64,000 bases of DNA from assembly GCA_018302125.1 (NCBI GenBank), contig JAGWAC010000001.1:33684-97683 (forward strand), written 5' to 3'. Made by a program: the position numbers and the translations under genes. The stretch is from Candidatus Woesearchaeota archaeon. Lineage in GTDB: Archaea > Nanobdellota > Nanobdellia > SCGC-AAA011-G17 > JACPIM01. Below the pieces are notes generated by a model, which did no database searches, was not told the DNA's origin, and was given only the letters and a program-made list of their open reading frames with translations. This document shows positions 1-64,000 of this stretch, piece by piece. Position 1 is the first letter of the stretch, and each line of letters begins with the position of its first letter.

Positions 1-196
1 ATTGGGTCTAGGTATTAAAAACAAAAAGTTAGAAATTGCCTTAGCAAAATATCGCAATGAAGAAATAAGTGTTGGAAAAGCAGCAGAACTAGCAGAAATA
101 CCTTTAACAAAATTTATGAATATTTTGGTAGAAAGAAATATTACCTTTCATTATTCTATAGAAGATCTAGAAGAAGATTTTAAGGATGATTTCTAA
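1..196 (+). CDS. UPF0175-family antitoxin-like protein, C-terminal part (gene begins upstream of window)
   Basis: ORF reaches the window edge (first in-frame codon is TTG at 2). The 64 aa resemble the C-terminal half of the complete UPF0175 paralog at 13657-13965. The downstream PIN ATG (186) overlaps the last codons, as in TA operons. Confidence 0.5.
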   Translation, partial: LGLGIKNKKLEIALAKYRNEEISVGKAAELAEIPLTKFMNILVERNITFHYSIEDLEEDFKDDF

Positions 197-616
197 TTCA
201 ACACCATTAATTATATTTAGCAAATTAAATAAATTAGATTTATTGTTAAAGATCTTATTGACAAAAAACAAATTATTATAAAAAATTTAGATCAAAAATG
301 GCAAAATAAATCTGAATTTTTAAGAAAAACTTATCAATTAGGAAAAGGAGAAGCTGAAGCTATTGCTTTAGCTTTACAGGAAAAAGAAAATTATTTGTTA
401 ATAGATGATGAAACAGCTAAAAAAATTGCAAAACTTCATGAAATAAAATCTATTGGATCTTTAAAAGTTTTATTGCTTTCCTTTAAATCTAAATTTTTAA
501 TAGAAGATGAAGTTAAAAAAATGTTGATGGAGATGATAGGGAAAAATTTCAGAGTAAACTCAGAAGTTATAAATAGATTTTGGATTTTATTTGAAAAGTT
601 AAAAGAGACTAATTAG
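186..616 (+). pseudogene. PIN-domain protein (DUF3368-like), frameshifted copy
   Basis: ATG at 186 gives MISNSTPLIIFSKLNKLDLL..., matching the N-terminus of the intact paralog at 13190-13669 (MEAIANSTVIILLAKIRRLDLL). That frame stops at 279-281. The rest (GKGEAEAIALA...LIDDETAKKIA...) continues in the -1 frame to 616. The switch lies in the A-run at 261-270. Confidence 0.55.
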
Positions 617-800
617 CACCATGAAACTCATTGCCCTCTAGCAAGTTTCCATCTTGTTTAACAACCTCATTGCAAGTAATACAATAAAATAATTTATGCT
701 CTCTAAGCTTTTTTAATCTATGTCCAACCTTTCCATTCTCAACTGTAACTGTAATGGTCTTTCCCCCCATCTTAACCTTTTTGACAAAAAGCTTAACCAA
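609..800 (-). CDS. small hypothetical protein (63 aa, one CxxC)
   Basis: ORF only; no recognisable family. Confidence 0.25.
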   Translation of the reverse strand: MVKLFVKKVKMGGKTITVTVENGKVGHRLKKLREHKLFYCITCNEVVKQDGNLLEGNEFHGAN

Positions 801-903
801 AAATTTTTATTCTTCAGTGAACACTTTTTCTATTCCCATTTTTCCCGAGGCTTTTTTCTAAGACTTATTTTCTTTTCCAAGGTTTTCTTTTTTAAAGAAA
901 AGC

Positions 904-2415
904 TTAGCAGAAGTTTTCTTTTTCTTCATTTTTCTTTCTTATCATTCTTTTTAAAACTTCCCTTCCAACTGTGACTGCTTTTTGCTCTATTGGAAAACTG
1001 TACATGTTATAATTCCATCTTACATTAGAAATAGTTCCAAGAACTTGGACTAAAGGTCTTACCCATCCAACATATAATCTTTTTCTCTTGTACATTGTTC
1101 TGAAAATTCCAGCCCACCTTATTGCTTCCATAAATTTTTTGCTTTCTTCATTAATATAGCTTAATTCTTTGCAAGCTTCCCTAAAATTATCTGTCCATCC
1201 TTCTAAACTTTGGGGTGGTTTAAATCCTCTTTCAATAGCCTGTTCAAAACTAGGTGTTCCAGGATAAGGAGCATAAATATTCAATACATGTTCTGTCTTA
1301 GGATTAATCTCTTCTAAATCTTTTATAACATTTAATGTAATATAAACATCTTTCAAAGTCTCTCCAGGGTAACCCAGTATCCAGCTAAAATTTCCTTGAA
1401 CATCATATTTTTTTAGATTCTTTGCAGCCATGTAATAAGCATCTGGTCCAGAATCCTTAGTCATATATTCCAAAACTTCAAAACTTCCGCTTTCAGCACC
1501 TATTGTAACACTCGAGCATCCACCCTCTTTGATTCTTTTTGTCAAGCTGTCTCTCAACAAATGCCCTCTTATTGGTGCCTTCCAGTTAAAATCCAATCCT
1601 TCTTCTTTTTTTAAGTCTAAAATTTTCCACATCCTTAACGGATCTCCAAAAATATAATCATCATCAAAATTTACAAAATTAACTCCCCATTCTAATACTT
1701 TTTTTATTTCCTCAATAGATTTTTTAGGAGACCAGCCTCTAAATTTGCTCATTCCAAAAAAAGAAATATTATAGCAAAATCCGCATCTAAAGGGACATCC
1801 TCTTGATGTTATTACTCCGAGCCATTTTTTTCCATCAATGTCTCTTATATAATGTTGGGGATTTACTAAATCCCACCTCATGTCAATTTCATCTAAATTA
1901 GGAACTCCAGGACAAGGCTTGTTTATTTTTATATTTCCTTCTTTGTCTTTCCAATATAATCCATTAATATTAGAAAAATCCTTGTTGCCTTGTTTTAAGT
2001 TGTCAGCCAATCCTAAACTAGGCAATTCTCCTTCTCCCCTGATGACTGCATCAATAAGTGGATCTGCAATAGTTTGTTCTGGAAGTAAAGTTGGGTGAAC
2101 TCCACCCCACACAACAGGAACATCAGGACATTCTTGCTTAAAAAATTTAGAAAGTAATAAACCGTTTTCAATCATTGGTCCTGATTGGGAGCTTATTCCA
2201 AAAAATAATGGCTTAGAATGTTTAACAGCTTGTACTAATTCACTTCTGTTTTTTAATCCAAAACTCTCAAGCCTCTCATCATAAACAAAAACATTGTAAC
2301 CTTTTTTTAATAATAAATCAGAACACATCAACAAACCATAAGGGGGTTGATTTGGCGGATTAAATTCTTTCTCCCATAATTTTGGAAATACAAAAATGGC
2401 ATCATAATTTTCCAT
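904..2415 (-). CDS. B12-binding domain / radical SAM superfamily protein
   Basis: 503-aa ORF. Mid-protein has the CxxxCxxC cluster SRGCPFRCGFC, typical of radical SAM enzymes. The N-terminal region resembles a cobalamin-binding domain as in class B radical SAM proteins. Confidence 0.8.
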   Translation of the reverse strand: MENYDAIFVFPKLWEKEFNPPNQPPYGLLMCSDLLLKKGYNVFVYDERLESFGLKNRSELVQAVKHSKPLFFGISSQSGPMIENGLLLSKFFKQECPDVPVVWGGVHPTLLPEQTIADPLIDAVIRGEGELPSLGLADNLKQGNKDFSNINGLYWKDKEGNIKINKPCPGVPNLDEIDMRWDLVNPQHYIRDIDGKKWLGVITSRGCPFRCGFCYNISFFGMSKFRGWSPKKSIEEIKKVLEWGVNFVNFDDDYIFGDPLRMWKILDLKKEEGLDFNWKAPIRGHLLRDSLTKRIKEGGCSSVTIGAESGSFEVLEYMTKDSGPDAYYMAAKNLKKYDVQGNFSWILGYPGETLKDVYITLNVIKDLEEINPKTEHVLNIYAPYPGTPSFEQAIERGFKPPQSLEGWTDNFREACKELSYINEESKKFMEAIRWAGIFRTMYKRKRLYVGWVRPLVQVLGTISNVRWNYNMYSFPIEQKAVTVGREVLKRMIRKKNEEKENFC

Positions 2416-2479
2416 AAAACTTATTATACATCTCTTGGTTATTAATTTTTGTATATGATTTATATATTAATCTAAAAAA

Positions 2480-2610
2480 CTTCCGAAAATATAGTACTAG
2501 ACACCGGAAATATTGCGGCGTTTAAATTAGGATGTGAGCTCTATAACTTAGTTTTAACTACTGGACAAAATTGTACTGGACAACGGAGACCTGCCTGACG
2601 CTTATATAGG
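2480..2610 (+). repeat. promoter-like repeat element, copy A (3x TACT(A/G)GACA iterons + GCTTATATA TATA-like box)
   Basis: The first 29 nt (2480-2508, CTTCCGAAAATATAGTACTAGACACCGGA) match the start of copy B at 36709 (27/29 nt). The 3' end ...CTGCCTGACGCTTATATAGG is shared with copies B and C. Lies in the divergent intergenic region between 2415 and 2624. Confidence 0.5.
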
Positions 2611-2623
2611 AAAGTATATTTAT

Positions 2624-2857
2624 ATGATTGTGGTATTGAGAGCCAAATTTGAAAGTTTAGATGAACAAAGAAAATTCTTTGTAGAAATAAAAAAGAAATT
2701 AGGAATTGGAAGTCAAAAAATAAGTAAACTTCTTAGCCTAAAATCTCGTGGAGGTTTAGAAAGCTATACAGCAAAAAGAACATCACCGCCAGTTTGGATT
2801 ATTAAAAAACTATTTGAGTTATCGGGAATGAAACTGGCGATATTATTCTTGAAATAA
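2624..2857 (+). CDS. hypothetical protein (77 aa); probably continues in the +1 frame to 3117 (frameshift or pseudogene)
   Basis: ATG about 15 nt after the TATA-like box of repeat A. A second protein-like frame without a start codon (VIGNETGDIILEINDKKIIIEITRAIKRQAARFKIGQCYIQSFCNP...VASYDR) is open from 2818 to the stop at 3115-3117. It overlaps the 3' end of this ORF. Confidence 0.35.
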   Translation: MIVVLRAKFESLDEQRKFFVEIKKKLGIGSQKISKLLSLKSRGGLESYTAKRTSPPVWIIKKLFELSGMKLAILFLK

Positions 2858-3109
2858 ATGATAAAAAAATAATTATTGAAATTACAAGAGCCATAAAAAG
2901 ACAAGCAGCCAGATTTAAAATAGGTCAATGTTATATTCAATCTTTTTGCAATCCAAATTTAATGAAAATTTTAATCTGTTCTAAAAAATTGCTTAGTAAA
3001 ATAGAATTGAAAGCATTAGAAAATATGAAAACAATACCAATTTTTACTGAATTTGAAAATAATTGGGAAGAAAAGGTTTTAAATAGCTTATTAGAAATAG
3101 TGGCTTCTT

Positions 3110-4183
3110 ATGATAGATGAAATATTTCAAAAATTTACAGATGAAGATTTACAAAGTTATGAAAAGGCAGGTTACAAAATTGTTGGAAAAAATAAACATT
3201 CAGCAGTCCAATTATGCAGATGGACCAAATCCAAAATTTCTGGAGGAAAAAATTGCTATAAATCTGCTTATGGAATAGACAGTTCAAGATGCGTCCAAGG
3301 CACAGTTTCCTTAAATTTATGCCAATTTTCCTGCACATTTTGTTGGCGAACTTTCAAACACGATCGTTTTAAAAGTGAGGGAAAATGGGACGATCCTAAA
3401 ATAATTTTAGACGGTTTTATAGATGGACAAAGAAAACTATTAAGTGGTTATGGTGGAAATCCAAAAACCACAAAAGAAACCTTCAGAAAAGCTATGGATC
3501 CACAGCACATCGCACTCTCTTTAGATGGAGAAATGTTGTTATATCCGTTCATTACAGATTTAATCCGAGAAATAAAATCAAAAAATATGACTGTCTTTAT
3601 TGTTACAAACGGAACAATGCCCAATAAAATAAAAGAAATATTTGAAAAAGATACAGAGCCTGATAATTTATCTATAAGTGTTTATGCAACAAATAAAGAA
3701 GATTACAAAAAAGTTACAAATTCAATGATCCCAGATGAATTTGAAAAAGTAAAAGAAACTTTGGATTTAATGAAGAATTTTAAAACAGCTAGAACAATTA
3801 TGAGAACAACTTTGGTAAAAGGTTTAAATGACTATAATGCAGAGGAATTTTCAGAATTAATTAATAAATATAAGCCAAAATTTGTTCAATTAAAAGGCTA
3901 TTCCTGGTTAGGAGAATCTAAAAAAAGATTAAAATTAAGTAATATGCCTACCATGAAAGAAATTGAAGACTATGGAAAAATAATACAAGAAAAAACAGGA
4001 TATATCCCGAAACTAAAAGACAAAATTAGCAGAGTTATTATTTTTGTAAAAGATGAAAAAACATGGGGGTGGAATAAAGAAAAAAACAAAGAACAAGATA
4101 AAAGGCTAAGTCAGAGGCCAAAATCAAATTTCCAAACAAAAAAAGTCCTTAAAGGTATCAGTTTAGCTGTTATAGCACAATAA
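3110..4183 (+). CDS. taw1: tRNA 4-demethylwyosine synthase (Taw1/TYW1), radical SAM
   Basis: N-terminal KAGYKIVGKNKHSAVQLCRWTKS... and the Cys cluster CQFSCTFCWR are characteristic of archaeal Taw1/TYW1. It has a lysine-rich C-terminal tail. Confidence 0.8.
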   Translation: MIDEIFQKFTDEDLQSYEKAGYKIVGKNKHSAVQLCRWTKSKISGGKNCYKSAYGIDSSRCVQGTVSLNLCQFSCTFCWRTFKHDRFKSEGKWDDPKIILDGFIDGQRKLLSGYGGNPKTTKETFRKAMDPQHIALSLDGEMLLYPFITDLIREIKSKNMTVFIVTNGTMPNKIKEIFEKDTEPDNLSISVYATNKEDYKKVTNSMIPDEFEKVKETLDLMKNFKTARTIMRTTLVKGLNDYNAEEFSELINKYKPKFVQLKGYSWLGESKKRLKLSNMPTMKEIEDYGKIIQEKTGYIPKLKDKISRVIIFVKDEKTWGWNKEKNKEQDKRLSQRPKSNFQTKKVLKGISLAVIAQ

Positions 4184-4274
4184 TCTGCAAAGAAGTTTGC
4201 AAAATAGTTAATTATTTATCCCAGCATCACTTCTTAATTTTTGAGAAAGAGTTTTGCTCAATTTAAGATAAAAA

Positions 4275-4835
4275 TTATACACAAATTTCCCTAATAAAAC
4301 GTGTCCCAAAAAAACCCATATATTCTGCCGACATTTGCCATTCATAATTGAACTTTCCAATTATATAACTCCCACAAGAACTAATTCTACTAGGGCTTCC
4401 AACATTGGGTTTCGTAATAATCAAAGAAAATCTTTTTTCTTGCCCAGGACCAATACTATCTGTAGGATCAAGTTCAAAAATATTGCTAGTACCCCAGGGG
4501 TTGGGTTGGGAACCTTTCCATTTAAGCTTTATTCCTTTCTCTCTTGTCCATGTTTCTGTACCAGTATTTCTTATTGTAATAACATCATTATATTTGTTAC
4601 TTATAAAAGCCCAATTATAAGGAGCAAAAGAAGTTATTGCAGCATCAAATGGAACTGATGGTTGTTGTGCTTGTATGATTTCTGCAGGGCTTCTGCCAAA
4701 TGTTTCTGGCTGTGTAGATAAAATAGGAGGTGGGTTCTGTGGTGGAACAGGTAAATGAACTGGCCCTGTTTGTTTTTTGCGAATTTTTACTAAAGCTCCC
4801 TTCCCATAAGTGTAAAATTTATTGTTTATAAGGAG
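4275..4835 (-). pseudogene. protein-like reading frame of 186 codons lacking any ATG/GTG/TTG start (possible gene remnant or non-canonical start)
   Basis: Hand translation of the minus strand gives one continuous frame (...KIRKKQTGPVHLPVPPQNPPPILSTQPETFGRSPAEIIQAQQPSVPFDAAI...GSYIIGKFNYEWQMSAEYMGFFGTRFIREICV*). It is bounded by TGA upstream and TAA at 4275-4277. The listed + strand ORFs here look less protein-like. Confidence 0.25.
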
Positions 4836-4985
4836 TCAAATTTTTTTACAAATTAAAATGTACTTATAAGCCTTCTAGAGCCAAAATAGATTTTAGGAGC
4901 TAAACACGCACCCTTAAAGGTAAACTTTAAAAGAGATTATATTTCATATATTTTTTGGTTAAGCTTTTTTCCTAAAAAAGATTAA

Positions 4986-5059
4986 GGGCTCGTAGCTTAG
5001 CCTGGGAGAGCACTACGCTGAAGCCGTAGGTATCGGCGGTTCAAATCCGCCCGAGCCCA
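4986..5059 (+). tRNA. tRNA-Phe (anticodon GAA)
   Basis: Cloverleaf folds: acceptor GGGCTCG/CGAGCCC, anticodon stem CTACG/CGTAG with loop CTGAAGC, T-arm GGCGGTTCAAATCCGCC. Discriminator A; no encoded CCA. A T-run (gttttttt) follows. Confidence 0.85.
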
Positions 5060-5221
5060 GTTTTTTTCTTTTTCTGTAAATACTTTTTCCCAAAAAGGGT
5101 TTGTAAAAAGAATTAATTTTAATCAATAATTTACCTGATAAAATCTATCAAATTAGGATTAATTAACTTTACAGAGCCAAATAGAGAAATATTTATAATA
5201 TCAATAATTATCTAAAAATTA

Positions 5222-5746
5222 ATGCAAAAAAAGAGATTAAATAAAAGAGCAGCAATTGAACTTTCTATGACTACTATTGTTGTTATTATTCTAGGCATTA
5301 CTCTTTTAAGTTTGGGGTTATTATGGGTAAGGGGAACATTCAAAGATATTACAAGACTTTCTGACGATGCTTTTAGACAAGCAGATGGTGCAATTTCTGA
5401 TATTTTTGAAGAAGTAGATAAAGCAGTTTATGTTTCTCCGCCATCAATTGATTTAGAACAACAATCAGCAAAAACAGCACAATTCAGGATTACTAATTTT
5501 GAACAAGAACAAATAAAAATTAAAGCATCTGTCCAAAGTTCTGATTCAAAAATAAAATGTACTTTTGCAGATACATTCAAAACAGAATCCAAAGAATATA
5601 CGTTAGAATCTGGAAAAACAGTTGAAATTAAAGTTATAGTTGAAGATAGAGATAGTTCACTAGGAATAAAGGGTTGTAATTTTGAAGTTCCGGCAATTAA
5701 AAATGCAAATTCAGATTCTCTTGTAGTAACAGTAGTAAAAAAATAA
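5222..5746 (+). CDS. archaeal type IV pilin-like protein (class III signal peptide)
   Basis: N-terminus MQKKRLNKRAAIELSMTTIVVIILGITLLSLGLL has a basic stretch, a KR-A-A prepilin-like motif and a hydrophobic helix. The remainder is beta-rich and soluble. Confidence 0.5.
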   Translation: MQKKRLNKRAAIELSMTTIVVIILGITLLSLGLLWVRGTFKDITRLSDDAFRQADGAISDIFEEVDKAVYVSPPSIDLEQQSAKTAQFRITNFEQEQIKIKASVQSSDSKIKCTFADTFKTESKEYTLESGKTVEIKVIVEDRDSSLGIKGCNFEVPAIKNANSDSLVVTVVKK

Positions 5747-5793
5747 AGTATCTTTGGATAAAAATTATAAACCTATATTTTCTTTAAATTTCC

Positions 5794-7185
5794 ATGGTTT
5801 TGCAAATTTATAATACTTTAACAAGAAAAAAAGAAATTTTTACACCTTTAAAAAATAATCTTGTTGGATTATATACTTGTGGACCGACTGTATATCATTA
5901 CGCCCACATAGGAAACTTAAGGACGTATATATTCGAAGATATCCTGAAAAGAGTTCTTTTGTATAATAAATTCAAAGTAAAGCACGTAATGAATATTACT
6001 AATGTTGGTCATTTAACTTCTGATTCAGATACAGGTGAAGATAAAATGGAAAAAGGGGCAAAAAGAGAAGGTAAGTCAGTTTGGCAAATTGCAGATTTTT
6101 ACACAAAAGCATTTATGGAAGATATAAAAAAATTAAATATAATTAAAGCAAATATATTTTGCAAAGCAACTGATTATATAAAAGAACAAATAGAATTAAT
6201 AACAAAATTAGAGAAAAAAGGTTTTACTTATATAATTGAAGATGGAGTTTATTTTGATACTTCTAAATTAAAAGATTATGGGAAATTAGCCAAATTAGAT
6301 ATTGAAGGGTTAAAGGCTGGAACAAGAGTAGAATTTGTTAAAGGTAAGAAAAATATAACTGATTTTGCTTTATGGAAATTTTCTCCAAAAGATAAAAAAA
6401 GACAGATGGAATGGGATTCTCCTTGCGGAAAGGGTTTTCCAGGTTGGCATATTGAATGTTCTGCAATGTCAATGAAATTTTTAGGAGAAACATTTGACAT
6501 TCATTGCGGGGGTATTGACCATATACCTGTGCACCATACAAATGAAATTGCCCAGAGTGAAACAGCAACAGGTAAAAAATTTGTAAATTATTGGATGCAT
6601 GGGGAATTTTTGAATCTTGAAAAAGAAAAAATGGCTAAATCAGGTGAAAATTTTATTACTTTATCAACTCTCGAAAAGAGAGATTTTGATCCTTTAGCAT
6701 ATAGGTTTTTTTGCTTGTCAGCCCATTATAGATCTTCATTAAACTTTAGTTTTGAGGCTTTAGAATCAGCCAAAAATGGATTTGAAAAATTAAAAAATAA
6801 AATCTGGGAAATAAAAAAAGAAAAAGATAAAGTTAAAAAAGAAATAAAAGAAAAATATCGGGAGGAATTTTTAAAATTAATAAATAATAATTTAGATATG
6901 CCTGGGGCTCTTGCTTTATTATGGGACTTGATAAAAGAAAAAGAAATTTCAGGAAAATCAAAATTAGATTTAATTTTAGATTTTGATAAAATTTTTGGAT
7001 TAAATTTAAAAGATATTAAAGAAGAAAAAATACCAAAAGAAATTTTAAATCTAGTTAAACAAAGGGAAAAAGCAAGGCAAGAAAGGAATTTTGCAGAATC
7101 AGATAAATTAAGAAAATTAATCCAAGAAAAAGGATATACAATAGAGGATACAAAAGGCAAGCCTATTGTAAAAAAAGGGGTTTAA
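5794..7185 (+). CDS. cysS: cysteinyl-tRNA synthetase
   Basis: HIGN motif ([12 protein letters not shown]), zinc-binding Cys residues and KMSKS-like KMAKSGENF. Length 463 aa. Confidence 0.95.
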
Positions 7186-7277
7186 ACAGATATAAGAATT
7201 CTCATATCATCAAAGCCTTTATAAATAATAACCTTTATAAATAGAATATCTATTTATAAATAAATTAGGAATTAAAT

Positions 7278-7829
7278 ATGGCTAAAAAAGAAATAAAGAT
7301 TCAGAATATAGTTGCTTCAGCCTCTTTAGGTCATGACATTCCTTTAATAAAATTAGCAGAAGCATTGCCAAATACAGAATATAATCCCGAGCAGTTTCCT
7401 GGTTTGGTAATGAGAATAAAAGAGCCAAAAACCTCAGCTTTAATATTTAGTTCTGGTAAAATTGTTTGTACTGGTGCAAAATCAATGGCTAAAGTTAAAT
7501 TAGCTGTGCACGCAATTATTAAAAATATTGAAAAAATAAAGATTAGAATTACTACTTTTCCACAAATTAAAGTCCAGAATATGGTGGCTTCAGGTTCAAT
7601 CCATATGGATCTAAATCTTAACTCATTAGCCTTAAAATTAGAAAATACAGAATATGAGCCAGAGCAATTTCCTGGTCTTGTATATAAGCTGCCAGAAACA
7701 AGAGCAACGTTTTTATTATTTAGCAATGGAAAAATAGTGTGTACAGGAACAAGAAGTGAATCAAAATTAAGGGAAGCAGTAGATCTATTGGTAAAAAATT
7801 TAAGCAAGATAGTAAAAAAAGGTAAATAA
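7278..7829 (+). CDS. tbp: TATA-box binding protein
   Basis: Two direct repeats, each with QNIVAS...EQFPGL...GKIVCTG, as is diagnostic of TBP. Length 183 aa. Confidence 0.95.
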   Translation: MAKKEIKIQNIVASASLGHDIPLIKLAEALPNTEYNPEQFPGLVMRIKEPKTSALIFSSGKIVCTGAKSMAKVKLAVHAIIKNIEKIKIRITTFPQIKVQNMVASGSIHMDLNLNSLALKLENTEYEPEQFPGLVYKLPETRATFLLFSNGKIVCTGTRSESKLREAVDLLVKNLSKIVKKGK

Positions 7830-7898
7830 TTCTTTCGAAAATCTTCCGGACAATACATTAATAAATAAGTTCATTGTATAGACTTATCTGTCTTTTTG

Positions 7899-7926
7899 AT
7901 GAAGCTTCCAAATGAAGCTTTTTATT
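7899..7926 (+). terminator. hairpin plus T-run downstream of tbp
   Basis: Two direct copies of the self-complementary octamer GAAGCTT(C/T) (7901-7920) can pair into a 7-bp stem around the loop CAAAT. They are followed by TTTTTATT. Confidence 0.3.
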
Positions 7927-7945
7927 AAAAAGATTCGGGGGAAAG

Positions 7946-10900
7946 TTGGTGAATGATGTTGTTGAACAAGTAGAGAAATTTCGTGATTTTCTAGAGCAAA
8001 ATTATCAAAATCAATTAAATGAAATTACATTAAAAGGAAGAAATTTTTTATTGATAGATTTCTCCAACTTATTAAAATATGATCATGAATTAGCAGATCA
8101 ATTATTAGATGAACCAGAAGAAACAATAAAAGCATTTGAATTAACATTAGATAATTTTGAAATTTCTCATTTCGTAAGAATTAGATTTCATAATCTACCA
8201 TTAAATCAAAAAGTAAAAATAAAAGATATAAGGTCTCAAGACCTTGGAAAATTTTTATTGACAGAAGGAATAGTAAGACAATCTTCTGATGTACGTCCTC
8301 AAGTTGTTTCTGCAAAATTTGAATGTCCTTCATGTGGTAATTCAATTTCAATTCTGCAAGTCGATGTAAAATTCAAAGAACCATATAGGTGTACATGTGG
8401 AAAAAAAGGAAGATTTAGATTATTGTCAAAAGAATTAGTAGATGCACAAAGAATTGTAATTGAAGAAAGTCCTGATTCTTTAGAGGGTGGAGAACAGCCA
8501 AAGAGATTAAATGTTTTCTTGAAAGAAGACTTAGTTGAACCAATTATGGAAAAGAAAACAACTCCTGGTTCAAAAGTAAGAGTAAATGGAATTATAAAAG
8601 AAATTCCTGTTCTATTGAAATCAGGATCTCCAAGTACAAAATATGATATTATGATGGAAGCTAATTTTATTGAGCCTTTAGAAGAAACTTTTGAAGAACT
8701 TGATGTTAACAAAGAAGATGAAGAAAAAATCATAGAATTAGCTAAAAATCCAAAAATATATGAAAAATTTGTAAATAGTATTGCCCCCTCAATTTATGGA
8801 CATTCTGATATAAAAGAAGCTCTTGCTCTTCAATTATTTGGTGGAGTAAGAAAAGAAAGAAAAGATGGAACATGGAACAGAGGAGATATACATATCTTAT
8901 TAGTTGGGGATCCTGGATCATCCAAATCGTCGTTACTTTTTTTTATGTCCAAAGTAGCTCCAAAAGCAAGGTATGTTTCTGGTAAATCAAGTTCAGCAGC
9001 AGGATTATGTGTAGCTCCAGATTCTTTAGTATTAAAAAATCCTGGATCTTTAATTAAAATAAAAGATGAAGTTGAAGAAAGACTAAAATTAGATTCTTCA
9101 AAATATTCAGATGGTATTTGGAAAACAAAAGATGGTTTTAATCAAAAAGTTTATACTTTAGACAATAATTTTAAAGTTAAAAGCGGGCAAGTTGAAAGTT
9201 TTTGGAAAATAAAAGCCCCGGAAGAAATGGTTTCTTTAAAATTACAAAGTGGGAAAGAAATTACACTTACAAAAAACACAAAACTACTAACAATAAATAA
9301 TGGAAAAATAGATTGGCTAGAATCAAATAAATTTATAAAAAATAATTATATAGCCACTGTAAATAATTTAAATGTTAAATCAGATTTATCAATTCCTACT
9401 TTATCATTAGTAACAAGAAATCCGGTAATTTACGGTGTAAAACCTTTCTTAAAAGAAATTTTGAGTAAAGTTAACAAGAGAGAATTAGCTAAAGAATTAA
9501 AAATTAATGAAAATAATTTATATCACAATTGGATAAAAGAAGGTGCAAGAGGAAATATAACTCTTAAGGATTTAAGAAAACTTTTAAACAAATTTAATTT
9601 AAAAGAGGATAAGATTATTGATTATATAACAAACTTATCTCTTTACAGAGCTTATAAATTTAAAATTCCAAAATATTTAAATGAAGATTTTTTGTATTTA
9701 ACAGGCTTAATTGCCGGAGATGGAGATCTATCTGAAAATAAAAGAAAAGATTCTGTTAAAATAAGACTTTCTAATAGTAATAAGGTTATTAGGGATAATT
9801 TTAAGAAAATAGTTAAAAACTTGTTTAATGTTAAAGCTGGACGATCAAGTAAAAAATCTGCCCAAAGATCAGAATCAATAGGGTTTAGTAATATAATTAT
9901 ATCAGAAATAATAAATAAATTATGTATACCAAAATCACATAAAATAGATATGGGTAGTCTTTTGCTAAATCTACCAAATAATTTAGTTGCTAATTTTGTT
10001 GCTGGATATTTTGATTGTGAGGGTAGCCCCGTGTATAGGGACAAAAAAGAAGGAAGCTCAATTTTAGAGATATCTTCTACAAGTAAAACTATTTTAAAAA
10101 AATTACAAATTGTTCTACTTAGGTGGGGAATACTTAGCACTTTAAGGGGGAAAAGAGCAAAGGGAAAAATAAGTAAGCGCACTAACTCAAAAATAATAGT
10201 TTCTAAACACGATAAAGATATTTTAACTATTTATGGAAAAGATAATTTTATCAAATTTAGGGATAATATTCCAATCAGACAACCCGATAAAAAGAAAGAA
10301 CTTGATTTTATTATCAGGAAAATAAATAAATATGATACAAATACAGATATTGTACCAAATATAAGTTCTTTGATAAAAACAATTAGGAAAAAACTAAAAT
10401 TAAATCTAAAATCGCTAAAGATTCGTAGAAATAATTATAGTAAAAATTATTTAAAAAAAATAGTTAATGAAATTGAAAGCATAACTTCAGAAACTTGTAA
10501 TGAGTTTTCATATTTAAAAACTCTTTCTGAAGCAAATATATTCTGGGATAAAATAAGAGAGATTAAAGTAATAAAACCAGATTATGAATATGTTTATGAT
10601 TTAACAGTTAAAGAATCACATAATTTTTTAGTTAATGGTGTAGTTGTTCATAATACTGCTAGTGTAGTAAAAGATGAATTTCTTAAAGGTTGGGCGTTGG
10701 AAGCTGGTGCTTTAGCATTAGCTAATAATGGATCAATCTACATTGATGAATTGGACAAAATGGATGAAGAAGATACTTCTGCTTTGCATGAAGGGCTTGA
10801 ACAGCAGCAAATAAGTTTTAGTAAAGCAAATATTCAGGCAACATTATTGACAAGAACATCAGCTTTAGCAGCAGCTAATCCAAAATTAGGGAGATTTGAT

Positions 10901-11614
10901 CCTTACCAACCAATAGCAGCACAAATTAACTTGCCTCCAGCATTAATTAACAGATTTGATTTAATTTTTCCAATGAGAGATATTCCAGATGAACAAATTG
11001 ATACCAAAATAGCAACTCATATTCTTGAGGTTCATGAAAATAAAGATGGTGGATTTATACCAGATATAGATTCAAAATTAATAAAAAAATATGTTTCTTA
11101 TGCAAAAAAAAGAGTGTTCCCAAAATTAACAGAAGGTGCAAAAGATGAAATTAGAAATTTTTATGTAAGTTTAAGAAACTCAGGTAGTGGAGATAAAAAT
11201 GAAGTTAAACCAATTCCAATTTCTGCAAGACAATTAGAAGCCCTAATAAGATTAAGTGAAGCATCTGCAAGAGTTCGCCTTAGCAATAAAATAACAAAAG
11301 ATGATTCAAGAAGAGCTATTAGAATTTTAAAAAAATGTTTGGAAAAAGTTGGTATTGATCCAGAAACAGGAAAAATAGATATTGATAGAATTACTACAGG
11401 AATTACAACATCTCAAAGAGGGAAAATAATTATAGTTCGTGAAGTTATAAATGAGTTTAACAGGAATGGAATTAAAACTATTCCAGTAGAAGATATAATT
11501 AATGCATGTAAAGATAAGGGCTTGGAAGAAAGCAGAATAGAAAATATAATAGATCAGATGAAAAAAGAAGGTGAAATATTCCAGCCTAAAGTTGGTTTCA
11601 TTAGCAAGATTTAA
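7946..11614 (+). CDS. mcm: MCM replicative helicase interrupted by an intein
   Basis: N-terminal zinc finger (CPSCGN...CTCGKKG), Walker A GDPGSSKS, and Walker B with arginine finger after the intein (IYIDELDKM, SALHEGLEQQQIS). The extein is 673 aa. Confidence 0.95.
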   Translation: MVNDVVEQVEKFRDFLEQNYQNQLNEITLKGRNFLLIDFSNLLKYDHELADQLLDEPEETIKAFELTLDNFEISHFVRIRFHNLPLNQKVKIKDIRSQDLGKFLLTEGIVRQSSDVRPQVVSAKFECPSCGNSISILQVDVKFKEPYRCTCGKKGRFRLLSKELVDAQRIVIEESPDSLEGGEQPKRLNVFLKEDLVEPIMEKKTTPGSKVRVNGIIKEIPVLLKSGSPSTKYDIMMEANFIEPLEETFEELDVNKEDEEKIIELAKNPKIYEKFVNSIAPSIYGHSDIKEALALQLFGGVRKERKDGTWNRGDIHILLVGDPGSSKSSLLFFMSKVAPKARYVSGKSSSAAGLCVAPDSLVLKNPGSLIKIKDEVEERLKLDSSKYSDGIWKTKDGFNQKVYTLDNNFKVKSGQVESFWKIKAPEEMVSLKLQSGKEITLTKNTKLLTINNGKIDWLESNKFIKNNYIATVNNLNVKSDLSIPTLSLVTRNPVIYGVKPFLKEILSKVNKRELAKELKINENNLYHNWIKEGARGNITLKDLRKLLNKFNLKEDKIIDYITNLSLYRAYKFKIPKYLNEDFLYLTGLIAGDGDLSENKRKDSVKIRLSNSNKVIRDNFKKIVKNLFNVKAGRSSKKSAQRSESIGFSNIIISEIINKLCIPKSHKIDMGSLLLNLPNNLVANFVAGYFDCEGSPVYRDKKEGSSILEISSTSKTILKKLQIVLLRWGILSTLRGKRAKGKISKRTNSKIIVSKHDKDILTIYGKDNFIKFRDNIPIRQPDKKKELDFIIRKINKYDTNTDIVPNISSLIKTIRKKLKLNLKSLKIRRNNYSKNYLKKIVNEIESITSETCNEFSYLKTLSEANIFWDKIREIKVIKPDYEYVYDLTVKESHNFLVNGVVVHNTASVVKDEFLKGWALEAGALALANNGSIYIDELDKMDEEDTSALHEGLEQQQISFSKANIQATLLTRTSALAAANPKLGRFDPYQPIAAQINLPPALINRFDLIFPMRDIPDEQIDTKIATHILEVHENKDGGFIPDIDSKLIKKYVSYAKKRVFPKLTEGAKDEIRNFYVSLRNSGSGDKNEVKPIPISARQLEALIRLSEASARVRLSNKITKDDSRRAIRILKKCLEKVGIDPETGKIDIDRITTGITTSQRGKIIIVREVINEFNRNGIKTIPVEDIINACKDKGLEESRIENIIDQMKKEGEIFQPKVGFISKI
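9008..10654 (+). mobile_element. MCM intein (549 aa) with LAGLIDADG homing endonuclease
   Basis: Begins CVAPDSL directly after ...SSAAGL. Two LAGLIDADG motifs (LTGLIAGDGDL, VAGYFDCEGS). Ends YVYDLTVKESHNFLVNGVVVHN, followed by Thr (+1). Confidence 0.85.
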
Positions 11615-11639
11615 AAATCATTTCTTCTTCAAAAAATAA

Positions 11640-11876
11640 ATGATAGTTAAATATTTAGTCTACAAAATAAATGATGAATATAAATTTGTTTTTCAAGAAG
11701 ATTCAGAACAACTTGCAGAAGAGTGGGCTAGAAGATTGGGCGGAAAAGCTGTTTTTACTGGTTATTTTTTTTCCAAAAATGATTTGGAAAGAGTATTCGA
11801 TATTCTCAAAGTAGTTCAAAGGGCAAACTTTACAGGAAGATTTAATCTTAAAGAATTAGAAGAAATATTAAAATGA
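11640..11876 (+). CDS. hypothetical protein (78 aa)
   Basis: ORF only. Confidence 0.3.
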   Translation: MIVKYLVYKINDEYKFVFQEDSEQLAEEWARRLGGKAVFTGYFFSKNDLERVFDILKVVQRANFTGRFNLKELEEILK

Positions 11877-12172
11877 AAATAATTTATTTATAATACTTTG
11901 TAGCAAGAAAACTTTAGGCTTTCAAGCACACATATTTCTTGAAAAAGGTATAAAAGAGTGGGAATCAAAATTAGAAAGATGGCAAATAAGAAGAATTACT
12001 CAAGGCATTCTTTTTGAAGGCATTGAATCTGATGAATATCTAAACTTTCAAATAAAATAACAGCAATAAAAAAGCTTATAGAAAAAGTAAATGCAACAGG
12101 TAAATCCAATCAAGAGAACTAGAAAGCAGATTATTTCAAAAGCCTTAAAAACCCATCTTCTTAAATACAATT

Positions 12173-12583
12173 ATGAGTTATGAAGAATTATTGAAAAAGG
12201 CAAGGAAAGAGCTTCCAAAAACAATTGTAAGCAGTAAAGAAAGGTTTGAAATTCCTAAAGTTTCTGGTCATGTAGAAGGAAATAAGACTATTATTACAAA
12301 TTTCATGCAAATTTGCGATATTTTTGGTCGTGAATTTTCTCAACTATTAAAATATCTGCAAAAAGAACTTGCAACTCCAGCTGTTTTAGAGAATCAAAGA
12401 CTAATATTCGGAAGAAAATTAAACTCAAATTTCATTAATCAAAAAATAGAGCATTTTGCAAAAATATTTGTTCTATGTAAAGAATGTGGAAAACCAGATA
12501 CAAAATTAATAAGAGAAGACAGGTTCTTATTCTTAAAATGTACAGCATGTGGTGCAAAACATTCAGTTACAGCTAAAATTTAA
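12173..12583 (+). CDS. translation initiation factor aIF-2 beta subunit
   Basis: eIF2-beta/eIF5 fold with a C-terminal C4 zinc ribbon (CKECGKPDT...CTACGA). Length 136 aa. Confidence 0.85.
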   Translation: MSYEELLKKARKELPKTIVSSKERFEIPKVSGHVEGNKTIITNFMQICDIFGREFSQLLKYLQKELATPAVLENQRLIFGRKLNSNFINQKIEHFAKIFVLCKECGKPDTKLIREDRFLFLKCTACGAKHSVTAKI

Positions 12584-12584
12584 T

Positions 12585-12878
12585 ATGTTTTTTGTAAAAA
12601 TTCATAAAAAGCTTGGAAGAGAAGTATTGGCAATTTGTGATGAAAATATATTAGGAAAAATGCTTAAAGAAGGAAATATTAATTTTGAAATTAAGGCAGA
12701 GTTCTATAATGGTGAAAAAATGTCAGAAATCCAAGTAAAAAAATTATTAGAAAATTCTGTCAATTACAATATAATAGGTAAAGAAATTGTAAAAATAGCA
12801 ATAAAAATAGGTTTAATAGATAAAGATCAAGTAATAAAAATCAGAGGTATACCTCATGCCCAGGGACTCATCATATAA
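12585..12878 (+). CDS. DUF424-family protein
   Basis: MFFVKIHKKLGREVLAICDENILGK... matches the conserved DUF424 N-terminus usually found downstream of aIF-2 beta. Internal ATG at 12585, immediately after the aIF-2 beta stop. Confidence 0.55.
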   Translation: MFFVKIHKKLGREVLAICDENILGKMLKEGNINFEIKAEFYNGEKMSEIQVKKLLENSVNYNIIGKEIVKIAIKIGLIDKDQVIKIRGIPHAQGLII

Positions 12879-13182
12879 GGAAAACAGACATAGCAATTAT
12901 TATGAAGCAATTCTCCAATTAAGGCCTTATAATGAAAAAGTAGTTGATTTTATTCTAAAAAAGATAAGTGAAAGAAAAAATGTTTATATTGCTAAAGAAG
13001 TTCCTTTAAAAACAGGCATTGATTTATATTTAACAGATCAGAGATTTGCAAGAGCCTTGGGCAGGCGGCTAAAAAGAAATTTTAAAGGCAAATTAATTCT
13101 AAGCAGAAAACTGCACACAAGAGATAGACAGACAAGCAGAAATATATATAGGGTAACTGTTTGTTTCAGATTAGAAGAATAA
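12856..13182 (+). CDS. minimal Nmd3-like protein (lacks Zn-cluster domain)
   Basis: YYEAILQLRPYNEKVVDFI...GIDLYLTDQRFARALGRRLKRNFKGKLILSRKLHTRDRQTSRNIYRVTVCFRL resembles the OB-like region after the Cys4 clusters in archaeal Nmd3 (COG1499). No upstream room exists for the zinc domain. Confidence 0.4.
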   Translation: MPRDSSYKENRHSNYYEAILQLRPYNEKVVDFILKKISERKNVYIAKEVPLKTGIDLYLTDQRFARALGRRLKRNFKGKLILSRKLHTRDRQTSRNIYRVTVCFRLEE

Positions 13183-13189
13183 AAGAGAT

Positions 13190-13669
13190 TTAAAAATCAT
13201 CAATAAGTTCAATGGCTTTTGCATAAATATCTGCAGATATATAATAGGAATTTAATGTTACTGATATTTTTAATATCTCTTTTGCCTCATTTTTCGTGAT
13301 CTTTTTTTCTCTTAAATTCTCCAATATAACTCCAATTAATCCTTTTGTTTTAATTTGAAGAAGTTCTGCAGTTTTTCTGGCCCTTTTGTCATCAGAGAAA
13401 AACCAATTAATATTCTTTTGTTTACATAAAGATATAGCACTGTTTTCTTCAGAATCTAAATCCAAACTCATTTCTTCAATTGGATCTTCAATTCTTATTT
13501 TTTCTTTAACATATTCTTCTAGGTATTTATTTTCACTAATAACTTTTTTACTTCCTAAAATCTCCTCTTCAACTTTTGTTGTAATTATTATTTTAAATAT
13601 ATTTAATAAATCTAATCTCCTTATTTTTGCTAAAAGAATTATAACTGTAGAATTCGCTATTGCTTCCAT
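13190..13669 (-). CDS. PIN-domain protein (DUF3368-like), putative toxin
   Basis: 159 aa, intact paralog of the frameshifted gene at 186-616. Overlaps the upstream UPF0175 gene by 13 nt. Confidence 0.75.
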   Translation of the reverse strand: MEAIANSTVIILLAKIRRLDLLNIFKIIITTKVEEEILGSKKVISENKYLEEYVKEKIRIEDPIEEMSLDLDSEENSAISLCKQKNINWFFSDDKRARKTAELLQIKTKGLIGVILENLREKKITKNEAKEILKISVTLNSYYISADIYAKAIELIDDF

Positions 13670-13965
13670 TTCATACTTCTTAAATCTCTTTCTAATTCCT
13701 CCATATCATAATTTAAAGGAATCTTTCTTTCTTTAAGTAAATCAAAAAATTCCCAGATACTTACATTTGCAAATTTAGCTGCCTGGCCAGTTGAAAATTT
13801 TCCTTCTTTGTACATTTTTATAGCATAATCCTTTTTCCATTGAATAAGAGCCTCAGCTAAAAGCCTTCGAATTGTTGTTGATTTATCTAAATCTTCAGTT
13901 TTAGCAACTATGCTCAAGTCCTTGTCCATATCCTTTGGAAATCTTGTTGTTATCACGCTTTCCAT
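13657..13965 (-). CDS. UPF0175-family putative antitoxin
   Basis: 102 aa, directly upstream of and overlapping the PIN gene; paralog of 1-196. Confidence 0.7.
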   Translation of the reverse strand: MESVITTRFPKDMDKDLSIVAKTEDLDKSTTIRRLLAEALIQWKKDYAIKMYKEGKFSTGQAAKFANVSIWEFFDLLKERKIPLNYDMEELERDLRSMKWKQ

Positions 13966-14049
13966 AATACATTGTATGACTTTGTCATATATGAATTTTT
14001 TGCTTTAGTGATAGATAGAATTTATATTTCTCTAATTTATTAGATTTAT

Positions 14050-14886
14050 ATGGGTATTAACGCCTTGATAAAATCTATTAAGGGAAAAAAGAATTTAGGA
14101 ATTGATGATAAATATGTAATTGAAATTCTTGACAAATATTTAAAAAATCAGAAAATAAAAGAATTATTTGAAAAAGATGAGAAATTTATTTTTAAAAATA
14201 AGGAATTTAAAAAATTAGTTAAGGAAATCAGAAAAGAGTTGTATAAAATTCATGGCTTGTATCAGGTAAAAAAACAATCAAAAAAGCAGGAATTATTAAA
14301 CAAATTACAAAAAGCAAAAAATATTGATGAAATTAAAGAAATATCAATAGAAATTCTTAAGCAGCATACCTCTTCAAGAGAAAGACTAAACAATTATAAA
14401 AAATTATATTCAGAAATCCTAAAAATTAAACCAAAATCAATCTTAGATCTTGCTTCTGGCCTGAATCCCTGCTCAATTGTACTCTCAAATTTTAAAGGAG
14501 ATTATTATGCATATGAAATTAGCAGAGATGATGTCCAATTTCTAAATAAATATTTTAAAATTATTAGAAAATATAATTTAAATGGAAGAGCATTTGTAAA
14601 AGACATAACAAAGAATTTTAATTATAAAAGAGCAGATATTTGTTTTTTGTTTAAATTTCTCGATTTATTGGAAAAGAACAGAAAATTATTCGTAATAAAT
14701 CTAATTAAAAATCTAAACTGTAAATATTTGATAGTAAGTTTCTCTAAAAAAACCATTTCATTAAAGCAAATGAAAAACACTGAAAGGAAATGGTTTGTTA
14801 GTTTGTTAAATGAATTAGATTTAAATTATAGAAGATTGGACTTTGAAAACGAATTTTTTTATATAATTGAACTAAAACTCCCTTAG
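14050..14886 (+). CDS. SAM-dependent methyltransferase resembling FmrO/ArmA/Rmt-type 16S rRNA m7G1405 methyltransferases
   Basis: Motif I ILDLASGLNPCSIVL resembles the (V/I)LD(I/L)ACGLNPLAL signature of Arm/Rmt enzymes. It is preceded by a helical lysine-rich N-terminal domain, as in that family. Confidence 0.4.
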   Translation: MGINALIKSIKGKKNLGIDDKYVIEILDKYLKNQKIKELFEKDEKFIFKNKEFKKLVKEIRKELYKIHGLYQVKKQSKKQELLNKLQKAKNIDEIKEISIEILKQHTSSRERLNNYKKLYSEILKIKPKSILDLASGLNPCSIVLSNFKGDYYAYEISRDDVQFLNKYFKIIRKYNLNGRAFVKDITKNFNYKRADICFLFKFLDLLEKNRKLFVINLIKNLNCKYLIVSFSKKTISLKQMKNTERKWFVSLLNELDLNYRRLDFENEFFYIIELKLP

Positions 14887-15135
14887 AATTTTATTAATAT
14901 CTTTTTTCATTTGACTTAATAAACCTAACTTATTTACTAATTTTTGTGTTTCCATTTCTTTTCTCGATTTGCCTTTTAGCCGCTGAATACCATAATTATA
15001 ATTTTTAAGATCTTGTTCTACTTTTTTTAAGACAATATATATCTCTTTTATTTCTCTAGTTTCTTCAGAGTAATTAGGTACAAATAAGCTTTCAATTCTT
15101 TCACCAATATTAGCTAAAAAATCTAAAAATCCCAT
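14872..15135 (-). CDS. hypothetical protein (87 aa, predicted helical)
   Basis: ORF only. Confidence 0.3.
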   Translation of the reverse strand: MGFLDFLANIGERIESLFVPNYSEETREIKEIYIVLKKVEQDLKNYNYGIQRLKGKSRKEMETQKLVNKLGLLSQMKKDINKILREF

Positions 15136-15168
15136 TAGTTTTATATATTTCCTTAACTTTTAAATTTA

Positions 15169-17751
15169 ATGGATTTTGGTAATTTGGGAAAAAAAGAGGT
15201 ATTTAGATTATTAAAAAGTTCTGAATTAGGATTAAATGAAAAAGATGTTGAAAATAAATTAAAAGAATATGGCTTAAATGAATTAAAGGAAAAAAAGGAA
15301 AATAAGGCATTAAAAATTCTCTTAGAGCAGATAAAAAATATTGTTATTTATATTTTATTTGGTGCTGTTCTAATTTCTTTATATTTTAAGGAATATTTAG
15401 ATGCCGGAGTAATATTAGCAATTTTAATTTTAAATGTAATTTTAGGTTTTATACAGGACTATAAAGCAGAAAAAGCAATTGAATCTCTAAAAAAAATAAC
15501 AGTTACAAATGTAAAAGTATTAAGAAACAACAAAAAGCAGGTTATTGATTCTAAATTCTTGGTTTCAGGAGATATTATTTTTCTAGAATCAGGAGATAAA
15601 ATTCCCGCTGATTCTTTTTTATTGGAGACAAATGAATTCAAAGTTGATGAATCTGTATTGACAGGCGAAAGTGTACCAGTAAAAAAAGAAGTTGATAATA
15701 AAAAAGACAGAAGAAATCTTGTTTTTTCAGGAACAAATGTTGTTTATGGAAATTGCAGAGCTCTTGTTTTAAAAACAGGAATGTCAACAGAATTAGGAAA
15801 AATCGCAGATTTGATTCAGACAGAAAACCAAAGAGAAACTCCTTTGCAGAAAAAATTAGGAAAACTAGGCTTAAATTTAGGAATTATAACAATATTTATT
15901 TCAATAATAATTTTAATTTCAGGATTGTTAAGGCAGCAGGAATTATCTGAAATTTTATTAGTTTCAGTAAGTCTGGCAGTTGCAGCAATACCAGAAGGTC
16001 TGCCGGCAGTTGTTACAATTTCTTTAGCACTTGGAGTTCAAAGAATGGTTAAAAGCAATGTCTTGGTTAGAAAATTAAGTTCAGCAGAAACTTTGGGCTC
16101 AGTAACTATAATTGCAAGCGATAAAACAGGAACAATAACTTGTAATCAAATGACTGTAAAAAAAATATATGGTGGAAAAAATATTATTGATGTGACTGGT
16201 GAGGGATATGGTTTTGCAGGAAATTTCCTCTTAAATAATTCAAAATTCAATCCAAATAAAATATCCAAATTAATTCAATGCGCTTCTCTATGCAACAATG
16301 CCCAGTTATCAGATAAAAAACATTTTGGCGATCCAACTGAAATAGCATTATTGGTTTTGGGAAAAAAAGCCAAATTAAATTTCACAGACAAAAGAATAAA
16401 GGAAATTCCTTTTAGCTCTGAAAATAAATTCATGGGGACAATTAATCAGGATAAAAATAAAAAAATTTTATTCTTGAAAGGAGCTCCAGAAGTAATATTA
16501 AAAAAAAGTTCTAGAATTTTGATTAATAATAAAATCGTAAAATTAACAGATAAAAAGAAAAGAGAAATATTAAATGTGAATGAAAATTTTGCTAATAATG
16601 CATTAAGGGTTCTAGGATTTTGTTATAATGAAAAATTAAATGAAAAAAATTCCATATTTTTGGGGCTGATTGGAATGATTGACCCCCCTAGAAAAGAAGT
16701 TCATGATTCTATAGCTTTATGTAAAAAAGCAGGAATTAGGGTTGTAATGATTACAGGCGACCATAAATTAACAGCGCAGGCAATAGCAAGACAAATAGGA
16801 CTTAAAGACAGGGCATTGACAGGTGAAGAGCTGGACAAATTAAGCCCGGAAAAATTAAAGAAAATCGCAAAAGAAATTGAAATTTATGCAAGAGTAAATC
16901 CAATACATAAGGTAAAAATTCTGGAAGCTCTTGAAAATAACAATATAATAGCAATGACTGGTGATGGCGTAAATGATGCTCCTGCATTAAAAAAAGCAGA
17001 TATTGGGGTTAGTGTTGGTGACAGTTCTGATGTAGCAAAAGAGGCAAGCAATTTAATTCTTTTAGATAACAGCTTTGCATCAATTGTAAAGGCAGTTAAA
17101 GAGGGCCGTGGAATTTACAACAATATCAAGAAATTTGTTAATTATTTATTATCAAGTAATTTAGGGGAAGTGTTTACTTTATTTTTTGCAATGATGTTTG
17201 GATTTAAAGATACATTGGGGAATTTCATTATCCCATTATTACCTTTGCAGATTCTCTGGATAAACTTAGTCACAGATGGCCTTCCAGCCTTGGCATTAGG
17301 AGTAGATCCAATAAATAATGATATCATGCATAAAAAACCAAGAAATCCAAAAGAAAATATTATTTCTAAAAACATGATATTTAATGTTTTGTTCACAGGT
17401 TTAATTTTTGCATTAACAACCTTGATTTTATTTAAATTAAATTTAAATGATCCAGGAAAAGCCCAGACAATTGCCTTTTCAACATTGGTAATTTTAGAAT
17501 TATTTAGGGTAAACATAATCAGAAAGCAATACAATACAAAACTATTTGCAAATAAATATTTGATTCTTGCAGTAATTTCCTCAATTCTATTGCAATTAAT
17601 AACAATCTATACTCCTTTAAACAAAATATTCAACACAACATTTTTATCATTAACAGATTGGATATTCATTATTTTAGTAAGTTTATTTGCAACCATAATT
17701 TGTAGAATTTTTTATTTAATTTCTATAAAAATAACAAAGCAGGTAGATTAA
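15169..17751 (+). CDS. P-type cation-transporting ATPase (Ca2+/type IIA-like)
   Basis: DKTGTIT phosphorylation site, TGDGVNDAPALKKADIGV hinge motif, about 10 transmembrane segments; 860 aa. Confidence 0.9.
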   Translation: MDFGNLGKKEVFRLLKSSELGLNEKDVENKLKEYGLNELKEKKENKALKILLEQIKNIVIYILFGAVLISLYFKEYLDAGVILAILILNVILGFIQDYKAEKAIESLKKITVTNVKVLRNNKKQVIDSKFLVSGDIIFLESGDKIPADSFLLETNEFKVDESVLTGESVPVKKEVDNKKDRRNLVFSGTNVVYGNCRALVLKTGMSTELGKIADLIQTENQRETPLQKKLGKLGLNLGIITIFISIIILISGLLRQQELSEILLVSVSLAVAAIPEGLPAVVTISLALGVQRMVKSNVLVRKLSSAETLGSVTIIASDKTGTITCNQMTVKKIYGGKNIIDVTGEGYGFAGNFLLNNSKFNPNKISKLIQCASLCNNAQLSDKKHFGDPTEIALLVLGKKAKLNFTDKRIKEIPFSSENKFMGTINQDKNKKILFLKGAPEVILKKSSRILINNKIVKLTDKKKREILNVNENFANNALRVLGFCYNEKLNEKNSIFLGLIGMIDPPRKEVHDSIALCKKAGIRVVMITGDHKLTAQAIARQIGLKDRALTGEELDKLSPEKLKKIAKEIEIYARVNPIHKVKILEALENNNIIAMTGDGVNDAPALKKADIGVSVGDSSDVAKEASNLILLDNSFASIVKAVKEGRGIYNNIKKFVNYLLSSNLGEVFTLFFAMMFGFKDTLGNFIIPLLPLQILWINLVTDGLPALALGVDPINNDIMHKKPRNPKENIISKNMIFNVLFTGLIFALTTLILFKLNLNDPGKAQTIAFSTLVILELFRVNIIRKQYNTKLFANKYLILAVISSILLQLITIYTPLNKIFNTTFLSLTDWIFIILVSLFATIICRIFYLISIKITKQVD

Positions 17752-17798
17752 CAATAATAAGGCAAACTTTTATAAATCAAAGTAATGATTTTTAGAAT

Positions 17799-18143
17799 AT
17801 GAATAAAAAAGCCGAAGAACTACAGAAACAACAGAGAATAGAACAAGATATCTATAGAGTTAAATTACCTAGAGGTAGGCAATCTATAGGCATCTTAGAC
17901 CAGAGGCTGGGAGCCAGTAGAATGAAAGTAAAATGCTTTGATGGAAAAACAAGAATATGTAGAATTCCAGGAAGATTAAAAAGAAAACTTTGGCTAAGAG
18001 AAGGAGATTATATATTAGTAGAACCTTGGGAATTAGGTGGAGATGATAAAGGAGATATAGTTTTTAAGTATAGGCCAGCCCAAATAGCTTGGTTAAAACA
18101 AAAAGGGCATATAAAAGCAATAGAAACAGTTTCAGAATTCTAA
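17799..18143 (+). CDS. translation initiation factor aIF-1A
   Basis: S1-like OB fold with a strong match to e/aIF-1A (VKLPRGRQSIGILDQRLGASRMKVKCFDGKTRICRIPGRLKRKLW). Confidence 0.9.
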   Translation: MNKKAEELQKQQRIEQDIYRVKLPRGRQSIGILDQRLGASRMKVKCFDGKTRICRIPGRLKRKLWLREGDYILVEPWELGGDDKGDIVFKYRPAQIAWLKQKGHIKAIETVSEF

Positions 18144-18149
18144 TTTGAA

Positions 18150-18665
18150 ATGGAAATAGTAAAAATCCCTAAGGAAAGAGTAGCTGTATTAATTGGAAAA
18201 AAAGGCGAAACAAAGAGATTAATAGAAAAAAATACACGCACAAAATTAACTGTAGATAAAGAAGGCAATGTAGTAATTAACGGAGAAAGTATAGATGTAT
18301 TTGAAGCAAATTCAGTTGTAAAGGCAATTGGTCGTGGATTTAATCCTGTCATAGCTCTCACATTATTAAATGAAGAAAATAATATGGAGATAATAAATAT
18401 TAAGGATTTCACAGGAAAATCAGAAAAGAAATTCCACAGAATAAAATCAAGATTAATAGGGACAAATGGAAAAGCCAGAAAAGTTATTGAAAAAATGACA
18501 GATACAGAAGTCTCTATTTATGGAAAAACAATTACAATTATTGGTCATTTGGAAAATGTAAGCATAGCAAAAAGAGGAACTGAAATTCTTTTAAGGGGGG
18601 CTCCCCACGGAAATGCCTACAAATATATTGAAAGAGAAATGAAGAAATTAAAAGAAGATTTCTAA
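18150..18665 (+). CDS. KH-domain RNA-binding protein (archaeal Dim2/Pno1-like)
   Basis: Two KH modules (IGKKGETKRLIEKNT..., IGTNGKARKVIEKMT...). The aIF-1A plus Dim2 gene pair is conserved in archaea. Confidence 0.8.
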   Translation: MEIVKIPKERVAVLIGKKGETKRLIEKNTRTKLTVDKEGNVVINGESIDVFEANSVVKAIGRGFNPVIALTLLNEENNMEIINIKDFTGKSEKKFHRIKSRLIGTNGKARKVIEKMTDTEVSIYGKTITIIGHLENVSIAKRGTEILLRGAPHGNAYKYIEREMKKLKEDF

Positions 18666-18931
18666 TTATTAAAAATAAAAAAAGTCAAAACAAATAAAAC
18701 TAACCATACAACAAAAGAAATCAAAGCCCAATTTTTATTTCTTAAGAAACTGGCATAAGCTAATGAAATTGTTACAATTATTATTGGAATAAATTGTACT
18801 GGATTCATTCTACGTTTGCTCTATTACTAATAAAAAATTTCTGGAGTTTATGTGCACAGCCTTCACAAAGAAAAGCTTTATAAATAACTTTTCTTTTCAT
18901 CATAATATTTTGAAAAAGTGGTGTCATAGAA

Positions 18932-20626
18932 GTGATAAAAGCTGAAGAATTAGCATTAAAGCAAAGAGAAATTTCTGTTTCAGAATTTTTTACAAAAAAT
19001 AGACATTTACTTGGTTTTGATAGTCCAGCAAAAGCAATTTTAATGGCAGTAAAGGAATGCGTAGATAATTCATTGGACGCAACAGAAGAAATGAGAGTTC
19101 TACCTGATATTTATGTTGAAGTTAAACAATTATCAGAAAATAGACTTAAAATTATTATCGAAGATAATGGTCCTGGTATAGTTAAAGAACAAATTCCAAG
19201 GGTATTTGCAAAATTATTATATGGGAGTAAATTTCACTCACTTTCTCAGAAACGTGGGCAACAAGGAATTGGTGTTAGCGCGGCAGTTTTGTATTCACAA
19301 TTAACAACTGGAAAACCTGCTGTAATTACTTCCAAAATCGGACTTAAACAAAAAGCACATCATTATTGGTTACATATTGATACAGTAAAAAATGAACCTG
19401 AGATAGTAAAAGAAGAGTCATTTGATTGGGGTAAAGATCATGGTACTAAAGTAGAACTTGAATTAGAAGGAAAATATCAAAAAGGAAAACAAAGTGTAGA
19501 TGAATACCTAAAACAAGTAGCTATTGTAAATCCCCATGCTAAAATAATTTACATAAATCCATTAAATGAAAAAGTTGAATATCATCGGGTAACAAATGAA
19601 ATGCCAGCAGAAGCTCAAGAAATTAAACCCCATCCTTATGGTATTGAATTAGGAATTTTAATTAAGATGCTTAAGTCTACTGAATCAAGAACATTAAGTT
19701 CTTTTTTACAAAATGATTTTTCAAGAATAAGCACTGTAACAGTTAAAGAAATTTGTAATAAAGCAAATTTAGATATAAAATTAAAACCAGAAGAACTTAC
19801 TTTACAGCAATCAGAAATACTATATAAATCAATTCAGAACACGAAAATTATTGCCCCACCAACTAATTGTATTAGTCCTATTGGGGAAGAATTATTAATT
19901 AAAGGCTTAAAAAAAGAAATTAATGCTGATTTTTATACTGCTGTTTCAAGAAGCCCCGTAGTTTATAGAGGTAGACCTTTTGCTATTGAAGTAAGTTGTG
20001 CTTACGGTGGAGATCTAAATAAAGAAACACAAGTAAGATTAATGAGATTTGCAAACAGAGTTCCATTATTATATCAACAAGGTGCTTGTGCAATAACAGA
20101 AGCTGTTCAAGATACAAATTGGAGACCTTATGGATTGCAGCAAAGTACGGGCAGTCTACCTTATGGTCCTTTAGTCTTGGTAGTTCATATGGCTTCTGTG
20201 TGGGTTCCTTTTACATCTGAAAGTAAAGATGCTATTGCACATTATGAAGAGATTATAAAAGAAATCAAATTAGGATTGCAAGAATGTGGTAGAAGATTAG
20301 GTATTTTTATTAGAAAAAATGTAAAAGCAAAAGAACAAAAGGAAAAAATAGACTTATTTACAAAATATATCCCTGAATTAGCTAATTCATTAAGTTCATT
20401 GACAGGCGAAAAACCAAAAATATTGGAAGAAGAACTGACAAAAATATTAAATAAAAATCTGAAAGATTTGTTAAGAAGTATAGATAATGCTGAAATAAAA
20501 GAGGAAATTAAAGAAGAAATGGCTGAAAAGCAGGACAATAAAAAGGAAAAGAAAAAATCAGAGGTATCGGAACCAAAGGTTCCGATTAAAAAATCAAAAA
20601 AAGAGATTCAAACAAAACTGAGATAG
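18932..20626 (+). CDS. top6B: DNA topoisomerase VI subunit B
   Basis: GHKL ATPase Bergerat fold (VKECVDNSLDA, NGPGI) plus transducer domain; 564 aa with a lysine-rich tail. Confidence 0.9.
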   Translation: MIKAEELALKQREISVSEFFTKNRHLLGFDSPAKAILMAVKECVDNSLDATEEMRVLPDIYVEVKQLSENRLKIIIEDNGPGIVKEQIPRVFAKLLYGSKFHSLSQKRGQQGIGVSAAVLYSQLTTGKPAVITSKIGLKQKAHHYWLHIDTVKNEPEIVKEESFDWGKDHGTKVELELEGKYQKGKQSVDEYLKQVAIVNPHAKIIYINPLNEKVEYHRVTNEMPAEAQEIKPHPYGIELGILIKMLKSTESRTLSSFLQNDFSRISTVTVKEICNKANLDIKLKPEELTLQQSEILYKSIQNTKIIAPPTNCISPIGEELLIKGLKKEINADFYTAVSRSPVVYRGRPFAIEVSCAYGGDLNKETQVRLMRFANRVPLLYQQGACAITEAVQDTNWRPYGLQQSTGSLPYGPLVLVVHMASVWVPFTSESKDAIAHYEEIIKEIKLGLQECGRRLGIFIRKNVKAKEQKEKIDLFTKYIPELANSLSSLTGEKPKILEEELTKILNKNLKDLLRSIDNAEIKEEIKEEMAEKQDNKKEKKKSEVSEPKVPIKKSKKEIQTKLR

Positions 20627-20664
20627 CTTAGAGTTTTTTCTGAAGCTTTTTTCCAAAAAGACTC

Positions 20665-21750
20665 ATGGCAGAAAATAAATCAAAAAAAGTACTTGAAGAA
20701 TTTGGTGATAAAATAGTTTCCCAAATTAAAAAAGGAAAAAATCCTGAAATTGAAATGACTCTTAGAAATCTAAGCAATATAATTTATGATACGAAACAAA
20801 AGATCCTTAAACTAGGAAATAAAATACAGAGTAGGTCATTCTTTAATTTAGCACATTCAAAAAAATTCTTGCAGACAGTTGAAGTTGCATCTGTAATTAA
20901 AAAAGAATTGTTGGGATCTGGAAAACATTCTAGTCTAAGAGACGTTTTTTACATGGTAAAAAGAACTATTCCAGGAACAAATATTAATCTAGTAGAAGAT
21001 CAGACAGAATCAGACAAAGCATTAGAAGACCTAGAAGTTATTACTGACTTCTCAAGAGAGCAATTGCATGTAGCTGCAAATAAAATGGGAAGTGTTGCAG
21101 GAAAAGTAATTATAGAAGACAAAGGTGACACAATAGATTGGTCCAAAATGGGAAGCGGTGGTTGGTCTATCCCTTCTATTACAGACGAATTAAAATTCAA
21201 AAAAGTAAGTGCAAAATACGTTCTTTATATGGAGAAAGCAGCTGTTTTTGAAAGATTAAATGAAGACAAATTTTGGGATAAAAATAATTGCATTATTATA
21301 TCATCGCAAGGTCAGACAACAAGAGGAATTAGAAGAATGCTTCAAAGATTATATGAAGAACACAATTTGCCAATCTATGTTCTCTGTGACGGAGATATTT
21401 ACGGTGCATATATTTACTCAGTAATTAAATATGGTTCAATTGCATTGGCTCATGCATCGGGCAGATTAACAATTCCAGGTGTAAAGTACGTTGGAATTAC
21501 AATGGATGATGTTATAAAATATGATCTTAAAAAGCATTTTATCAAATTAGATGAAAAAGATTATGCAAGAATTAAGCAAGTTTCTGAATATGCCTGGTTC
21601 AAGAATAATAAAGATTGGCTAAGACAATTCAAAATGATGAAAGAATTTGGAGCAAAAGTAGAAATTCAGTCCCTGACATCTAAAGGTATAAGCTTTATTT
21701 CTGAAAAATACTTGCCTGAAAAAATAAAAAATAAGGAATTTTTAGATTGA
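20665..21750 (+). CDS. top6A: DNA topoisomerase VI subunit A (Spo11-like)
   Basis: Winged-helix/CAP domain followed by a Toprim domain with the DxD motif (YVLCDGDIYG); 361 aa. Lies directly downstream of top6B. Confidence 0.9.
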   Translation: MAENKSKKVLEEFGDKIVSQIKKGKNPEIEMTLRNLSNIIYDTKQKILKLGNKIQSRSFFNLAHSKKFLQTVEVASVIKKELLGSGKHSSLRDVFYMVKRTIPGTNINLVEDQTESDKALEDLEVITDFSREQLHVAANKMGSVAGKVIIEDKGDTIDWSKMGSGGWSIPSITDELKFKKVSAKYVLYMEKAAVFERLNEDKFWDKNNCIIISSQGQTTRGIRRMLQRLYEEHNLPIYVLCDGDIYGAYIYSVIKYGSIALAHASGRLTIPGVKYVGITMDDVIKYDLKKHFIKLDEKDYARIKQVSEYAWFKNNKDWLRQFKMMKEFGAKVEIQSLTSKGISFISEKYLPEKIKNKEFLD

Positions 21751-21804
21751 TTTTTTATAAAGAAAACCTTAAAAAGATATCTTTCTAGAGAGTTCTGCAC
21801 AAAA

Positions 21805-22593
21805 ATGATAAAATCACACAGTGAAAGATTGAAAATAGTATCTGACAAACCATTGAAAAATCCTGATATAACTTCAAGAGTATTTCAGAATTTAAATAAG
21901 ATAAAAAATTTAACACTAGATAATTTGGTTGATATTAATATTGACAAAGAAAGAAGAATTCTTGGGACAGAAGCAAGATTATTGGCGCAATGGAAATATG
22001 GGGCTGAATGGAAAGAGCATTTAGATGCTCCTTTAATCGCTCATGCAGATGCAGCAATAGACCTCAAAAAAGAATATGATTGTACAATTGCTGCAACTGA
22101 AAAAAGTTTTCCATATGCAGAAATACTTAAAATCATGGGTATGGAAATGTGCCCAGTTGATTTTATTTCTATGGAAAAAGATAAAAATAATCCAAAAGTA
22201 AAGGAAAAAATAGAAAAATTAAGAGAAAAAAGAGTTTTAATTGTTGACAGGGAGTTTATTACAACAGGACTTTTAAAAAAAGTATATGAAGAATTAAGAA
22301 ATAAAGGAATAAATGCAAATGGTGCTTATCTTGGAATTTCAAATTGGGAGCAATTAAATGGTGAAACTCCTTATCTTAATGGAAAATTAGCAAGATTACA
22401 TTGTTTTTGGGAGCATATTGGCTCAGGTCTTGGTCTTATGAGAATAACTAATTGTGATGTTTACAAAAAAGGACTTCTTCCTAAAGAATTAAAATTATAT
22501 TCTGTAAATGGAAAATTATATTTGGACAAACCAAATGCAAATCAGGCAGCAAGAAGAGTGGCCATTAACTTAAAAAAAATTAGTATTATATAA
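21805..22593 (+). CDS. hypothetical protein with weak phosphoribosyltransferase-like motif
   Basis: RVLIVDREFITTGLL resembles the PRPP-binding motif of type I PRTases. It is not a confident match. Confidence 0.3.
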   Translation: MIKSHSERLKIVSDKPLKNPDITSRVFQNLNKIKNLTLDNLVDINIDKERRILGTEARLLAQWKYGAEWKEHLDAPLIAHADAAIDLKKEYDCTIAATEKSFPYAEILKIMGMEMCPVDFISMEKDKNNPKVKEKIEKLREKRVLIVDREFITTGLLKKVYEELRNKGINANGAYLGISNWEQLNGETPYLNGKLARLHCFWEHIGSGLGLMRITNCDVYKKGLLPKELKLYSVNGKLYLDKPNANQAARRVAINLKKISII

Positions 22594-22831
22594 TACTAAT
22601 AATTTGTGAACTGCCAATCTCTTGAGATGGGGTAGTTCATTATTCTTTCAAATTCAATAGGAATATCTACGTCCAAAATAATATCTTGGACTGCGCCCCT
22701 AAAATGAAACAAATAGATAAGCAAGTACTACTTCTATTTAATATCTTCTGTTAAATATTCATCTTTTTGCTTGGATATAATCTAAATTTGTATGTTATTT
22801 TCTCTTTTTTCTTCATGATCCATATAAAAAT

Positions 22832-22890
22832 AATTTAGTATATAAGCACTAAGCAGATCCTCGGTTTGTCCAGTAGGTTTTGTCCAGTTG
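22832..22890 (-). repeat. promoter-like repeat element, copy C (2x TACTGGACA iterons + GCTTATATACTAAATT)
   Basis: The minus-strand sequence CAACTGGACAAAACCTACTGGACAAACCGAGGATCTGCTTAGTGCTTATATACTAAATT aligns with copies A and B. Lies in the convergent intergenic region 22594-23071. Confidence 0.5.
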
Positions 22891-23071
22891 TATTTATAAA
22901 TGGGAAAAGTTATAACTTTTAGTAGTTACTCAATCACAGCAGAGCTGTGGAGATTTCCTTGAGATTAAAAATGAAAAAGAATTTCTTATTAATTCTCTCA
23001 ATTGTTCATTCCCCATAGCTAAAAACCTAATTTCAAAAAAGTCCTAAACTTATCTTTTTAAAAACAAGTAA

Positions 23072-23611
23072 TTAATTAGAGACGAATTTCTCTATAGTTT
23101 TATATGTTGGTCCCGCCCTACTTAATACACTTTTAATTAAACTAAAAGAATTAACTTTAAATTTTAATTTCTTGATTTTTATTTCTTTAAAAGTATTTTT
23201 AAATTCATTTTTATCTTTAATTGTTTTAACTCTTCCAATCGTAATATGGGCGCTAAACTCTTTGTCTTTTTCAAAATAATTTCTTATTTTTTCTTCCACA
23301 TCTTGCTGCAGTTCTATAACTTTGTTAAAATTTTTGACTCCAACCCACAAAACTCTTATATAATTCTCAGTCGGAAAAGCTCCGAAATCATCTAATTCTA
23401 ATTCAAAAGCATCAAATTTGATTTCTTTTAACTTCTCATTAATTTTCGGAATTATTTTATCATCAACATTTCCAAGAAACTTCAATGTAAGATGGATTTT
23501 AGATTTTGCAACCCAATTAATTTTAGCTAAGTCTTTATTAAAATTATCTTTAATACTAAATAAATAATCTTTTACTTCTTTTGGTAATTCAATAGCAATA
23601 AACAATCTCAT
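23072..23611 (-). CDS. thpR: RNA 2',3'-cyclic phosphodiesterase (LigT/ThpR, 2H family)
   Basis: Two H-x-T-x motifs (HLTLKFLG and HITIGRVK); 179 aa. Confidence 0.8.
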   Translation of the reverse strand: MRLFIAIELPKEVKDYLFSIKDNFNKDLAKINWVAKSKIHLTLKFLGNVDDKIIPKINEKLKEIKFDAFELELDDFGAFPTENYIRVLWVGVKNFNKVIELQQDVEEKIRNYFEKDKEFSAHITIGRVKTIKDKNEFKNTFKEIKIKKLKFKVNSFSLIKSVLSRAGPTYKTIEKFVSN

Positions 23612-24339
23612 AATAATTCACTCAAAATCTTGGCAGCATTTTTTACTGTAATATTGTCAATATCTTTCAAAGGATTAACTTCAACTAAATCAATCCTCTT
23701 TAAATTTTTTAATCTTTTTATTTTTGAAATTAAATAAATTAATTCTTTAATATCTAATCCATTTGGCTCTAAATATCCAGTCCCTGGACAAAATTTAGGA
23801 TCCAAAACATCAATATCAATGCTTAAATAAAACTTTTTAAACTTTTTAAAGAAGTTTATTAATTCTTCTTTAACTTTTTCAATATTTTCATGGACTTTCT
23901 TTACATCAATAGTTTTAACATCCCTCAAAAATTCAACTTCACTTTTTCCACTTTTCCTTACACCAACATAGACTAAATTCTTTTTATCTAAAATACCTTC
24001 ATCAACTAATTTTCTTACAAAATCCTCATGACTAACGCTTTTTATATATAAAGCACAATCTGGATGAGCATCAAATATCAATAACCCATAATTCTCATTT
24101 TTTTTGGCAAACCCCTTAAACAAAGAATAAGTTATGCTGTGATCTCCACCTAAAAAAATATCTCCAGAAGCCTTCTCAATATTCTTATTAGTTTCATCAA
24201 TATTATTTATATTTACTTTAATTTCATCAATAATTAAATCCGATTTATTTAATTCATTTAATATAAAATCAGAACCTTTTTCACAACCGGGATTTTTTCC
24301 TAAACTCCCTTGTGAACTGCATACTTTAACAATTTTCAT
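23608..24339 (-). CDS. arginase/agmatinase-family ureohydrolase
   Basis: Conserved metal-binding motifs GGDHSIT, DAHPD and SIDIDVLDP. Overlaps the ligT start by 4 nt. Confidence 0.75.
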   Translation of the reverse strand: MKIVKVCSSQGSLGKNPGCEKGSDFILNELNKSDLIIDEIKVNINNIDETNKNIEKASGDIFLGGDHSITYSLFKGFAKKNENYGLLIFDAHPDCALYIKSVSHEDFVRKLVDEGILDKKNLVYVGVRKSGKSEVEFLRDVKTIDVKKVHENIEKVKEELINFFKKFKKFYLSIDIDVLDPKFCPGTGYLEPNGLDIKELIYLISKIKRLKNLKRIDLVEVNPLKDIDNITVKNAAKILSELL

Positions 24340-24369
24340 AAAATTAACAAAAAAAGGAGATATAAAAAA

Positions 24370-25443
24370 TTATCGGGTTATCTTATAACTCTTAACAAGC
24401 TCGTATAATTCTCTAGCTTTTTTATTTCTTTCAAAATGTTCTCTTACAGGTTTAATCAATTTCTCTAAATAAATAGTGACATTATTTTTGAGATCAGCAG
24501 GATGTAAATCTCCATTTACATAAGCTGTTCTTAATTCTTCATAATTTCCAAATATAATATCTCCGCCAAATTTAGCAGGTCTTTCAATCTTCATTTCTTT
24601 AAAATTTTTAAAAATAATATATTTACAATATTCTAATAATGGATTGCCCTCTTCTATTTTTGGAGGACAAAAAGCAGTATTAATCTTATTTTTTAACTCC
24701 CAAAAACTTTCATGCATGTAAATAGCACTTTTGGGATCAGATTTAGACATTTTAGAAGCCATTAAAGTTTCTTCCTCTGTTTCTTTTTTTTGTAACCCTT
24801 GTAAACCCAATAAAATATGGTGGTGAATTGCAATTGGTTTCTTCCACTTTAATTTATTAGCAACTTCTCTAGCTAAAATATGTGCTCTTCTTTGGTCCAT
24901 GCCTAATTGACAAATATCGAGATTCAAATGAAAAATATCTGTAACTTGCATAGGTGGATAAAATAATTGTCCCATGCTTAATTTCTCACCCTGTTTTCTG
25001 CCCATTATAGTTGTTGCTCTTAAAACTCTTTCAAGAGAAATTTCCTTGGCTACTTTTAAAACTCTATCCCAATATTTCAATCCATCCATTATCTCACTAG
25101 CCCATACTATCTTTACTTTGTCAATATCAATACCACAAGCTTTCCATACCTCAACAAAATATTTGCCAGCAGTTTGGATATTTTCTAAATTGCCGCCTAA
25201 TTTGTTATTAATAAAACCAAAATAATCAGCTAAAAATAAATGAAATTTAACCCCAGCCTTTAACATATTCCTTAAGTTAGTTGCTCTTAAAAGTCCAAAA
25301 TGTATTGGCGAGATACCTGATGGCTCAAATCCATCATAAGCCAAGGGTTTATCATTAGTTTCAAAAAGATTTCTAAGCTCATCCTCAGTTAAAATTTCTT
25401 CTGCAAAAGACTTCATCAACTCTATTTTTGTTTCAGTATCCAT
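24370..25443 (-). CDS. tyrS: tyrosyl-tRNA synthetase (archaeal type)
   Basis: GFEPSG...H.G, KMSKS, and a C-terminal region (AFCPPKIEEGNPLLEYCKYI...RPAKFGGDIIFGNYEELRTAYVNGDLHPADLKN) that closely parallels archaeal TyrRS rather than TrpRS. Confidence 0.75.
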   Translation of the reverse strand: MDTETKIELMKSFAEEILTEDELRNLFETNDKPLAYDGFEPSGISPIHFGLLRATNLRNMLKAGVKFHLFLADYFGFINNKLGGNLENIQTAGKYFVEVWKACGIDIDKVKIVWASEIMDGLKYWDRVLKVAKEISLERVLRATTIMGRKQGEKLSMGQLFYPPMQVTDIFHLNLDICQLGMDQRRAHILAREVANKLKWKKPIAIHHHILLGLQGLQKKETEEETLMASKMSKSDPKSAIYMHESFWELKNKINTAFCPPKIEEGNPLLEYCKYIIFKNFKEMKIERPAKFGGDIIFGNYEELRTAYVNGDLHPADLKNNVTIYLEKLIKPVREHFERNKKARELYELVKSYKITR

Positions 25444-25572
25444 TCTTTTTATATCCTAAATAAAACATTATAAAACTTTCTCCTAAATTTATTACATAGC
25501 TTATGAAAAGTTTTCAAAAATCCCGCAAATCTTTACAAAAGCCTTATTAATATAAATTGATTTTAAATAAAA

Positions 25573-25923
25573 ATGGCAGAGTCTTTTTTGATTAAATTAT
25601 CTTTGGTAATATCAATAGCTGGTTTAATAATTCTCTTTTTCATATCAGAAAAAATAAGACCAAAAGAATATCAAATAAACCTTCTTTCAAAAGAGAATTT
25701 GGAGCAATTAATAAAAATTAAAGGAACAATAAATAACGTGAAAGAAATTAAAGGTTTGATTATAATGACAGTTGAAGACAAATCAGGAGAAATTAAAGTT
25801 ATTTTATCCAGAAAAAATCAGATCCTTAAGCCGGAAAAAGACCAAGAAGTTGAAGTAATAGGAAAATTCAAAGCATACCAGAAAGATTTCGAAATTGAAG
25901 CTCAGGAAATAAAAATTTTATAA
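25573..25923 (+). CDS. membrane-anchored OB-fold protein
   Basis: N-terminal TM helix followed by an OB-fold-like anticodon-binding-type domain; 116 aa. Confidence 0.4.
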   Translation: MAESFLIKLSLVISIAGLIILFFISEKIRPKEYQINLLSKENLEQLIKIKGTINNVKEIKGLIIMTVEDKSGEIKVILSRKNQILKPEKDQEVEVIGKFKAYQKDFEIEAQEIKIL

Positions 25924-25952
25924 TTTTTTTAAAAACTTTTCATAAGTGATTA

Positions 25953-27158
25953 GTGAGAACTCTAAAAATGTTAGAAGAATTAATTTCGATTTTAATAGGC
26001 TGTATTTTGGGAATTATGACAGGTTTAACTCCTGGTCTTCATATAAATTTAATAGCCTCAATAATGCTGGCTTTATCAAATTTTTTATTAAAATATACCT
26101 CTGATTTAAATTTAATAATTATAATAATATCAATGTCAATTACACATTTATTTTTAGATACAATTCCTTCTATTTTCTTAGGAGTTCCAAATGAAGACAC
26201 AGCAATTATTATATTGCCGGCGCATAAATTGTTGCTAGAAGGAAAAGCCCAAGAAGCTGTATTTCTTTCTTTATTAGGAACTTTATTTTCAATAATAATA
26301 ATTTGTATTTTCATCCCAATTTTAATTTTTATTTTTCCAATATTGAATTTTTTTCTGAAAAACCACATACATATTATCTTAATAATTCTAACAATAATCT
26401 TAATTTTAAAGGAAAAACAAAGATTCTTAACTTTAACAATATTTTTATTTTCTGGAACTATGGGTTTTATAATATTAAATACCCCGAATATAAAAGAGCC
26501 TTTGCTTCCCTTGTTAGCAGGTTTGTTTGGCTTAAGCTCATTAATTTTAAGCATAAAAAACAATACAAAAATCCCAAAACAAATTAATCAAAATTTAAAA
26601 ATAGAAATTAAAAAAATAAAATTTATTCTCATTGGTTTTATAGCTGGAGTTTTTTCAGCATTTCTTCCAGGTCTTGGTTCAGCACAAACATCAGTTTTAA
26701 CCTCATCAATAATAAGAAAAATAGATCCTAAAGACTTTTTAATTCTAAACAGCTCAATAAATTCAGTAAACTTAATTGGGAGTTTTATAACTCTTTTCAC
26801 AATCAATAAAGCTAGAAGTGGAATAGCAGTTGCAGTTTCACAGCTAATAAATTTAACATTAAATAAATTAATTTTAATATTTTCAGTAATCCTGGCAACA
26901 ACATTTATAGCAACAGTCTTAACAATTTGTTTTTCAAGAATTTTTTCAAAATTAATTTCTAAAATAAATTATGAAAGATTATGTTATTCAATAATTGTCT
27001 TAATTACAATTCTAGTTCTAATAATCTCAAAACCAATTGGTTTACTAATTTTAATAACATCAACATCTTTAGGAGTTTACGTACAATTAAAACAAGTAAA
27101 TAAAAATCACTTAATGGGTTGCTTATTGTTGCCAGTAATATTATATTTTATAATTTAA
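25953..27158 (+). CDS. DUF112/TctA-like integral membrane protein
   Basis: Repeated GxxTGLxPGLH / AFLPGLGSAQTS motifs characteristic of the TctA/DUF112 family; polytopic. Confidence 0.55.
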   Translation: MRTLKMLEELISILIGCILGIMTGLTPGLHINLIASIMLALSNFLLKYTSDLNLIIIIISMSITHLFLDTIPSIFLGVPNEDTAIIILPAHKLLLEGKAQEAVFLSLLGTLFSIIIICIFIPILIFIFPILNFFLKNHIHIILIILTIILILKEKQRFLTLTIFLFSGTMGFIILNTPNIKEPLLPLLAGLFGLSSLILSIKNNTKIPKQINQNLKIEIKKIKFILIGFIAGVFSAFLPGLGSAQTSVLTSSIIRKIDPKDFLILNSSINSVNLIGSFITLFTINKARSGIAVAVSQLINLTLNKLILIFSVILATTFIATVLTICFSRIFSKLISKINYERLCYSIIVLITILVLIISKPIGLLILITSTSLGVYVQLKQVNKNHLMGCLLLPVILYFII

Positions 27159-27185
27159 GTTTTGATAAAACTTTTCAGAAAAGGT

Positions 27186-30100
27186 TTAATTAAACCACCC
27201 AATCAAAGCTTTCTGCTTGTCTTTCTCTTTTCCAAATAAAGATTCAATTCTTTTTTTTGTAATCTTTAAATTTTGCTTTAAATAAACAGGAAGATCATAC
27301 TTCTCAGCAATATCTAAAGCCATATTCAAATATTTTATGACAAATCCTTCAGAAACAGTGAGTAATAATTTACCCCCGCATTCAAGGCAAATTCCAGATA
27401 AAGGCGGCCTTCTGAATTTTGCATTGCATTCAACGCATCTGAATTGTTGCGTTGAAAATTTTCTTAAGTTTCCTTTTATATCTCTGATAAAATGTTTCTC
27501 AATAACTAATCTGGCAACATCTTGCTCATTAACAGCTCTTATTTTTTTAGCTAAATCTAATTGTCCCTTTACTTTTTCACCCATAGAAGGAATAAATTTA
27601 TATGCGCTACAAACGACCCCACGATTAATATCGCTAGTATCATGGGTAAACCCAAATCCCCCATATTGCTTTTCAGTATCTAAAAAATCTTTTACTTTAG
27701 AAATCTTAATTTCCCAAGGATTTTTGTATTGCATGGCAGCTTCATAAAATTCCAAAGGATAATTAAAAGCAACATCCATGTCAAATACCATGTCATCCAC
27801 TTCTGTAGGCAATAATTTAGAGCTTAATAATAAAGGTTCATCTTGTGTTGCCCCTTTAGTTTTCGGCAAATATTTTTTTGAAAAATTAAGCAAAACATCC
27901 ATTAATAACATAATGCAAGCTTCATCACCGTCACACCTAGTATTTATAATTTGATTACCCCAAATAATATTTCGTTCCTCTTTTTCTTTCCAGTCAACTT
28001 CCAAACAATAAGAATTTGCTTTTTCATTAATTATTTCAATAGACTTTACATAATCTATGAAAGCATCACCAAAAGAAATTAAAGGAATTTGCTTATGATT
28101 ATAAGATAATTTTCTTCCTTTAGTTTTTAAATTCAGCATATATTTTAATTTTTCAGCTTTCTTAGGATGATTTAAATTTAAAAAACAAGACAAAGTTCTA
28201 CAATCTATTCCACTATAAATTAAATGATGATTAACTGAATATTTTGGTTTTTTTCCGAGTCTTTTATAGATTTCTAAAACCGTTCTTCCAGGCAATCTTA
28301 GTTTACTTGAACAAAATCTCCCTATTAAATTAAATCTTGTCAATAAAAAAGATATATCATCTAAAAGAGATTTATTAACAGATGAAATATCAATAACATC
28401 TCGCTGAGTTACTATACTACCATCGCCATCAATATAAGCAGAAATATAAGCACTAACTATTTCATCAAGAGAATTATATAAAAATCTTGGAACCCTTTTT
28501 GTATGAGCATTTGATCCAGTTTTAAAGCAATATTTAAGTAAATAATAAATAATATCATAACAAATTGTAATCTTAGTATTATTTTCTTCTAAAATTGGTT
28601 TAACCCCAAAACATTTTCGCGTAGAATTAAAAATTGCTTCCTGAATTGACTTAGTACTATTTCTAAAACTAACTCGTTTTGTTGTTGCATTTGTATGTAA
28701 ATGTCCTTCGGCAGTATAATAACCAAGTAAATTAGCTAAATTTTCATCAATTTTAATTTTATTATTGAATTTAAATTTTCCAAAAAAACATCTAATCAAA
28801 GCTTTATCAGGAATATCTTCAATAGAAACCAAATTTAATTCTAACAGCTTTTTAAAATTATTCAATGGGACGCTTTGATACCATCTGCTTAGATTCTTTT
28901 TATATTCACCTTTAAAATTTAATTTCTCGCAAATAAATTTCCTCCCCAATCTATTCACTAAATTTTTAAAGAAATCAGAACAATTATCAATTTTTACTTT
29001 TGAAAGTATTTTTTCCGGTAAATTTTCAATAAATTCTTTAATTAAATTTAATTCTGTACTAAAATTTATTTCTGGTTTAAAATAATCTAAAACAAGTAAC
29101 TTATCATCTATTTTAATTTCATTTGCTTTTTTAAATTTAAAATTATTGCTTTCATCTAAAAACATAAAATCATGATTCTGAGTCATTGTATAATTTCTAT
29201 TTGTTGCAGTAGTAATTTTTATCCATTCTTCTGTTAATGGACCCTTAATAAAGTGTTTAATCTTTTTTTCTTTTATTTCTTTAGTAACAGGATCAGAACC
29301 ATATGCAACCAATTCTTGGTTGCATTCTACTTTTAAAGTTCCAACAGTATCGACTACTTTTGTTTTAGCCCCTCTTTTTATTAAATCTTCAACAAAGGGC
29401 CCAATTTCATCATAGTAGATTTTTTTGTTTTTATCAGAATAAACAAATTTAGTGGTTGGAAAAACACAGTCTCTTCTCATAAGTGAGTGCAAATAAGGAT
29501 GTGCTAAAAATCCTTGTGTTTTTGAAAATCCAATTATCCTTGACACTATGCCAGAAGATGTATGCGGGCTCAGACTGATAACTAATTGCCCTATCAAGTC
29601 TTCTTTTGTTTTGAGATTATAATATTTTTCAGTTTTGTATAATTTCTCAAGTAACTCGTCAATAAATCTAGAAATTTTAAGCATAACATCATCACACTTT
29701 TCATCTAAAGTATCTGGAGAACAAGGAATTACAATATCTTGTGATTTTAATTCAATAATTTGCTCATCATTAATAATCTCATTTCCATAAACATCTTTTT
29801 TATAGCTTAATTTTTTTAATCTTTCTAAATTTAAACCAATTTCTTTTGGTTTAAAATGAGTCAATGGCATCTCAATCATATCATATCTAATTGTACCGTC
29901 TTTATTTACATATAAACCATATTTAGCTCTCAAAATTCCCTTAGATAAATGTTCAACAATATGGTCTTTGCTACTTGTTCCCCTAACACCTTTAATCAAT
30001 TCTGGATAAGAATTTGTATCTAATATTTTCAAGGCATTTTTTAAATAATAATTAATGTCAATTTCTCTTTTTCTGGATTTTAATGTTTTTCTTCCGCAGC

Positions 30101-32144
30101 ACTCTTCATTATCATTTATTTTTTTACAAGTAGTACAAAAGAATTTTTGTATGCATTTGTTTCCACAGACCTCACAAAGAGAATAAACAGTCTCCTTATT
30201 GCACTTTTCACATAAAAAATTTGGAAAATCAGCATTAATTTTTCCTTTAGCTAAAGCATTGTTAAAACTTCTTGTTTTTCCCCCTTCGTTTCCAACAGCA
30301 AACAAAATTTGTGGACTCCCTGTTAATTTTCTCATTTTAGCTTTCTCAGGTCTGCCCATTCTTGCCCCAATTGAAGTTCCTGACTTATCCCTAATTTTAT
30401 ATTTACATTTTTCGTTCAAAATATCTAAAACATTTTCCTTATCAGAAATAAAATTAAAATCACCACCCAAATTTAACATCAAAGCTTCTTTCCATTCTCC
30501 TTCAATCACAACATATTCATTCAAAACATACTTGTGAAGCACCCCAATTAATTCTAAAATTCTTTTTGGTAGATTTTCATCTTTTAATTCTGGTTTTTGG
30601 TGATAAGGAATTACTAATTTATCATCTTTAAAAGCTCCTTTCCGAAGCCATTCAAGTAAAAGATTAAATTGCTCTTTATTTATTTCTGACCACCTAAATA
30701 AATATCTGGGATGTAAAGGTAAGTTCTTTTCAAGAGATAATTTTTTAGCCTCTTCAATAGAAATTTTTTTTTCTTTAATTCCAGTTTCTAAGCACCACCA
30801 TTCATCACAGTATCCAGGTGGAACTAATTTATGAGCTCTATTTAAAAAATCACCATAATTAATTAAAATATCACCCAAATGTAAAATTTCTTCAATATCT
30901 TTGGCAACTTTTCGAGCCTGTTCTGGATCTTCTAAAAATAAAACATCACCATTTTTTAATTTTACAATCGGCCCATCAATACTGTCACAAGACCCAACAA
31001 CACAGGCTTTTCCAGGCCTCTCAACTTTAAGTTGTGTACCAATAGCAATAAAATTATTTAAGACATACATGGTTGATGGGTGTATTGCTTGAGCGCTTAA
31101 ACCAGTATTTCTTCCTCTTCCGTATCGTAATCTAAAGCCGCCTTTTGCTAATGGGTGAGTAAAAACAGGTCTACCAGCTACTAAATCTTTAATATATGTG
31201 TAGTCTGGTTTTATCAAAACATTAGAATTTTCAGATTTTTCCTGTGCTTTGCTTTTCTGTTGTATTTTCAAAAATTCATCTAAGAAATTCCATTCGTCAC
31301 TAAAAAAATCTTTTCCCCATTTCTGTAATTGTGCAAAAACTTTCTTTGCTTTCTGCGCAAAACATTCTGCAAAAACCAAGCAAAAACCATTCCTTATTAA
31401 ATTAGTCCCAATTCTGTCTAAATCTTTATAATTGCTTACTTCAAATTTCTCAGAAGGATCTCCTGTAATTTGGACAGGTATTTTTGAGGCTAAAAAAACT
31501 ATTTCTTCATCACTGGGTAAATATTGTAAATTTGTAATTCTTTCATGATAATCTTTTACTTCTGTAACACTTCTCTTAATCTCTTCTTTTGTTGCATCAT
31601 AAACATCATATCCCATTTTTAATCTTATATAATCAGCAACAACAACAGATACAGAAGCACCTGTGCCGCCCGCGCTCCTGATTGGGCCAGAATAATATAA
31701 AGCAAAGTATTCCTTTCCGTCTCTTCTTTTTTTTAATTCCAACCTTACAAATCCCTCTAATGGTGAAACAACTACACCAAGAGTAATATACGCAAGTCCA
31801 AATCTAATTCCTACCTCCATAGCTTCTCTTTTGTCTTTAAATTTGCAAAACTTCTCCTGCGCAATTTCTAAAGAAATAGTCAAAGCAACCCGCCAATCTA
31901 TTCTCCCGAATTGTTTCTCAAGATCTTCAATTCTTTTCTCAATTCCTTGGTTTTTTACTTGTGGAGCAACTATAGAAATTAAGCCAACAGCCCTATCAAC
32001 CATATTTTGTGCCAAAGGAATGTCAACAAAAAGTTCAGGATCAATGCCTTTGCTTCTCGCCTTATTTGCAGATTCATAAGCCTTCTTGATTTCATTATCA
32101 AAATCTTCAAAATATTTCTTAATATCTTCACTGGCAACTATCAT
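27186..32144 (-). CDS. DNA polymerase II (PolD) large subunit DP2, interrupted by an intein
   Basis: Conserved DP2 N-terminus. Catalytic region has ...HPYLHSLMRRD [intein] (TR)CDGDEACIMLLMDVLLNFSKKYLP, the PolD signature. C-terminal zinc fingers. 1652 aa including the intein. Confidence 0.95.
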   Translation of the reverse strand: MIVASEDIKKYFEDFDNEIKKAYESANKARSKGIDPELFVDIPLAQNMVDRAVGLISIVAPQVKNQGIEKRIEDLEKQFGRIDWRVALTISLEIAQEKFCKFKDKREAMEVGIRFGLAYITLGVVVSPLEGFVRLELKKRRDGKEYFALYYSGPIRSAGGTGASVSVVVADYIRLKMGYDVYDATKEEIKRSVTEVKDYHERITNLQYLPSDEEIVFLASKIPVQITGDPSEKFEVSNYKDLDRIGTNLIRNGFCLVFAECFAQKAKKVFAQLQKWGKDFFSDEWNFLDEFLKIQQKSKAQEKSENSNVLIKPDYTYIKDLVAGRPVFTHPLAKGGFRLRYGRGRNTGLSAQAIHPSTMYVLNNFIAIGTQLKVERPGKACVVGSCDSIDGPIVKLKNGDVLFLEDPEQARKVAKDIEEILHLGDILINYGDFLNRAHKLVPPGYCDEWWCLETGIKEKKISIEEAKKLSLEKNLPLHPRYLFRWSEINKEQFNLLLEWLRKGAFKDDKLVIPYHQKPELKDENLPKRILELIGVLHKYVLNEYVVIEGEWKEALMLNLGGDFNFISDKENVLDILNEKCKYKIRDKSGTSIGARMGRPEKAKMRKLTGSPQILFAVGNEGGKTRSFNNALAKGKINADFPNFLCEKCNKETVYSLCEVCGNKCIQKFFCTTCKKINDNEECCGRKTLKSRKREIDINYYLKNALKILDTNSYPELIKGVRGTSSKDHIVEHLSKGILRAKYGLYVNKDGTIRYDMIEMPLTHFKPKEIGLNLERLKKLSYKKDVYGNEIINDEQIIELKSQDIVIPCSPDTLDEKCDDVMLKISRFIDELLEKLYKTEKYYNLKTKEDLIGQLVISLSPHTSSGIVSRIIGFSKTQGFLAHPYLHSLMRRDCVFPTTKFVYSDKNKKIYYDEIGPFVEDLIKRGAKTKVVDTVGTLKVECNQELVAYGSDPVTKEIKEKKIKHFIKGPLTEEWIKITTATNRNYTMTQNHDFMFLDESNNFKFKKANEIKIDDKLLVLDYFKPEINFSTELNLIKEFIENLPEKILSKVKIDNCSDFFKNLVNRLGRKFICEKLNFKGEYKKNLSRWYQSVPLNNFKKLLELNLVSIEDIPDKALIRCFFGKFKFNNKIKIDENLANLLGYYTAEGHLHTNATTKRVSFRNSTKSIQEAIFNSTRKCFGVKPILEENNTKITICYDIIYYLLKYCFKTGSNAHTKRVPRFLYNSLDEIVSAYISAYIDGDGSIVTQRDVIDISSVNKSLLDDISFLLTRFNLIGRFCSSKLRLPGRTVLEIYKRLGKKPKYSVNHHLIYSGIDCRTLSCFLNLNHPKKAEKLKYMLNLKTKGRKLSYNHKQIPLISFGDAFIDYVKSIEIINEKANSYCLEVDWKEKEERNIIWGNQIINTRCDGDEACIMLLMDVLLNFSKKYLPKTKGATQDEPLLLSSKLLPTEVDDMVFDMDVAFNYPLEFYEAAMQYKNPWEIKISKVKDFLDTEKQYGGFGFTHDTSDINRGVVCSAYKFIPSMGEKVKGQLDLAKKIRAVNEQDVARLVIEKHFIRDIKGNLRKFSTQQFRCVECNAKFRRPPLSGICLECGGKLLLTVSEGFVIKYLNMALDIAEKYDLPVYLKQNLKITKKRIESLFGKEKDKQKALIGWFN
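27942..29468 (-). mobile_element. PolD DP2 intein (about 509 aa) with LAGLIDADG endonuclease
   Basis: Starts CVFPTTKFV right after MRRD. LAGLIDADG-like motifs LLGYYTAEGHL and ISAYIDGDGSI. The C-terminal junction is ...GNQIIN/TRCDGDE. The exact end (27936 or 27942) is uncertain because there is no His-Asn. Confidence 0.75.
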
Positions 32145-33739
32145 AATACATCTTTATCTTCAAAAGTTTGTTTCATAAAATTTAAAATTTTTATTTCGCG
32201 GCTCTTCAAATTTATTAAAGTCACTTTAGCAGTATCTGTTTTGCTGCCGGTTTTTTCCTGATAAGGTGTTAACCCCTCCCAGCATCCACACCCAATTAAT
32301 GAAACATTTCTATAAACAATATTACTAATTTGATGCAAATGTCCTGTAATGATAAAATCAGGAATATTATCAATTATTAAAAAATCATTTTTAGCATCAG
32401 GTACATATAAAGTAGCAGTATGTGTCGGACTTAAATGCCTTCTTTGTAATAAATATTTCATAATTAAATCCCCCCTAGAAGTCCACCCATTGCTTCTTAT
32501 ACTCTCAATATTATCAGCATAATAAACAAAACTTTTGCCATGATACAATATAACATCAAAACCAGAAAAATCCCCAGAAGAATGTAGATTAATAAATCCT
32601 GGATTAGTAACTAGAATAACATTCTCAATTTCAAAAAGTTCTGGAGCAAACTCCTTGTCTAAAATAGGTTGTGGCTCACTAACTCTAACAGAATCATGAT
32701 CTCCAGGACATAAAATAATCAGTACATCTTTTCTTATTTTAGAAAGTAAATTTGCTAATTCCCTATATTGTTCTCTTATGTCTTTAATTTCCAAATCATT
32801 ATCCTGTCCAGGATATACACCAATACCAGCAACTAAATCCCCAGTCATTGTTATATATTTTATCTTTCGAGCAATCTCTTTTTGTTTCTCCTCTCCTACA
32901 TTACCATTTACCCATTCAATAAAATTCAAAAAATCCTCCTTATAAAATAATCTTGAACCAACATGAATATCTGAAGTACAAATTAAATAACATTCGTCAG
33001 GACTTTTCTTCAGTTCCTTAGTCAATGGAATATCAGGAAAAACAACTCTTCTTCCAAATAAAACACCCTTACTAAAGCTTCCAACAATACCTATAACCTC
33101 ATCCAAAGAAACCTCTTTACAAGTATTATAAAGTTCAAAATCATTTTTCCCAACAATTACTTTTATTCTTCCTGTTAAATCCTCTATATCAAAAATAAAA
33201 TTGCTGTTTTTCGTTATCTCTTTATTCATAACAATCCCAATAATAGTTGCCTTCTCTTTGTCCTTTTTATTCAGGACTTTATTAATAGAAATAACATCTC
33301 GTAATTCCTGTCTTTTTTCGAGAATATCTCTTAAAACTTTATATCTATTCCTAAAATATTCAACAAAATCTTGTAAATCAATTTTTTTATCTGGTTTTAT
33401 ATAATCTTTAATTATTTTTACAGATGATTTTAATGCTTGTTCTTCTTTTACAATTTTTTTAACATTTATCAACTCTAAAAAATTATCATATTCAATCCTG
33501 CTTCTTCCTTTTTCCAAAAAAACTCTCGCCCTTTCAATCTCATCCCAGTTAACGCTTAATTTTTTAAAAATACCTAAAGATTCTAGTATATGCCTGTTAA
33601 TTATTAAAGGTTTATCTAAAAAAAGATTCTCTTCTAATAAATTAATTATCTTTTCAATCTCAAAACTAGAATCAAAAACATCTGGGCTAACTAAATATCC
33701 TTTCTGCATTAAAGATTGTACAACTTCCCCCTTTTCCAT
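32141..33739 (-). CDS. DNA polymerase II (PolD) small subunit DP1 (phosphoesterase/exonuclease)
   Basis: Calcineurin-like phosphoesterase motifs (DIHVGS, GDLVAGIG, CPGDHD, GHLH) and an N-terminal OB region. Overlaps DP2 by 4 nt. Confidence 0.9.
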   Translation of the reverse strand: MEKGEVVQSLMQKGYLVSPDVFDSSFEIEKIINLLEENLFLDKPLIINRHILESLGIFKKLSVNWDEIERARVFLEKGRSRIEYDNFLELINVKKIVKEEQALKSSVKIIKDYIKPDKKIDLQDFVEYFRNRYKVLRDILEKRQELRDVISINKVLNKKDKEKATIIGIVMNKEITKNSNFIFDIEDLTGRIKVIVGKNDFELYNTCKEVSLDEVIGIVGSFSKGVLFGRRVVFPDIPLTKELKKSPDECYLICTSDIHVGSRLFYKEDFLNFIEWVNGNVGEEKQKEIARKIKYITMTGDLVAGIGVYPGQDNDLEIKDIREQYRELANLLSKIRKDVLIILCPGDHDSVRVSEPQPILDKEFAPELFEIENVILVTNPGFINLHSSGDFSGFDVILYHGKSFVYYADNIESIRSNGWTSRGDLIMKYLLQRRHLSPTHTATLYVPDAKNDFLIIDNIPDFIITGHLHQISNIVYRNVSLIGCGCWEGLTPYQEKTGSKTDTAKVTLINLKSREIKILNFMKQTFEDKDVL

Positions 33740-34950
33740 TATAAACTTAAATCCTCTTTTAACATATTATTTATTTTTATAGCAGTTGAATTTGGTATTG
33801 CTAAGCAAATCTCTCTTGTTCTCCCATATCTTCCCTTGCTGATTACTTTGGCATTAATTATTCCCAACAAGTCAAGTTCAGCAACAATATCGCTTAATCT
33901 TCTCTGAGTTAAAGGCCTATCCCCTGTTCTGAAACAATAATTTTTGTAAATTTCATAAATATCCCCAGTAAAAATACATTTATTTGCTTTCAAAAACATT
34001 TCAAAAATAGCATAAAGAGTTAGCTTAAACTGTTTTGGCTGGCTGTTGACAATGTCAATTATTCTGTCTCTTTCAATTTTTGCTTCAGCAGCATCAATAT
34101 TCTCTAATGTAACTGTTTTTTTATTTCCTCTCTCAACTAATTCTCCTGCTACTCTCAATAATTCTAAAGCTCGCCTGGCATCACCATGTTCTTTTGCAGC
34201 ATAAGCAGAACATTTTTCAATTACTCCCTCCTCAATTACCTCCCCCTTAAAAGCAATTTCTGCTCTTTCTTTCAAAATTTTTTGTAATTGTAAGGCATTA
34301 TATGGTGAAAAAACAAGTTCTTCTTCACTCAAACTGCTTTTAACTCTTGAATCTAAATTATCTGCAAATACCATATCATTCGAAATTCCAACTAAAGAAA
34401 TCTCACTATTAAGTAACTCAGAATTTAATCTAGTTAAATTATACAGAATTTCATCCCCAATTTTATTTACTAATTGATCAATTTCATCAAGAACAATTAT
34501 TAATAATTGTTTTTTTTCATCTAAATATTTTATAAAACCCCTATATACTTCATCAGTTGGTAAACCTGTTGCCGGTACTTCTCCACCAAATTCTCTTGTT
34601 AACTGCGCAAGCAATCTATATTCAGTATCTGCAATTCTTTTTAGTTTACAATTAAGATAAAAAATCCTTAAATTAACATTCTTTTTTTTAGAAAGATCTA
34701 GTAGGTTTTTAATTACATACTTAACACAAAGGGTTTTACCAGTTCCTGTTCTACCATAAATAAATAAATTAGATGGTTTTTCCATTCTCAGACTAGGCGC
34801 TAAAATATTTGCAATTTGTTTTATTTCATTTTCTCTGTAGTGAATATTATCAGGAATGTAATTACTTTGTAGGGCCTTTCTGTTCTTAAAAATAAAATCT
34901 TTTTTCAAATAACCTTCAAAAAAATCAGTTAACCCTTTTTCATCAACCAT
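33739..34950 (-). CDS. cdc6: Orc1/Cdc6 replication initiator
   Basis: AAA+ Walker A (YGRTGTGKT), Walker B (LDEIDQL) and a C-terminal winged helix; 403 aa. Lies directly next to the ORB-containing intergenic region. Confidence 0.95.
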   Translation of the reverse strand: MVDEKGLTDFFEGYLKKDFIFKNRKALQSNYIPDNIHYRENEIKQIANILAPSLRMEKPSNLFIYGRTGTGKTLCVKYVIKNLLDLSKKKNVNLRIFYLNCKLKRIADTEYRLLAQLTREFGGEVPATGLPTDEVYRGFIKYLDEKKQLLIIVLDEIDQLVNKIGDEILYNLTRLNSELLNSEISLVGISNDMVFADNLDSRVKSSLSEEELVFSPYNALQLQKILKERAEIAFKGEVIEEGVIEKCSAYAAKEHGDARRALELLRVAGELVERGNKKTVTLENIDAAEAKIERDRIIDIVNSQPKQFKLTLYAIFEMFLKANKCIFTGDIYEIYKNYCFRTGDRPLTQRRLSDIVAELDLLGIINAKVISKGRYGRTREICLAIPNSTAIKINNMLKEDLSL

Positions 34951-34999
34951 AGTAATCCTAAAAACATAAAATTCTATTTAAAGATTCTTATTTTTTCAT

Positions 35000-35023
35000 C
35001 CCACCCCCCTCTTTCCTATAGAA
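35000..35023 (-). promoter_or_regulatory. ORB-like box 1 (TTCTATAGGAAAGAGGGGGGTGGG on minus strand)
   Basis: Dyad TTC....GGAA followed by a G-string, as in archaeal origin recognition boxes. Confidence 0.5.
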
Positions 35024-35024
35024 A

Positions 35025-35040
35025 CCACCCCTTCCGGAAA
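35025..35040 (-). promoter_or_regulatory. ORB-like box 2 (TTTCCGGAAGGGGTGG on minus strand)
   Basis: TTCCGGAA dyad plus GGGGTGG. Confidence 0.4.
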
Positions 35041-35225
35041 ATTTTCATAAAAAGTAAAATTTTTTTAAATATAAATAAAAAGTGAAAAATAGAAAAAGAA
35101 AAACATATAATAAAGAATAAAAAAATTTATAAAAGCAAATAAAAAATAGAAAAAATCATAAAAACTTATTAAAAACTTATTTTTTTATATTTCATTCAAA
35201 AAAAGAGGTTTAAATAATAAACTCT

Positions 35226-35252
35226 TTCCAAAGGAAATGGGGGGGTGGGGGT
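35226..35252 (+). promoter_or_regulatory. ORB-like box 3 (TTTCCAAAGGAAATGGGGGGGTGGGGG)
   Basis: Close to the ORB consensus TTCCAnnGGAAA followed by a G-string. Oriented inverted relative to boxes 1 and 2. Confidence 0.55.
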
Positions 35253-35333
35253 TATATTCTGAAAAGATTATATAAAAAATATACAAATCCAAACCCAGAA
35301 AGATTTATAAATTAGATAAATTATTAAAAGAAA

Positions 35334-35597
35334 ATGGCTGAAGAAGAAAAAAAATATTCTAAACAACTATTAGGAAAGACAGTAGTAACTAAATCGGGAA
35401 AAAAATTCGGTGAAATAGGAAATATAACTTTTGAAACAAGAACAGGAGAATTAATACAAATTATTCTCAAAAATACAACACCATATATAGAAAATTTAAA
35501 TTTAGAAAAAGATACTAGTGGAAGTGTTTTAATACCTTTTTCATCAGTAATTGCTATAGGTGACTTCGTTGTTGTTTCTGAAGAAGATATAATATAA
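35334..35597 (+). CDS. PRC-barrel domain protein
   Basis: LLGKTVVTKSGKKFGEIGNITFETRTGEL...VLIPFSSV is typical of PRC barrels; 87 aa. Confidence 0.5.
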   Translation: MAEEEKKYSKQLLGKTVVTKSGKKFGEIGNITFETRTGELIQIILKNTTPYIENLNLEKDTSGSVLIPFSSVIAIGDFVVVSEEDII

Positions 35598-35630
35598 AGA
35601 TTTTTAAATTATTGTATTTTTCTTAATAAA

Positions 35631-36623
35631 ATGAAATCAACTAAAGATATTAAAGTCTCAAGTAAAATATATGAGCAGATCATAGGGCAGAATAAAGCCC
35701 TAGAAATAGTTAAAAAAGCAGCAAAACAAAGAAGGAATTTATTATTAATAGGAGACCCAGGAACAGGAAAATCTCTTTTAGGTCATGCATTAGCAGAATT
35801 ACTGCCAACAGAAAAACTTGTTGATGTTCTTTCTTATGATAACCCAATAGATGAAAATACACCAATAATAAAAACAGTTCCTCGGGGAGAAGGTAAAGAA
35901 ATAGTCTCAAAAGCAAGACTTCAAGCAATAACATCTTTTAAGAAACAAAGTACTTTTATATTTATTTTAGTAATTTTATCAATGATCACACCATGGTTAA
36001 TTAGAAAACAATATGGTGACATAATGGCAGCAGCTTCTTTAATAGGTTCAATGATTTTTTTAGGTGCATTTATTTTATTCTTAAATATTAATAGAAGAGT
36101 TAAAACCACATCAAGAGTTCCCAAATTATTAATTGATAATTCAAATACAAAAAAAGTTCCTTTTTTAGACGCTTCAGGAGCACATGCTGGAGCACTACTT
36201 GGTGACTGTTTACACGATCCATTACAATGCCTAAATAGTAGTAACAATATTTTTATAATTAAAGAAATAGGAAAAGATAAATATATCTTACAAGAAGAAG
36301 ATATTAGTTTAAAAATTAATAATTTATTAGAAAAAAATAAAGACAAAATAATTAAAAGAAAAGATTATTCTGCAGTTCATTTAAAAGAAGGGGAATTAAA
36401 AATTTTAGGAGAAAGAAATAAGAACATTCAAGACGTTACTGTATTATCAGTAAATAAACATAAAAATCACCACAAATATTTAATAAAATTAACAACAGAA
36501 ACTGGAAAAGAATTAATTGTTACGTCAGAACATAAAATAGCAGTTAAAGATTTTTTCAATAAAATAAAATATATTGCTGCAGAAAATTTAAAGCCATGGC
36601 ATAAATTAATCACTCTCGAATAA
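35631..36623 (+). CDS. LonB protease N-terminal fragment (AAA+ N-half with membrane insertion) fused to the intein N-fragment (IntN, 36228-36620)
   Basis: Walker A GDPGTGKS, two TM helices, then ...AHAGALLGDCLHDPLQ matching the LonB sensor region. Next comes CLNSS... (intein block A) and LIVTSEHKIAV (block B), then a stop. IntN is 131 aa. Confidence 0.8.
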   Translation: MKSTKDIKVSSKIYEQIIGQNKALEIVKKAAKQRRNLLLIGDPGTGKSLLGHALAELLPTEKLVDVLSYDNPIDENTPIIKTVPRGEGKEIVSKARLQAITSFKKQSTFIFILVILSMITPWLIRKQYGDIMAAASLIGSMIFLGAFILFLNINRRVKTTSRVPKLLIDNSNTKKVPFLDASGAHAGALLGDCLHDPLQCLNSSNNIFIIKEIGKDKYILQEEDISLKINNLLEKNKDKIIKRKDYSAVHLKEGELKILGERNKNIQDVTVLSVNKHKNHHKYLIKLTTETGKELIVTSEHKIAVKDFFNKIKYIAAENLKPWHKLITLE

Positions 36624-36708
36624 TTATTTAGTTGTCTTCCGAAAACTTTCCGAAATTTATTAATTTTTCCAGAAACTTTACAGTTGATTTATAAATCAAT
36701 CCAGAAAT

Positions 36709-36792
36709 CTTCCGAAAATATAGTACTGGACACCAGACGCCCGCCTAGCGCTTATATACTAAATTAGCTTATATACTAAATTATCTTATATC
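36709..36792 (+). repeat. promoter-like repeat element, copy B (1x iteron; TATA-like box tandemly duplicated)
   Basis: CTTCCGAAAATATAGTACTGGACACCAGACGCCCGCCTAGCGCTTATATACTAAATTAGCTTATATACTAAATT. Upstream there are partial CTTCCGAAAA copies at 36637-36660. Confidence 0.5.
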
Positions 36793-36812
36793 TTTTTATG
36801 ACAGAAAAATAG

Positions 36813-37289
36813 GCTAGCATAATAATTTCAGAACAAAATATAATAAATACTTATAATAAATGGCAACAAGAGCAAAGCAAATTATATTTAGAATATAAAA
36901 AAATAAAACAAGAAAATCCAGAGCTTGGTCATAAAAGAATTGCTACACTTCTAAACCAACCACATCATAAAACAAGATAGTGGCATGAAAAAAATAGAAT
37001 AATTAATTTTTTTGAAGTAGCTGCACTTAAATGCTCTTGTTGTGGAAAACTAGGTCAACATATAGATAAATCAAAAAATATTCAAATTATAAGAAGTCCA
37101 GAATTTTTTAATATTTCATCAATAGAAGAATGGGAAAAGTTTATTGATGAAGAACTTAAATTTTTAATTCAAAACAAAGAAGAAGTACTTCTTATACTTC
37201 CAGAACTTGAAAATAAATGGAAAGAGTCTTGTAAAGCATTAAGAAAGCTAATTAAACAAACAACAAATACTCAACACCAACATTTATAA
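36813..37289 (+). pseudogene. degenerate ORF between the two lon halves, in-frame with the lon N-part, with internal TAG (36978-36980) and no start codon; HTH- and HNH-like hints
   Basis: Frame reads ...WQQEQSKLYLEYKKIKQENPELGHKRIATLLNQPHHKTR*WHEKNRIINFFEVAALKCSCCGKLGQHIDKSKN...KALRKLIKQTTNTQHQHL*. Possibly the remnant of a homing-endonuclease-like gene. Confidence 0.3.
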
Positions 37290-37366
37290 ATTTTCTTTTC
37301 TTTTAATACATTAACCAAGTAACTTATTCCTAAATCAGGAGTTGATAAGAACCTTGGTTCTTATTT

Positions 37367-38731
37367 ATGAATCTAAAAACAGAAAAAATAGAAAAAATAG
37401 AAAAAATCCCATATAATGGATATTTATATAATTTGGCAACTACTACGGGTAATTTATTTGCAAATGGAATTCTAGTTAAAAATTCAGGAGGCCTAGGAAC
37501 TCCTGCATATGAAAGACTAGTTCCTGGAATGATACATAAAGCAAACAAAGGAGTTTTATTCGTTGATGAAATCGCAAATTTAAAGCAAGAGTCTCAACAA
37601 GAATTATTAACAGCAATTCAGGAAAAAAAATATCCTATAACAGGGCAGTCAGAAAGATCTAGTGGAGCAATGGTAAGATCAGACCCTGTTCCAACAGACT
37701 TTACCTTAGTAGCAGCAGGTAATGTAGAAACTATAAAACATATTCATCCAGCATTAAGATCTAGAATACGTGGTTACGGTTATGAAGTTTATATGAATAA
37801 TGAAATGGAAGATACAAGCGAAAATAGGCAGAAAATTATTCAGTTCATCGCACAAGAAGTTAGAAAAGATGGCAAAATTCCACATTTTAGAGAAGATGCA
37901 ATTAATGAGATAATAGAAGAAGCAAGAAAAAGAACAGGCAAGCATGGTCAATTAACATTAAGGCTGCGTGATTTAGGGGGTTTAATCAGAGCAGCAGGAG
38001 ATCTAGCATTAGAAGAAAAAACAGACTTAGTAACTCTAAAACAAGTTATCAAAGCAAAAGAATTAGCAAAAACACTAGAGCACCAACTAGCAGATAAATA
38101 TATAGAAAATAAAAGAAAGTATGAAATTATAATTACAAAAGGTACTCAAATAGGAAGAGTTAATGGTTTAGCAGTAATGGGTTCTGATTCTTCTTATTCA
38201 GGTATTGTTTTACCAATAGAATCAGAAATAACCCCTGGCGGAAAAAAAGCAGAAATTATAGCAACAGGTAAATTAGGAAAAATAGCTAAAGAAGCAGTAA
38301 AAAATGTCTCAGCAATTATTCTAAAATATTTTGGTGAGGATATAAAAGAAAAATATGATATTTTTGTACAATTTATACAAACATACGAAGGCTTAGAAGG
38401 AGATTCAGCATCTATAGCAGTTGCAACTGCAATAATATCCGCATTAAAAAAAGTACCAGTAAGGCAAGACACAGCAATGACAGGCTCATTATCAGTCAGA
38501 GGAGAAGTTCTCGCAGTAGGCGGCGTCTCATCAAAAATAGAAGCAGCAATTAGTGCAGGAATAAAAAGAGTAATTATTCCAAAAACAAATGAAAAAGATG
38601 TGATATTATCAAAAGACAAAATAAACCAAATACAAATAATCCCAGTCTCAAAAATAGAAGAAGTTCTAGAGCAAGCCCTAGACTGGAAAAATAAAGAAGA
38701 AATATTAATGAAAATAAAAAGATTTAAATAA
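37367..38731 (+). CDS. intein C-fragment (IntC, 37367-37483) fused to LonB C-terminal fragment (rest of AAA+ domain plus Lon protease domain)
   Basis: [39 protein letters not shown] (intein blocks F and G) is followed by S and [29 protein letters not shown] (LonB Walker B region). C-terminal protease domain with Ser-Lys dyad context ([24 protein letters not shown]). Confidence 0.8.
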
Positions 38732-38752
38732 CCCCCATTAATACAAAAAAAC

Positions 38753-39190
38753 ATGCCAATTGTAGGTTTTAATTTTAATAAAGTGTATGTAGAAAAAAAA
38801 GAAAGCCTAGAAGCATCTAAAAATATCCAGATAAAAAATGATGTTCTAATAACAAATGTGCGAGAAGAAAAACTTCCAACAGGAAAAACCAAAGCAGACG
38901 GCCTAAAATTTGACTTTAAATTCCACTTAAAATACGAGCCAGAAGTAGGCGAGATAGAGCTAGTTGGTTTTATTTACTATTTAGATGATCAAGAAGTAAT
39001 TAAAGATATTTTTAAATCTTGGAAAAAAGACAAGAAACTATCACAAGAACTCACAGCAAATTTAGTAAACACAGTTCTAATAAAAGGAACAATAAAAGCA
39101 TTAACCTTATCACAAGAAGTTAATCTTCCACCTCACCTGCCTTTGCCAACAGTAAATCCAAAATCAAGTCCTGAAAGTTATATTGGCTAG
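38753..39190 (+). CDS. hypothetical protein (145 aa)
   Basis: ORF only. Confidence 0.35.
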   Translation: MPIVGFNFNKVYVEKKESLEASKNIQIKNDVLITNVREEKLPTGKTKADGLKFDFKFHLKYEPEVGEIELVGFIYYLDDQEVIKDIFKSWKKDKKLSQELTANLVNTVLIKGTIKALTLSQEVNLPPHLPLPTVNPKSSPESYIG

Positions 39191-39312
39191 TTTTTTTATT
39201 TCCAATTAACTCTTTTCTGATGGTTAATTAAAAACTTTTTAGAAAAAAGTTTTATCCAAAATTCTATTAAAAACACGTAAAGTATAAATATTCGCATAGT
39301 GCCCAATATATT

Positions 39313-39810
39313 ATGTCTTTCATAAGATTAAAAAAGAGAGTTACAAAATCAAAAGAAAATTTTTATGCTTATATAGTTTCTAATAAATGGCATAACAACC
39401 TTCCAAAACAAAAAATCTCTTTATACTTGGGAAGATATCATAAATTAGATTCTAAAATCATAAAGATAAAGTTGTCTAAACAAGAAAATATTTTAGTTTA
39501 TTTATTAAAAAAAGAGCTTTTGCTACACAATTTTAAGCAAAAAAACCACAGTTTTATTCACCCAAAAGGATTTGTAATTGATTTAAAGAAAAATAAAGTT
39601 CTAAATAAACAAACACAAAACCCAGTTTGTTTAGGCTTAAATCAAGGCTTTCTCTGTTCTTATACATTAAAAAACTTATTAAAATTTAAGCCTAAATTAA
39701 ATAACAAAAAACAAGCAGCTAAGTCCTTAATAAGAATTTTATTGGAAGCAGGAATAAAGCCAGATAAAGACCTATTCTTAGAAACATTCACTAAATTAAA
39801 AATACTCTAA
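39313..39810 (+). CDS. hypothetical basic (Lys-rich) protein (165 aa)
   Basis: ORF only. Confidence 0.35.
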   Translation: MSFIRLKKRVTKSKENFYAYIVSNKWHNNLPKQKISLYLGRYHKLDSKIIKIKLSKQENILVYLLKKELLLHNFKQKNHSFIHPKGFVIDLKKNKVLNKQTQNPVCLGLNQGFLCSYTLKNLLKFKPKLNNKKQAAKSLIRILLEAGIKPDKDLFLETFTKLKIL

Positions 39811-39902
39811 ACAGGCATGCACATCTTATGCACATTCTAAACACATAAACATACCCAATTAATCTACATAATCAATATAAATTTTCTAGCAATCTATCTT
39901 TT

Positions 39903-40562
39903 ATGGAGCCAGATGAAAAAGAGAAAATAAAACAATCTTTCTTAAAAGTCAAAGAAGACATAGAAATCTTAAAAACCCAATTAAATGAGGTTAAAAGCCT
40001 TATTAAGACTCTTGAAAAAAACCTAATTTCTGAAAAACAACTTGATCAAAAACCCCTCACAACCAAAGAAGTTCCACAGGAAATCAGTTCCACAGGAAAT
40101 CAAGGGGTCTATACAAACATTCATTCATTCATTCATGCACATATGCATTCATTCAACAAACATTCAACAGATATTCAACAAACAAACACTCAAATAAATA
40201 CCCACTTAAACAAAAATAAGACTATAGACTGGTCAAAATCTAACCTAACTGATATTGACTCTTATTTTCTAATCCTCACAAAAGGTGAATTTTTATGTTT
40301 TTTAACCATTTATCAGCTTGAAGAAGATTTAAAGAGAGGCGTTTCTTATCTCGAACTCTCACGGCATCTATCTTTATCAGAAGGATGTATTCGTACCTAT
40401 GTCTCTCAAATGCTAAAAAAAGGCTCTCCCTTACAAAAAATACGCCTAAATAATAAACTCACACTTCTTTCCTTAGACAAAAATTTTAGGTTTCTAAACC
40501 TTAAATCTCGTTTAGTTAATATTTTTTCAAGATCTGATCCTAATCAAACCACACTTTCATAA
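39903..40562 (+). CDS. coiled-coil protein with C-terminal winged-HTH-like domain
   Basis: N-terminal heptad-rich region. C-terminus EFLCFLTIYQLEEDLKRGVSYLELSRHLSLSEGCIRTYVSQMLKKG resembles MarR/TrmB-type wHTH. Paralog of 40772-41392. Confidence 0.4.
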   Translation: MEPDEKEKIKQSFLKVKEDIEILKTQLNEVKSLIKTLEKNLISEKQLDQKPLTTKEVPQEISSTGNQGVYTNIHSFIHAHMHSFNKHSTDIQQTNTQINTHLNKNKTIDWSKSNLTDIDSYFLILTKGEFLCFLTIYQLEEDLKRGVSYLELSRHLSLSEGCIRTYVSQMLKKGSPLQKIRLNNKLTLLSLDKNFRFLNLKSRLVNIFSRSDPNQTTLS

Positions 40563-40665
40563 TTTTTTATTTTCAAACTCTTTCTTTTTATATCTCTTTT
40601 TTCAATTTTTTTCATTAATTCTTCTTACAAAATATTAAGATAATTACTAAGAGATAATAAAATGA

Positions 40666-40724
40666 GACGTCACTGACGTCAGTGACGCGTCACTGACGCC
40701 ATAGGAACTTCCAGTGACGCGTCA
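40666..40724. repeat. GC-rich palindromic repeat cluster (GTCACTGAC / GTCAGTGAC units; TGACGCGTCA)
   Basis: ACGTCACTGACGTCAGTGACGCGTCACTGACGCC contains the 22-nt perfect palindrome CGTCAGTGACGCGTCACTGACG. A second element CAGTGACGCGTCA lies at 40712-40724. The flanks are AT-rich. Confidence 0.6.
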
Positions 40725-40771
40725 TAAGCAACAGAAATTTATTTAAACAAAGTAATTTTATTAAAATAAAG

Positions 40772-41392
40772 ATGTGGTGGTTATTTTCAAATAAAAAGAG
40801 GGATACAAGTAGTTCTCATGATATTCATTTATTTAGTAGAATAAAAACTATGGAGGAGAATCTAAAAAATTCTTTCTTCAATATTAAAAAAGATATTCAT
40901 AAAGTAAATAATATAGTTTTTTCCCATGATGATAAGATAAATCATCTAAAAGAAAGAGTCCATTACTTAGAAAACATAATTAAAAATTTAAGGGTATTAG
41001 ACTCTGTCGAAGAATCACCCAAAGAAAAATCCAAAAAAGAAAATATTGAACAGACTATCAATACTGATATTTCTATAAACAATCCAACTATTAAATGGGG
41101 GGATTTAACAAATATTCAACAAAATCTCTTTATGAGATTGGGGTTATTACAGATAGAGGCTAATCAAAGAAGAATAGCTATGAAGCATTTAGCTGAGGAA
41201 TTATATCCTGAAAAAACCTATAATGACGTAAGATCTATGATTTCAGATTATGTTAATTTATTAAATGAGCATGGTTTAGTCAAAAAAACTAGAAAAGGTC
41301 GCCAAATATTTGTTTCTACAACAGAAAAAGGCCTTATTTTCTATGATAAAGCCAAAAAAAAGAAGCTTTTGGATATATTAAGAAAGCATTAA
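40772..41392 (+). CDS. coiled-coil protein with C-terminal winged-HTH-like domain (paralog)
   Basis: Same architecture as 39903-40562 (IAMKHLAEELY...DYVNLLNEHGLVKKTRKGRQIFVSTTEKG). Starts about 50 nt after the palindromic cluster. Confidence 0.4.
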   Translation: MWWLFSNKKRDTSSSHDIHLFSRIKTMEENLKNSFFNIKKDIHKVNNIVFSHDDKINHLKERVHYLENIIKNLRVLDSVEESPKEKSKKENIEQTINTDISINNPTIKWGDLTNIQQNLFMRLGLLQIEANQRRIAMKHLAEELYPEKTYNDVRSMISDYVNLLNEHGLVKKTRKGRQIFVSTTEKGLIFYDKAKKKKLLDILRKH

Positions 41393-41424
41393 ATTTAATA
41401 ATTCTTGAATTCATTTAGATAAAA

Positions 41425-41829
41425 ATGAAATCTATAAAACAAGAAGATAATTTAGGATGTAGCATAGCTTGTGTTGCTTTTATTTGTAAAACTAATTACA
41501 ATACAGCCAAGAAAAAATATTTCAAAAATTTAGGCAATGCTAAAAAAACTGGTTTTTATTGTACAGATATAGTCAAAGCTTTAAGTCGCGCTAATAAGAA
41601 ATATAACTATAGATATATAAAAAGAAAAAAGAAATTTATCAAAAACACAATTGTTTTTATCAAAAGATCTAAAAAATATCCAGTAGGCCATTTTTTAGTG
41701 TTTTCTGGAAAAGTTTGGATGGATCCTTGGATTAATCTTAATATTTTGAAACTTGATATTAAAAAAAGTAAATCTGGCTTTCGAAAAAGACTTCCCGGAA
41801 GGGCTATTTATGAAATTTTTCCAAGTTAA
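41425..41829 (+). CDS. papain-like (C39-like) cysteine peptidase domain protein
   Basis: QEDNLGCSIACVAFI resembles the C39 Q-x5-CG-A-C active-site region, and GHFLVFSG resembles the catalytic His region; 134 aa. Confidence 0.35.
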   Translation: MKSIKQEDNLGCSIACVAFICKTNYNTAKKKYFKNLGNAKKTGFYCTDIVKALSRANKKYNYRYIKRKKKFIKNTIVFIKRSKKYPVGHFLVFSGKVWMDPWINLNILKLDIKKSKSGFRKRLPGRAIYEIFPS

Positions 41830-41976
41830 AATTATAATCAAAGATTAAATTATTTAATCATGATTTTTCTTCCCAAATATCGCCACCTCTCTGAAAAGTT
41901 ACCCAATTTATTTTAGCTTCAATTTTATTTACACATTCAACAACATTCTTTTTAATGTCGGTTTCAAAAAATCTCA

Positions 41977-42854
41977 CTACACCCATCCATTTTTCTTTAA
42001 AAATTCATCTTTTCTTTGATCTCTAACAATTTTTTCTTGTTGTATCTTACTAAGTTTTCCTAAATCATTGCGATCGTATATTTTTGGGTTTGCATGCCAA
42101 AAATCTCCATCACACTCCACAATAATTTTTGAATTTGGTAATGCAAAATCACAAACAAAATTATTTATTCTATATTGAAATTTAAAGAAAAAATCGCGTT
42201 TATACATTTCATAAAACATTATTTCTTCTATTTTCGTATGGAAAAAAGGAAACTTCCTATTTTTTATTCTTTCTATAATCGATTCTCGTGCCCAGATAGA
42301 CATTGATTTTCTTCTTGTTTTTGCCTTCTCTTCACCATAGATTTCTTCCCAAGTTTTACCATATAATGGATGAGTCTCACCCTTTAATGAGCTAATAACC
42401 AAGTTCTAGGTTTAATTTGAATGTTATTGCCTTTCAATAATCTAGATACTGTTCGATTACCAAAACCAAAAAACTTTCCTATCTTTCCAATACTCATTTT
42501 TTGATCTAAATATAATTTATTTAAAATGTCCTTAATTGATTGTCCTTGTTGTTTTTCTATTTCTTGAATTTTATTTTGTCTTCTTTTTCGATGTATCTGC
42601 CTGTAAATTTCAGCGTAATTTTTAATGTCATACCTCGCTTTTATTAGATTCTTATTCCGATCCACGTCTCTTTTCATTCTTTCCTTCATAGATTCAGATT
42701 TTGTTCTTAATGGAATTCCTAATCTCTTTAGATGAAGTTCGATCGTGGTTTTAGGGATTTGTAACTCAGAAGCTATTTTTCTAGTAGACTTTTTTTGATT
42801 AATATATAATTCATATAGCTCCTCTTTTGAAAAAAAGTATTTCTGAACGCCCAT
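41977..42854 (-). pseudogene. HTH-HTH + DUF559 (Vsr-like) endonuclease-domain gene, apparently frameshifted into two ORFs (42384-42854 and 41977-42402)
   Basis: The upstream ORF has two HTH motifs (TRKIASELQIPKTTIELHLKRLG, IGKIGKFFGFGNRTVSRLLKG). The downstream ORF has CDFALPNSKIIVECDGDFWH, typical of DUF559/Vsr-like nucleases, and begins at TTG two codons after a stop. They are 1 nt out of frame. Confidence 0.4.
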
Positions 42855-42971
42855 TTTCTTTAATAAGTTAATTTTACTTATATTTCTTTCTAATGAGCTT
42901 AAAATAACTATATAAGCCGTATAAACACATTTAGTAAGGGTTATATAGTAACTTCATATAATGCATATTAT

Positions 42972-43847
42972 ATGAAGTTATTAAAAGAGGTAGAAGGTAT
43001 TCTTCAAAAACTTGAAATCGAGCTTAAAATAAGAGGATTTTCTAAGGCAACGATTTCAGCTTACAAAAGACATAATTTCGAATTTTTAACTTTTACAAAT
43101 AAACAACCAAATAAAACGACAATAGATGATGTAAAAGCCTATCAAGTTTATCTTTATGATAAAGGAATAAAACCAACTAGCACGAGTTTAAAGTTATCAT
43201 CTATAAAATTTCTTTTTAATAAAATCTTAAAAATTAAATTAATAACTGATGAAGTTGGTTATCCAAAGTTGCCAAAGAAGATTCCTGATGCTTTAACAAG
43301 AAATGAAGTACAAAGATTATTTTCAGCAGTTTCTAATAAGAAACACCTTCTTTTATTAAAATTTATGTATGGTTCTGGTCTAAGGGTTTCAGAATGTGTT
43401 AATTTTAAAATTAGGGATCTTATTTTTGATAATCTTACTGCAAAAGTTAGGGGGGGTAAAGGAAATAAAGAAAGAATGATTATTTTATCTGAAGAGTTTA
43501 TTTCTTTACTTAAAGAATATCTAAACTACAGAAAAGAGAAGCAATCAGAATATTTATTTCCGTCTAAAAGAAATCCAAACAAACCAATAACAGTAAGAGC
43601 TGCTCAAAATGTTATCGAAAAGGCAGCAAAAAATGCTGGGTTTAATAAAAGAGTTTACTGCCATATTCTAAGAAGCAGTTTTGCAACTCATTTATTAGAA
43701 GATAACACTGATATAAGATATATCCAAGAATTACTTGGTCATATTAATTTAGATACAACAGAACGATATACTAAAGTTAATCCAGAAATTTTAAGAAAAG
43801 TAAAAAGCCCTTTAGATAAGTTAAACAACAAATCTAATAAGTTTTAA
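42972..43847 (+). CDS. xerA: tyrosine recombinase, XerA/XerCD-like
   Basis: Catalytic residues in context (RVSE, HILRSSFATHLLE, LLGH, terminal Tyr in ERYTKV) plus an N-terminal SAM-like domain; 291 aa. Confidence 0.8.
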   Translation: MKLLKEVEGILQKLEIELKIRGFSKATISAYKRHNFEFLTFTNKQPNKTTIDDVKAYQVYLYDKGIKPTSTSLKLSSIKFLFNKILKIKLITDEVGYPKLPKKIPDALTRNEVQRLFSAVSNKKHLLLLKFMYGSGLRVSECVNFKIRDLIFDNLTAKVRGGKGNKERMIILSEEFISLLKEYLNYRKEKQSEYLFPSKRNPNKPITVRAAQNVIEKAAKNAGFNKRVYCHILRSSFATHLLEDNTDIRYIQELLGHINLDTTERYTKVNPEILRKVKSPLDKLNNKSNKF

Positions 43848-43955
43848 TCTTTACTCAAAACATTTAAGCTTATAATAAGTTAACAACTTCTAAACAAAGA
43901 TTAAAACTTATAATCATAATAAAGATAGAAATATTTAATCAAAAATTAAATAATT

Positions 43956-44654
43956 TTAAGCTACCCTTCTTTCAAGTGATCTTCTTTCCCAATTCTCAGA
44001 GCTCATATGGTAAGGAATTAAGTCTTTTATATTGGCTAAATTGCTTCCTTCATTTAACTCAAGTTTCACACCTTCTTCTCCCCTATTTCTCATTAATTTC
44101 AATCTTTCTCTATCTAGTAAAGCTCTAAGAACATAAGCTATAGCATCCGAAGTATTTACTAAAGAAACTATTTCATCTCCCTTTGGAATGAATTTTATAT
44201 TTACATCATCTAATCTATAACCATCTTTTTCTAAACAAGATTCTAAACTCTCTTGAATTTTATACATATCATGACCATCAAAAACCACATCTATTTTTTC
44301 TCCAATATTATAAAAACCAGCTGACCTAATCAAATTTAAAATTCCTAAAATTAAAGAAGAATTTGTTTCTAATACTCTTTTAGGTAGTATTTTCTTTTGC
44401 TCTTCAAAAAAAAGAGGGTCTTTTTTTCCAAATCTCAAAATATTACCATAACTAAACGCACCAAATAAAAATCCAGCAATACCATCTAAGTTAAGTCTAA
44501 GTGGTTTATCTTCACACCTTCTTTTTTTAAAACTTTTATCTTCAGAAGAATAATCATGTAAAGAATCTAAAGAACAAGAAGCAACATAAATAAAAACGCG
44601 CTCACTTTTTGTAAACCTAAAAATAGTTTCATCTACCCCAATAGAAATTGCCAT
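43956..44654 (-). CDS. hypothetical protein, possibly DUF3800-like
   Basis: IPKGDEIVSLVNTSDAIAYVL weakly resembles the DUF3800 D-x-SK...LQLAD motif. Confidence 0.3.
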   Translation of the reverse strand: MAISIGVDETIFRFTKSERVFIYVASCSLDSLHDYSSEDKSFKKRRCEDKPLRLNLDGIAGFLFGAFSYGNILRFGKKDPLFFEEQKKILPKRVLETNSSLILGILNLIRSAGFYNIGEKIDVVFDGHDMYKIQESLESCLEKDGYRLDDVNIKFIPKGDEIVSLVNTSDAIAYVLRALLDRERLKLMRNRGEEGVKLELNEGSNLANIKDLIPYHMSSENWERRSLERRVA

Positions 44655-44868
44655 AAGTCCCTCTTTTTATTTATGTTTGAAAAATGAGCGAACTCCCCAT
44701 AAGAAAACCCAGAACTACTCCCCATTTTCTCCTGAGTTGTGAAACCCATGAATATGATTAAATTTGATAATCTTTTTTTCTTTAAATATTCTTTGTCATC
44801 ATAGAAAGTAACAAAAGCGAGAGAAACTTTTATAAACAACAGAATAGTTTTTTATTTTAAATAAAGAG

Positions 44869-45120
44869 GTGATATGTATTCCAATAGGTGACTGGTTTCT
44901 AGCAAGAAGTGAAGCTTTTAAAATTCTGATGATGAAATTTAGAGATCATAAAATTTACACAAAAACAGCTTTCTCTAAAGTTAAATCAAAACACAATCAA
45001 TATGATCAGGCATTAAAAGAGCATAAGGAAAGAATTGAAGAAATGGAAAAGATATTATCATCATTAAAAGAAGTTACTCCATTTAAAATAAAAAAGAAAA
45101 AAACAAATAATTATGATTGA
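44869..45120 (+). CDS. hypothetical protein (83 aa)
   Basis: ORF only. Confidence 0.25.
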   Translation: MICIPIGDWFLARSEAFKILMMKFRDHKIYTKTAFSKVKSKHNQYDQALKEHKERIEEMEKILSSLKEVTPFKIKKKKTNNYD

Positions 45121-45130
45121 TTTTTTTAAC

Positions 45131-45499
45131 TCATTCTTCAAAAATAGTTCTGGTAAAATTTTTCTCAAAAGTTTTTTCTATGCTTTCAATACAAATTATT
45201 TTTGTATTCGTCATTAAAAATTCCCTGAAATATCTATCAATTTTAACGCCATTTCTTTGAAAATTATTTTTTAAAAATCCATATAATTGTCTTCCCTCTT
45301 TGTCAAAATCAGTTAATATTACAACCTCATTTGTAATTTCTGCAACATCTTCTATAAATTTATACAAAGGTCCGTTTATTGTTATAACTCTTTTTACACC
45401 CAAAGAAATCAAGGCTTCTTTATCTTTTTTACCCTCAACTATAATTAATTTTTCTGTATTTTGTAATTTCTCTTTCCATTCTTCAAGATTGTTTATCAA
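45131..45499 (-). CDS. small Toprim-domain protein
   Basis: IIVEGKKDKEALISLG...VVILTDFDKEGRQL has the conserved Glu and DxD of Toprim domains; 122 aa. Confidence 0.65.
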   Translation of the reverse strand: MINNLEEWKEKLQNTEKLIIVEGKKDKEALISLGVKRVITINGPLYKFIEDVAEITNEVVILTDFDKEGRQLYGFLKNNFQRNGVKIDRYFREFLMTNTKIICIESIEKTFEKNFTRTIFEE

Positions 45500-45508
45500 A
45501 AAATACCC

Positions 45509-45886
45509 TTATTTTTTAGATCTAGGTAATCTCTCTAATTTTTCTAAAATTAACTTAACTAAACCATTACTTTCTTCATCTAAACCTTCTGCAGTAGATA
45601 ATACTTTTCGATAAGGCAAGATTTCTTTTGATGAATCAATTTCAGTTACTTCAACATTTATCATTCCAACTTTATGTAAACATTTTTTTATAATGATTTT
45701 TTTATTTTGCGGATCATACTCAATAATTTCTGTCTCTTTCCAATTACCAAGTATATCTTGCATAAAAAAACTTAATTTAAATGCAGGAACATCAAGAATA
45801 AAAGAAGAATTAAATCTTCCAAAAATATACCCCCCACTAAGGGTTAATTCATATGCCTTTTCATGCTTAAAATAATTCCACTTCAT
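45509..45886 (-). CDS. hypothetical protein (125 aa)
   Basis: ORF only. Confidence 0.35.
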   Translation of the reverse strand: MKWNYFKHEKAYELTLSGGYIFGRFNSSFILDVPAFKLSFFMQDILGNWKETEIIEYDPQNKKIIIKKCLHKVGMINVEVTEIDSSKEILPYRKVLSTAEGLDEESNGLVKLILEKLERLPRSKK

Positions 45887-46096
45887 TCCGTATAAACAAA
45901 TAGTTAAGTTTAAAAATAATTCTTTTATTAATATAATTCTGGATTTTCTAAATGTATTAAAGCATTCACAACAGCTTGTTTTGTCAATCTTTCCTAACTA
46001 ATCTTCCTTTGGTTAAAATTCCAATTGTCCAAATATAAGAACTGATGTCTTGATTTTGAGTAAGTAGATCTATATTTATTTTCATTTTAAAATGTA

Positions 46097-46197
46097 CGGG
46101 CCCGGAGGGATTTGAACCCTCGGCCCTCTGGTAACTCCAAGAGCTTAAGAGCTTCATCCTTTTGACAGATGCTCTAACCAAGCTGAGCTACGAGCCC
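46097..46197 (-). tRNA. intron-containing tRNA (101 nt), anticodon unresolved; intron apparently non-canonical
   Basis: Clear acceptor (GGGCTCG/CGGGCCC), D-arm (GCTC-AGCTTGGTTA-GAGC) and T-arm (GAGGGTTCAAATCCCTC), with discriminator G. About 28 extra nt sit between positions 31 and 39. No canonical 37/38 intron placement gives a U33 loop. Confidence 0.6.
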
Positions 46198-46277
46198 ATA
46201 AATAAAACCTAAACAAAAATTCTATTTAAAAATTTATGCAAACATATATAAATATCTAATAATTAAAAAGATTAAAA

Positions 46278-46973
46278 ATGAGGTTAGAATTAGAAAAAAA
46301 GCCAAAAGGCGTAAAATTAATAGCTGGTTTTCCTGGTTTTGGTTTGATAGGTACAATAGCAACTGAATTCTTGATTGAACATTTAAATGCAGTTCAAATT
46401 GGAAAGATAAGGATAGATGAGTTGCCGCCAATAGTTGCAGTTCATCAAGGTCAGGTCATTGAACCTCTAGGTGTTTTTTATAGCAAAAAATACAACCTAG
46501 TAATTCTCCATGCTTTAACTTCTGTGGCTGGAATTGAATGGGCATTGCAAAACGAAATCTGTAAATTAATGGATGAATTAAAGGTAAAGGAATTAATTAC
46601 AATTGAAGGAATTGGAAGTACAACTGTGGAAAATATGAACGTTTATTATTTGGCAAATAAAAAATTAGACTTAAAAAAAATTAATATTAATCCCTTAAAA
46701 GAAGGAATTATTCTTGGGGTAAGCGGTGCTTTATTATTGAGAGGCTGTGCAAATTTGGTTGCTTTATTTGTAGAAACACATTCTACTTTGCCAGATTCAA
46801 GGGGGGCTGCAAAAATAATAGAAATTTTAGATAAATATCTTGGGTTGAAAGTAGATTACAAACCTTTAATGGAAAAAGCCGTTAAATTTGAAAATAAAAT
46901 TAAGGAATTAATGGCTAAAAAAGAGAAAGTTGCAGCATCTCAAGAAAAGAAAGAGTTAACTTACTTAGGTTAA
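46278..46973 (+). CDS. PAC2-family proteasome assembly chaperone (PbaA/PbaB-like)
   Basis: N-terminal GFPGFGLIGTIA motif of the PAC2/DUF75 family; 231 aa with a coiled C-terminal tail. Confidence 0.65.
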   Translation: MRLELEKKPKGVKLIAGFPGFGLIGTIATEFLIEHLNAVQIGKIRIDELPPIVAVHQGQVIEPLGVFYSKKYNLVILHALTSVAGIEWALQNEICKLMDELKVKELITIEGIGSTTVENMNVYYLANKKLDLKKININPLKEGIILGVSGALLLRGCANLVALFVETHSTLPDSRGAAKIIEILDKYLGLKVDYKPLMEKAVKFENKIKELMAKKEKVAASQEKKELTYLG

Positions 46974-47012
46974 ATTATAAATAAAAGAAAAATCTCTTTT
47001 TTTGTTTATATT

Positions 47013-47291
47013 CTAAAATAAAAGATTTTTTATTTTTTCAATATGGTCTGCTATTCTATCTCCATTTGCAGTTAATTTGATTGTTTTTATTCTACCAGAT
47101 TTTTCAAAATCAACTAATTTTGCTTTTTCCATTTCTTGTAAAATTTTTACAGCATGGGAATAAGTGCAATCAACTTCTTTTGCAAGAACTGAACCATATC
47201 TGTGTTTGTTCCCTTTTCTTAAAGCAACCAAAATCATAGCTGGTTTTTTTCGAAAAAAAACCTCGAAAATATCCTTCGGTACTTTTACCAT
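47013..47291 (-). CDS. small winged-HTH transcription regulator
   Basis: PAMILVALRKGNKHRYGSVLAKEVDCTYSHAVKILQEMEKAKLV resembles ArsR/TrmB-like HTH; 92 aa. Confidence 0.45.
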   Translation of the reverse strand: MVKVPKDIFEVFFRKKPAMILVALRKGNKHRYGSVLAKEVDCTYSHAVKILQEMEKAKLVDFEKSGRIKTIKLTANGDRIADHIEKIKNLLF

Positions 47292-47647
47292 TAAAGTTTC
47301 CCTCCCTCTTTCATAAGTACCCCTTTTTTATTTTTCATTTTTGATAAATTGTTACAGAAGGCAGGTTGTATTTAAATGTTTCTTTTTCAAAATCGATTTT
47401 TAAAAATAGAATTTAATAAATATATTTTTATTGTCCTTAATTTGTAACAAAAAAAGATTATCTGTTTAAAAATTTCCCATAATGCCACTTCAATAAACCT
47501 TAAATAATCTTCATAATCTTCCTACTTAGGGGGTTCATTCTTCTTTTACTAATACAAAAGAGGCTCGAGCATCTATTTAAAAATTAGGAATGCACAAGAG
47601 CCATATACCAAAAATTTTAAAAGGTTGTTCGCTTATTTTTAAATTTA

Positions 47648-48931
47648 ATGCTCGATATAAAATTTGTGAAAAGTAACCAGGAAGTCGTAAAAAAGAATCT
47701 AAAAAATAGAAATCAATTAGAAAAAATAAATTGGGTTGATGAAATAATAAAAAATTATGATAATTCTATAAAAATAAAAAAAGAATTGGATGAGCTAAGG
47801 CATAAAAGAAATGCAATTTCAGAAGAAATTAATTTGTTAAAAAAACAGGGAAAAGATATTTCTCAAAAAATAAAAGAAATTAAAGAACTACCCCACAAAA
47901 TAAAAGAGCTTGAAGAAAATTATGAACATCTCCAGTATGAAATAAAAGAAAAATTATCAAATTTGCCAAATATTTTGGACAATTCAGTTCCAGTTGGAAA
48001 AGATGAAAATGATAATAAGATAAAGAAAGTTGTCGGAAAAATTCCAAAGTTTAAATTTTCAGTTAAAGATCATACTGATTTGGCTTTAAATTTAAATGTT
48101 TTGGATATGGACAAAGCAGCCAAAGTTGCTGGTGCTCGTTTTTATTATTTAAAAAATGAACTAGTAAAATTAAATCAGGCATTAATTAATTTTGCTTTGG
48201 ATTTTTTAAAAAAGAAAAAATTCACTTTAATGCAGCCGCCATTTTTATTGAGAAAAGCAGCAATTTCAGGGGCAATAACCTTTTCAACATTTGAAGATAC
48301 AATCTATAAAATCGAAAATGAAGATTCATACCTTATTGGTACAGCAGAACATGCTTTAAATGCCTTTTATATGGATGAAGTTATTAATGAAGAACAGCTC
48401 CCAATTAGGTTGGCTGGAATTTCCCCTTGTTTTAGAAAAGAAGCAGGAGCTCATGGAAAAGACACAAAAGGAATTTTTCGAGTTCACCAGTTTGAAAAAA
48501 TAGAGCAATTCGTATTTTGTACACCAAAACAAGCTGAAAAAGAATTTAATTTTATCTTAAAAAATCTTGAAGAAATCTATAAAGCCTTAAAATTGCCTTA
48601 TAGGCTTTCATTATTATGCTCAGCAGATACAGGAAATGTTCCAGCCAAAACAATAGATCTGGAAGCTTGGTTTCCTGCACAAAAATTTTACAGAGAATTA
48701 GCTTCTTGTTCAAATTGCACTGATTATCAAGCAAGAAGATCAAATACAAAATATAAAACAAATAATGAAACAGAATTTGTATTTACTTTAAATAATACTG
48801 CAATTGCAACAGAAAGGACAATAGCCTGTATCCTTGAAAATAACCAGCAAAAAGATGGCTCAATAAAGATTCCAAAAGTTCTGCAAAAATATATTGGCTT
48901 TAAGGAAATAAAGGCAATAAAGAAAAGATAA
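47648..48931 (+). CDS. serS: seryl-tRNA synthetase
   Basis: N-terminal coiled-coil tRNA-binding arm and class II motifs (FRKEAGAHGKDTKGIFRVHQFEKIEQ, GSALAVGRT-like NNTAIATERT); 427 aa. Confidence 0.95.
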   Translation: MLDIKFVKSNQEVVKKNLKNRNQLEKINWVDEIIKNYDNSIKIKKELDELRHKRNAISEEINLLKKQGKDISQKIKEIKELPHKIKELEENYEHLQYEIKEKLSNLPNILDNSVPVGKDENDNKIKKVVGKIPKFKFSVKDHTDLALNLNVLDMDKAAKVAGARFYYLKNELVKLNQALINFALDFLKKKKFTLMQPPFLLRKAAISGAITFSTFEDTIYKIENEDSYLIGTAEHALNAFYMDEVINEEQLPIRLAGISPCFRKEAGAHGKDTKGIFRVHQFEKIEQFVFCTPKQAEKEFNFILKNLEEIYKALKLPYRLSLLCSADTGNVPAKTIDLEAWFPAQKFYRELASCSNCTDYQARRSNTKYKTNNETEFVFTLNNTAIATERTIACILENNQQKDGSIKIPKVLQKYIGFKEIKAIKKR

Positions 48932-48988
48932 TTTTTAAATTTTTGCTTAACTTTTCTAAAAATCTTAAAAGCATAAACCGAAAGCTTT

Positions 48989-49636
48989 TTGATTAAAAAG
49001 TTTCTTAAATCAAATATGTCTAAACACAAAAAACAATTCAAGTTATTGGCTGCAGGGGATTTTCATGGGGATAAATTAGCAGCAAAAAAACTGGCTGATT
49101 TAGCTGAAAAAGAAAATGTAGATCTGGTTGTATTAAATGGTGACTTAGTTGAAGAAGAAGATACTTCTGGAATTATTGGCCCCTTTGTTGCCAAAAATAA
49201 AAAAGTAATTATTCTCCCTGGAAATCATGAAACTATTGCAACAGCAGATTTTTTGGCTGAATTATATAATATTACTAATTTGCATGGTTATTATATGAAA
49301 TTTGGCGATATTGGTTTTTTTGGTTGTGGTGGTGCAAATGTTGGTCTGTCTCAGTTGACAGAGCAAGAAATATATGAAACTTTGAAAAAGGGTTTTGAAA
49401 AAATTAAGGACTTGCCAAAAAAAGTTATGATAACTCACGTTCATCCAGCAGATACAAAAATGGAGATGTTTTCTAAATTTGTAAAAGGAAGCAAAGGCTT
49501 GAAAAGAGCAATAGACAAGTTTAAACCAGATATCTTAATTTGTGGGCATGTACATGAAGCAGAAGGAATAGAGGAATTAGTTGGCAAAACAAGAGTTTTA
49601 AATGTAGGTAAAAACGGAAAAATTATTAATTTATAA
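48989..49636 (+). CDS. calcineurin-like metallophosphoesterase
   Basis: GDFHGD, LNGDLV, GNHE and GHVHE motifs; 215 aa. Confidence 0.8.
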   Translation: MIKKFLKSNMSKHKKQFKLLAAGDFHGDKLAAKKLADLAEKENVDLVVLNGDLVEEEDTSGIIGPFVAKNKKVIILPGNHETIATADFLAELYNITNLHGYYMKFGDIGFFGCGGANVGLSQLTEQEIYETLKKGFEKIKDLPKKVMITHVHPADTKMEMFSKFVKGSKGLKRAIDKFKPDILICGHVHEAEGIEELVGKTRVLNVGKNGKIINL

Positions 49637-49669
49637 ACATTTAAAAATAGGTGAGAAAAATAAAGAGTC

Positions 49670-49942
49670 ATGATTTTATTCAAGTTTCTCGGATTCCTGG
49701 ATATTGTTTCAGCTTTGGTAATTCTTGTTCTTAAATTTGGTTTCTTTGTTGATTTAGGAATCTTGCTTTCAATTTATTTAGCAATTAAAAGCATAATCTT
49801 CATAAAAGATGCAGCTAGCATTATTGACCTGGTGACTGCTGTATTTTTCTTTTTAGCTGCATTTGGATACTATTTTAGTTTTACTTGGATATTTGCAATC
49901 TGGTTGCTGCAGAAAGGATTATTCACTTTAATTTACAACTAG
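49670..49942 (+). CDS. small membrane protein (90 aa, 3 TM)
   Basis: ORF only; hydrophobic. Confidence 0.3.
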   Translation: MILFKFLGFLDIVSALVILVLKFGFFVDLGILLSIYLAIKSIIFIKDAASIIDLVTAVFFFLAAFGYYFSFTWIFAIWLLQKGLFTLIYN

Positions 49943-49990
49943 CTTAAATCCAAAATTTTTCCACAAGAAATAATAACCTTTTCTAAATTT

Positions 49991-50750
49991 TTATTTATTA
50001 TGTCTGTAAAAATAATTTATTAAAATTGTTAATGCAGCTATTAAAGACAATATTAACACAATAAATCCATTTACAAAATTCAACAAAAAAGCGCTTAATA
50101 AAACAAAAACAAAACTAAATATGTATAATAATTTAGAGCCAAAAAAAACCTTTATTCCATCTAATCCAGGGAAAGGAAGCATGTAACTTACTGCTGTTGT
50201 CGCACAAACAAGAACAAGACCATCTAAAGAATTTAATTCCAAACCTTTGATTAAAATTGCTAATAAGATAGTCGCCATTGAACCTGAAACAGCAATTTTT
50301 GCTTCTTCAAACTCAGTTAATTTTGTTAAAACTCTTCCCAATCTGTAAGCTGGATTTATTGTAAAAGCAGAAGAGATAATTCCTGCAAAAAATAATCCGC
50401 CAGAAGATAAAAAAGTAATTAGTAAAGGAATAATAATTCCTAAGGGAATTTTTTTTATTTTTATTGTATAAGATCCAAATTTAATTGGTCTTAAATATGC
50501 TCCCTTAGTATAACCAAATCTTTGTATACTCCAGAAATTATAATTTATACTGGTTCCGTATTTACTGGCAATAAAATATTGTGCTCCAGCATAAACAGCT
50601 AAAGTAATTAAGCTAAAAATTACAAATTTAAAAAAATTTAAAACCCAATTTGCAAAAACAAATATAAGTTCTTTATCATCAAAACCAAATACAAATCCAC
50701 TTATTAAAGCAGCTGCAAATAAAACAATTAAATCTTTTCTAGTAATTTTA
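49991..50750 (-). CDS. polytopic membrane protein resembling a catalytically degenerate site-2 protease (M50-like)
   Basis: The listed ORF starts at TTG 50341, but the protein-like frame extends upstream to about 50750 (DKITRKDLIVLFAAALISGFVF...). LAVYAGAQYFIASKYG aligns to the HExxH...G region of M50 with H, E and H replaced. The LPFPGLDG motif is conserved. Confidence 0.4.
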
Positions 50751-51399
50751 TCTCACCTAATATATCTTTTTCATGCCCTGCGCCGATAACAGCTACAATT
50801 TTACCATCAGGATATTTTTGCATTAATTTGTGTAGATTTTGTGCCATATATATATTTCTCTCTTTGATGATAGTTAAGTAAAAAGAGGGGTAATCCTTTT
50901 TTATTTTGTCAATTATTTTTTTAATTTCTCTTTGTGAAGGCACTTTTTTAATGTCAAAATTAGTTTCATTTCCAAAAAACAAGTCTTTAATAAACCTGAA
51001 TTTTTCTTTTCTTGTAATCCTTGATAAAAGTTGGTTTATTGTAAACTTAATATCTTGATCAATCAATACTAAATTAATATTAAGCTTCTTTGATAAATTA
51101 ATTGCCATCTTCATTTCAGATCCTGGTTCTACCCCGACTTTTTTGCCCATTTTCTTCTCAAACCAGGCCCCAATTAAATTTAATAAAAACCCCTTTAAAC
51201 CCAAATTCCTAATATCTTTGAAACTAATCCTGCTCTTTTTTTTATTTTCCAATAAACTAAGTCTTCTCCTGTCTAGCTCAATAGCAACAAATCTAGGTCT
51301 GACTTTTAAGATAGTCTTCTCAACTTCTTTCACGCTATCTTTTGAGATATGGGAAGTCCCGATTAAGTATAAGTTTTTGTACTTCATATTGTAAAACAA
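50728..51399 (-). CDS. TraB/PrgY/GumN-family protein
   Basis: LIGTSHISKDS...AVIGAGH motifs; 223 aa. Confidence 0.7.
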   Translation of the reverse strand: MFYNMKYKNLYLIGTSHISKDSVKEVEKTILKVRPRFVAIELDRRRLSLLENKKKSRISFKDIRNLGLKGFLLNLIGAWFEKKMGKKVGVEPGSEMKMAINLSKKLNINLVLIDQDIKFTINQLLSRITRKEKFRFIKDLFFGNETNFDIKKVPSQREIKKIIDKIKKDYPSFYLTIIKERNIYMAQNLHKLMQKYPDGKIVAVIGAGHEKDILGEIKLLEKI

Positions 51400-51424
51400 A
51401 AATATTTAAATACTTAAAAGGTTT

Positions 51425-51742
51425 TTGCAAATAAATAAGAGGTATAAAATGGCTTTAGCAATAAAAAAAGTAAGTGATATTTATGAAATGAAAGTTTTCA
51501 CAGATAATGGTGATTACTTCGGCGATGTTGAAGAAAGCATAATTACAACTTCTAAGGTTTTTGGCTGGAAAATAAAAGCAACTAAAAATTCTGCTTTAAG
51601 TCAGCTTATAGGCGGTGCTAAAGGAGTTATTGTACCACACCAATTAGTAAAGGCAATTGGTGGCATAATGATAATTAGCCGGGCAGCAATACCTGCTTTT
51701 GATGATCGAGAAATTAAGGAATTAGAGCAGCAACAAAATTAA
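51425..51742 (+). CDS. PRC-barrel domain protein
   Basis: Second PRC-barrel-like small protein; 105 aa. Confidence 0.45.
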   Translation: MQINKRYKMALAIKKVSDIYEMKVFTDNGDYFGDVEESIITTSKVFGWKIKATKNSALSQLIGGAKGVIVPHQLVKAIGGIMIISRAAIPAFDDREIKELEQQQN

Positions 51743-52082
51743 TTAAGGAATTCTAAAATAAGATAAAGCAGTATCTATATTTAATTCCCCCTTGCTTACT
51801 TCATATAATTTGGTCCTGTTTTCTGTTAATTTATTCTCAACTAAATAATTTGCATGAACAAAATATCATTGACTCACATTTTCCTTATCTTTCTCTAATT
51901 TTAGTTTTATTTTTTTCTCTAAAAATATTCTTTTTTTTAATTGATTTTATCTGTTTCTTCTTGCAATTTTCTTGAAGTCTCTTTTAGAAAGTTTTTGGGG
52001 TTTTTGTTCAAATAAATTGGGGGCTCTACATCAAAGAAATTAGATAGCAATCTTTATATACTTAATTCCTCTTTTTAAATTT

Positions 52083-52637
52083 ATGCCTTCACCATTAGAA
52101 ATAGCAGTTAATTTTTTAAAAGATTTTGGTTTTTTTGATATACTTCTTCCCTTTTTACTAGTTTTTACAATTGTATTTGCTATTTTAGAAAAAACAATGA
52201 TATTGGGACAGGAAAATAATAAGCCCAAGAAAAACATAAATGCTATGGTTGCATTTTCTATTGCTTTGTTTGTTGTTGCAGCAAGCAATATTGTTGCTGT
52301 TTTGCAGCAGTCTTTGCCAATGGTAACTTTGGTTTTGATTGTGATTGTGAGTTTTATGCTTTTGATGGGGAGTTTTATGGGTACAGGAGAATTTTCCTTC
52401 AAAGATTATAAATATACAAAATATTTTCTAGTTTTTTTCTTAATTGTTGGAATTTCATTAATTTTTTTAGGTGCAATAGAATCTGAAAATGGAGATAGTT
52501 GGTTAAGAGTAATATGGGATTATGTCCAGGAAAACTGGTTTACTGGTCCTGCCTTTTCAGGCATAATCTTTTTAATAATAATTGTCCTTGTCATAATTTA
52601 TGTTTTGGATGCTTTCCCTGGGGCTGAAAATCATTAA
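52083..52637 (+). CDS. polytopic membrane protein, paralog 1 of a tandem triplet
   Basis: N-terminus ...FLKDFGFFDILLPFLLVFTIVFAILEK is conserved with the next two ORFs. Confidence 0.45.
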   Translation: MPSPLEIAVNFLKDFGFFDILLPFLLVFTIVFAILEKTMILGQENNKPKKNINAMVAFSIALFVVAASNIVAVLQQSLPMVTLVLIVIVSFMLLMGSFMGTGEFSFKDYKYTKYFLVFFLIVGISLIFLGAIESENGDSWLRVIWDYVQENWFTGPAFSGIIFLIIIVLVIIYVLDAFPGAENH

Positions 52638-52649
52638 AAAAGAGGAAAA

Positions 52650-53216
52650 ATGTCTTTATATGAAATTGTAACAACATTTGAATCAATTGGTGTTTTTGAT
52701 ATAGCTCTGCCATTTCTTTTAGTATTTACTATAACTTTTGGTATTCTTCAAAAAATTAAGTTATTTGGAACAAATAAAAAAAATATTGATTTGATTGTTT
52801 CTTTAGTTCTTGCTTTTTTGGCAATAAGAAATCTTTTCTTTATAGATATGTTAAACAGATTCTTGCCAAATGTAGCTATGTTGTTAATAATTATATTGAT
52901 GTTCTTGTTATTTTTAGGTACTTTTGGTGGAGTGTCATCTGGTTTTCAGGGGGTAATGGCCATACTAGCCTTATTATTTTCAGCAATTGCAGTTTTGCTT
53001 GCTTTAGGTTCAGATCTTTTACTGGGTTACGGTTTTATCATGCCTCCATTTTTAACTGATTTTTTGTATGATTATCAAACAAGAGCAACTCTCTTGTTTA
53101 TAGGTGGAATGGTGATTGTAATATTATTGGCAACCCAGTCAGGAAATAGTCAAACCACTTGGACGCAATGGTTGCAGGAAAGAGCTCAGGAATTAGGCTT
53201 TGGGAGAAATAGATAA
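52650..53216 (+). CDS. polytopic membrane protein, paralog 2
   Basis: ...FESIGVFDIALPFLLVFTITFGILQK. Confidence 0.45.
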   Translation: MSLYEIVTTFESIGVFDIALPFLLVFTITFGILQKIKLFGTNKKNIDLIVSLVLAFLAIRNLFFIDMLNRFLPNVAMLLIIILMFLLFLGTFGGVSSGFQGVMAILALLFSAIAVLLALGSDLLLGYGFIMPPFLTDFLYDYQTRATLLFIGGMVIVILLATQSGNSQTTWTQWLQERAQELGFGRNR

Positions 53217-53743
53217 TGGCAACAATACTTTCAACAAATTTACTTCAGTTTTTCATGCCGATAGTTATCTTCATATTTATATTTACTGTCTTTTTTGCAA
53301 TTTTAAATAAAATAAAATTATTTTCTGATAATAAGCCGATAAATTCGCTTATTGCTTTTTCAGTTACAATTTTATTCATAGTGGTTCCAGAAGCCCGCCA
53401 GATTATTGAATTTGCAACGCCATGGTTCATAATTTTTGTAGTTTTTGGCATGTTGATGATTTTAGCATTTATGTTTTTAGGGGTAGAACCTGATTTTATA
53501 AGGGAGGTTGCAAAGGAAAACGCAATTGTTCTTGGCGTTGTAATTGGCGGCACTATTTTAATTTTTTTAGTTTCTTTTTCTCAAGTATTCGGTCCATCAA
53601 TAATTCAATATCCAGCAGCAGGAGAAACAAGTGTTTTGGCTTTATTGAGAAAGACTGTATTACATCCAAAAATTTTGGGTTTGTTAGTATTGTTAATAAT
53701 TGCTAGTGAAGTTATAAGAAGAGTCAGTTATTCACAAAAATAA
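53216..53743 (+). CDS. polytopic membrane protein, paralog 3
   Basis: ...LLQFFMPIVIFIFIFTVFFAILNK. Start overlaps the stop of paralog 2. Confidence 0.45.
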   Translation: MATILSTNLLQFFMPIVIFIFIFTVFFAILNKIKLFSDNKPINSLIAFSVTILFIVVPEARQIIEFATPWFIIFVVFGMLMILAFMFLGVEPDFIREVAKENAIVLGVVIGGTILIFLVSFSQVFGPSIIQYPAAGETSVLALLRKTVLHPKILGLLVLLIIASEVIRRVSYSQK

Positions 53744-53835
53744 AAAGGAATGATTCTGAAAAACTTTTTCTTATTAAACAAATTATTCAAGAAAGGTTGT
53801 GAAAAATATCAAAAAGAAGAATATGACAACTAAGT

Positions 53836-54498
53836 TTATTTTTCTCCCTTAAGTTCTTTTGTAATCCTTGATAATTCTTTGATGTTTGTTGTCAGAGGAG
53901 TCATTATTTTTTGGAAAACCTGCTCAAGAACTTTCATTTCATTTCCAATATTTACAATATTTCTGTCATATTGTGAAATTTTTCCCAAAACTGCTTTTTC
54001 AATATTTTCAAACCTGTGCTCTAGTCTTATTAATTCTTGTTTAATAGAAACAACATCTGTTCTAACTCTTTCCTTCCAAACATCTAAATTTCCAATTCTA
54101 TCTATTGTAGTTTTCCATTTTTCATCTATAATTTGTTCAATCAAAGTTTCAACATCATCTAATCCAGATCTTGATCCCTGGAAATCTCCATGAAATGTAA
54201 CTCCTGAAAATCCACCACCAAATCCTCCATTAGAAGAACTTGTTGTTGATCCCTGTGGTTCATCTGGTTCATTCATCAAAGAAGGCTTTAATCCTGGTTC
54301 AGGCGCTTCATCTAAACCAGAAGTTTCTTCTGTATTTTCCTGTGCAGTTAATTGTTTCTGATTAATTGCATCATCTATTTGTACGCTATTATATCCTTCT
54401 TTTTTTAAAGAATTATAAATTTGAGGATTAGAAAGACCCTGATCTTGTAATTCTCCAACTCTCTCTGAAATATCATTATTATTTATCAGATTTATCAC
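53836..54498 (-). CDS. hypothetical protein with acidic low-complexity N-half and coiled-coil C-half
   Basis: ORF only; transcribed divergently from the secretion ATPase. Confidence 0.35.
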   Translation of the reverse strand: MINLINNNDISERVGELQDQGLSNPQIYNSLKKEGYNSVQIDDAINQKQLTAQENTEETSGLDEAPEPGLKPSLMNEPDEPQGSTTSSSNGGFGGGFSGVTFHGDFQGSRSGLDDVETLIEQIIDEKWKTTIDRIGNLDVWKERVRTDVVSIKQELIRLEHRFENIEKAVLGKISQYDRNIVNIGNEMKVLEQVFQKIMTPLTTNIKELSRITKELKGEK

Positions 54499-54916
54499 CT
54501 TCTTCTTTAATCAGTTTTTCTTTTTTTATTAAATTTAATTTATTTTTTGCTGGGGCTTTTTCCAAAAGCTTTCTTTCAATTATTTTTTCAACTTCTTCTT
54601 CTGTTACAAATTCTAATGGGTTCCACAAATTAATATACTTTTCCAAAACTTTAATGTCGTTTTTCTTTGCAAAAAAATCAGTTTCTCTCAAAAATCCATT
54701 TAGAGCCTGTTTTATTGTGTATAATTCTTCTTTCAATTTTTTTATTTCAGAGTTTAAGATGCTTATTTCTTTGCCTAATCTCTTGTATTCCTCTATGCTG
54801 TTTTGGTTTACTGTTAAAAGATGTTCAGATAATAAGCTGTTCTTGCTTTCTAAACTTCTTAATTTGCTGTTAATATCAGAAATTACATCATTTGCATTTT
54901 GGGTAATTAGGGCCAT
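54479..54916 (-). CDS. coiled-coil protein (145 aa)
   Basis: Heptad-rich; overlaps the downstream ORF by 20 nt. Confidence 0.35.
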   Translation of the reverse strand: MALITQNANDVISDINSKLRSLESKNSLLSEHLLTVNQNSIEEYKRLGKEISILNSEIKKLKEELYTIKQALNGFLRETDFFAKKNDIKVLEKYINLWNPLEFVTEEEVEKIIERKLLEKAPAKNKLNLIKKEKLIKEEGDKSDK

Positions 54917-54979
54917 TATATTTTCACCAAATTTATATATTGTTAACTTATTATATAAAAAATATCATATTTAAAACTA

Positions 54980-57253
54980 TTGTTAAAAAGAGATCTTATG
55001 GCAGCTCCTGTTCAAAAAGAGTATGAAATTGTGAGGGAAGGACAAGAAGAAGTTCTAAAAATAGATGCATCTAAATGGCCTTATTCTCCTTCTGTTGAAG
55101 AAAATCCAGTAGTAATGTCTAAAGTGATTGAAAAATTAGTTGAATTTCCCTCTTCAGTAAGACTTATTCTGATTCAAAAAAGAAATTATGAATATGATTA
55201 TGAGCAAACCCAGGCCTTGATTGAAATTGCAAATATATACAAGCATATGACAAAGCAAAAAAGAATCTTGGCATTAAAAACAACAGACGTTTCCTCAGAA
55301 TCATTTAGAAATAAAGCTTTGTCATTACAATACCTGATCTTTACATTATTAAAAGCAGATCCTTTGGGAACTTATGTTGAAGCAAGAAGATTGGCAAGAG
55401 AAACAAGGATCTATCTTGCGAAAGAAAAAGACCAAAATCAGTTAGTTGAAGAGCAGGATTTCTTGACTAAATTAGAATACATAGCAAGGGTTTTAGGCAA
55501 AACAAATTTAATCAAATTATTTGAAGATCAGTTAGGGGGTTATGTAGTTGGCTCAAGAGAATTATACAAACAATTCTTTAAGCCTAATATTACTCCAATT
55601 TTTCTTTTTACAAAAATATCTACAAAAATTCCAGAGCAGTCAAAGCAATTGGATTCTTATTCTTTAAGAAATACAGATGTTTTTATTTACAAAATAAAGG
55701 AGGATGTTAAAAATTATTACAGGCTAATTCCACCAGAATTAAAATTAACAGAAGATCAGTATGAAATATTGAATGTTGCAAGAAAAGTCTTGTCAGAACA
55801 TAAACCAAAGGATGAGGAATTCCTGGATCCTCAAAGATTAAGAAGAACTTTTTATAATATTGGGCGTGACTTGTTAATTGATCTGTTAAATAATAAAAAT
55901 ATTGAAATGCCATTGGAGGCAATCAATGAATTAGCTAAAATATTAGTAAGATACACAATAGGTTTTGGTGCTATAGAATTATTGTTGCAAGATCAAAAAA
56001 TCCAGGATATTGTAGTAAATAGCCCGATTGGACAAACACCCATATTTATAGTTCACGAAGATTTTAGTGATTGTGTTACAAATATAATTCCTAGTTCAGA
56101 AGATGCTGAAAGCTGGGCAACTAAATTCAGATTATTATCTGGAAGACCATTAGATCAGGCTAATCCAATTTTAGATACAGAGTTGTCAATCCCAGGAGCA
56201 AGGTCAAGAGTTGCTGTTATTTCCGAACCTTTAAGCAGATTGGGTTTAGCTTATTCTTTCAGAAGACACAGAGATAATCCCTGGACTTTGCCATTATTCA
56301 TGAAAAATAAAATGATTAATTCTTTAGGTTCTGCATTAATAAGTTTTTTATTTGATAATTCTAGAAGTGTACTTTTTGCAGGATCTAGATCAAGTGGAAA
56401 AACCTCGATTTTAGGGGCTTCTTTATTTGAGATCATGAAAAAATATAGGATTTTAGTAATTGAAGATACAGAAGAAATTAATACAGAAGCAATGAGAAAA
56501 ATAGGATATAATATTCAGTCAATGAAAGTTCGTTCTGCTTTGTCCCATTCCTCAACAGAAGTTCCTGCAGACGAGGGAATTAGAACTGCATTAAGATTAG
56601 GAGATTCTGCAATAATTGTGGGTGAAATTAGAAGCACAGAATGTTTATCTTTGTATGAAGCAATGAGAATAGGTGCAGCAGCAAATGTTGTTGCAGGAAC
56701 TATACACGGTGATAGTCCTTATGGTGTATTTGACAGAGTTGTGAATGATTTAAAAGTTCCTCGAACTTCTTTCAAAGCAACAGATATTATCATAATCTCA
56801 AATCCAGTAAAAAGTCCAGATGGGCTTCATAAATTTAGGAGAGTTCTTTCAATTACAGAAGTAAGAAAACATTGGGAAAAAGATCCTCTAAAAGAAAAAG
56901 GTTTTGTAGATTTAATGAAATACAATCCTAAAACAGATCAGTTGGAGCCTACAGATGATTTAATTAATGGTGATTCTGAAGTTCTTAAATCAATAGCATC
57001 AAATACAAAAGAATGGTCTTCTGATTGGAATGCTTTATGGGAAAATATTTTGTTGAGGGCAAAAATAAATCAGGCTTTAGTTGATACTTCTTTAAGCTTA
57101 AACCTGCCCAAAGTTTTGGAAGCAGAATTCATAGTAAGATCCAATGATGCTTTCCATAAAATTATTGAGCAAGTAAAAGAGGAAACAGAATCTTTAGATA
57201 ATGAAAAAATTTATTCTTTATGGGCAGACTGGTTAAAGAGAGAAACGAAATGA
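54980..57253 (+). CDS. type II/IV secretion system ATPase (FlaI/TadA/VirB11 superfamily) with long N-terminal extension
   Basis: Four family hallmarks are present. GFGAIELLLQDQKIQDIVVNSP is the N-domain signature. Walker A is GSRSSGKTS. Asp/Glu box is ILVIEDTEEI. The His box is DSAIIVGEIRSTECLSLYEAMRIGAAANVVAGTIHG. Length 757 aa. Confidence 0.85.
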   Translation: MLKRDLMAAPVQKEYEIVREGQEEVLKIDASKWPYSPSVEENPVVMSKVIEKLVEFPSSVRLILIQKRNYEYDYEQTQALIEIANIYKHMTKQKRILALKTTDVSSESFRNKALSLQYLIFTLLKADPLGTYVEARRLARETRIYLAKEKDQNQLVEEQDFLTKLEYIARVLGKTNLIKLFEDQLGGYVVGSRELYKQFFKPNITPIFLFTKISTKIPEQSKQLDSYSLRNTDVFIYKIKEDVKNYYRLIPPELKLTEDQYEILNVARKVLSEHKPKDEEFLDPQRLRRTFYNIGRDLLIDLLNNKNIEMPLEAINELAKILVRYTIGFGAIELLLQDQKIQDIVVNSPIGQTPIFIVHEDFSDCVTNIIPSSEDAESWATKFRLLSGRPLDQANPILDTELSIPGARSRVAVISEPLSRLGLAYSFRRHRDNPWTLPLFMKNKMINSLGSALISFLFDNSRSVLFAGSRSSGKTSILGASLFEIMKKYRILVIEDTEEINTEAMRKIGYNIQSMKVRSALSHSSTEVPADEGIRTALRLGDSAIIVGEIRSTECLSLYEAMRIGAAANVVAGTIHGDSPYGVFDRVVNDLKVPRTSFKATDIIIISNPVKSPDGLHKFRRVLSITEVRKHWEKDPLKEKGFVDLMKYNPKTDQLEPTDDLINGDSEVLKSIASNTKEWSSDWNALWENILLRAKINQALVDTSLSLNLPKVLEAEFIVRSNDAFHKIIEQVKEETESLDNEKIYSLWADWLKRETK

Positions 57254-59436
57254 AAATAGAAGAAAGTACAGAAGATATTTTAAAAAAATATAGGGAAGAA
57301 ATCTCAAGACAAATTAAATTTTCAGATCAAGAGTATTTTCCAGATGAAAACTTTTCAATAGAATATAAAATATTTAGAAAAGAGAATTTGGAAAAAAATT
57401 TAACAAGATATGAACAGTTTTGCAATGCTTCTGAAAAACTTTTAAGAGTAAGTCCAGATAAAAAAGTGATATTAAGAATTCAGGAAGCAATTGAAAGACT
57501 TCATTTGGATATAACTCCGGAAGGAGCAATGAGTTTTGCAGTTTTAATTGGCTTGGCAATAATACTGATGGGTTTTTTGACCTTATTAGTTCCTTTGCTG
57601 GTATTATTTTCTTTGGAATCTTTGCCATTGAAAGAATTAATTTCCCAAGTTCCTATTTTTCTTTCATTAGCTGTTTTAATTTCAGGATTTTTAGTTATTA
57701 TTCCGTTAAGTAAGTATCCTCTAAAATTAGCAAATGATTATAGGTTAAAGGCAAGCAATCAGATGGTTCTTTGTATTCTTTATATTGTTACATATATGAG
57801 ACATACATCAAATTTGGAAAATGCAGTAAAATTTGCTGGTGAACACTTAACAGCCCCTTTATCTTTGGATTTAAGAAAAGTATTGTGGGATGTAGAAACA
57901 GGAAAATTTGTAACAGTAAAAGACAGTCTTGATAATTATTTGATTTATTGGAAACCATATAATCTTGAATTCATAGAATCTTTTCATTTAATTCAAGGCT
58001 CTTTATATGAGCCAGATGAAATTAGGAGGGTAAGATTGCTTGAAAAATCACTTGAAACAATTTTAACTTCAGTATATGAAAGGATGCTTCATTATGCTCA
58101 AGAATTAAAAACACCAATTACAATGCTTCATATGCTTGGTGTCATTTTGCCAATTTTAGGTTTGGTAATTTTTCCTTTAATGGGTAGCTTTATTGGGGGC
58201 TTGGTAAAATGGTATCATTTGGCATTTATTTACAATATTTTTCTGCCCATAGCAATCTATTTTATTGGCACAAACTTGTTGGAAAAAAGACCAACAGGTT
58301 ATTCAGAATCAGAATTTTTTTCAAGGCAATTTTCTTTGGACAGATTTCAAAAAACTAAAATTTTAGGACTGCAATTTAGTGTTAAGTTTCTGTCAATATT
58401 ATTAGGTTCAATTTTTATTTTAATTGGATTTACCCCAATATTTATGCATTTCTTCGATTCTTCATTAGATCAGGCTGCTTTTTTAGGTTTTAAATTACTG
58501 GATTATAAATGCGTGTCAGGAAAATGCTTGGGTCCATATAGTACATTTTCAATGCTAATTAGTCTTTTAATTCCCCTTGGTGTGGCAATTGCAATCAGTT
58601 TGTATTATTATATGACAACAAAAGACATAATTAAAATCAGAAAAGAGACAATGGATCTTGAAAAGGAATTTACAGCTGCTTTGTTTCAATTGGGAAATAG
58701 GGTTGGAGATGGAATTCCAGTAGAAGTTGCTTTTAGCCAAGTAGCTGAAAATATGAAAAATACACCAGCTGGAAATTTATTCAAGCTCATTGATTATAAT
58801 ATAAGAAGACTTGGAATGGATGTTAAAGCAGCTGTTTTTGACAAGCAAAGGGGGGCGTTAAATTTTTACCCAAGCTCTTTAATTGAAACTTCTATGAAAG
58901 TTCTTGTTCAGGCAGCTAAAAAATCCCCAATGACAGTTTCCAAATCTTTGTTGACAATTTCAAATTATGTGAAAAAAATTCATGTTGTGGATGAAAGATT
59001 AAAAGATTTATTGGCAGATATAATTTCTTCAATGAAATCTCAGGTTTCTTTCTTGACTCCAATGATTGCTGGAATTGTGATTGCAGTTAGCTCGATGATT
59101 ACCACTGTAATCAATAAATTAGGTGAGGAGTTTGCAAAAGCAACAGAATTATCTCCAGATGCAACAGTAGGCATTCAGAACTTGCCGTTGGATATAATAA
59201 ATATAAAGGATGTAATTCCTGGTTTTTATCTGCAGTTAGTTATTGGCCTTTATGTAATTCAGATAGGAATTATTTTAACCATATTAGCAAGTGGAATTGA
59301 AAAAGGCATAGATAGGTTGTCAGAAAAAAATCTTATTGGTAAAAATATTTTAATTTCAACTCTTCTTTATGTTGTAATTTCAACAGTTGGAATTTTAGTA
59401 TTTAGTTTGTTGGCGAGAGGAATTTCGCAAATATAG
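57220..59436 (+). CDS. TadC/FlaJ-like polytopic membrane platform protein
   Basis: At least 9 TM helices with two cytoplasmic helical domains, as in T2SS-F/FlaJ proteins. Positioned directly after the ATPase. The alternative ATG at 57250 overlaps the ATPase stop (ATGA). Confidence 0.7.
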   Translation: MGRLVKERNEMKIEESTEDILKKYREEISRQIKFSDQEYFPDENFSIEYKIFRKENLEKNLTRYEQFCNASEKLLRVSPDKKVILRIQEAIERLHLDITPEGAMSFAVLIGLAIILMGFLTLLVPLLVLFSLESLPLKELISQVPIFLSLAVLISGFLVIIPLSKYPLKLANDYRLKASNQMVLCILYIVTYMRHTSNLENAVKFAGEHLTAPLSLDLRKVLWDVETGKFVTVKDSLDNYLIYWKPYNLEFIESFHLIQGSLYEPDEIRRVRLLEKSLETILTSVYERMLHYAQELKTPITMLHMLGVILPILGLVIFPLMGSFIGGLVKWYHLAFIYNIFLPIAIYFIGTNLLEKRPTGYSESEFFSRQFSLDRFQKTKILGLQFSVKFLSILLGSIFILIGFTPIFMHFFDSSLDQAAFLGFKLLDYKCVSGKCLGPYSTFSMLISLLIPLGVAIAISLYYYMTTKDIIKIRKETMDLEKEFTAALFQLGNRVGDGIPVEVAFSQVAENMKNTPAGNLFKLIDYNIRRLGMDVKAAVFDKQRGALNFYPSSLIETSMKVLVQAAKKSPMTVSKSLLTISNYVKKIHVVDERLKDLLADIISSMKSQVSFLTPMIAGIVIAVSSMITTVINKLGEEFAKATELSPDATVGIQNLPLDIINIKDVIPGFYLQLVIGLYVIQIGIILTILASGIEKGIDRLSEKNLIGKNILISTLLYVVISTVGILVFSLLARGISQI

Positions 59437-59461
59437 TTGCAGAAATATATATGCATATATT

Positions 59462-59692
59462 ATGACAAAAGTAATATCCTTATCTAATAAATCCTATTCA
59501 AAAATAAAAGCTATAAAAAAATCAGGAGAATTATTTTCTGATGTAGTTATAAAATTAGTAAATAAAACAAAAAAGAAACCATTAATAGGCTTTTTTGGGA
59601 AATGGCCTGGTTCAAATGAAGAAGCCGAAAATATTAAAAAAATATTAGAAAAAGGAAGAAAGAAATTTAAGACAAAAGAAGTAGTCTTTTAA
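59462..59692 (+). CDS. VapB-like (AbrB/SpoVT-type) antitoxin-like small protein, orphan
   Basis: MTKVISLSNKSYSKIKAIKKSGELFSDVVIKLV...FFGKWPGSNEEAENIKKILEKGRKKFK matches the common archaeal antitoxin pattern. No PIN gene is adjacent. Confidence 0.45.
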   Translation: MTKVISLSNKSYSKIKAIKKSGELFSDVVIKLVNKTKKKPLIGFFGKWPGSNEEAENIKKILEKGRKKFKTKEVVF

Positions 59693-59750
59693 TGTTTAGA
59701 TACAAATATTAGCATCTAATTTTTCAATTAAGCTTTTTTAAAAAAAAAGA

Positions 59751-60182
59751 TTACACTGGCAAGAAAGGCAGATATTGTGATATTAATCTGCTTACAAAAG
59801 GCCATGCAAATGGTGCTGCCTGAATTAAAGCAGTAATAATTAATGCGTGAACCCATGTTTCTCCAATGCTTCCCATTCTACCAGCTCCTCTGGCAACAAC
59901 ACCAGATCCATGCACTTTTAATATTGTAATTAATCCAATAATTACTCTTACAACAATTTCATTTCCTAAAAACGGAATTGTGCTTAATGCAGGAATTGAT
60001 TCAAAAACAAAATTCATATTCATTAAAACAAAAATAAAAAGCATAGTAACTAATAATGAATGCCAGAAATGTTTCAGAAAATGGCTTCCTCTAAAAGCCA
60101 AGTCTTTGTGAATTGCAAAGAATTCATATAATCCTAAAACTAGACCCATGTAAATTGCTGGTAAAATCAACACATCTGCCAT
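59751..60182 (-). CDS. hypothetical membrane protein (143 aa, 4 TM)
   Basis: ORF only. Confidence 0.35.
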   Translation of the reverse strand: MADVLILPAIYMGLVLGLYEFFAIHKDLAFRGSHFLKHFWHSLLVTMLFIFVLMNMNFVFESIPALSTIPFLGNEIVVRVIIGLITILKVHGSGVVARGAGRMGSIGETWVHALIITALIQAAPFAWPFVSRLISQYLPFLPV

Positions 60183-60313
60183 AAAAACTATGTTTTTTCT
60201 GTGCTTTTTAAATATTTTTATTTTTCTTCAGAATACTAACTAATTACTATTTTTCTAAAAATTAGCAATTTTTAGCAAAAACCTTTAAATATACTCTTAT
60301 TCTAATTAAATTA

Positions 60314-60919
60314 ATGTTAATAAAAAAAGCGGTGATATTTACAATTTTGCTTGTTTTTATGCTTAATTCAGCTAGTGCCCAATACTATTATGATCAAAGT
60401 TTTGATTTTGGATTTTTGTCTGTTGGTGGCGTAGATGATATCTTATATTTATATGGAATTTATTCAGGATGGATTGATTTCTTCTTGTCTTTATTAATAT
60501 TTTTAGGCCTGACTCAGGCAGTATTTGAAAATACCCATTTAAGATCTCAGTCTAAAACATTGTCTATTGGATTGTCTTTGGCTTTGTCATTTGGGCTAAT
60601 ATATTGGGAAAGGCAGACTGGTGTAACTTTATTGTCATTAGGACCATTAGCTTTCTTATTTTTTTTAATTTTGATTTATTTTGTAATTTTCCAGCTAATG
60701 CAGAAATTGGGAACAGGATATTGGACAGCAGGCGCTTGGGCCTATGTTGTTATTTTTAGTATGCTGTCAATTGTTCAAAATCCTTTAATTGGTTGGTTTG
60801 TTGATATAAATTTATTTAATTTATTGCATATGCTTTTCTGGATTGCAATTTTAATTGGTATAATTGGGTTGTTTGTAGATAGGAGAGCTCCGGCAGCCAG
60901 ACCAGTGGGGGGTCCTTGA
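60314..60919 (+). CDS. secreted/membrane protein with Sec signal peptide (ASA-QYYYD), paralog of 63008-
   Basis: Signal peptide, then the conserved SAQYYYD..S motif and several TM helices; 201 aa. Confidence 0.45.
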   Translation: MLIKKAVIFTILLVFMLNSASAQYYYDQSFDFGFLSVGGVDDILYLYGIYSGWIDFFLSLLIFLGLTQAVFENTHLRSQSKTLSIGLSLALSFGLIYWERQTGVTLLSLGPLAFLFFLILIYFVIFQLMQKLGTGYWTAGAWAYVVIFSMLSIVQNPLIGWFVDINLFNLLHMLFWIAILIGIIGLFVDRRAPAARPVGGP

Positions 60920-63006
60920 AAATGATCAAAAACTTTTTCAATTTTAAAAAACAAAAAGAAACCATTGTTTTAGATAATCCCCCTGAAAAAGAATTGGAAG
61001 ATCTTTTCCAAAATCTAAATAATTTCTCTTCATTAATAAAAAAATCTTCAAATAAGAATTTAATCTTAAAAGATTTTGATATTTTGGACTTAAAAATAAT
61101 TGAATTCATAAATAAGCATGGCAGAAATTCTTATTATGGTAAAAAAGCAGTTGAATTCTCAAAGCAGCTGTCAGAATATTATTCTTTTTTCAGGGATAAT
61201 ATTCATCTATATCTGGATGAGCCAGTTTCACAGATAAAAAAAGAAGAGCCTAAAATAGATTTGGATGCAGTTTACTCAGATTTAAGAAAAAGGCTGAATA
61301 GCTTCAAGGAATCAATAAACCAAGGAAATTTAACAGAAGACGAAATTGAAAATTTTATTTTGTTGTTCAATGATGAAATAAAGGAGCTTATGAAATTATC
61401 TGATAAAGATTACAAATTTAAATTTATTGAATTAAAAAACAAATTAATTTCATTTTACAAACAATTGCAGAAAAAAGAAGAGGAAGAACTAACAAAAAAT
61501 GCTTACGAAGCAAATTTAACATTTGTAAATTTAGTCTTAAACAGCTTTAAATCCAATTCTCAAGCCTTAATTTCTTTGATTAACTTGGAGAAAAAAACAG
61601 ACCAGGAGATTCTTGAAATAAACAATAAAATGTTTGAAATAAAGGAAAAATATCTTGAAACAAAAGAAATAATAGAAACCAAGCTTTCTGGAAAAGAAAA
61701 AGACTCTTTCTTAAAGAAATTAAATGCTGAATATAATCAAATTGATTCCTTGTATATAAATTACATAGAAAAATTAGCTTCTTTGGAAACAGAGATATCT
61801 GAAAAAATAGAAATTCCTGAAAAACAATTTTCAATAACTTTATTTGAAGTTTTAAAATCTTTTAAGCCTAATCCAATATTAAAATTAAGGGAAAACAAGG
61901 AAAAATTAAGAAAAAAACAGCAGGCAGCAGTAGAGCAGACAATAAATATTTTGACAGAAGTCCTGAATAATGCTGAATTATATGAAACAGAAGAGCTTAA
62001 GCAGATATTTACAAATAATTTCCAGGTTTATGAAAAATTCATATTAAACACAGATTATAGTTTGTTAGTTAAATCCTTGTTAGATGATTTGGAAGATAAT
62101 ATTTCCAAATTAGATGAAGAAAAAAAATTTAAGATTAAAAGAGATTCAATTGCAAAAGATTCTTACAATTTTCTTAAGCATGTAAATTCCAGTCTTCAAG
62201 ATTATTCAATAGAGGAACTCCAGGTAATTTTTGAGAAAAATCTTGAAAATTACAAGACATATTCAAAATATACTATTTTCGGCTTAAAAATAAATAATTT
62301 ATTAAATCAACTAAACACATATATAACAACAGTCTCAAACAGAAAATCAATACAAGAAGAGTTGTCAAGAGTTTTTCTAAACAAGTTGGACAAAGCAGCA
62401 ACAAATTTTGAAAATTATTCTATAAATTATCTGCAAAACGTGCTTAATAAATCTTCAGAAGAATACAATGCCTATTACAAAACATCTAAATTTGCTAGAA
62501 ATATAGAGTTTTCATTGCAGAATATTTCTAATACTCTGTCTTTGTTACAAATCCTTGTCTCCTATATAGAAAGGGATCTATCAATAACAGAAAACCAAAG
62601 ATTGTTGTTAAGAGACTTAATTTACACCACTTATTCGCAGTTTTTTTCATTTGGATCTAGTTTTATTTTTCATTTAAGCTCAAGAAGATCATTAAAAAAA
62701 CTCGAAAAAGTCTTTAATCTGGAGATTGAAAGGAAATTAATGCTTGAAGATGTTAATAATAAGATTATTTCCTTAAATTTGTCAAATAACGCTTACATTA
62801 AGCTATTGATTAATAATCTGATTAATGCAAAGAAACATCAGTCAAACGGGGATTTAAAAGAAACTTTTCTTGAATTATCAAGCAAAATATCAAAAAATGA
62901 TAAATTATCCATGAATGAGGCTATTGTAAAATTAATGGAACTTACAAATTCAGTTTTGCCATTAAGAAAAAAATCACTTTTGGAATTAAAAACAAAATTA
63001 ATGTAA
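60916..63006 (+). CDS. large Lys/Glu/Asn-rich coiled-coil protein (696 aa)
   Basis: Low-complexity heptad-rich sequence, no signal peptide. Start overlaps the preceding stop (ATGA). Confidence 0.45.
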   Translation: MKMIKNFFNFKKQKETIVLDNPPEKELEDLFQNLNNFSSLIKKSSNKNLILKDFDILDLKIIEFINKHGRNSYYGKKAVEFSKQLSEYYSFFRDNIHLYLDEPVSQIKKEEPKIDLDAVYSDLRKRLNSFKESINQGNLTEDEIENFILLFNDEIKELMKLSDKDYKFKFIELKNKLISFYKQLQKKEEEELTKNAYEANLTFVNLVLNSFKSNSQALISLINLEKKTDQEILEINNKMFEIKEKYLETKEIIETKLSGKEKDSFLKKLNAEYNQIDSLYINYIEKLASLETEISEKIEIPEKQFSITLFEVLKSFKPNPILKLRENKEKLRKKQQAAVEQTINILTEVLNNAELYETEELKQIFTNNFQVYEKFILNTDYSLLVKSLLDDLEDNISKLDEEKKFKIKRDSIAKDSYNFLKHVNSSLQDYSIEELQVIFEKNLENYKTYSKYTIFGLKINNLLNQLNTYITTVSNRKSIQEELSRVFLNKLDKAATNFENYSINYLQNVLNKSSEEYNAYYKTSKFARNIEFSLQNISNTLSLLQILVSYIERDLSITENQRLLLRDLIYTTYSQFFSFGSSFIFHLSSRRSLKKLEKVFNLEIERKLMLEDVNNKIISLNLSNNAYIKLLINNLINAKKHQSNGDLKETFLELSSKISKNDKLSMNEAIVKLMELTNSVLPLRKKSLLELKTKLM

Positions 63007-63007
63007 A

Positions 63008-64000
63008 ATGAAATTTAAGTTATTGTTGTTTATATTTGTATTATTTAATTTAGTTCCATTAGTTTCTGCTCAATATTATTATGATTCAAGCTACAGTGGA
63101 ATTTCAACATTTACATTTCCATTCTTTGATTTATCTGTAGGCAGTTTATTGGAATTATATGATTCATATCATCAATTTTGGGATTTTCTTTTGTCTCTTG
63201 CTTTGTTAATAGCTGTTTTCTCCCATACTATAGAAGATAAATTAGGCAGGCAAACGCCAGTAATTCTTGCTATAATTTTGTCAATTGGGTTTGTTTCATT
63301 TGAAAGAAAATTTAATTTTAATATTGGTGATTTAGGTCCGATAGCTGTTCTTGTTTTTCTATTATGCTTATTGATTGGAGTATTATATTTAATAAAATGG
63401 ATTTGGGGTCAGTTTTCAGAAAATAAGGGTTCTTCAATTCTCTCTTTGGTTCTATTTATTATTGCTCTTTTGGTAATTGCTGTTTTATTTTTGAAAGATA
63501 CTGGAAAAATGCCTGATCTTAGTGATGGTCAGAAGATTTTAGGTTTGGGAATTTTGGCTGCCCTCGGATATTTGTTGTTCTTGGCTTATAAATCTGGCTG
63601 GTTTTCTAGTTCTGAAAAGCCAGATAGACCTGGTATTTCAATTGAAGAGCCAGATTTAACAAGGGCAAGAAGAGCAAGAGAAACTGCAGAAGAACCAGGA
63701 GCCTCTTCAGAAAAACCATCTTTGTTTTCAAGAATATTTTCCGAAACACCAGATAGCAAGGAGTACAAAAAAATATCCCTTTTAGTTTCAGCTTTTATAG
63801 AAAATACAAAAGATTCTGAATTTAAAGAAGATTTTATTTTAAGAAGATATAATTCAACTCAAAATTACATAAAGTCTTTTGTAATAAGATTCCCAAAATC
63901 AAAATACCTTCAATCAGTTAATGAGCTTATAGCTCAATTAAACAAGGCTCTTGAGGATTATATTTCTTTCAAGCAAAATAGGGAGCAGATTGAGCAGAAT
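63008..64000 (+). CDS. secreted/membrane protein with Sec signal peptide (VSA-QYYYD), paralog of 60314-60919; runs past window end
   Basis: ATG at 63008. MKFKLLLFIFVLFNLVPLVSAQYYYDSSYSG... is open through 64000 and is not in the supplied ORF track because no stop lies within the window. Confidence 0.45.
   Translation, partial: MKFKLLLFIFVLFNLVPLVSAQYYYDSSYSGISTFTFPFFDLSVGSLLELYDSYHQFWDFLLSLALLIAVFSHTIEDKLGRQTPVILAIILSIGFVSFERKFNFNIGDLGPIAVLVFLLCLLIGVLYLIKWIWGQFSENKGSSILSLVLFIIALLVIAVLFLKDTGKMPDLSDGQKILGLGILAALGYLLFLAYKSGWFSSSEKPDRPGISIEEPDLTRARRARETAEEPGASSEKPSLFSRIFSETPDSKEYKKISLLVSAFIENTKDSEFKEDFILRRYNSTQNYIKSFVIRFPKSKYLQSVNELIAQLNKALEDYISFKQNREQIEQN

Follow-up and report, generated by a model that had tools for sequence, protein, structure and literature searches.

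The three related repeats in a stretch of 64,000 nucleotides of archaeal DNA (the window, by which we mean the whole stretch analysed) are probably copies of a portable archaeal promoter-operator cassette that serves selfish nuclease genes in Woesearchaeota and moves along with these genes. The window has a GC content of 28%, and its genes and their closest database relatives are woesearchaeal. The copies lie at 2456-2623 on the plus strand (copy A), at 36636-36800 on the plus strand (copy B) and at 22915-22817 on the minus strand (copy C), and all three appear to be attached to dead remnants of selfish DNA-cutting genes. The observation is solid, and what is said below of mechanism, beyond the word ‘promoter’, is what we infer.

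Anatomy and distribution of the cassette

The elements of the cassette follow one another in a conserved order: TATA box 1, two ACTGGACAAA iterons 13–15 nt apart, a GC box (CyGCCTrrCGC), TATA box 2 (CTTATAWA) and a start codon. There is a short form of about 130 nt and a long form of 230–265 nt. The 5' part of the short form reads ACTAyTTtTCAATTAGAACTTCTCC, followed by TTTATAAAT (TATA box 1) and the two ACTGGACAAA units, and its 3' part consists of a variable spacer of 8–10 nt, CyGCCTrrCGC, TTATAWA (TATA box 2) and TAAATTATCTTATT. In the long form TATA box 1 is weaker, a third, distal iteron stands between CTTCCGAAAATATAG and CCGGAAAT..GCGGCG, and TTCCGRAAA boxes form an array still farther upstream; this form is represented by copies A and B and by those of L016, L030, L013, L018, L027 and L001 (L numbers are our labels for related loci). 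Conservation takes the form of linear blocks, with 25 columns invariant across 17 copies. A 3' end shared by the cassettes was looked for and not found, and the only terminal inverted repeats are AT-rich chance pairs, none of which is common to different copies.

Copy A belongs to the long form, with a single distal iteron and two proximal ones. It contains the TCCG box CTTCCGAAAATATAG at 2480-2494, the distal iteron TACTAGACA at 2495-2503, a weak TATA box 1 (CTATAAC, 2541-2547), proximal iterons at 2559-2567 and 2574-2582, the GC box CCTGCCTGAC at 2590-2599 and TATA box 2, GCTTATATA, at 2600-2608, all on the plus strand. Copy C, on the minus strand, is a short form with the two proximal iterons: TATA box 1 (TTTATAAAT) at 22900-22892, iterons AACTGGACA at 22889-22881 and TACTGGACA at 22875-22867, and the GC box together with TATA box 2 (GCTTAGTGCTTATATA) at 22854-22839. 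Copy B, on the plus strand, looks like a long form from which the interval between the distal iteron and the last proximal one is gone, so that a single unit remains (36724-36732); upstream of it are a TCCG-box array (36636-36700), the TATA-like TTTATAAAT (36688-36696) and CTTCCGAAAATATAG (36709-36723), and downstream a GC box (36740-36749), a TATA box 2 (36750-36758) that is duplicated at 36767-36775, a degenerate third copy of the box (36784-36792) and an ATG at 36798.

These repeats are well beyond chance. The iteron consensus TACTRGACA occurs five times in the 64 kb, at 2495, 2559, 2574, 36724 and, on the minus strand, 22875-22867, against an expectation of 0.31, and a count of five was reached by none of 100 shuffles; the second iteron of copy C is the variant already given, with CTGGACA at 22887-22881. 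The sequence GCTTATATA has seven matches in the window where 0.97 are expected, those within cassettes being at 2600, 36750, 36767 and 22847-22839 (minus strand). A search with a profile built from 17 copies returns exactly three matches in the window, at 2548-2625 (copy A, E value 1.8e-17), 36702-36770 (copy B, 4.6e-13) and 22903-22821 (copy C, 1.5e-18).

Much of the preliminary description of the family stands up to this comparison. All of the sequences that it had placed in the three copies are present where it had placed them, but the copies extend further than it had supposed (2456-2623 for copy A, 36636-36800 for copy B and about 22978-22817 for copy C). Its iteron numbers of three, one and two for copies A, B and C are borne out, and they vary because the copies are a long form, an apparently deleted long form and a short form, respectively. 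The tandem duplication that it had seen in copy B is 17 nt long and contains GCTTATATA; the distance of 15 nt between the box of copy A and an ATG is likewise correct, as is the location of copy B between two halves of a LonB gene. Upstream sequence is indeed shared by copies A and B, including CTTCCGAAAATATAG at 2480 and 36709, but the similarity is longer than had been described and runs for 53 nt (2456-2508 versus 36685-36737, 87% identity). A CTGC(C/T)T-type ending, said to be common to every copy, is found in A and C but not in copy B, which has CCGCCT before its TATA box. Finally, copy C does face a convergent gene, but a 21-codon tnpB-like remnant comes first.

A search for further copies had been named beforehand as the test of the family, with their absence counting against it, and 20 more exist in related woesearchaeal genomes and metagenomes. 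The collections were scanned with the pattern ACTGGACA-N8-14-GCYTRRYGCTTATA, which is derived from the cassette itself and would miss diverged copies in front of ordinary genes. Among GTDB species genomes it has 11 matches, five of them true copies in three woesearchaeal MAGs and the other six in unrelated bacteria, where they look like chance. JGI/ENA metagenome contigs gave 20 matches, and the 14 true copies among them, on contigs of 26–32% GC, include the window's own copies A (contig L020) and B (contig L028). Three more came from synteny around LonB (L039, L040 and L043), and in 249 kb of archaeal loci the profile detects 23 copies only, the three of the window and the 20 further ones. 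Three pattern scans of IMG/VR viral contigs yielded no true copy; a viral origin was considered and rejected, the seven iteron-pair matches in IMG/VR being chance occurrences in coding DNA of 36–53% GC.

Two copies in L005 are 100% identical over 85 nt, have sharp boundaries and precede unrelated genes, and no target-site duplication is present in their flanks. Three loci from one metagenome (L013, L018 and L027) have a cassette of ~200 nt in common and differ in their flanks and downstream ORFs. Identity between cassettes is 0.74 within a genome versus 0.67 between genomes, a difference that is at most suggestive of concerted evolution.

Genes behind the cassette

In the window and in its relatives, the cassette is found only in front of LAGLIDADG or NUMOD3 homing endonuclease genes, tnpB, an ORF of 61–69 codons, or remnants. 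LAGLIDADG endonucleases follow it in L001, the first L005 copy (L005a) and L030 (Pfam LAGLIDADG_3, E values of 1e-5 to 4e-10) and, with a weak match (E = 0.004), in L008. NUMOD3-repeat nucleases follow it in L016 (Pfam NUMOD3, E = 1e-15) and in L013, whose protein is related by BLAST to that of L016, and TnpB in L006, L017 and L026 (Pfam OrfB_IS605 and Cas12f1-like_TNB, with E values of 1.8e-20 and 3.3e-11 for L017). The 61–69-aa protein, which is not evidently selfish, is encoded behind the second L005 copy (L005b), in L021 and L022 and probably in L023, where the contig ends before the ORF; it was looked for in the window and not found. Several further copies adjoin ORFs that are short remnants. 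No cassette precedes an ordinary gene among the about 55 ORFs of that kind in the window or anywhere in the 249 kb of related loci. The association is not obligatory for the nucleases, as free-standing LAGLIDADG genes without a cassette occur in the same loci (L001 5474-6088 and L022 2075-2989).

The clearest instance of a cassette carried by a mobile element is that of L017 and L026, where 118-1489 of the former and 4187-5561 of the latter are 99.4% identical over 1375 nt and the flanks differ. The shared segment is a tnpB-only element of the IS200/IS605 type with the order left-end hairpin, cassette, tnpB, right-end hairpin. Its left end consists of TTTTTCAT, 11 nt, CAAGGAAA and the hairpin, the arms being CTCAGTCTT/AAGACTGAG on the left and CTCAGGC/GCCTGAG on the right, and no Y1 (HUH) TnpA is encoded within the element. 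Manual comparison with this left end shows a similar arrangement upstream of copy C, at 22935-22978 on the minus strand: TTTTTCAT, 9 nt, CAAGGAAA and a hairpin (CCACAGC-TCT-GCTGTG), after which come the cassette and then MKKKEKITYKFRLYPSKK. It seems moderately secure that this is the left end of an IS, with the same order of elements as in L017 and L026. Behind the cassette, starting 22 nt after TATA box 2, is a putative remnant of a tnpB N-terminus of 21 codons (MKKKEKITYKFRLYPSKKMNI*, 22751-22816, minus strand), in which positions 6-18 match Pfam HTH_OrfB_IS605 with 13.9 bits and an E value of 0.038, the curated cutoff being 21. We therefore read copy C as a probable truncated IS that keeps its left end, its promoter and the first 21 codons of tnpB. 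The copy C cassette is 79% identical to that of L022 over 104 nt. The sister strain's IS in L017 begins about 30 nt beyond the left edge of the window, as L017 1-89 matches window 89-1 at 98.9%.

Copy B occupies a different kind of site. The N-terminal half of LonB (35631-36623, plus strand; Pfam AAA/Mg_chelatase, with Intein_splicing at 219-322) ends in the N-part of a split intein (CLNSS...TSEH...LITLE*), and the C-terminal half (37367-38731, plus strand; Pfam Lon_C, LonB_AAA-LID and the C-end of Intein_splicing) begins with the intein's C-part. The junctions, ...HDPLQ|CLNSS...TSEH...* and ...GILVKN|SGGLGTP, keep the splicing residues. Intein-free LonB is a protein of 614–625 aa, and among the 120 best-matching homologues of the C-terminal half, separate proteins of 450–460 aa form the majority, which indicates that the split is old and presumably functional. 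Between the halves, at 36798-37289 on the plus strand, is a decayed free-standing homing endonuclease gene with in-frame TAG codons at 36810 and 36978. It consists of codons 1-67 of a LAGLIDADG-like gene of roughly 360 codons, fused by deletion to a Cys-rich small ORF and shortened between two short KNR-coding repeats; by blastx, 36798-36998 is 85% identical to the L039 gene (E = 6e-37) and 36990-37259 is 68% identical to the second ORF of L040 (E = 2e-43). In these two relatives, whose LonB C-terminal halves are 92% (L039) and 84% (L040) identical to that of the window, the gap holds a cassette, an intact gene for a protein of 355–360 aa with its ATG 22–23 nt after TATA box 2, and an ORF of 43–95 codons. 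L043 has a cassette with another decayed version of the gene, and in L041 and L042 the gap is empty and 158 nt long. The resemblance of the gap genes to LAGLIDADG proteins is weak (blastp E = 1e-4, with no Pfam match). From this arrangement, copy B is predicted to be the promoter for a free-standing endonuclease gene, now decayed, inside a fractured, split-intein LonB. Recoding of TAG was entertained for its ORF and rejected: TAG is an ordinary stop that ends 8 of 55 ORFs, and the ORF derives by deletion from a gene that relatives have in intact form. At 37341-37364 there is a palindrome that is found again in L006, L016 and L022; its relation to the cassette is not fixed.

Copy A is predicted to drive a decayed orphan ORF (2624-3109, plus strand) that consists of a 77-codon ORF at 2624-2857 and a frameshifted continuation. 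The cassette itself is 85% identical over 165 nt to those of L016 and L030, which front other genes, and in the sister-strain contig L020 the upstream TCCG array has 74 nt more at 2455. Between the flanking B12-radical-SAM and TYW1 genes lie 694 nt in the window and 82, 91 and 64 nt in L047, L048 and L049, none of which has a cassette there; L047 encodes a TYW1 86% identical to that of the window, and the left flank AAAACTTATTA is common to both. The short, cassette-free gaps in these relatives indicate that copy A and its frameshifted ORF are an insertion of about 610 nt. A homologue of the ORF was not found among 5.8 billion proteins, and a reading of it as the N-terminus of an HTH-LAGLIDADG protein is not supported (BLASTP E > 1, blastx E > 0.5).

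Promoter geometry, a possible mechanism and other explanations

The description of the family as promoter-like holds good. In 11 of the 18 copies listed, an ATG follows the 8-mer CTTATAWA of TATA box 2 by 21–24 nt, whatever the gene, and ordinary promoters of the window have TTTATAAA, TTTATATA or TTTAAATA, then about 22 nt, then ATG. This arrangement is, as far as sequence can tell, that of leaderless promoters in archaea, and TATA box 2 has the same spacing from its start codon (22±2 nt). The ATG is farther away in L005b, L021 and L008, at 34–40 nt past the matched motif, with GGAGGTGA or GGTGA in between. The end of the last iteron is also at a fixed distance from TATA box 2, of 18–21 nt and most often 21. 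At the position of the BRE, ordinary promoters have AAAnC, whereas the cassette has rrCGC or GTGC; an A-rich or purine BRE like that of the genome's other promoters is not present directly upstream of TATA box 2 in the cassette.

In the model that we favour, TATA box 2 would direct the start of transcription about 22 nt downstream, a position suggested by the geometry, so that the start point would be the start codon itself, yielding a leaderless mRNA, or would lie just before a short Shine-Dalgarno leader. Because the GC-rich CyGCCTrrCGC stands at the BRE position, unlike the A-rich BRE of ordinary promoters, it would probably form a weak or specialised TFB site, and the two ACTGGACAAA direct repeats would bind a putative sequence-specific protein that helps or gates the recruitment of TBP and TFB. 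In archaea, activators usually have their sites upstream of the BRE, and a regulator bound to the iterons would presumably activate. TATA box 1, on the other hand, is nearer to the genome's canonical TATA than TATA box 2 is, and it could be the real promoter or a second one, in which case the iterons would be in a repressor position. The cassette would be copied together with its selfish gene, the carriers being free-standing LAGLIDADG or NUMOD3 endonuclease genes and IS200/IS605-type tnpB elements, because each such gene must bring its own expression signal; upon decay of the gene the cassette would be left as a fossil, as would be the case for each of the three copies in the window.

The same observations have to be set against other explanations. 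The preliminary description had offered two, a regulon-specific promoter or operator of the host and a small mobile promoter module, and neither survives intact. A cellular factor that uses ACTGGACA and TTCCGRAAA sites on ordinary genes, with selfish genes having captured its operator or promoter, would account for the conservation in blocks and the fixed spacing, both typical of factor-binding sites, for a TTCCGGA-type box pair at 7830-7860 that lies upstream of an ordinary ORF of 1222 aa and has no other part of the cassette with it, and for the conserved small ORF behind the cassette in four genomes. Yet none of the about 55 ordinary ORFs of the window and no other gene in the 249 kb of related loci has a cassette, every copy fronting a nuclease gene, the 61–69-aa ORF or a remnant, and the DNA in which copies A and B reside is missing from relatives or present there as a mobile gene, so that a host regulon appears unlikely to us. 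As for mobility, the cassette is portable, being found in an IS, in the endonuclease cassette of a fractured gene and in an insertion that relatives lack, but it does not seem to be self-moving. An autonomous MITE-like element or mobile promoter that transposes itself and lands upstream of genes by chance might be suspected from the two identical copies of L005 with their sharp boundaries and unrelated genes, or from the common cassette of L013, L018 and L027 with its different flanks and ORFs. It is nonetheless quite improbable: copies have no terminal inverted repeats in common and no target-site duplication, the 3' edge always falls at a start codon spaced as in a promoter, a regularity not expected of random insertion, and in the IS the cassette is internal to the left-end hairpin. 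Since terminal repeats and target duplications are lacking and no cassette has been seen without an adjoining ORF or remnant, the cassette appears to move with its gene and not alone.

Recombination between cassettes bears on the portable promoter in a different way. Were the cassette mainly a recombination module, an archaeal analogue of the PeSL of phage T4 (discussed below), the dispersed promoters would be crossover points at which cassettes of selfish genes are swapped or deleted. Copy B, with its single iteron and its 17-nt tandem duplication, does resemble the product of a deletion between iterons, the gap gene beside it is shortened between KNR-coding repeats, and the cassette at the orthologous LonB gap is long in the window and short in L039 and L043, the L039 copy being nearer to its own genome's copies (0.76–0.77) than to its ortholog in the window (0.66). 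We nevertheless consider this very unlikely as the main function, for identities within and between genomes are only slightly apart, the cassette has no stem-loop terminator component and in no two genomes were different genes found to follow the cassette of the same orthologous locus; moreover, recombination of this kind is compatible with the promoter reading and not exclusive of it. The least probable explanation, and one to which we attach hardly any weight, is that of a structured small RNA gene or of ORB-like origin iterons bound by Orc1/Cdc6. One copy comes directly after a cdc6-like gene in L005, L021 and L023, and the reverse complement of the iteron, TGTCCAGT, has TCCAGT in common with what we take to be the ORB core. 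But RNAalifold on 17 copies gives a consensus of -0.05 kcal/mol and no covarying pairs, and the cassette has no Rfam match at E ≤ 1. The origin version was rejected on the evidence of the window itself, which has its own ORB-like inverted pair adjoining cdc6, GTTTCTATAGGAAAGAGGGGGG at 35025 (minus strand) and CTTTCCAAAGGAAATGGGGGGG at 35224 (plus strand), in boxes that extend over 35004-35046 and 35224-35251 around about 200 nt of AT-rich DNA. These boxes look unlike the iterons, which lack the TTCCA..TGGAAA dyad and the G-string.

Returning to the portable promoter-operator cassette, it is tempting, if distinctly speculative, to go a step further and imagine one dedicated control circuit in Woesearchaeota for all selfish genes that make double-strand breaks, in which an operator of ACTGGACAAA iterons and GC box, shared by homing endonucleases of at least two families and by the RNA-guided TnpB, would be read by a common trans-acting factor. 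That factor might possibly be the 61–69-aa protein that sits behind the cassette in four genomes. If so, all activities that cut the genome could be turned on or off at once, by the cell or by a single master element, and the dispersed identical cassettes would also be crossover points for the exchange of nuclease genes.

Relation to known systems

The kind of system described here is known. Free-standing homing endonuclease genes in fractured genes bring with them a conserved upstream control element, which recurs before endonuclease genes in different host genes and can outlast the loss of the endonuclease (Dassa et al., 2009; PMC2677866). The known cases are from bacteria and phages, and the element is a late promoter, TATAAATA, inside an RNA hairpin that controls translation (PMC2677866). 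Copy B has the same arrangement, with a cassette and an endonuclease gene between the halves of a split intein, but its host is archaeal, the promoter is of the TATA type with DNA iterons and no hairpin, and the element is used as well by TnpB and by endonuclease genes that lie outside inteins. The PeSL of T4-type phages are short promoter cassettes repeated before unrelated, variable and often orphan genes, and consist of a bacterial sigma-70 promoter and a terminator stem-loop in phage genomes (PMC2839356, PMC4122927). The woesearchaeal cassette is likewise repeated within one genome before unrelated genes, in association with insertions, deletions and replacements, but it has no stem-loop, resides in the genomes of archaeal cells and is linked to genes for nucleases.

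The position of the cassette between the left-end hairpin and tnpB in L017 and L026, an order that copy C keeps, is reminiscent of the internal promoter at the left end of tnpB-only (IS1341-like) members of the IS200/IS605 family. The same promoter occurs without IS ends before LAGLIDADG and NUMOD3 genes, and it is therefore neither specific to the IS nor a recognition site for its transposase. Activator-dependent archaeal promoters, in which upstream sites stand beside a weak BRE/TATA, include those of Ptr2 in Methanocaldococcus and TFB-RF1 in Pyrococcus, and the cassette is similar to them in its repeated putative sites immediately upstream of the BRE/TATA at a fixed distance, and in its atypical BRE. 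To our knowledge the ACTGGACAAA motif is not assignable to any described factor, and a description of the cassette was not found in the literature searched. What appears to be new is an archaeal TATA-type promoter with DNA iterons that is common to protein-guided endonucleases and to the RNA-guided TnpB.

That LAGLIDADG, NUMOD3-type and TnpB nucleases, which are mechanistically different, have one expression signal suggests either that genome cutting is regulated in common or that selfish elements freely exchange regulatory parts. Little has been charted of promoters and regulators in DPANN archaea, none of which can be grown in culture on their own; a cassette of 130 nt with clear-cut limits and a fixed geometry offers a ready-made test object. 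A search for the cassette may also serve as a practical marker that picks out selfish nuclease genes as well as fossils of them, among these pseudogenes that are missed or called ‘hypothetical’ in annotation. Finally, the naturally split LonB intein, conserved in many Woesearchaeota, is a candidate for a new trans-splicing intein pair.

Split LonB and the palindrome before its C-half

LonB is encoded in two pieces, an N-half at 35631-36623 and a C-half at 37367-38731, with copy B of the promoter-like cassette between them, and judging from their sequences the two halves of this split gene would be joined to each other through a split intein. Among the best 120 homologues, the majority are stand-alone C-halves of 450-460 aa from Woesearchaeota and Nanoarchaeota, and at comparison locus L045 the LonB halves lie at separate, unlinked places. 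No description of a split LonB intein was found in the literature searched.

A 142-nt stretch of the window (35976-36117), coding for the membrane-spanning part of the N-half, is absent from L028, a metagenome contig that carries copy B and is otherwise 100% identical. The gap represents either a strain-level deletion, in which case the frame would shift, or an assembly artefact. Immediately 5' of the C-half ATG there is a palindrome, perfect over 16 nt, whose flanks are conserved (37341-37364; GTTGAT-AAGAACCTTGGTTCTT-ATTT). Near-identical copies of it are found in comparison contigs L006 (72-87), L016 (3906-3921) and L022 (6288-6303). The palindrome may serve as a terminator hairpin or as an operator.

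A putative replication origin next to cdc6

The gene order cdc6 - PRC-barrel - LonB is common to the window and to comparison loci L039 to L042. Directly upstream of the Orc1/Cdc6 gene (33739-34950, minus strand; Pfam Cdc6_lid and Cdc6_C) are two mutually inverted boxes resembling origin recognition boxes, GTTTCTATAGGAAAGAGGGGGG at 35025 on the minus strand and CTTTCCAAAGGAAATGGGGGGG at 35224 on the plus strand, with ~200 nt of very AT-rich DNA in between. The region 34990-35260 is probably a replication origin.

Sequences associated with the cassette

The sister-strain contig L017 overlaps window positions 1-89 with 98.9% identity and, beyond position 1, runs into an intact 1.37 kb IS (L017 118-1489) of the IS200/IS605 type, which is tnpB-only and bears a fourth copy of the cassette. 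Contig L026 has the same IS at a different site.

A conserved helical protein of 61-69 aa is encoded 3' of the cassette in at least three genomes (L005 286-1655; L021; L022 1333-1542) and probably in a fourth, which is uncertain as its contig, L023, stops before the ORF. In three of these four genomes it directly follows a second cdc6-like gene (352 aa). The protein, which was not found within the window, could be the regulator of the cassette itself or belong to an integrated element.

At 7830-7860, a pair of TTCCGRAAA-type boxes (TTTCGAAAATCTTCCGGACAATAC) resembles the upstream array of the cassette's long form, without iterons or TATA box 2; a 1222-aa ORF lies downstream, at 7946.

Other genes

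The 1652-aa ORF at 27186-32144 (minus strand) contains a LAGLIDADG-like segment (tblastn match at 28260-28751) and is probably another intein-bearing gene. Finally, a 101-nt Rfam tRNA match at 46097-46197 (minus strand; 51 bits) is not among the ARAGORN calls; it probably represents a tRNA with an intron.

Follow-up and report, generated by a model that had tools for sequence, protein, structure and literature searches.

Only a small number of natural split inteins are available, although much-used methods of protein ligation are built on them. To our knowledge, nearly all of those known belong to cyanobacteria, to phage-like marine sequences or to one nanoarchaeon and lie in enzymes of DNA replication or repair. 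In Nanoarchaeum equitans, a DPANN archaeon, a natural split intein (NEQ068/NEQ528; C-fragment structure 5oxx) interrupts the DNA polymerase PolB, whose halves are encoded at distant places in the genome and whose intein fragments measure about 98 + 30 aa. The cyanobacterial DnaE split inteins (Ssp, Npu) are of bacterial origin; their genes are dispersed, their fragments are complementary in charge and no endonuclease remnant accompanies them. Genes broken in two at an intein were described as 'fractured genes' by Dassa, London, Stoddard, Schueler-Furman & Pietrokovski (2009), who reported 26 loci from marine shotgun reads, in DNA synthesis and repair enzymes, with GIY-YIG or Vsr-like endonucleases; neither LAGLIDADG nor Lon is mentioned there (PMC2677866). 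The protease LonB is itself a known intein host. Ten LonB inteins are listed for Euryarchaeota (PMC4760082), and the splicing mechanism of the one in Pyrococcus abyssi (Pab) Lon has been studied, according to a reference listed in PMC4031507; these Euryarchaeota inteins share the host protein with the locus described here but splice in cis, from a single ORF.

We analysed a lonB locus in a window of 64,000 nucleotides from a Woesearchaeota archaeon, a member of DPANN. We conclude, with a probability of about 0.8, that it is a naturally split lonB of Woesearchaeota whose halves are joined by a trans-splicing split intein. The fractured-gene arrangement is found exactly in 17 related species (L001, L003 and 15 others), the window showing it after decay of the endonuclease. 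Here, by contrast, the genome is that of a cellular archaeon, the host is a membrane protease and the endonuclease, a 67-codon pseudogene remnant in the window, has a predicted LAGLIDADG fold. The C-fragment of N. equitans PolB (ILYDLSTESGKFYVNGLVLHN|T) resembles that of the window (|S), and in both a Gly replaces the usual block-F His (F:13); the window differs in its adjacent halves, its 131 + 39-aa fragments, its penultimate Lys and its Asn at F:4. Unlike in DnaE, we found no charge complementarity between the two fragments, both being net positive, and the locus still bears traces of how the split came about. A full-text literature search covering journals outside subscription turned up nothing published about a split intein in Lon or LonB, or about inteins of Woesearchaeota.

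Two adjacent genes encode the halves of one LonB

The first gene, ORF-N (35631-36623, + strand, 330 aa, TAA stop), encodes LonB residues 1-199 followed by a 131-residue stretch assigned to an intein N-fragment. The second, ORF-C (37367-38731, + strand, 454 aa, ATG start), encodes a Met-initiated 39-aa intein C-fragment and then the remaining 415 LonB residues. The two halves are kept at a single locus, with order and orientation (+) unchanged, separated by a gap (36624-37366) of exactly 743 nt, and the frame of ORF-C differs from that of ORF-N (746 mod 3 = 2). The coding features are:

35631-36227, + strand: LonB N-extein, 199 codons, with Walker A (GDPGTGKS) and a two-helix membrane insertion, ending ...GDCLHDPLQ
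36228-36623, + strand: putative intein N-fragment, 131 codons, with Cys1 and block B (TSEH); TAA stop at 36621-36623
37367-37483, + strand: putative intein C-fragment, 39 aa including Met, with blocks F and G, ending ...ILVKN
37484-38731, + strand: LonB C-extein, 415 codons plus stop, from Ser+1, with Walker B (VLFVDEI), LID domain and S16 protease domain (GDSAS)

The first-pass annotation had described an N-half with intein blocks A and B that stops after 131 intein residues, a 743-nt spacing with a change of frame, and an ATG-started C-fragment of 39 residues with blocks F and G that runs into the Lon C-half from Ser+1; all of this was recovered at the coordinates above. Its point that Walker A and Walker B are carried by separate polypeptides also held, the former lying on ORF-N and the latter, together with the protease Ser, on ORF-C. 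The supposed match in size to the Npu DnaE and Neq Pol inteins failed, because the 131-aa N-fragment exceeds theirs (~102 and ~98 aa, respectively). The guess at a nano-sized archaeon was borne out by the DPANN host, but the arrangement proved to be common in the lineage rather than unusual.

Each half was recognisable as LonB. ORF-N matches the LonB model TIGR00764 over profile positions 5-195 and ORF-C matches it over positions 195-604 (639 bits, cut-off 516.6) as well as Pfam Lon_C (7.8e-35), and the N- and C-exteins are 89% and 88% identical to residues 2-201 and 201-615, respectively, of an intein-free LonB (P0127). Removing the intein parts in silico yields a 614-aa LonB that can be aligned without a break over HDPLQ|SGGLGTP, both to intein-free relatives and to 3K1J, a LonB of solved structure (E=1.5e-221), and that holds the full set of archaeal membrane LonB features: Walker A, membrane insertion, Walker B, LID and S16 Ser-Lys domain. 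On the N side the junction reads ...GDCLHDPLQ|CLNSS, the first intein residue being Cys200, while intein-free homologues read LHDPLQ|SGGLGTPAY, with CTTCATGATCCATTACAA|TCAGGAGGC in an intein-free lonB allele. The insertion is thus precise, in frame and inside a conserved host motif, and its removal restores the host sequence. Within the 64-kb window there is no second, intact lonB. These sequence comparisons support two genes for one LonB, interrupted at a single site by what appears to be a split mini-intein. The current annotation of the halves reads only 'ATP-binding protein' plus 'LonB'.

The insert is related to inteins and keeps splicing residues

The N-fragment scored 24.8 bits against the intein_Nterm model TIGR01445 (cut-off 24.5) and partially matched PF14890. 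Comparing a profile of the fused fragments with solved inteins gave Mja KlbA (2jmz) as the best match (E=1.2e-14), with an alignment that crosses the split point, and also matched CDC21, NrdJ-1, RadA, gp41-1 and hedgehog Hint (E=1.2e-14 to 1e-7); as a sequence similarity this is far beyond chance. The C-fragment can be aligned with its counterparts in Neq Pol (5oxx_B) and NrdJ-1. In addition, one species (L073) has an unsplit mini-intein of 171 aa that belongs to this family and occupies this site, and the length of which matches the 131 + 39 of the window and thereby supports the intein identity. Since a single-sequence AlphaFold model of the fused Hint domain, made with no alignment, was left unfolded (pLDDT 35), the case for a Hint fold is drawn from the sequence profile.

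The residues that would carry out splicing are conserved. Ser occupies position 1 of the intein in 88 of 120 ORF-N homologues, Cys in 21, Thr in 10 and Arg in one, so that a nucleophile is present in 119 of them while varying among the three residues. Block B reads TSEH in the window and TPEHK[VI]A in the family, with an invariant His (TxxH). The C-terminal Asn followed by Ser+1 (N|S) is found in all C-halves compared (85/85), the window reading ...ILVKN|SGG. Three assisting positions are non-canonical, namely F:4 (Asn, not Asp), F:13 (Gly, not His) and the penultimate position G:6 (Lys, not His), and all three substitutions are conserved within the Woesearchaeota LonB intein family. None of the usual residues at these positions (F:4 Asp, F:13 His, penultimate His) is obligatory for splicing: splicing with no penultimate His is documented in references listed in PMC4031507, one of which, by its title, concerns Ssp DnaE, likewise devoid of this His. 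Taken with the strong purifying selection described below, the conserved catalytic residues point to protein trans-splicing.

The alternative that survives best is that the halves assemble non-covalently, the intein fragments acting as a dimerisation module, to give a two-chain LonB that is never spliced. The three non-canonical positions would fit such a loss of chemistry, the conservation of Ser+1 is uninformative because the same Ser is present in intein-free LonB, and phage nrdA is indicated in PMC3045599 as a fragmented enzyme that assembles without splicing. Against it, residues of use for the chemistry only have been kept over deep divergence (position 1 in 119/120, the block B Thr and His, the Asn in 85/85), and a permanent 170-aa insert within the invariant HDPLQ|SGGLGTP ATPase motif would hardly be tolerated. 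We consider this alternative improbable, and trans-splicing through a split intein the better account.

A decayed homing endonuclease gene lies between the halves

The 743-nt gap, whose length had been given correctly in the first-pass annotation but whose content had been missed there, holds the remnant of a homing endonuclease gene. Its features are:

36750-36783, + strand: tandem TATA-like duplication, 2 x 17 nt (GCTTATATACTAAATTA), direct repeat D6, just upstream of the endonuclease remnant
36798-36998, + strand: pseudogene remnant of a free-standing LAGLIDADG homing endonuclease gene, codons 1-67 (N-terminal helical domain), core deleted
36990-37289, + strand: start-less copy of a small ORF that belongs to no Pfam family, TAA at 37287-37289
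37281-37294, + strand: TATA-like element (CATTTATAAATTTT), candidate ORF-C promoter

The remnant is 85% identical (tblastn) to residues 1-67 of an intact 360-aa ORF in L001. It is interrupted by two in-frame TAGs (36810-36812 and 36978-36980), the second of which replaces the conserved Trp61 (TGG), and the catalytic core is wholly deleted from the window. Neither the gap ORF, searched against Pfam and NCBIfam, nor a profile of the intact endonuclease family, searched against Pfam and PDB sequences, gave a match, and the family was recognised only through structure prediction plus Foldseek. The AF2 model of the family has a pLDDT of 94.3, and Foldseek placed it with I-DmoI, E-DreI, TliVMA and PI-SceI at probability 1.0, with a TM-score of 0.6-0.7 on target for I-DmoI. 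As modelled, the intact family has the double alpha-beta-beta-alpha-beta-beta-alpha fold of a LAGLIDADG core; its motifs are LGxxFGDGG and FGGE[IL]G.

Relatives keep the endonuclease intact, either fused to the N-fragment or as a separate gene, which is the case in the 17 related species named above. In these relatives the domain or gene sits exactly between the end of the N-fragment and the start of the C-fragment; judged from this position, the break falls where the endonuclease is inserted, between blocks B and F. Because the endonuclease gene of the window is reduced to 67 codons with two TAGs and has lost its core, while it is intact in the 17 related species, the window locus is a decayed 'fractured gene' and not a full member of that class. 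The dS of the remnant is 0.25, against about 1 in the flanks, which predicts a recent transfer.

A deletion has joined the small ORF in frame to the remnant through a 9-nt microhomology (AAAAATAGA, 36990-36998). It is 67% identical in amino acids to a separate 96-aa gene at another locus (L019:6656-6946), and its frame in the window contains no ATG, GTG or TTG start. Between the endonuclease gene and the C-half, L001 and L003 have ORFs of 43 and 100 aa that show no conservation between them; some of the loci do share a conserved small ORF, but it is a different one.

The break is conserved and both halves are under selection

We compared 69 GTDB species-level loci that hold both lonB halves, a comparison of contiguous and split lon in related genomes that the first-pass annotation had proposed. 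In 67 of the 69 the gene is split before a Met-initiated 39-aa C-fragment, and in 2 it is contiguous. Nearly all of the best 120 ORF-N matches end after an N-fragment of 106-136 aa, and a fragment of ~39 aa begins 85 of the 109 motif-bearing ORF-C matches. In nearly all split homologues the C-fragment has 39 aa, starts with Met and ends in [VC]KN before SGGLGTP, and the same break recurs in many species of Woesearchaeota/Nanoarchaeia. In L083 a contiguous intein of a different allele occupies the same LonB site. In the comparison with L001, the N-extein has an omega of 0.053, the C-extein one of 0.043 and the C-fragment one of 0.041, at a dS of about 1 (saturated). The exteins and the C-fragment are therefore under strong purifying selection (omega about 0.04-0.05).

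This bears on a second alternative, in which the intein broke as the endonuclease domain decayed and lonB is now a two-piece pseudogene. The genomes of DPANN are reduced, the gap does hold a decayed endonuclease gene with stops and a deletion, and in a near-identical assembly (L006) a 15-nt in-frame deletion affects the conserved GAHAGALLGD motif of the N-extein. However, both exteins and the C-fragment have the low omega just given at saturated dS, both ORFs are full length with all motifs present, the same break and the conserved Met start occur in 67 of the 69 species loci, and the C-half is preceded either by a promoter-like element that is conserved or by coupling through ATGA. We hold a pseudogene to be very unlikely.

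An error of assembly or sequencing in an intein that is truly contiguous and in frame can be set aside almost entirely. The sequence is of metagenome type and low in GC (28%), but the gap is identical at 743/743 and 742/743 positions in two independent ENA assemblies, the ORF-N frame meets eight stops in the gap and a change of frame would be needed as well, homologous loci from dozens of projects have the same break, and the MCM and PolD inteins of this window are unbroken. Since the gap is identical in two assemblies and the break recurs in 67/69 species loci, the break is a stable inherited feature and not a sequencing error. Recoding of one mRNA into a cis precursor (by TAG read-through, frameshifting or translational bypass), which could draw on the two TAG stops of the gap in the ORF-N frame and on the ATGA overlap of both ORFs in many relatives, is equally negligible, as TAA stops also lie in that frame, TAG is a normal stop (of the window's 55 long ORFs, 4 end in it), the second TAG stands where a TGG is conserved, as expected of a mutation, the endonuclease core is deleted and a conserved Met starts the C-fragment in nearly every species. 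On three of these grounds (normal stop, replaced TGG, deleted core), TAG recoding or pyrrolysine in the gap ORF was also rejected.

Near-identical contigs (ERZ28563641 and ERZ4903185) come from aquifer samples.

Proposed assembly of LonB and history of the split

If the halves are joined by trans-splicing, as we propose, ORF-N would supply a membrane-anchored N-part of LonB (Walker A and the transmembrane hairpin) ending in the 131-aa intein N-fragment, and ORF-C the 39-aa C-fragment and, after it, the rest of LonB, which is soluble (Walker B, LID and Ser-Lys protease). The two intein fragments would associate into one Hint domain and perform class-1 protein trans-splicing: an acyl shift at Cys1, transfer of the N-extein to Ser+1, cyclisation of the terminal Asn and finally formation of the peptide bond. 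The outcome would be a 614-aa LonB of native sequence, with both intein pieces released. We infer from the locus and its relatives the separate expression of ORF-C, the association of the fragments, the chemistry and the evolutionary direction that follows.

The ancestor was presumably a bifunctional intein that carried a homing endonuclease of the LAGLIDADG type. Breakage ahead of the C-fragment would have left the endonuclease fused to the N-fragment; the endonuclease would next have become free-standing between the halves, as in a 'fractured gene', and would then have decayed or been lost, the window being at the decay stage. Living genomes display forms that may stand for these stages. Contiguous ones hold a bifunctional intein or a mini-intein. 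In a two-gene form the LAGLIDADG endonuclease is fused to the N-fragment and the gene starting with the 39-aa C-fragment overlaps it by ATGA; we know of no description of such a split-intein architecture, with the endonuclease on the N-fragment. The three-gene fractured form has a free-standing endonuclease, sometimes with a conserved small ORF. Only tentatively, and at somewhat worse than even odds, do we suggest that the family preserves every step in the birth of a split intein (contiguous, fused two-gene, fractured three-gene, decayed and lost). Were this so, the split would be no accident: selection would stably maintain an essential membrane protease in this state across a whole archaeal order and in one or more Heimdallarchaea, and the split may serve to make the assembly of Lon conditional.

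With this locus, a membrane protease of cellular archaea joins the hosts of split inteins, in at least 67 species-level genomes, and its relatives with fused, free-standing, decayed or lost endonucleases form a comparative test of the origin of split inteins and of the fate of their endonucleases. Genome annotation that leaves the two genes unjoined would count LonB as incomplete or absent in these DPANN archaea. Because most members have Ser1 and Ser+1, the family may supply new cysteine-poor split inteins for protein engineering.

Candidate promoters in the gap

In many relatives the two ORFs overlap by ATGA, an arrangement of translational coupling that is lost in the window; ORF-C of the window may depend on the promoter-like element about 80 nt upstream. 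This TATA-like element (37281-37294), which lies about 75-85 nt upstream of the ORF-C ATG, is a candidate promoter by its sequence. A hairpin in the putative ORF-C leader (37313-37359) was not significant (z = -1.46). The tandem duplication at 36750-36783 is a candidate archaeal promoter of the former endonuclease gene; L001 has a single copy of it in the corresponding position, upstream of its intact endonuclease gene. C-halves that are not translationally coupled have a conserved CTTTAAAAA / TTTATAAA about 25-35 nt upstream of the ATG, and in L019 and L008 the sequence TTTATAAA(A)TTTC is found about 30 nt upstream of the C-half.

LonB halves and intein fragments

Two ORFs of the window encode LonB, ORF-N with the N-extein and the intein N-fragment, and ORF-C with the intein C-fragment and the C-extein:

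35631-36623, +, ORF-N, 330 aa
37367-38731, +, ORF-C, 454 aa

ORF-N matches positions 5-195 of the archaeal LonB model TIGR00764 and, after the LonB part, the intein N-terminal model TIGR01445 at 24.8 bits, barely over the cut-off of 24.5 bits; ORF-C matches TIGR00764 positions 195-604 at 639 bits. Pfam matches are Lon_C and LonB_AAA-LID, with partial Intein_splicing matches at both gap-facing ends. The junctions read ...GDCLHDPLQ/CLNSS... (ORF-N) and ...NGILVKN/... (ORF-C), so that the intein parts comprise 131 + 39 residues, as the first-pass annotation had claimed. Its other structural claims are borne out too: a 743-nt gap with a change of frame separates the ORFs, and the motifs are divided, Walker A falling in ORF-N and Walker B, together with the protease serine, in ORF-C. 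Publicly, the halves are annotated as 'ATP-binding protein' and 'ATP-dependent protease LonB'.

The insertion is precise. The uninterrupted LonB of close relatives (614-625 aa) reads LHDPLQ/SGGLGTPAY at the insertion point, and residues 2-201 and 201-615 of the intein-free homologue P0127 align to window 35631-36230 (89% identity) and 37484-38728 (88%), respectively. P0127 found no further Lon-like sequence in the 64-kb window besides both lonB halves. Spliced in silico, the product has 199 + 415 = 614 aa and aligns to 3K1J, the LonB structure solved for Thermococcus onnurineus (E=1.5e-221), unbroken across the junction.

Intein identity, proposed trans-splicing and alternatives

Judged by sequence, the N- and C-fragments together would make one intein. 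Firstly, a profile built from 26 fused N+C fragments matches best, among solved inteins, 2jmz, the KlbA mini-intein of Methanocaldococcus jannaschii (E=1.2e-14), the alignment spanning the split point; it also matches the CDC21, NrdJ-1, RadA, PolB16 and gp41-1 inteins, the Neq Pol C-fragment and hedgehog Hint domains. The C-fragments of Neq Pol and NrdJ-1 align with that of the window. Secondly, in a related species (L073) a member of this intein family occupies the site as one uninterrupted mini-intein of 171 aa, a size that agrees with 131 + 39. As evidence for function, residues whose role lies in splicing chemistry alone are retained across homologues: of the best 120 of 378 ORF-N homologues, 119 have Ser, Cys or Thr at position 1, block B reads TxxH, and the terminal Asn never varies. 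Thr, which inteins do not usually have as their first nucleophile, occupies position 1 in 10 of these 120 (P0003, P0116, P0118 and others).

The mechanism we favour, with a probability of about 0.8, is trans-splicing of two polypeptides. The ORF-N and ORF-C products would be made separately, their intein fragments would associate and splice in trans, and the membrane-anchored Walker A part would thereby become covalently joined to the soluble part with Walker B and the protease. Among the main weaknesses are the non-canonical assisting residues: in the LonB split-intein family, the block-F Asp is replaced by Asn, the block-F His by Gly (a change shared with Neq Pol) and the penultimate His by Lys, all conserved. 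Further weaknesses are that charge complementarity between the N- and C-fragments was looked for and is absent, that structure prediction of the fused intein domain gave no confident fold, and that a near-identical assembly of the locus (L006) lacks, at 4552 (window 36182-36196), 15 nt between GGAGCAC direct repeats, so that the conserved N-extein motif GAHAGALLGD loses HAGAL. This deletion may be strain variation or assembly collapse. That the halves assemble non-covalently, without splicing, is unlikely, and that the split lonB is a pseudogene is less likely still. Recoding has next to no probability, and the same holds for an artefactual split, since the gap recurs in independent assemblies.

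Reality and spread of the split

The split is no artefact. Two independent ENA assemblies, which share 99.75-99.9% identity with the window across 7.6 kb, match the 743-nt gap at 743/743 and 742/743 positions. Nor is the split a one-off. Nearly all of the best 120 of 378 ORF-N homologues end with an intein N-fragment, 106-136 aa in length; of the 109 motif-bearing top matches to ORF-C, 85 are C-halves opening with a fragment of ∼39 aa, and the other 24 are full-length and intein-free. Scanning one genome per GTDB species gave 76 loci, labelled almost all Woesearchaeota, Nanoarchaeota or Nanoarchaeia; about a dozen carry the database label 'uncultured Methanosarcinales', and one belongs to Ca. 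Heimdallarchaeum endolithica (L059), whose genome is complete. Both halves are present in 69 loci, 67 split and 2 contiguous. Synteny is kept, with PolD large and small subunits, Cdc6/Orc1 and a PRC-barrel gene, then lonB.

States of the lonB locus (species loci)
LonN, N-fragment and endonuclease in a single ∼690-aa ORF, C-half ORF overlapping or abutting: 25
The same fused ∼690-aa ORF, then a 100-325-nt gap before the C-half: 9
Three genes, endonuclease free-standing: 17
Two genes and an endonuclease remnant: 5 (the window is an additional, sixth case)
Two genes, no endonuclease trace, spacing from short overlap to ∼1 kb: 10
Anomalous (L039), 25 residues after the HDPLQ junction, then a stop: 1
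Contiguous intein: 2
Incomplete, one half missing: 7

The overlap in the 25 loci is mostly ATGA (TAATG in L059), and in at least 6 of the 9 gapped loci a 74-76-aa ORF occupies the gap. The endonuclease is thus still fused 3' of the N-fragment in 34 species, including L035, L046, L053, L054, L056, L057, L059-L061, L064-L071, L074 and L075, with junctions at about position 6450 of each. All split forms share the break ahead of the 39-aa C-fragment; a second break, 3' of the N-fragment, makes the endonuclease domain a separate gene. To our knowledge, a split intein with the endonuclease on the N-fragment and an overlapping or abutting 39-aa C-fragment gene has not been described.

Gap content

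In the ORF-N frame the gap has few stops and from 36798 reads MTEK-stop-ASIIISEQNIINTYNKWQQEQ...HKRIATLLNQPHHKTR-stop-WHEKNR..., matching the beginning of a gene for 360 aa, intact copies of which separate the lonB halves in the related loci L001 (halves 73% and 92% identical) and L003. Longer ORF-N homologues carry this sequence fused in frame 3' of the N-fragment. The family has ∼130 members, none with a Pfam domain of its own; the free-standing ones are all named 'hypothetical protein' where a source name is listed, and profile searches against Pfam and PDB gave no match. An AlphaFold model from 63 sequences reached pLDDT 94.3, and Foldseek matched it to I-DmoI, E-DreI, the TliVMA intein endonuclease and PI-SceI, each at probability 1.0. 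Because of this confident model and these matches, we assign the family to the monomeric, double-motif LAGLIDADG homing endonucleases; additional helical domains flank the core on either side. The window retains only codons 1-67, with TAG at codons 5 and 61, the latter a conserved Trp in the family; the catalytic core is absent, 189 nt standing in for 894 nt of L001.

A small ORF follows the remnant:

36990-37289, small ORF, no start codon, fused to the endonuclease remnant

In another relative (L019, 6656-6946) its counterpart, at 67% identity, is a gene of its own for 96 aa, located 3' of the endonuclease gene; the window's copy joins the remnant via a 9-nt microhomology, with loss of the start codon. 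No Pfam family was found for it. A small ORF recurs between endonuclease and C-half gene in the window, L019, L048 and L058; the 74-76-aa ORF at L048:6461-6691 and L058:6470-6694 overlaps both neighbours by ATGA and is possibly related to the 96-aa ORF, given a weak C-terminal resemblance.

Divergence and expression signals

Selection and synonymous divergence, window against L001
N-extein: omega 0.053, dS 1.378
Intein N-fragment: omega 0.456, dS 0.884
Endonuclease remnant: omega 0.235, dS 0.246
Intein C-fragment: omega 0.041, dS 1.648
C-extein: omega 0.043, dS 0.947

The dS of the remnant, only 0.25 against ∼1 in the exteins, suggests that this segment was exchanged more recently. Over its initial ∼240 nt (36201-36440) the N-fragment is 50-65% identical to L001, against 77-93% in the flanks and 77-85% in its 3' part, a mosaic compatible with gene conversion or homing.

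Where ATGA coupling is absent, a TATA-like element conserved as CTTTAAAAA or TTTATAAA precedes the C-half ATG by ∼25-35 nt, a spacing that fits a leaderless archaeal transcript. That of the window, a candidate promoter, lies at 37281-37294, ∼80 nt upstream of the ATG. Directly 3' of the ORF-N stop, 36638-36717 holds repeated TCCGAAAA / TCCAGAAA motifs; in the related locus L014 the same place holds a repeated reverse-complement motif, TTTTCGGAA.

Novelty and other inteins

Split inteins and fractured genes are already known kinds, and Euryarchaeota are known to have LonB inteins that are contiguous (PMC4760082); PMC4031507 cites the Pab Lon intein. The arrangement with a separate endonuclease is the 'fractured gene' of Dassa et al. 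2009 (PMC2677866), but the LonB family differs in its LAGLIDADG enzyme, archaeal cellular host and protease as host protein. A full-text literature search turned up no description of a LonB split intein, nor of inteins in Woesearchaeota. In the wider family, the endonuclease kept on the N-fragment, the free-standing LAGLIDADG gene and the associated small ORF would count as new.

Two close relatives (L008:565-3414 and L019:2646-5429) have a second, contiguous LAGLIDADG intein inside the N-extein Walker A, with junctions GDPGTGK/CVGK...IVHN/SLLGQ; their LonB therefore combines a cis intein with a split one. Three genes of the window bear inteins, lonB alone being split; the others are:

7946-11611, +, MCM, contiguous intein with LAGLIDADG_3 domain
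27189-32144, -, PolD large subunit (DP2), contiguous intein with LAGLIDADG_3 domain

Lastly, Rfam places a 101-nt tRNA at 46097-46197 (-; 51 bits), not reported by ARAGORN, which is probably an intron-containing archaeal tRNA.

Follow-up and report, generated by a model that had tools for sequence, protein, structure and literature searches.

The autoregulatory operators of the MarR, ArsR/SmtB and PadR types, such as those of Halobacterium RosR and Sulfolobus ST1710, lie at the regulator's own promoter, consist of one or two dyads with 5-bp half-sites, and co-vary with the recognition helix of the winged helix-turn-helix (wHTH) protein that reads them. Archaeal activators usually sit upstream of the BRE/TATA element, and for Ptr2, SurR, and TrmBL1 the position of the site determines the sign of the regulation, i.e., sites upstream of BRE/TATA activate and those downstream repress. 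In partition arrays (ParR-parC, TubR-tubC, AspA of pNOB8, and SegB), finally, phased repeats are found upstream of the gene for a small autoregulating binder of the wHTH or RHH type.

In the present work, we analyzed a stretch of 64,000 nucleotides (hereafter, the window) from a member of Candidatus Woesearchaeota (DPANN), as judged from the organisms to which identical and related proteins are assigned, and we focused on a GC-rich island located between two genes of the + strand, hereafter gene 1 (positions 39903-40562, 219 aa) and gene 2 (positions 40772-41392, 206 aa). With the autoregulatory operators, this island shares the dyad symmetry, the 5-bp half-sites, the location at the promoter of the putative regulator itself, and a site sequence that varies in step with the recognition helix; moreover, the wHTH fold predicted for the C-terminal part of the gene 2 product matches those of RosR, ArsR/SmtB, and HlyU, and its sequence weakly resembles that of the MarR protein ST1710. 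It differs from them in having 5-6 overlapping or abutting dyads over about 60 bp instead of one or two, and in lying wholly upstream of the BRE/TATA-like element. Furthermore, the gene 2 protein matches no family of Pfam or NCBIfam above the gathering threshold (the same holds for the product of gene 1), and its dimerization is predicted to rely on an N-terminal helix, joined to the wHTH domain by a disordered linker of ~30 residues, rather than on the wHTH core. The position immediately upstream of a BRE/TATA-like element recalls the upstream activating sequences (UAS) of Ptr2, SurR, and TrmBL1, but the array contains far more sites than a typical paired UAS. As in the partition arrays, phased repeats precede the gene of a small wHTH protein; however, no partner NTPase or adaptor gene is found here, and the locus is chromosomal, with a conserved gene order. 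On the whole, the array represents a clear-cut instance of an element type already known and not a new kind of mechanism. As detailed below, we consider it probable that the island is an operator, that is, an upstream control array acting as double-stranded DNA, through which the gene 2 product would autoregulate its own promoter.

The segment spanning positions 40663-40724 reads TGAGACGTCA C TGACGTCA G TGACGCGTCA C TGACGCCA TA GGAACTTCC AG TGACGCGTCA and is made up of CGTCA/TGACG half-sites, arranged in three 11-bp palindromes of the form CGTCA-S-TGACG, one GGAACTTCC, and a last TGACGCGTCA. Its left edge is an imperfect dyad, TGAGACGTCA (40663-40672), whose right half-site, CGTCA, is the start of the first unit; the left part of this dyad differs among genomes (TGAGA, CGAGA, TAAGA, or CCAGA), whereas CGTCA is constant. 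The sequence and the motif scan place the first unit, CGTCA-C-TGACG, at 40668-40678. The second, CGTCA-G-TGACG (40677-40687), shares the dinucleotide CG with the first, and the third, CGTCA-C-TGACG (40688-40698), abuts the second, the junction between them being TGACGCGTCA. The three perfect copies thus begin at 40668, 40677, and 40688, with centre-to-centre distances of 9 and 11 bp. They are followed by the spacer CCATAGGAACTTCCAG (40699-40714), which includes a half-site-like CG(Y)CA and a 9-bp palindrome, GGAA-S-TTCC (40704-40712), and by the terminal dyad TGACGCGTCA (40715-40724), so that TGACGCGTCA occurs twice in the island (40683-40692 and 40715-40724). The dyad symmetry of the putative recognition units resides in the three perfect 11-mers together with the TGACGCGTCA and TGACGTCA dyads. 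At a larger scale, these units generate two perfect palindromes, one of 22 nt, CGTCAGTGACGCGTCACTGACG (40677-40698), and one of 20 nt (40668-40687); a 20-nt direct repeat is also present in two copies.

The 8-mer TGACGTCA at positions 40674-40681 is identical to the eukaryotic CRE bound by bZIP proteins. However, a winged helix rather than a basic zipper is the predicted binder in this case, and its unit would be CGTCA-S-TGACG or TGACGCGTCA; the resemblance is coincidental. A search of the literature with the motif strings retrieved only CRE probes and PCR primers.

Two further elements are conserved yet fall outside the half-site scheme. One is the 9-bp palindrome of the spacer, in which, among the loci carrying the same type of array (class A, see below), the outer GGA and TCC never change and the three positions between them vary, the centre flipping between C and G; as a dispersed site, GGAASTTCC is not enriched in the window (11 matches vs. 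7.7 expected). The other is an AT box, ATAATTACT (40640-40648), about 20 nt upstream of the array, which is conserved and present in most class-A loci (three of them, L010, L023, and L021, are without it).

The preliminary description of this DNA had reported a cluster of GC-rich palindromes lying about 100 nt after one gene and 50 nt before the next. Sequence, shuffles, and motif scan all bear this out: the cluster is real and not the product of chance, and the distances are correct, with 103 nt between the end of gene 1 (40562) and the island and 47 nt between the island and the start of gene 2 (40772). Over 100 dinucleotide-preserving shuffles, the length of the longest perfect palindrome containing 50% GC or more was 11.5 nt on average and never exceeded 16. 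The GC content of the window is 28% (24-34% per kb), and CpG is depleted (432 observed vs. 1290 expected); the island alone contains 10 CpG. When the 64 kb were scanned for CGTCASTGACG with up to two mismatches, the three copies of the island were the only matches, and 8 of the 18 TGACG/CGTCA pentamers of the window are within the island. In the related class-A loci (~46 kb), the motif occurs only once in another position, as an 8-mer within a coding sequence of L010. A dispersed repeat or a MITE was also considered and rejected, the motif being single-copy in the 64-kb window and located almost always at this position in the ~46 kb of class-A loci.

The 22-nt palindrome, which the preliminary description had also noted, is perfect in the window but strain-specific. 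In seven near-identical contigs, the 299-nt intergenic DNA contains a single polymorphism, a T/C at position 40679, that is, within the second unit, and the C carried by four of the seven breaks the palindrome. Its perfection is incidental, and it is the units and their conservation that count.

Gene 2 lies immediately downstream of the array. Its start at 40772 can be considered genuine, since the N-terminus MWWLF is conserved in the alignment of 24 homologues. The array ends 8 nt before a putative core promoter on the + strand, AGAAA followed by TTTATTTAAA (40733-40747), whose TATA-like box occupies the interval 34-25 nt before the ATG. Wherever a homologous locus has a clear gene start, the corresponding element is (C)GAAA followed by TTTATWTAAA or TATATAAA, about 21-36 nt before the ATG, and the order array, BRE/TATA, ATG is maintained. 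The array is thus found at what the sequence indicates to be the promoter of its presumptive regulator. As the BRE/TATA-like box lies between the island and the ATG, the island would represent upstream promoter DNA of gene 2; the placement of the box further suggests that the gene 2 mRNA is leaderless or has a very short leader.

In the AlphaFold model of the gene 2 product, a long N-terminal helix (residues 15-79, 65 residues) is followed by a disordered linker and by a C-terminal wHTH domain (residues 114-188, pLDDT about 90). The closest folds retrieved by Foldseek are RosR, ArsR/SmtB, HlyU, AspA, and TubR (E-values from 6e-3 to 4e-2, i.e., weak matches); they are generic wHTH folds and belong to dimeric wHTH DNA binders. 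A weak NCBIfam match to the chromatin protein Sso10a (E = 0.015) was also found. The monomer model and the fold matches agree in indicating that the gene adjacent to the array encodes a DNA-binding domain able to dimerize, and the gene 2 protein, as modelled, is a plausible dimeric DNA binder and the proposed binder of the array. It belongs to an uncharacterized family that forms about 300 clusters at 50% identity and for which the protein-family search found no relatives in viral contigs.

To compare the array among genomes, 13 distinct versions of the locus were gathered; they align without gaps when anchored on the terminal dyad. The 48-nt core of the island is 90-98% identical between the window and the 12 other loci, whereas the same loci share 63-89% identity in the gene 2 coding sequence and 51-83% in the flanking intergenic DNA, where the flanks are scrambled; the gene 2 protein of these 12 loci is 45-91% identical to that of the window, and over the class-A loci its identity drops as low as 42-47%. 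The comparison shows an array apparently under extreme purifying selection. The terminal dyad is its best-conserved piece, being invariant in 14 out of 14 class-A sequences. What varies among loci is the number of units: most of them have three full 11-mers, the nine closer class-A versions all including the first unit, which is missing in the four most distant ones, where only two are present (L016, L018, L021, and L022); L010 and L023 have an extra partial unit (GGCGTCACC) besides the three full ones. The distance between array and TATA box varies as well, from about 5 to about 40 nt in class A.

Within the island, substitutions are limited to the palindrome centres and to a few T/C positions. 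In a genome with 28% GC, the centres flip between C and G and are never A or T, with at least three independent events at 40693 and at least two at 40708. Such flips fit a base pair that is free to take either orientation on duplex DNA; on the other hand, they could be of mutational origin (small inversions within palindromes) rather than the outcome of selection.

More distant homologues of gene 2 also have an array in the same place, directly upstream of BRE/TATA, but made of a different palindrome. According to the predicted recognition helix, three classes can be distinguished. Class A, to which the window belongs, has the helix VRSMISDY and the unit CGTCA-S-TGACG (13 loci, with protein identity down to 42%); class B has the helix IKSMISNY and the unit GTTCA-C-TGAAC (L020, L058, and L060); class C has the helix [IV]RPMIS[NT]Y and the unit CGTAA-C-TTACG (L019, L062, L063, L064, L065, and L066), and its site is constant even though the proteins are 38-66% identical to that of L019. 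Hence, within a class the site remains the same despite a deep divergence of the protein, and between classes it changes together with the residues predicted to read the DNA, three helix classes corresponding to three half-site types over 22 distinct loci; the co-variation is one among three specificity classes only. At the level of sequence comparison, this is how a regulator and the operator of its own gene would be expected to evolve.

The array also follows gene 2 when the neighbourhood changes. In L019, L062, and L063, where minus-strand ORFs separate gene 1 from gene 2, the array is still found immediately 5' of gene 2; in class C, the neighbour is a patatin gene, there is no recombinase gene nearby, and the array persists. 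Since the array remains in place when gene 1 is displaced, since gene 1 has repeats of its own, and since the HTH of gene 1 diverges (strongly so in L016 and L021, two loci with an unchanged island), the array belongs with gene 2 and not with gene 1. The suggestion that the island serves as an operator for both flanking wHTH regulators should accordingly be narrowed: the comparative evidence speaks for the downstream gene, and the upstream one has a different repeat array.

These repeats lie upstream of gene 1 (TCTAAACA, two copies of ATGCACAT, TCTAAACACAT, and AAACAT; 39806-39855), 5' of the TATA-like box of this gene (AATATAAAT, 39863-39871). They are conserved, with a motif that is lineage-specific, and the same motif recurs within the gene 1 ORF. 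The simplest assignment would be that the gene 2 product binds the island and the gene 1 product its own repeats. The architecture of gene 1 is the same as that of gene 2, and the two had been described as paralogous; the similarity is nevertheless confined to a common N-terminal motif, K.SF..[IV]K.DI, which a profile-profile comparison (hhalign) recovers with a probability of 78% over 38 columns and BLASTP only with an E-value of 0.28. A paralogy is plausible but weakly shown by these comparisons.

As far as the surroundings are concerned, the order formed by a 145-aa gene, gene 1, and gene 2 is kept in diverged genomes; in the near-identical contigs, a Lon gene is located upstream of it. The Pfam scan, which covered nine neighbouring ORFs in addition to Pfam hits precomputed for the related loci, supports the neighbours named in the preliminary description, i.e., a Xer-like recombinase (Phage_integrase), 2.2 kb downstream, a C39 peptidase (Peptidase_C39), and a DUF559 protein. 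The Xer-like gene is found nearby in classes A and B, and the stretch between it and gene 2 has a variable gene content.

On this basis, the following mechanism can be proposed for the island as an operator of gene 2. The 206-aa product would dimerize through its long N-terminal helix, and the two winged-helix domains of the dimer would read CGTCA and TGACG, the 5-bp half-sites of each dyad. One dimer is expected per dyad, in the register CGTCA-S-TGACG or TGACG-CGTCA, so that the candidate units are CGTCACTGACG and TGACGCGTCA, respectively. Several dimers might then load cooperatively, side by side, on the three full and two to three partial dyads, which, being 9-11 bp apart, about one helical turn, would expose them along approximately the same face of the helix; this feature would not be general, since the units of class B are spaced by 12 bp. 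The resulting complex of ~60 bp would govern the access of TBP/TFB to the adjacent promoter, and the protein would in this way set its own level. The sign of the regulation may be either, activation (in agreement with the position upstream of BRE/TATA) and repression by spreading over the promoter being equally possible. Given that the distance from array to TATA goes from about 5 to about 40 nt, a strict steric occlusion of BRE/TATA is not the mechanism in all lineages. Moreover, as CpG is depleted in the genome, half-sites that contain it would confer near-uniqueness on the operator, in keeping with a dedicated autoregulator.

The preliminary description had also raised the possibility of a very stable RNA hairpin, acting as an attenuator or a terminator. 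More broadly, the island might be a structured RNA, transcribed as a 5' leader preceding gene 2, at the 3' end of the mRNA of gene 1, or as a small ncRNA, with an attenuation, termination, stability, or protein-binding hairpin; we regard this as distinctly improbable. Its folding is far better than that of shuffled sequences on both strands (-32.1 kcal/mol, z = -5.0, on the + strand and -32.4 kcal/mol, z = -4.4, on the - strand), but an array built of palindromes will fold well in any case. In the minimum free energy structure, 10 pairs of the 14-bp stem are invariant and none shows a compensatory change, while pair 31:52 is broken in 6 of the 14 sequences and pair 25:58 in 3 of the 14. An alternative + strand hairpin predicted by RNAalifold (positions 40694-40724, alignment columns 32-62) tolerates every observed substitution, as the variable T/C positions face a G and the other variable ones are in a loop or bulge; even there, only an alternation of G-U and G-C is seen, and no double changes. 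The AT box ATAATTACT ~20 nt upstream of the array could act as a TATA box from which transcription would start at the island. However, in L021, the island begins 8 nt after the stop codon of gene 1, which leaves no room for a promoter of its own, and the position of the island upstream of the inferred TATA box of gene 2 speaks against its transcription. In class C the array comes after minus-strand genes and cannot be the 3' UTR of gene 1. No Rfam family matched at its gathering score, and the matches at E <= 10 were noise far below gathering scores; several T-runs are present in the stretch from the stop codon of gene 1 to the island, and on the + strand no T-run comes directly after the stem. 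The varying number of units (two, three, or four) is a further argument against a structured RNA, which would also leave unexplained the palindromic arms, the place upstream of TATA, and the tracking of the recognition helix. Units that are themselves palindromic favour a dimer on DNA, since a symmetric dimer needs them and the arms of an RNA stem do not. The hairpin suggested earlier is not favoured. Besides, bacterial-type hairpin terminators are not known as an archaeal mechanism; a scan for them returned a hairpin with a T-run on the minus strand only, into which no minus-strand gene reads. Other RNA candidates were discarded: ARAGORN and Rfam place tRNAs in the window only at 4986-5059 and 46097-46197, with no tRNA or split tRNA at the island, and, as regards a C/D-box sRNA, inspection by eye revealed no RUGAUGA box, with CUGA motifs 4 nt apart.

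The remaining alternatives assign the island to DNA-level processes other than the autoregulation of gene 2. A centromere-like or chromatin-nucleation site, on which the coiled-coil wHTH protein would build a higher-order complex like those of AspA, TubR, ParR, and SegB, with autoregulation as a by-product, appears about as improbable as a structured RNA. Many packed dyads upstream of the binder's own gene are indeed present in parC/ParR and AspA; AspA (5k5q and 4rs8) and TubR (6aht and 4asn) are among the nearest wHTH folds, the weak match to Sso10a points in the same direction, and the locus belongs to the conserved core, close to the Xer-like gene in classes A and B. Nonetheless, Pfam detected no gene for a ParA, ParM, TubZ, or SegA-type NTPase nor for a ParB adaptor here or in the related loci, the fold matches are those of a generic wHTH, and nothing in the data demands more than autoregulation. 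That the operator is bound by another factor, either the gene 1 product, which would cross-regulate gene 2, or an unlinked regulator, is very unlikely in our opinion. The adjacency of gene 1 in most loci and its architecture would agree with this possibility, and the two conserved elements outside the half-site scheme, GGAA-S-TTCC and ATAATTACT, hint at a second factor; yet the class of the array tracks the recognition helix of gene 2 and not that of gene 1, whose own repeats co-vary, whose HTH diverges over an unchanged island, and whose displacement leaves the array with gene 2. Least probable of all, to the point of being hardly tenable, is a recombination or replication site, that is, a Xer/dif site, an att or dimer-resolution site of an integrated element, plasmid-type iterons, or the ORB elements of an origin. 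It is true that a Xer-like gene lies 2.2 kb downstream, that a 20-nt direct repeat is present in two copies, and that the gene content between gene 2 and the Xer-like gene is variable. A dif site, however, consists of two 11-bp arms with a 6-8 bp centre, an architecture that, by its general description, is unlike that of the island; no second att-like copy exists in the window; and no Rep or Orc1/Cdc6 gene was found by Pfam among the nine neighbouring ORFs and in the related loci. Furthermore, in class C the array accompanies gene 2 with no recombinase gene nearby, and it changes in step with the recognition helix of gene 2. Together with the conserved gene order, the absence of an adjacent Rep or ParA gene, and the lack of viral relatives of the gene 2 family, these data lend no support to the earlier proposal of a dimer or partition site of an integrated element.

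A viral origin of the array was examined as well and rejected. The 16-mer TGACGCGTCASTGACG gives 33 matches in viral contigs, all of them in phage-like contigs with 41-72% GC and none with a Woesearchaeota context. Many of these matches represent an unrelated array (CACGCGTG..TGACGCGTCAGTGACGCGTG beside GGAAGG tracts).

A broader scenario can also be depicted, in which gene 1, gene 2, and both lineage-specific repeat arrays would constitute a conserved nucleoprotein locus on the chromosome of Woesearchaeota, with a centromere-like, chromatin-nucleation, or cell-cycle switch function and with coiled-coil wHTH proteins polymerizing on DNA. We consider it speculative and unlikely; the presence of the gene 1 repeat motif inside its own ORF is consistent with a DNA-level function that reaches into the coding sequence. 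If this were true, the locus would represent a DPANN-specific system with no characterized counterpart.

Returning to the island as an autoregulatory operator of gene 2, our literature search found nothing relevant on regulators of Woesearchaeota and no DPANN regulator-operator pair. The locus provides a testable regulator-operator pair of DPANN archaea, from a protein family with no curated entry, and its three natural specificity variants, an unusually clean series, could reveal the recognition code of this type of wHTH protein. Moreover, the array is among the most conserved non-coding elements in these fast-evolving genomes and may thus serve as an anchor for the annotation of BRE/TATA elements in Woesearchaeota.

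The intergenic DNA around the island, i.e., the GC-rich CGTCA/TGACG palindrome array (window 40663-40724) proposed as an operator directly upstream of gene 2, contains a single polymorphism in 299 nt among seven near-identical metagenome contigs, and this T/C site lies inside the island itself, at window 40679. The C allele breaks the 22-nt perfect palindrome (40677-40698) and brings the two copies of the 20-nt direct repeat closer to identity. Over the whole window, CpG is strongly depleted, with 432 occurrences versus 1290 expected (observed/expected ratio of 0.33).

Two conserved pieces accompany the half-sites. The element GGAA-S-TTCC (window 40704-40712), which falls outside the CGTCA/TGACG scheme, is kept in all class-A loci, that is, those with a CGTCA-S-TGACG array upstream of gene 2; GGA and TCC are invariant, with a C/G flip at the centre, and the variant of locus L010, GGAGCTTCC, is the reverse complement of that of L021, GGAAGCTCC. 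The other conserved piece is an AT box, ATAATTACT, which precedes the island by about 20 nt (window 40640-40648) in most of the class-A loci. L016, L018, and L022 have a ACAATTATT-like version of it, and L010, L023, and L021 lack it. The AT box could represent a second TATA box or the site of another factor.

The half-site sequence also occurs within the coding sequence of gene 2, where the codons AAT GAC GTn AGA for the recognition-helix residues N-D-V-R contain TGACGT(C/A)A (window 41219-41233; position 3459 in L010); this match is probably a coincidence. A different array, unrelated to the island, is common to phage-like contigs of about 51-64% GC (L026-L029, L035-L038, L041, L042, L045, L047, L050, L052, and L054), in which CACGCGTG..TGACGCGTCAGTGACGCGTG adjoins long tracts of (GGAAGG)n or (CCTTCC)n; the 22-nt palindrome CGTCASTGACGCGTCASTGACG is present in some of these viral contigs.

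As for the neighbouring genes, the ORF translations, taken alone, depict a seemingly interrupted Lon protease gene (window 35631-38731), split into two ORFs in different frames (35631-36623 and 37367-38731); the sequence resembles an intein where the first ORF ends and where the second begins, e.g., ...ANGILVKNS immediately ahead of the resumed Lon sequence. A 101-nt tRNA on the reverse strand (46097-46197), matched by Rfam and missed by ARAGORN, is probably an intron-containing archaeal tRNA. The stretch that separates gene 2 from the Xer-like recombinase gene varies in gene content (window 41425-42854; L001-L006, L023). This region of the window encodes a C39-like peptidase, an HTH_38 protein, and a DUF559/Vsr-like nuclease, the latter two being fused in a single 292-aa ORF in some near-identical contigs, and the corresponding segment of L023 harbors Fic and MazE-like genes in place of this set.

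Gene 1 has an upstream repeat motif of its own, which differs by lineage (window; L009, L016, L019, L021, L058, and L060). The same motif is also carried by its coding sequence, within tandem DNA repeats encoding a low-complexity linker that follows S(T/I)GNxGV; in the window, the two repeat regions span 39806-39855 (upstream) and 40110-40200 (nt ~210-290 of the coding sequence), and their sharing is limited to CATGCACAT and AAACA[CT]. The upstream region and the coding sequence share an exact match of 18 nt in L016 (CAAGCAAGCATGCAAGCA) and a match of 17 nt in L021 (AATCAATCACTAATCAA). Among the loci where this sharing is clear, the density of shared 7-mers is 35-69 per kb in the gene 1 coding sequence versus 5-24 per kb in the rest of the locus.

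Follow-up and report, generated by a model that had tools for sequence, protein, structure and literature searches.

Archaeal adhesive type IV pili (Sulfolobales Aap and Ups, Haloferax PilB-PilC, Methanococcus Epd, and the clades of PMC4858521) are built on an ATPase-platform gene pair, encoding a PilB/FlaI-like ATPase and a TadC/FlaJ-like platform protein, together with multi-gene clusters of class III signal peptide proteins. Clade-specific membrane and coiled-coil proteins have precedents in archaeal pilus loci, and pilin genes are commonly scattered in archaea (Makarova et al. 2016, PMC4858521). For DPANN archaea, the sections of Makarova, Wolf and Koonin 2019 (PMC6393860) around Fig. 2A describe type IV pilus islands with pilins recognisable only by their signal peptides; in these "dark matter" islands, an ATPase and TadC lie amid unannotated signal-peptide proteins predicted to be divergent pilins. 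In published surveys of Woesearchaeota, automatic annotation yields flaI, flaJ, flaK, and flaB (PMC5994134; PMC11606122). Related machines include the archaellum motor (FlaI/ArlI, FlaJ/ArlJ, FlaH, and FlaX or FlaC/D/E) and the bacterial Tad/Flp pilus (CpaF/TadA, TadB/TadC, and Flp). Here, we report a Candidatus Woesearchaeota (DPANN) locus that probably specifies the assembly machinery of a type IV pilus (type IV filament superfamily). Alongside a machine of the type IV pilus/archaellum superfamily, which differs from a standard archaellum, the locus carries accessory genes particular to the lineage; the accessory proteins appear to be undescribed, and their roles are proposed below by inference. 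In outline the locus agrees with the DPANN islands, which likewise place an ATPase and platform among unannotated signal-peptide proteins.

Locus content and comparison set

The window (the whole 64-kb stretch of DNA analysed) contains the features listed in Table 1. It was compared with 80 Woesearchaeota/Nanoarchaeia loci whose ATPases are 52 to 90% identical, across which seven genes form a linked set (T1-T3, cc145, cc220, ATPase, and platform). Profile scans took in the window's long non-nested ORFs (≥100 aa) except for about a dozen, 20665-21750 (361 aa) among them, and coiled coils were called by a crude heptad test against shuffled sequences. All ORFs named in an earlier note on this DNA were recovered at or near their positions there, but that list had passed over the VapB-like and 143-aa genes, which separate the core from the QYYYD genes.

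Table 1. Annotated features of the pilus locus, and one distant gene, in the 64-kb window.
Feature	Coordinates	Strand	Remarks
Isolated prepilin-like gene (MQKKRLNKRA-AIELSMTTIVVIILG...), Ig-like C-terminal part	5222..5746	+	174 aa; far from pilus locus
T1, polytopic membrane protein, NCBI J4449_00520 "hypothetical"	52083..52637	+	184 aa; first of three tandem paralogues
T2, paralogue of T1	52650..53216	+	188 aa; blastp, hhalign
T3, divergent T1/T2 paralogue	53216..53743	+	175 aa; start overlaps T2 stop by 1 nt
cc220, soluble: N-terminal helical domain, linker, C-terminal coiled coil	53836..54498	-	heptad test
cc145, soluble coiled-coil protein, divergent from ATPase gene	54479..54916	-	overlaps cc220 start by 20 nt
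Divergent intergenic region, AT-rich, 81 bp	54917..54997	.	between cc145 and ATPase
Secretion/pilus ATPase, GspE/FlaI/TadA/VirB11 superfamily	54998..57253	+	751 aa; Pfam T2SSE
Polytopic platform protein	57250..59436	+	728 aa; T2SSF-like fold in AF2 model
VapB-like antitoxin gene	59462..59692	+	76 aa; PF02697 E 8e-13
143-aa membrane protein	59751..60182	-	restricted to closest relatives
QY1, Sec signal peptide (ASA-QYYYD) + 4-5 TM segments	60314..60919	+	201 aa
cc696, soluble Lys/Glu/Asn-rich helical protein	60916..63006	+	696 aa; start overlaps QY1 stop
QY2, N-terminal 331 aa, runs off window	63008..64000	+	Sec signal, T-like membrane domain, long helical tail

ATPase and platform protein

The ATPase ORF (54980-57253) counts 757 aa from TTG 54980, the length first reported, but the likelier start is ATG 54998, which gives the 751 aa of NCBI protein MBS3171080.1 ("type II/IV secretion system ATPase subunit") and of public gene calls. 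Pfam T2SSE matched with 50.3 bits (cutoff, 24.9; E, 1.8e-13), and the closest solved relatives were afGspE (2oap; E, 5e-24), CpaF, and FlaI. Because the FlaI and afGspE alignments begin only at about residue 235, the N-terminal extension of about 200 to 230 aa is real, and both it and the FlaI/TadA-type superfamily assignment were borne out. The extensions are family specific (N-terminal, about 230 aa, with no match in Pfam or PDB; C-terminal, about 100 aa), and their conservation sets the ATPase apart from those of archaeal adhesive pili. In an alignment of 79 sequences (78 orthologues plus the ATPase of this locus), mean identity of the core was 71%, and the key residues of the Walker A, Asp box, Walker B, and His box motifs were invariant. 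Judged by its sequence, this member of the GspE/FlaI/TadA superfamily is catalytically intact.

FlaI was the best NCBIfam model for the ATPase, which, like the survey annotations, would fit an ordinary archaellum motor (FlaI/FlaJ) with the other fla genes elsewhere. However, its 135 bits fall far under the cutoff of 550 and are nearly equalled by TadA (114 bits; cutoff, 373), while afGspE and CpaF outscore FlaI among the solved ATPases. FlaH, FlaF/G, and archaellin, already reported missing here, were absent from the scanned window ORFs, among which no fla family was detected, and none is conserved in the 80 loci; nor do the linked signal-peptide proteins match the archaellin family. Assignment of the ATPase as archaellum FlaI was therefore rejected on its score, and we consider an archaellum motor highly improbable. 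What the locus has in common with that motor is the ATPase superfamily and the platform fold; its soluble coiled-coil partners also recall the FlaX/FlaCDE scaffolds. The FlaC_arch match to the cc220 consensus was insignificant (E, 0.5).

With the bacterial Tad/Flp pilus, the locus shares an ATPase that has CpaF and the TadA model among its best matches and a tandem pair of pilin-like genes that, at about 49 aa, are the size of Flp. Unlike that system, the locus has an ATPase far below the TadA cutoff, one large platform protein instead of TadB and TadC, pilin-like leaders that by eye lack the Flp G-XXXXEY motif, and no TadZ, RcpA, or TadE/F/G homologues.

The platform ORF (57220-59436) encodes 738 aa, and ATG 57250, which overlaps the ATPase stop as ATGA and couples the two genes translationally, gives 728 aa, as in NCBI J4449_00550. 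The 738 aa and the ATGA overlap of the earlier note both exist but denote two different starts. The protein has about nine TM segments; it also has a pair of helical bundles on the cytoplasmic side and, in an extracellular insert, a conserved CxxxxC. An orthologue lies downstream of the ATPase gene in 77/80 loci, in nearly all of them directly after it (about +2.2 to 2.7 kb). The platform protein had no sequence match in Pfam, NCBIfam, or PDB, so its description as TadC/FlaJ-like stands at the level of fold and not of sequence. Foldseek searches with the AF2 model (pLDDT, 79.8; pTM, 0.76) returned the T2SSF-family domains EpsF, OutF, and PilC as sole high-probability matches (0.99 to 1.00; TM[target], 0.65 to 0.73; rmsd, 3.1 to 3.4 Å), with weak E values (0.3 to 2) despite these probabilities; the top-ranked match was a T4aP-machine model chain (3jc8_Ca; probability, 0.69). 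The structural match is confined to the cytoplasmic domains of T2SS/T4P platform proteins. Sub-threshold Pfam T2SSF matches occurred in 7 of 38 family members, the family consensus aligned over T2SSF profile positions 7 to 125 of 125, and the internal duplication typical of T2SSF proteins went undetected by hhalign. The model thus predicts a T2SSF (EpsF/PilC) fold for the cytoplasmic domains, in a protein that, unlike platforms of archaeal adhesive pili, is too diverged for Pfam T2SSF.

Upstream accessory genes

The three membrane proteins encoded upstream had been described as paralogues, which profile-profile comparison upheld for all pairs (hhalign probability, 100% for the T1 and T2 families; 99.4% and 99.1% for T3 against T1 and T2), with T1 and T2 41% identical over 95 aa (blastp; E, 3.8e-12). 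T1 had no Pfam or NCBIfam family match, its 334 homologues are all without annotation, and its AF2 model (all-helical; pLDDT, 78; pTM, 0.49) had no PDB fold match. T1 synteny is kept in about 50 loci, and T3 has an orthologue in 51.

The two coiled-coil genes do diverge from the ATPase gene, but they do not flank the core as the earlier note had it: both lie upstream, in tandem on the minus strand. cc220 (220 aa; 57/80 loci) consists of a small N-terminal helical domain, the acidic Gly/Ser-rich linker noted before, which is visible in its sequence, and a C-terminal coiled coil (heptad signal at residues 129 to 200, above shuffles); it has no TM segments and only unannotated homologues. cc145 (62/80 loci) has a heptad signal at residues 12 to 81. 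With an hhalign probability of 68% between the families (E, 4.6e-5), the two are possibly paralogous. The intergenic region 54917..54997 carries TTTATATA-like TATA elements and, ahead of the ATPase ATG, an AAGAGA ribosome-binding-like motif; a similarly short cc145-ATPase spacer (38 to 126 bp) occurs in 23 relatives, several with AAAGAGGT right before the ATG, and the region presumably acts as a promoter.

Upstream sequence of 4.5 kb or more was available for 49 loci, and 39 of these had all five upstream families. That some or all are missing beside the ATPase in the other 10 would suit a reading in which T1-T3 and the coiled-coil genes are neighbours that happen to be conserved but act in the membrane or cell envelope independently of the pilus, as would the separate transcription units (T1-T3 converge on the coiled-coil genes, which diverge from the ATPase gene) and the lack of homology to any pilus component. 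Yet the synteny extends to relatives with ATPases only 52 to 58% identical, persisting at 52 to 55% where all other flanking genes differ; in one locus (L059), all five genes of the block are inverted together and still adjoin the ATPase/platform pair, with the same inversion seen for T1/T2 in another (L078). Further against this reading, the coiled-coil and ATPase genes have a common short divergent region as putative promoter, and the pilin clusters at the opposite end of the motor genes have T-like QYYYD proteins as neighbours. We judge it unlikely and retain the accessory genes as lineage-specific parts of the pilus machine. Archaeal adhesive pili, too, have extra membrane and coiled-coil proteins confined to single clades, but unlike these, T1-T3 and the QYYYD family, cc145, and cc220 are without detectable counterparts. 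The triplet plus coiled-coil block and the Woesearchaeota-wide seven-gene core are not mentioned in the sections of PMC6393860 cited above, a distinction that applies to those sections and not to the loci of its Fig. 2A.

Downstream genes and pilin-like clusters

Accessory synteny, a comparison suggested in the earlier note, held for the triplet and coiled-coil pair, extended to a wider subclade for the QYYYD family, and failed for the remaining genes, which are confined to the closest relatives: L001, L003, and L042 alone carry cc696 and the 143-aa membrane protein, and the VapB-like gene, probably outside the pilus machine, is limited to L001 and L042. The two Sec-signal QYYYD proteins are paralogous, as suspected (35% identity over 125 aa; E, 5e-12). 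Full-length QY2 has 902 aa (L082) or 980 aa (L083), and its L001 orthologue has 917 aa. The QY HMM matched 220- to 243-aa proteins in L004, L005, L007, and L048 (E, 1e-54 to 1e-66) and one in L046 (E, 8.5e-8), in every case with the platform gene on one side and a pilin cluster on the other. QY and T families compared by hhalign gave probabilities of 40 to 83% (E, 1e-5 to 3e-4) versus 0.2 to 0.3% for control membrane segments; the QYYYD proteins look like distant relatives of the triplet family, with moderate support. cc696 has the Lys/Glu/Asn-rich composition first reported, but its heptad signal was no better than shuffles and lends the reported coiled coil no support; the protein lacks TM segments and matched neither Pfam nor NCBIfam families. 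QY1 and cc696 together resemble the single-chain architecture of QY2.

On near-identical contigs reaching past position 64000, a tandem array of nine or more genes for proteins with class III (prepilin) signal peptides comes directly after QY2, beginning about 2.6 kb past the window end. The earlier proposal of a lineage-specific surface-filament apparatus stands in its machine and accessory genes, and the supposed lack of filament subunit genes was therefore an artefact of the window boundary. In L081, the nine tandem ORFs begin MNKK[A/G] followed by a hydrophobic helix, an arrangement repeated in L001 and L003. Several other relatives carry pilin clusters directly after the platform gene or after a QYYYD-family gene; L018 has ATPase, platform, and seven flagged pilin-like genes in order on one strand, and three further pilin-like genes beginning MNK[KN]G. 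Such multi-gene clusters resemble those of adhesive pili, from which the locus differs in that its pilin-like proteins match no pilin or archaellin family; these are putative pilins by the shape of their signal peptides. The density of pilin-like ORFs is about 10-fold higher on the downstream side than on the upstream side (1.45 versus 0.15 per 10 kb).

Of the 38 loci whose sequence extends 4 kb or more past the platform gene, only 8 have a linked pilin cluster. Adjacent pilins being missing at most loci, the motor might instead drive a short pseudopilus or other translocation (for example, export of proteins or DNA into a host or out of one), with T1-T3 as the membrane conduit. An intein lies within the catalytic core of one ATPase orthologue, and inteins tend toward conserved, functionally critical sites; the ATPase and platform are unusually conserved (about 50 to 70% identity) for fast-evolving genomes, and described archaeal pili have nothing equivalent to the three conserved polytopic membrane proteins, all of which would agree with translocation. 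Nothing, however, points to a nucleic-acid-binding or channel component, the informative neighbours are multi-gene pilin clusters as in adhesive pilus loci, and archaeal pilin genes are often scattered in any case (PMC4858521). This alternative is decidedly unlikely, and a pilus is preferred.

For such a pilus, a prepilin peptidase encoded elsewhere (none was found among the scanned window ORFs) would trim the MNKK[A/G] leaders, and the hexameric ATPase, docked on the platform, would use ATP to lift pilins from the membrane into a surface filament. Candidates for the major subunit of this filament are the two Flp-sized (49-aa) pilins and the conserved pilin of about 130 aa. Because the single chain of QY2 unites a T-like membrane domain with a long helical tail, we infer that the T1-T3/QYYYD membrane proteins would anchor cc145, cc220, and cc696 (with QY1) at the cytoplasmic face, forming a scaffold around the motor in a role comparable to that of FlaX/ArlCDE or PilMNO. 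The filament would most plausibly serve adhesion or host contact.

The isolated gene at 5222..5746, previously flagged for its class III signal, proved to be the only match to that pattern in the window. Its Ig-like/cadherin-like Pfam matches are weak. The N-terminus resembles those of pilin-like genes in L062 and L018, making the product a candidate pilus substrate.

The window is chromosomal DNA of Candidatus Woesearchaeota archaeon (locus tags J4449_005xx) and carries what is probably a real type IV pilus locus (see table). We define a set of genes that stay linked in the majority of the related genomes examined, namely those for an ATPase, a platform protein missed by annotation, three paralogous membrane proteins (T1, T2, and T3), and two coiled-coil proteins (cc145 and cc220). 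Every open reading frame (ORF) listed for the locus in an earlier, sequence-only note was found in the window, but that list had left out the VapB-like gene and the gene for the 143-aa membrane protein. The window ATPase matches MBS3171080.1 ("type II/IV secretion system ATPase subunit") exactly, and all five of the other named locus proteins checked in GenBank carry the name "hypothetical protein." The remaining window encodes housekeeping functions (MCM and PolD, both with inteins, TBP, Cdc6, topoisomerase VI, tRNA synthetases, and LonB).

Features of the putative type IV pilus locus and of a conserved small ORF in related loci
Feature	Coordinates	Strand	Remarks
T1, small polytopic membrane protein	52083-52637	+	ORF
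T2, small polytopic membrane protein	52650-53216	+	ORF, tandem with T1 and T3
T3, small polytopic membrane protein	53216-53743	+	ORF
cc220, soluble protein	53836-54498	-	ORF, overlaps cc145
cc145, soluble protein	54479-54916	-	ORF, overlaps cc220
Divergent spacer	between cc145 and ATPase gene		AT-rich, 81 bp
ATPase, 751 aa	likely start ATG 54998	+	NCBI length and public gene calls
Platform protein, 728 aa	start ATG 57250	+	As in NCBI
VapB-like gene	59462-59692	+	PF02697, E 8e-13
143-aa membrane protein	59751-60182	-	ORF
QY1, 201 aa	60314-60919	+	ORF
cc696, Lys/Glu/Asn-rich, 696 aa	60916-63006	+	ORF; start overlaps QY1 stop
QY2	63008 onward, runs off window	+	ORF
Two-TM ORF in related loci	L004 ~15756-15950, L005 ~15050-15235, L046 ~15080-15275, L048 ~18083-18270		About +5.1 to +8.1 kb from ATPase start

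ATG 54998 is the most likely start of the ATPase, ahead of TTG 54980; it gives 751 aa, as in the NCBI protein and the public gene calls, and has a purine-rich AAGAGA motif in front of it. Pfam T2SSE matched residues 422 to 600 (50.3 bits; gathering threshold, 24.9). When the window protein was aligned with 78 orthologues from the related loci, all 79 sequences shared the key residues in Walker A (GSRSSGKT, 468 to 475), the Asp box (IEDTEE, 494 to 499), Walker B (IIVGEIR, 545 to 551), and the His box (TIHG, 574 to 577), and the catalytic core had a mean of 71% identity to the window protein. The closest solved relatives were Archaeoglobus GspE (2oap; E, 5e-24), Caulobacter CpaF (E, ~5e-18), and Sulfolobus FlaI (E, 3e-15). 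Since the top NCBIfam models, FlaI (NF058587; 135.3 bits; cutoff, 550) and TadA (TIGR03819; 114.4 bits; cutoff, 373), both scored under their equivalog cutoffs, the protein is placed on sequence grounds in the GspE/PilB/FlaI/TadA/VirB11 superfamily as a member of neither equivalog, with predicted hexameric ATPase activity. A canonical archaellum was rejected on this FlaI score and on its missing partners: neither a scan of most of the long window ORFs nor the families that recur across 80 related loci yielded FlaH, FlaF, FlaG, FlaJ, or an archaellin. The window ATPase differs from bacterial Tad/Flp in missing the TadA cutoff, and a Ced/Ted-like DNA transfer system was rejected because the ATPase is of the wrong family.

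Alignment of the ATPase with known relatives begins only at about residue 235. The N-terminal extension has 37% mean identity within the family, with ~30 near-invariant residues, and had no significant match in Pfam (family consensus) or the PDB (profile); a subtilisin prosegment matched by its profile in the PDB (E, 0.002) was weak and probably spurious. In a related Woesearchaeote, the pilus ATPase orthologue (L042:1091-4870, + strand; 1259 aa) contains an intein with a LAGLIDADG endonuclease (PF14890, 7.8e-23; PF14528, 7e-18), located after the residue equivalent to ~553, just past the Walker B motif.

The platform start shares ATGA with the ATPase stop. This overlap, attributed earlier to a 738-aa protein, is real but belongs to the 728-aa protein; the 738-aa ORF opens at 57220 and shares 34 nt with the ATPase gene. 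The platform protein had no match in Pfam, NCBIfam, or the PDB, the last searched by sequence and with a 38-sequence profile, and GPCR matches in the PDB sequence searches (single and profile) were judged to be chance. Homologues number more than 3,299 at E ≤ 0.001; the best 120 of these were 48 to 91% identical, none had a precomputed Pfam domain, and their source names included "hypothetical protein" for a few and "TadB" for one. A good AlphaFold2 model built on the homologue alignment (pLDDT, 79.8; pTM, 0.76) has ~9 transmembrane (TM) helices and a pair of cytoplasmic helical bundles with TM helices after each; the extracellular insert is small and beta-rich, with a conserved CxxxxC. Searched with Foldseek against 350,542 PDB chains, the model had high-probability matches to T2SS/T4P platform cytoplasmic domains only (EpsF 2vma, 2vmb, and 3c1q; OutF 5nbg; PilC 2whn; probability, 0.99 to 1.00; TM[target], 0.65 to 0.73; rmsd, 3.1 to 3.4 Å; ~107 to 121 columns; weak E values of 0.3 to 2), and the first-ranked match was the PilC chain of a T4aP machine model (probability, 0.69). 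Pfam T2SSF was matched below threshold by 7 of the 38 family members (best E, 0.004) and by the family consensus at an E of 0.39 (profile positions 7 to 125 of 125). Aligning the two halves of the protein with hhalign revealed no internal repeat (probability, 0.1%), in an alignment of low diversity (Neff, 2.3). Given the fold matches, the subthreshold T2SSF hits, and the ATGA coupling to the ATPase, the protein is very probably a T2SSF/FlaJ/TadC-type platform. Directly after its gene comes a VapB-type antitoxin gene, next to which no VapC/PIN partner was recognisable.

Synteny was compared in 80 loci from GTDB species representatives (ATPases 52 to 90% identical to that of the window), with orthologues detected by tblastn and family HMMs. 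All originate from Woesearchaeota/Nanoarchaeia metagenome-assembled genomes or from probably mislabelled bins; many records, among them L010 to L016, L019, and L049, bear the title "uncultured Methanosarcinales archaeon," and one is labelled "Patescibacteria group bacterium." A platform orthologue lies downstream of the ATPase gene in 77 loci, nearly always directly after it (about +2.2 to 2.7 kb). In L002, L019, L030, and L077, it lies 3.5 to 7.5 kb from the ATPase start instead of ~2.2 kb, which points to insertions within the two genes or between them. Upstream, cc145 was detected in 62 loci, cc220 in 57, and T1, T2, and T3 in 50 to 51. The earlier note's accessory genes thus proved conserved in part, as all five upstream families are syntenic in 39 of the 49 loci with at least 4.5 kb of upstream sequence, whereas cc696, like the VapB-like gene and the 143-aa protein, was confined, among the 80, to L001, L003, and L042, the closest relatives. 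In L059, all five genes of the block are inverted together and still adjoin the ATPase gene; T1 and T2 are inverted likewise in L078, where no coiled-coil genes were detected. Remaining flanking genes in the relatives are unrelated housekeeping genes that differ by lineage.

T1, T2, and T3 represent three distinct, old paralogous families, with hhalign probabilities of 99 to 100% between them, in agreement with the paralogy proposed for the triplet at first reading. The cc145 and cc220 families (probability, 68%; E, 4.6e-5) may share a coiled-coil core. A Pfam scan of the five family consensus sequences returned nothing significant. The T1 model is built of helices (an amphipathic one at the N terminus and 4 to 5 TM helices), and neither the T1 profile nor the model found a relative in the PDB. 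Although a Gly precedes their first hydrophobic helix, T1 to T3 were rejected as prepilins on their acidic leader without [KR] at −2 and their 4 to 5 TM segments; they were rejected as A24 prepilin peptidases on invariant residues that include neither a conserved Asp pair nor a GxGD motif.

Downstream of the platform gene, the QYYYD proteins QY1 and QY2 are paralogous, as had been claimed (E, 5e-12). Their first TM region is in register with the TM1 hallmark of T1 to T3 (G-x-x-D-x-x-L-...-A-x-x-E-x-T), hhalign between QY and T families gave probabilities of 40 to 83% (E, 1e-5 to 3e-4; control membrane segments, 0.2 to 0.3%), and one QY-like ORF of L005 falls to the T2 family by HMM; a common origin of the QY and T families is likely but unproven. 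Searching for the exact QY1 sequence retrieved near-identical contigs of other metagenomes (L081 to L083) that extend beyond the window end, in which QY2 is 902 to 980 aa long, with a T-like membrane domain and then a long helical tail. QY1 and cc696 reproduce this single-chain architecture in two chains, the sole clue, and an indirect one, that T-like membrane proteins may pair with long helical cytoplasmic proteins; the QY2 tail and cc696 have no significant sequence similarity. The cc696 gene starts with TTG, and its product, first read as a Lys/Glu/Asn-rich coiled coil, has that composition but was unsupported as a long coiled coil in a crude heptad test. QY2 length varies between the near-identical contigs (L082:12695-15403, 902 aa, versus L083:12695-15637, 980 aa), and in L081 (12695-15489), QY2 is interrupted by a run of N. 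The L081 ATPase and platform calls are split, which may reflect assembly errors or real disruptions.

Directly after QY2, these contigs have at least nine codirectional ORFs (49 to 273 aa) with short, basic leaders ending in K/R/N then G/A (MNKKA, MNKKG, MNKRG, FNKKG, and MNKNG), followed by a hydrophobic helix; judged by sequence, these N termini are shaped like archaeal class III (prepilin) signal peptides. Eight ORFs in the 4.3 kb after QY2 matched the class III pattern (a short basic leader with [KR][GA] at its end and a hydrophobic helix after it), versus one in the entire 64-kb window, the candidate at 5222-5746 (MQKKRLNKRA/AIELSM...) already flagged in the earlier note. None of the nine L081 proteins matched a pilin or archaellin family in Pfam at E ≤ 0.05, and the window scan, which covered most of the long ORFs, detected no prepilin peptidase gene. 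In L001 and L003, QY2 is likewise followed by a prepilin-like cluster. L018 carries, in order on one strand, the ATPase, the platform, and seven flagged pilin-like genes, with three further ORFs beginning MNK[KN]G; L062 has a cluster as large, ~1.5 kb past the platform gene, and L021 a smaller one. A QYYYD-family gene lies upstream of pilin-like genes in L005, L007, L046, and L048, often with a 61- to 64-aa two-TM gene next, and in L004, where the sequence ends after the first pilin-like gene. The density of pilin-like ORFs was 1.45 per 10 kb downstream of the motor versus 0.15 upstream, an approximately tenfold difference. A linked cluster was present in only 8 of the 38 loci whose downstream sequence was long enough; therefore, the pilin genes of most Woesearchaeota must lie elsewhere, and scattered pilin genes are common in archaea (PMC4858521). 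Two tandem ~49-aa genes and a ~130-aa gene (hydrophobic helix, then FFLGGFG) recur across the clusters, and their products are candidate core subunits.

The conserved two-TM ORF (MRWMLTFVGVLVVLGGLLPL...) lies directly after the QYYYD-family gene in L004, L005, and L046 and ~2.5 kb further on, ahead of the pilin-like genes, in L048. No counterpart was seen in the window lineage.

Woesearchaeota are abundant, uncultured, and thought to live attached to other cells, and we know of no contact machinery in them. The analysis shows the components with their conservation and linkage. In the proposed mechanism, prepilins would be processed by a peptidase encoded elsewhere, and the ATP-driven ATPase-platform pair would extract pilins from the membrane, as in other type IV filament systems; the T/QY membrane proteins and coiled-coil proteins would act as a scaffold, and the filament would serve adhesion or host contact. 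We lean slightly toward the T and coiled-coil proteins being physical parts of the machine. A bolder reading, which we consider unlikely, is that T1 to T3, the QYYYD proteins, cc145, and cc220 together make up a type IV filament motor scaffold that reaches from membrane to cytoplasm, has not been described before, and is confined to Woesearchaeales-like DPANN archaea. The highly conserved seven-gene core would in that case be a near-universal organelle of host contact, or even material exchange, essential to episymbiosis and not an optional adhesive pilus.

Archaeal type IV pili are diverse, with frequent clade-specific membrane and coiled-coil proteins (PMC4858521), and DPANN islands in which unrecognisable signal-peptide proteins accompany an ATPase and TadC were noted in a previous study (PMC6393860). 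Woesearchaeota papers contain only "flaI/flaJ/flaK" lists from automatic annotation (PMC5994134, PMC11606122). A nonexhaustive literature search turned up no account of the seven-gene core with its triplet and coiled-coil proteins, the platform family, or the T/QY family. Archaeal type IV pili, divergent DPANN versions included, are an already known kind of system, so the gain is incremental unless the accessory proteins do something new. The work brings to notice a platform family of thousands and a new membrane protein family without a known fold, and the candidate pilins, with the linked gene set, offer concrete targets for metatranscriptomics, proteomics, AlphaFold-Multimer, and cryo-electron tomography.

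Elsewhere in the window, the MCM gene (7946-11614, + strand) and the gene for the DNA polymerase D large subunit, DP2 (27186-32144, − strand), both contain intein and LAGLIDADG insertions. An AAA+ N-terminal fragment (35631-36623, + strand) and a LonB-like protease (LID, Lon_C; 37367-38731, + strand) are separate ORFs ~740 bp apart and could represent a split or interrupted LonB gene. A small Peptidase_C39-like ORF (41425-41829, + strand; E, 3.5e-5) adjoins several family-less ORFs (38753-41392), and together they are reminiscent of the bacteriocin-like C39 islands described in PMC6393860. A tyrosine recombinase gene (42972-43847, + strand; Phage_integrase E, 1.3e-41) could be XerA-like housekeeping or the mark of a mobile element.
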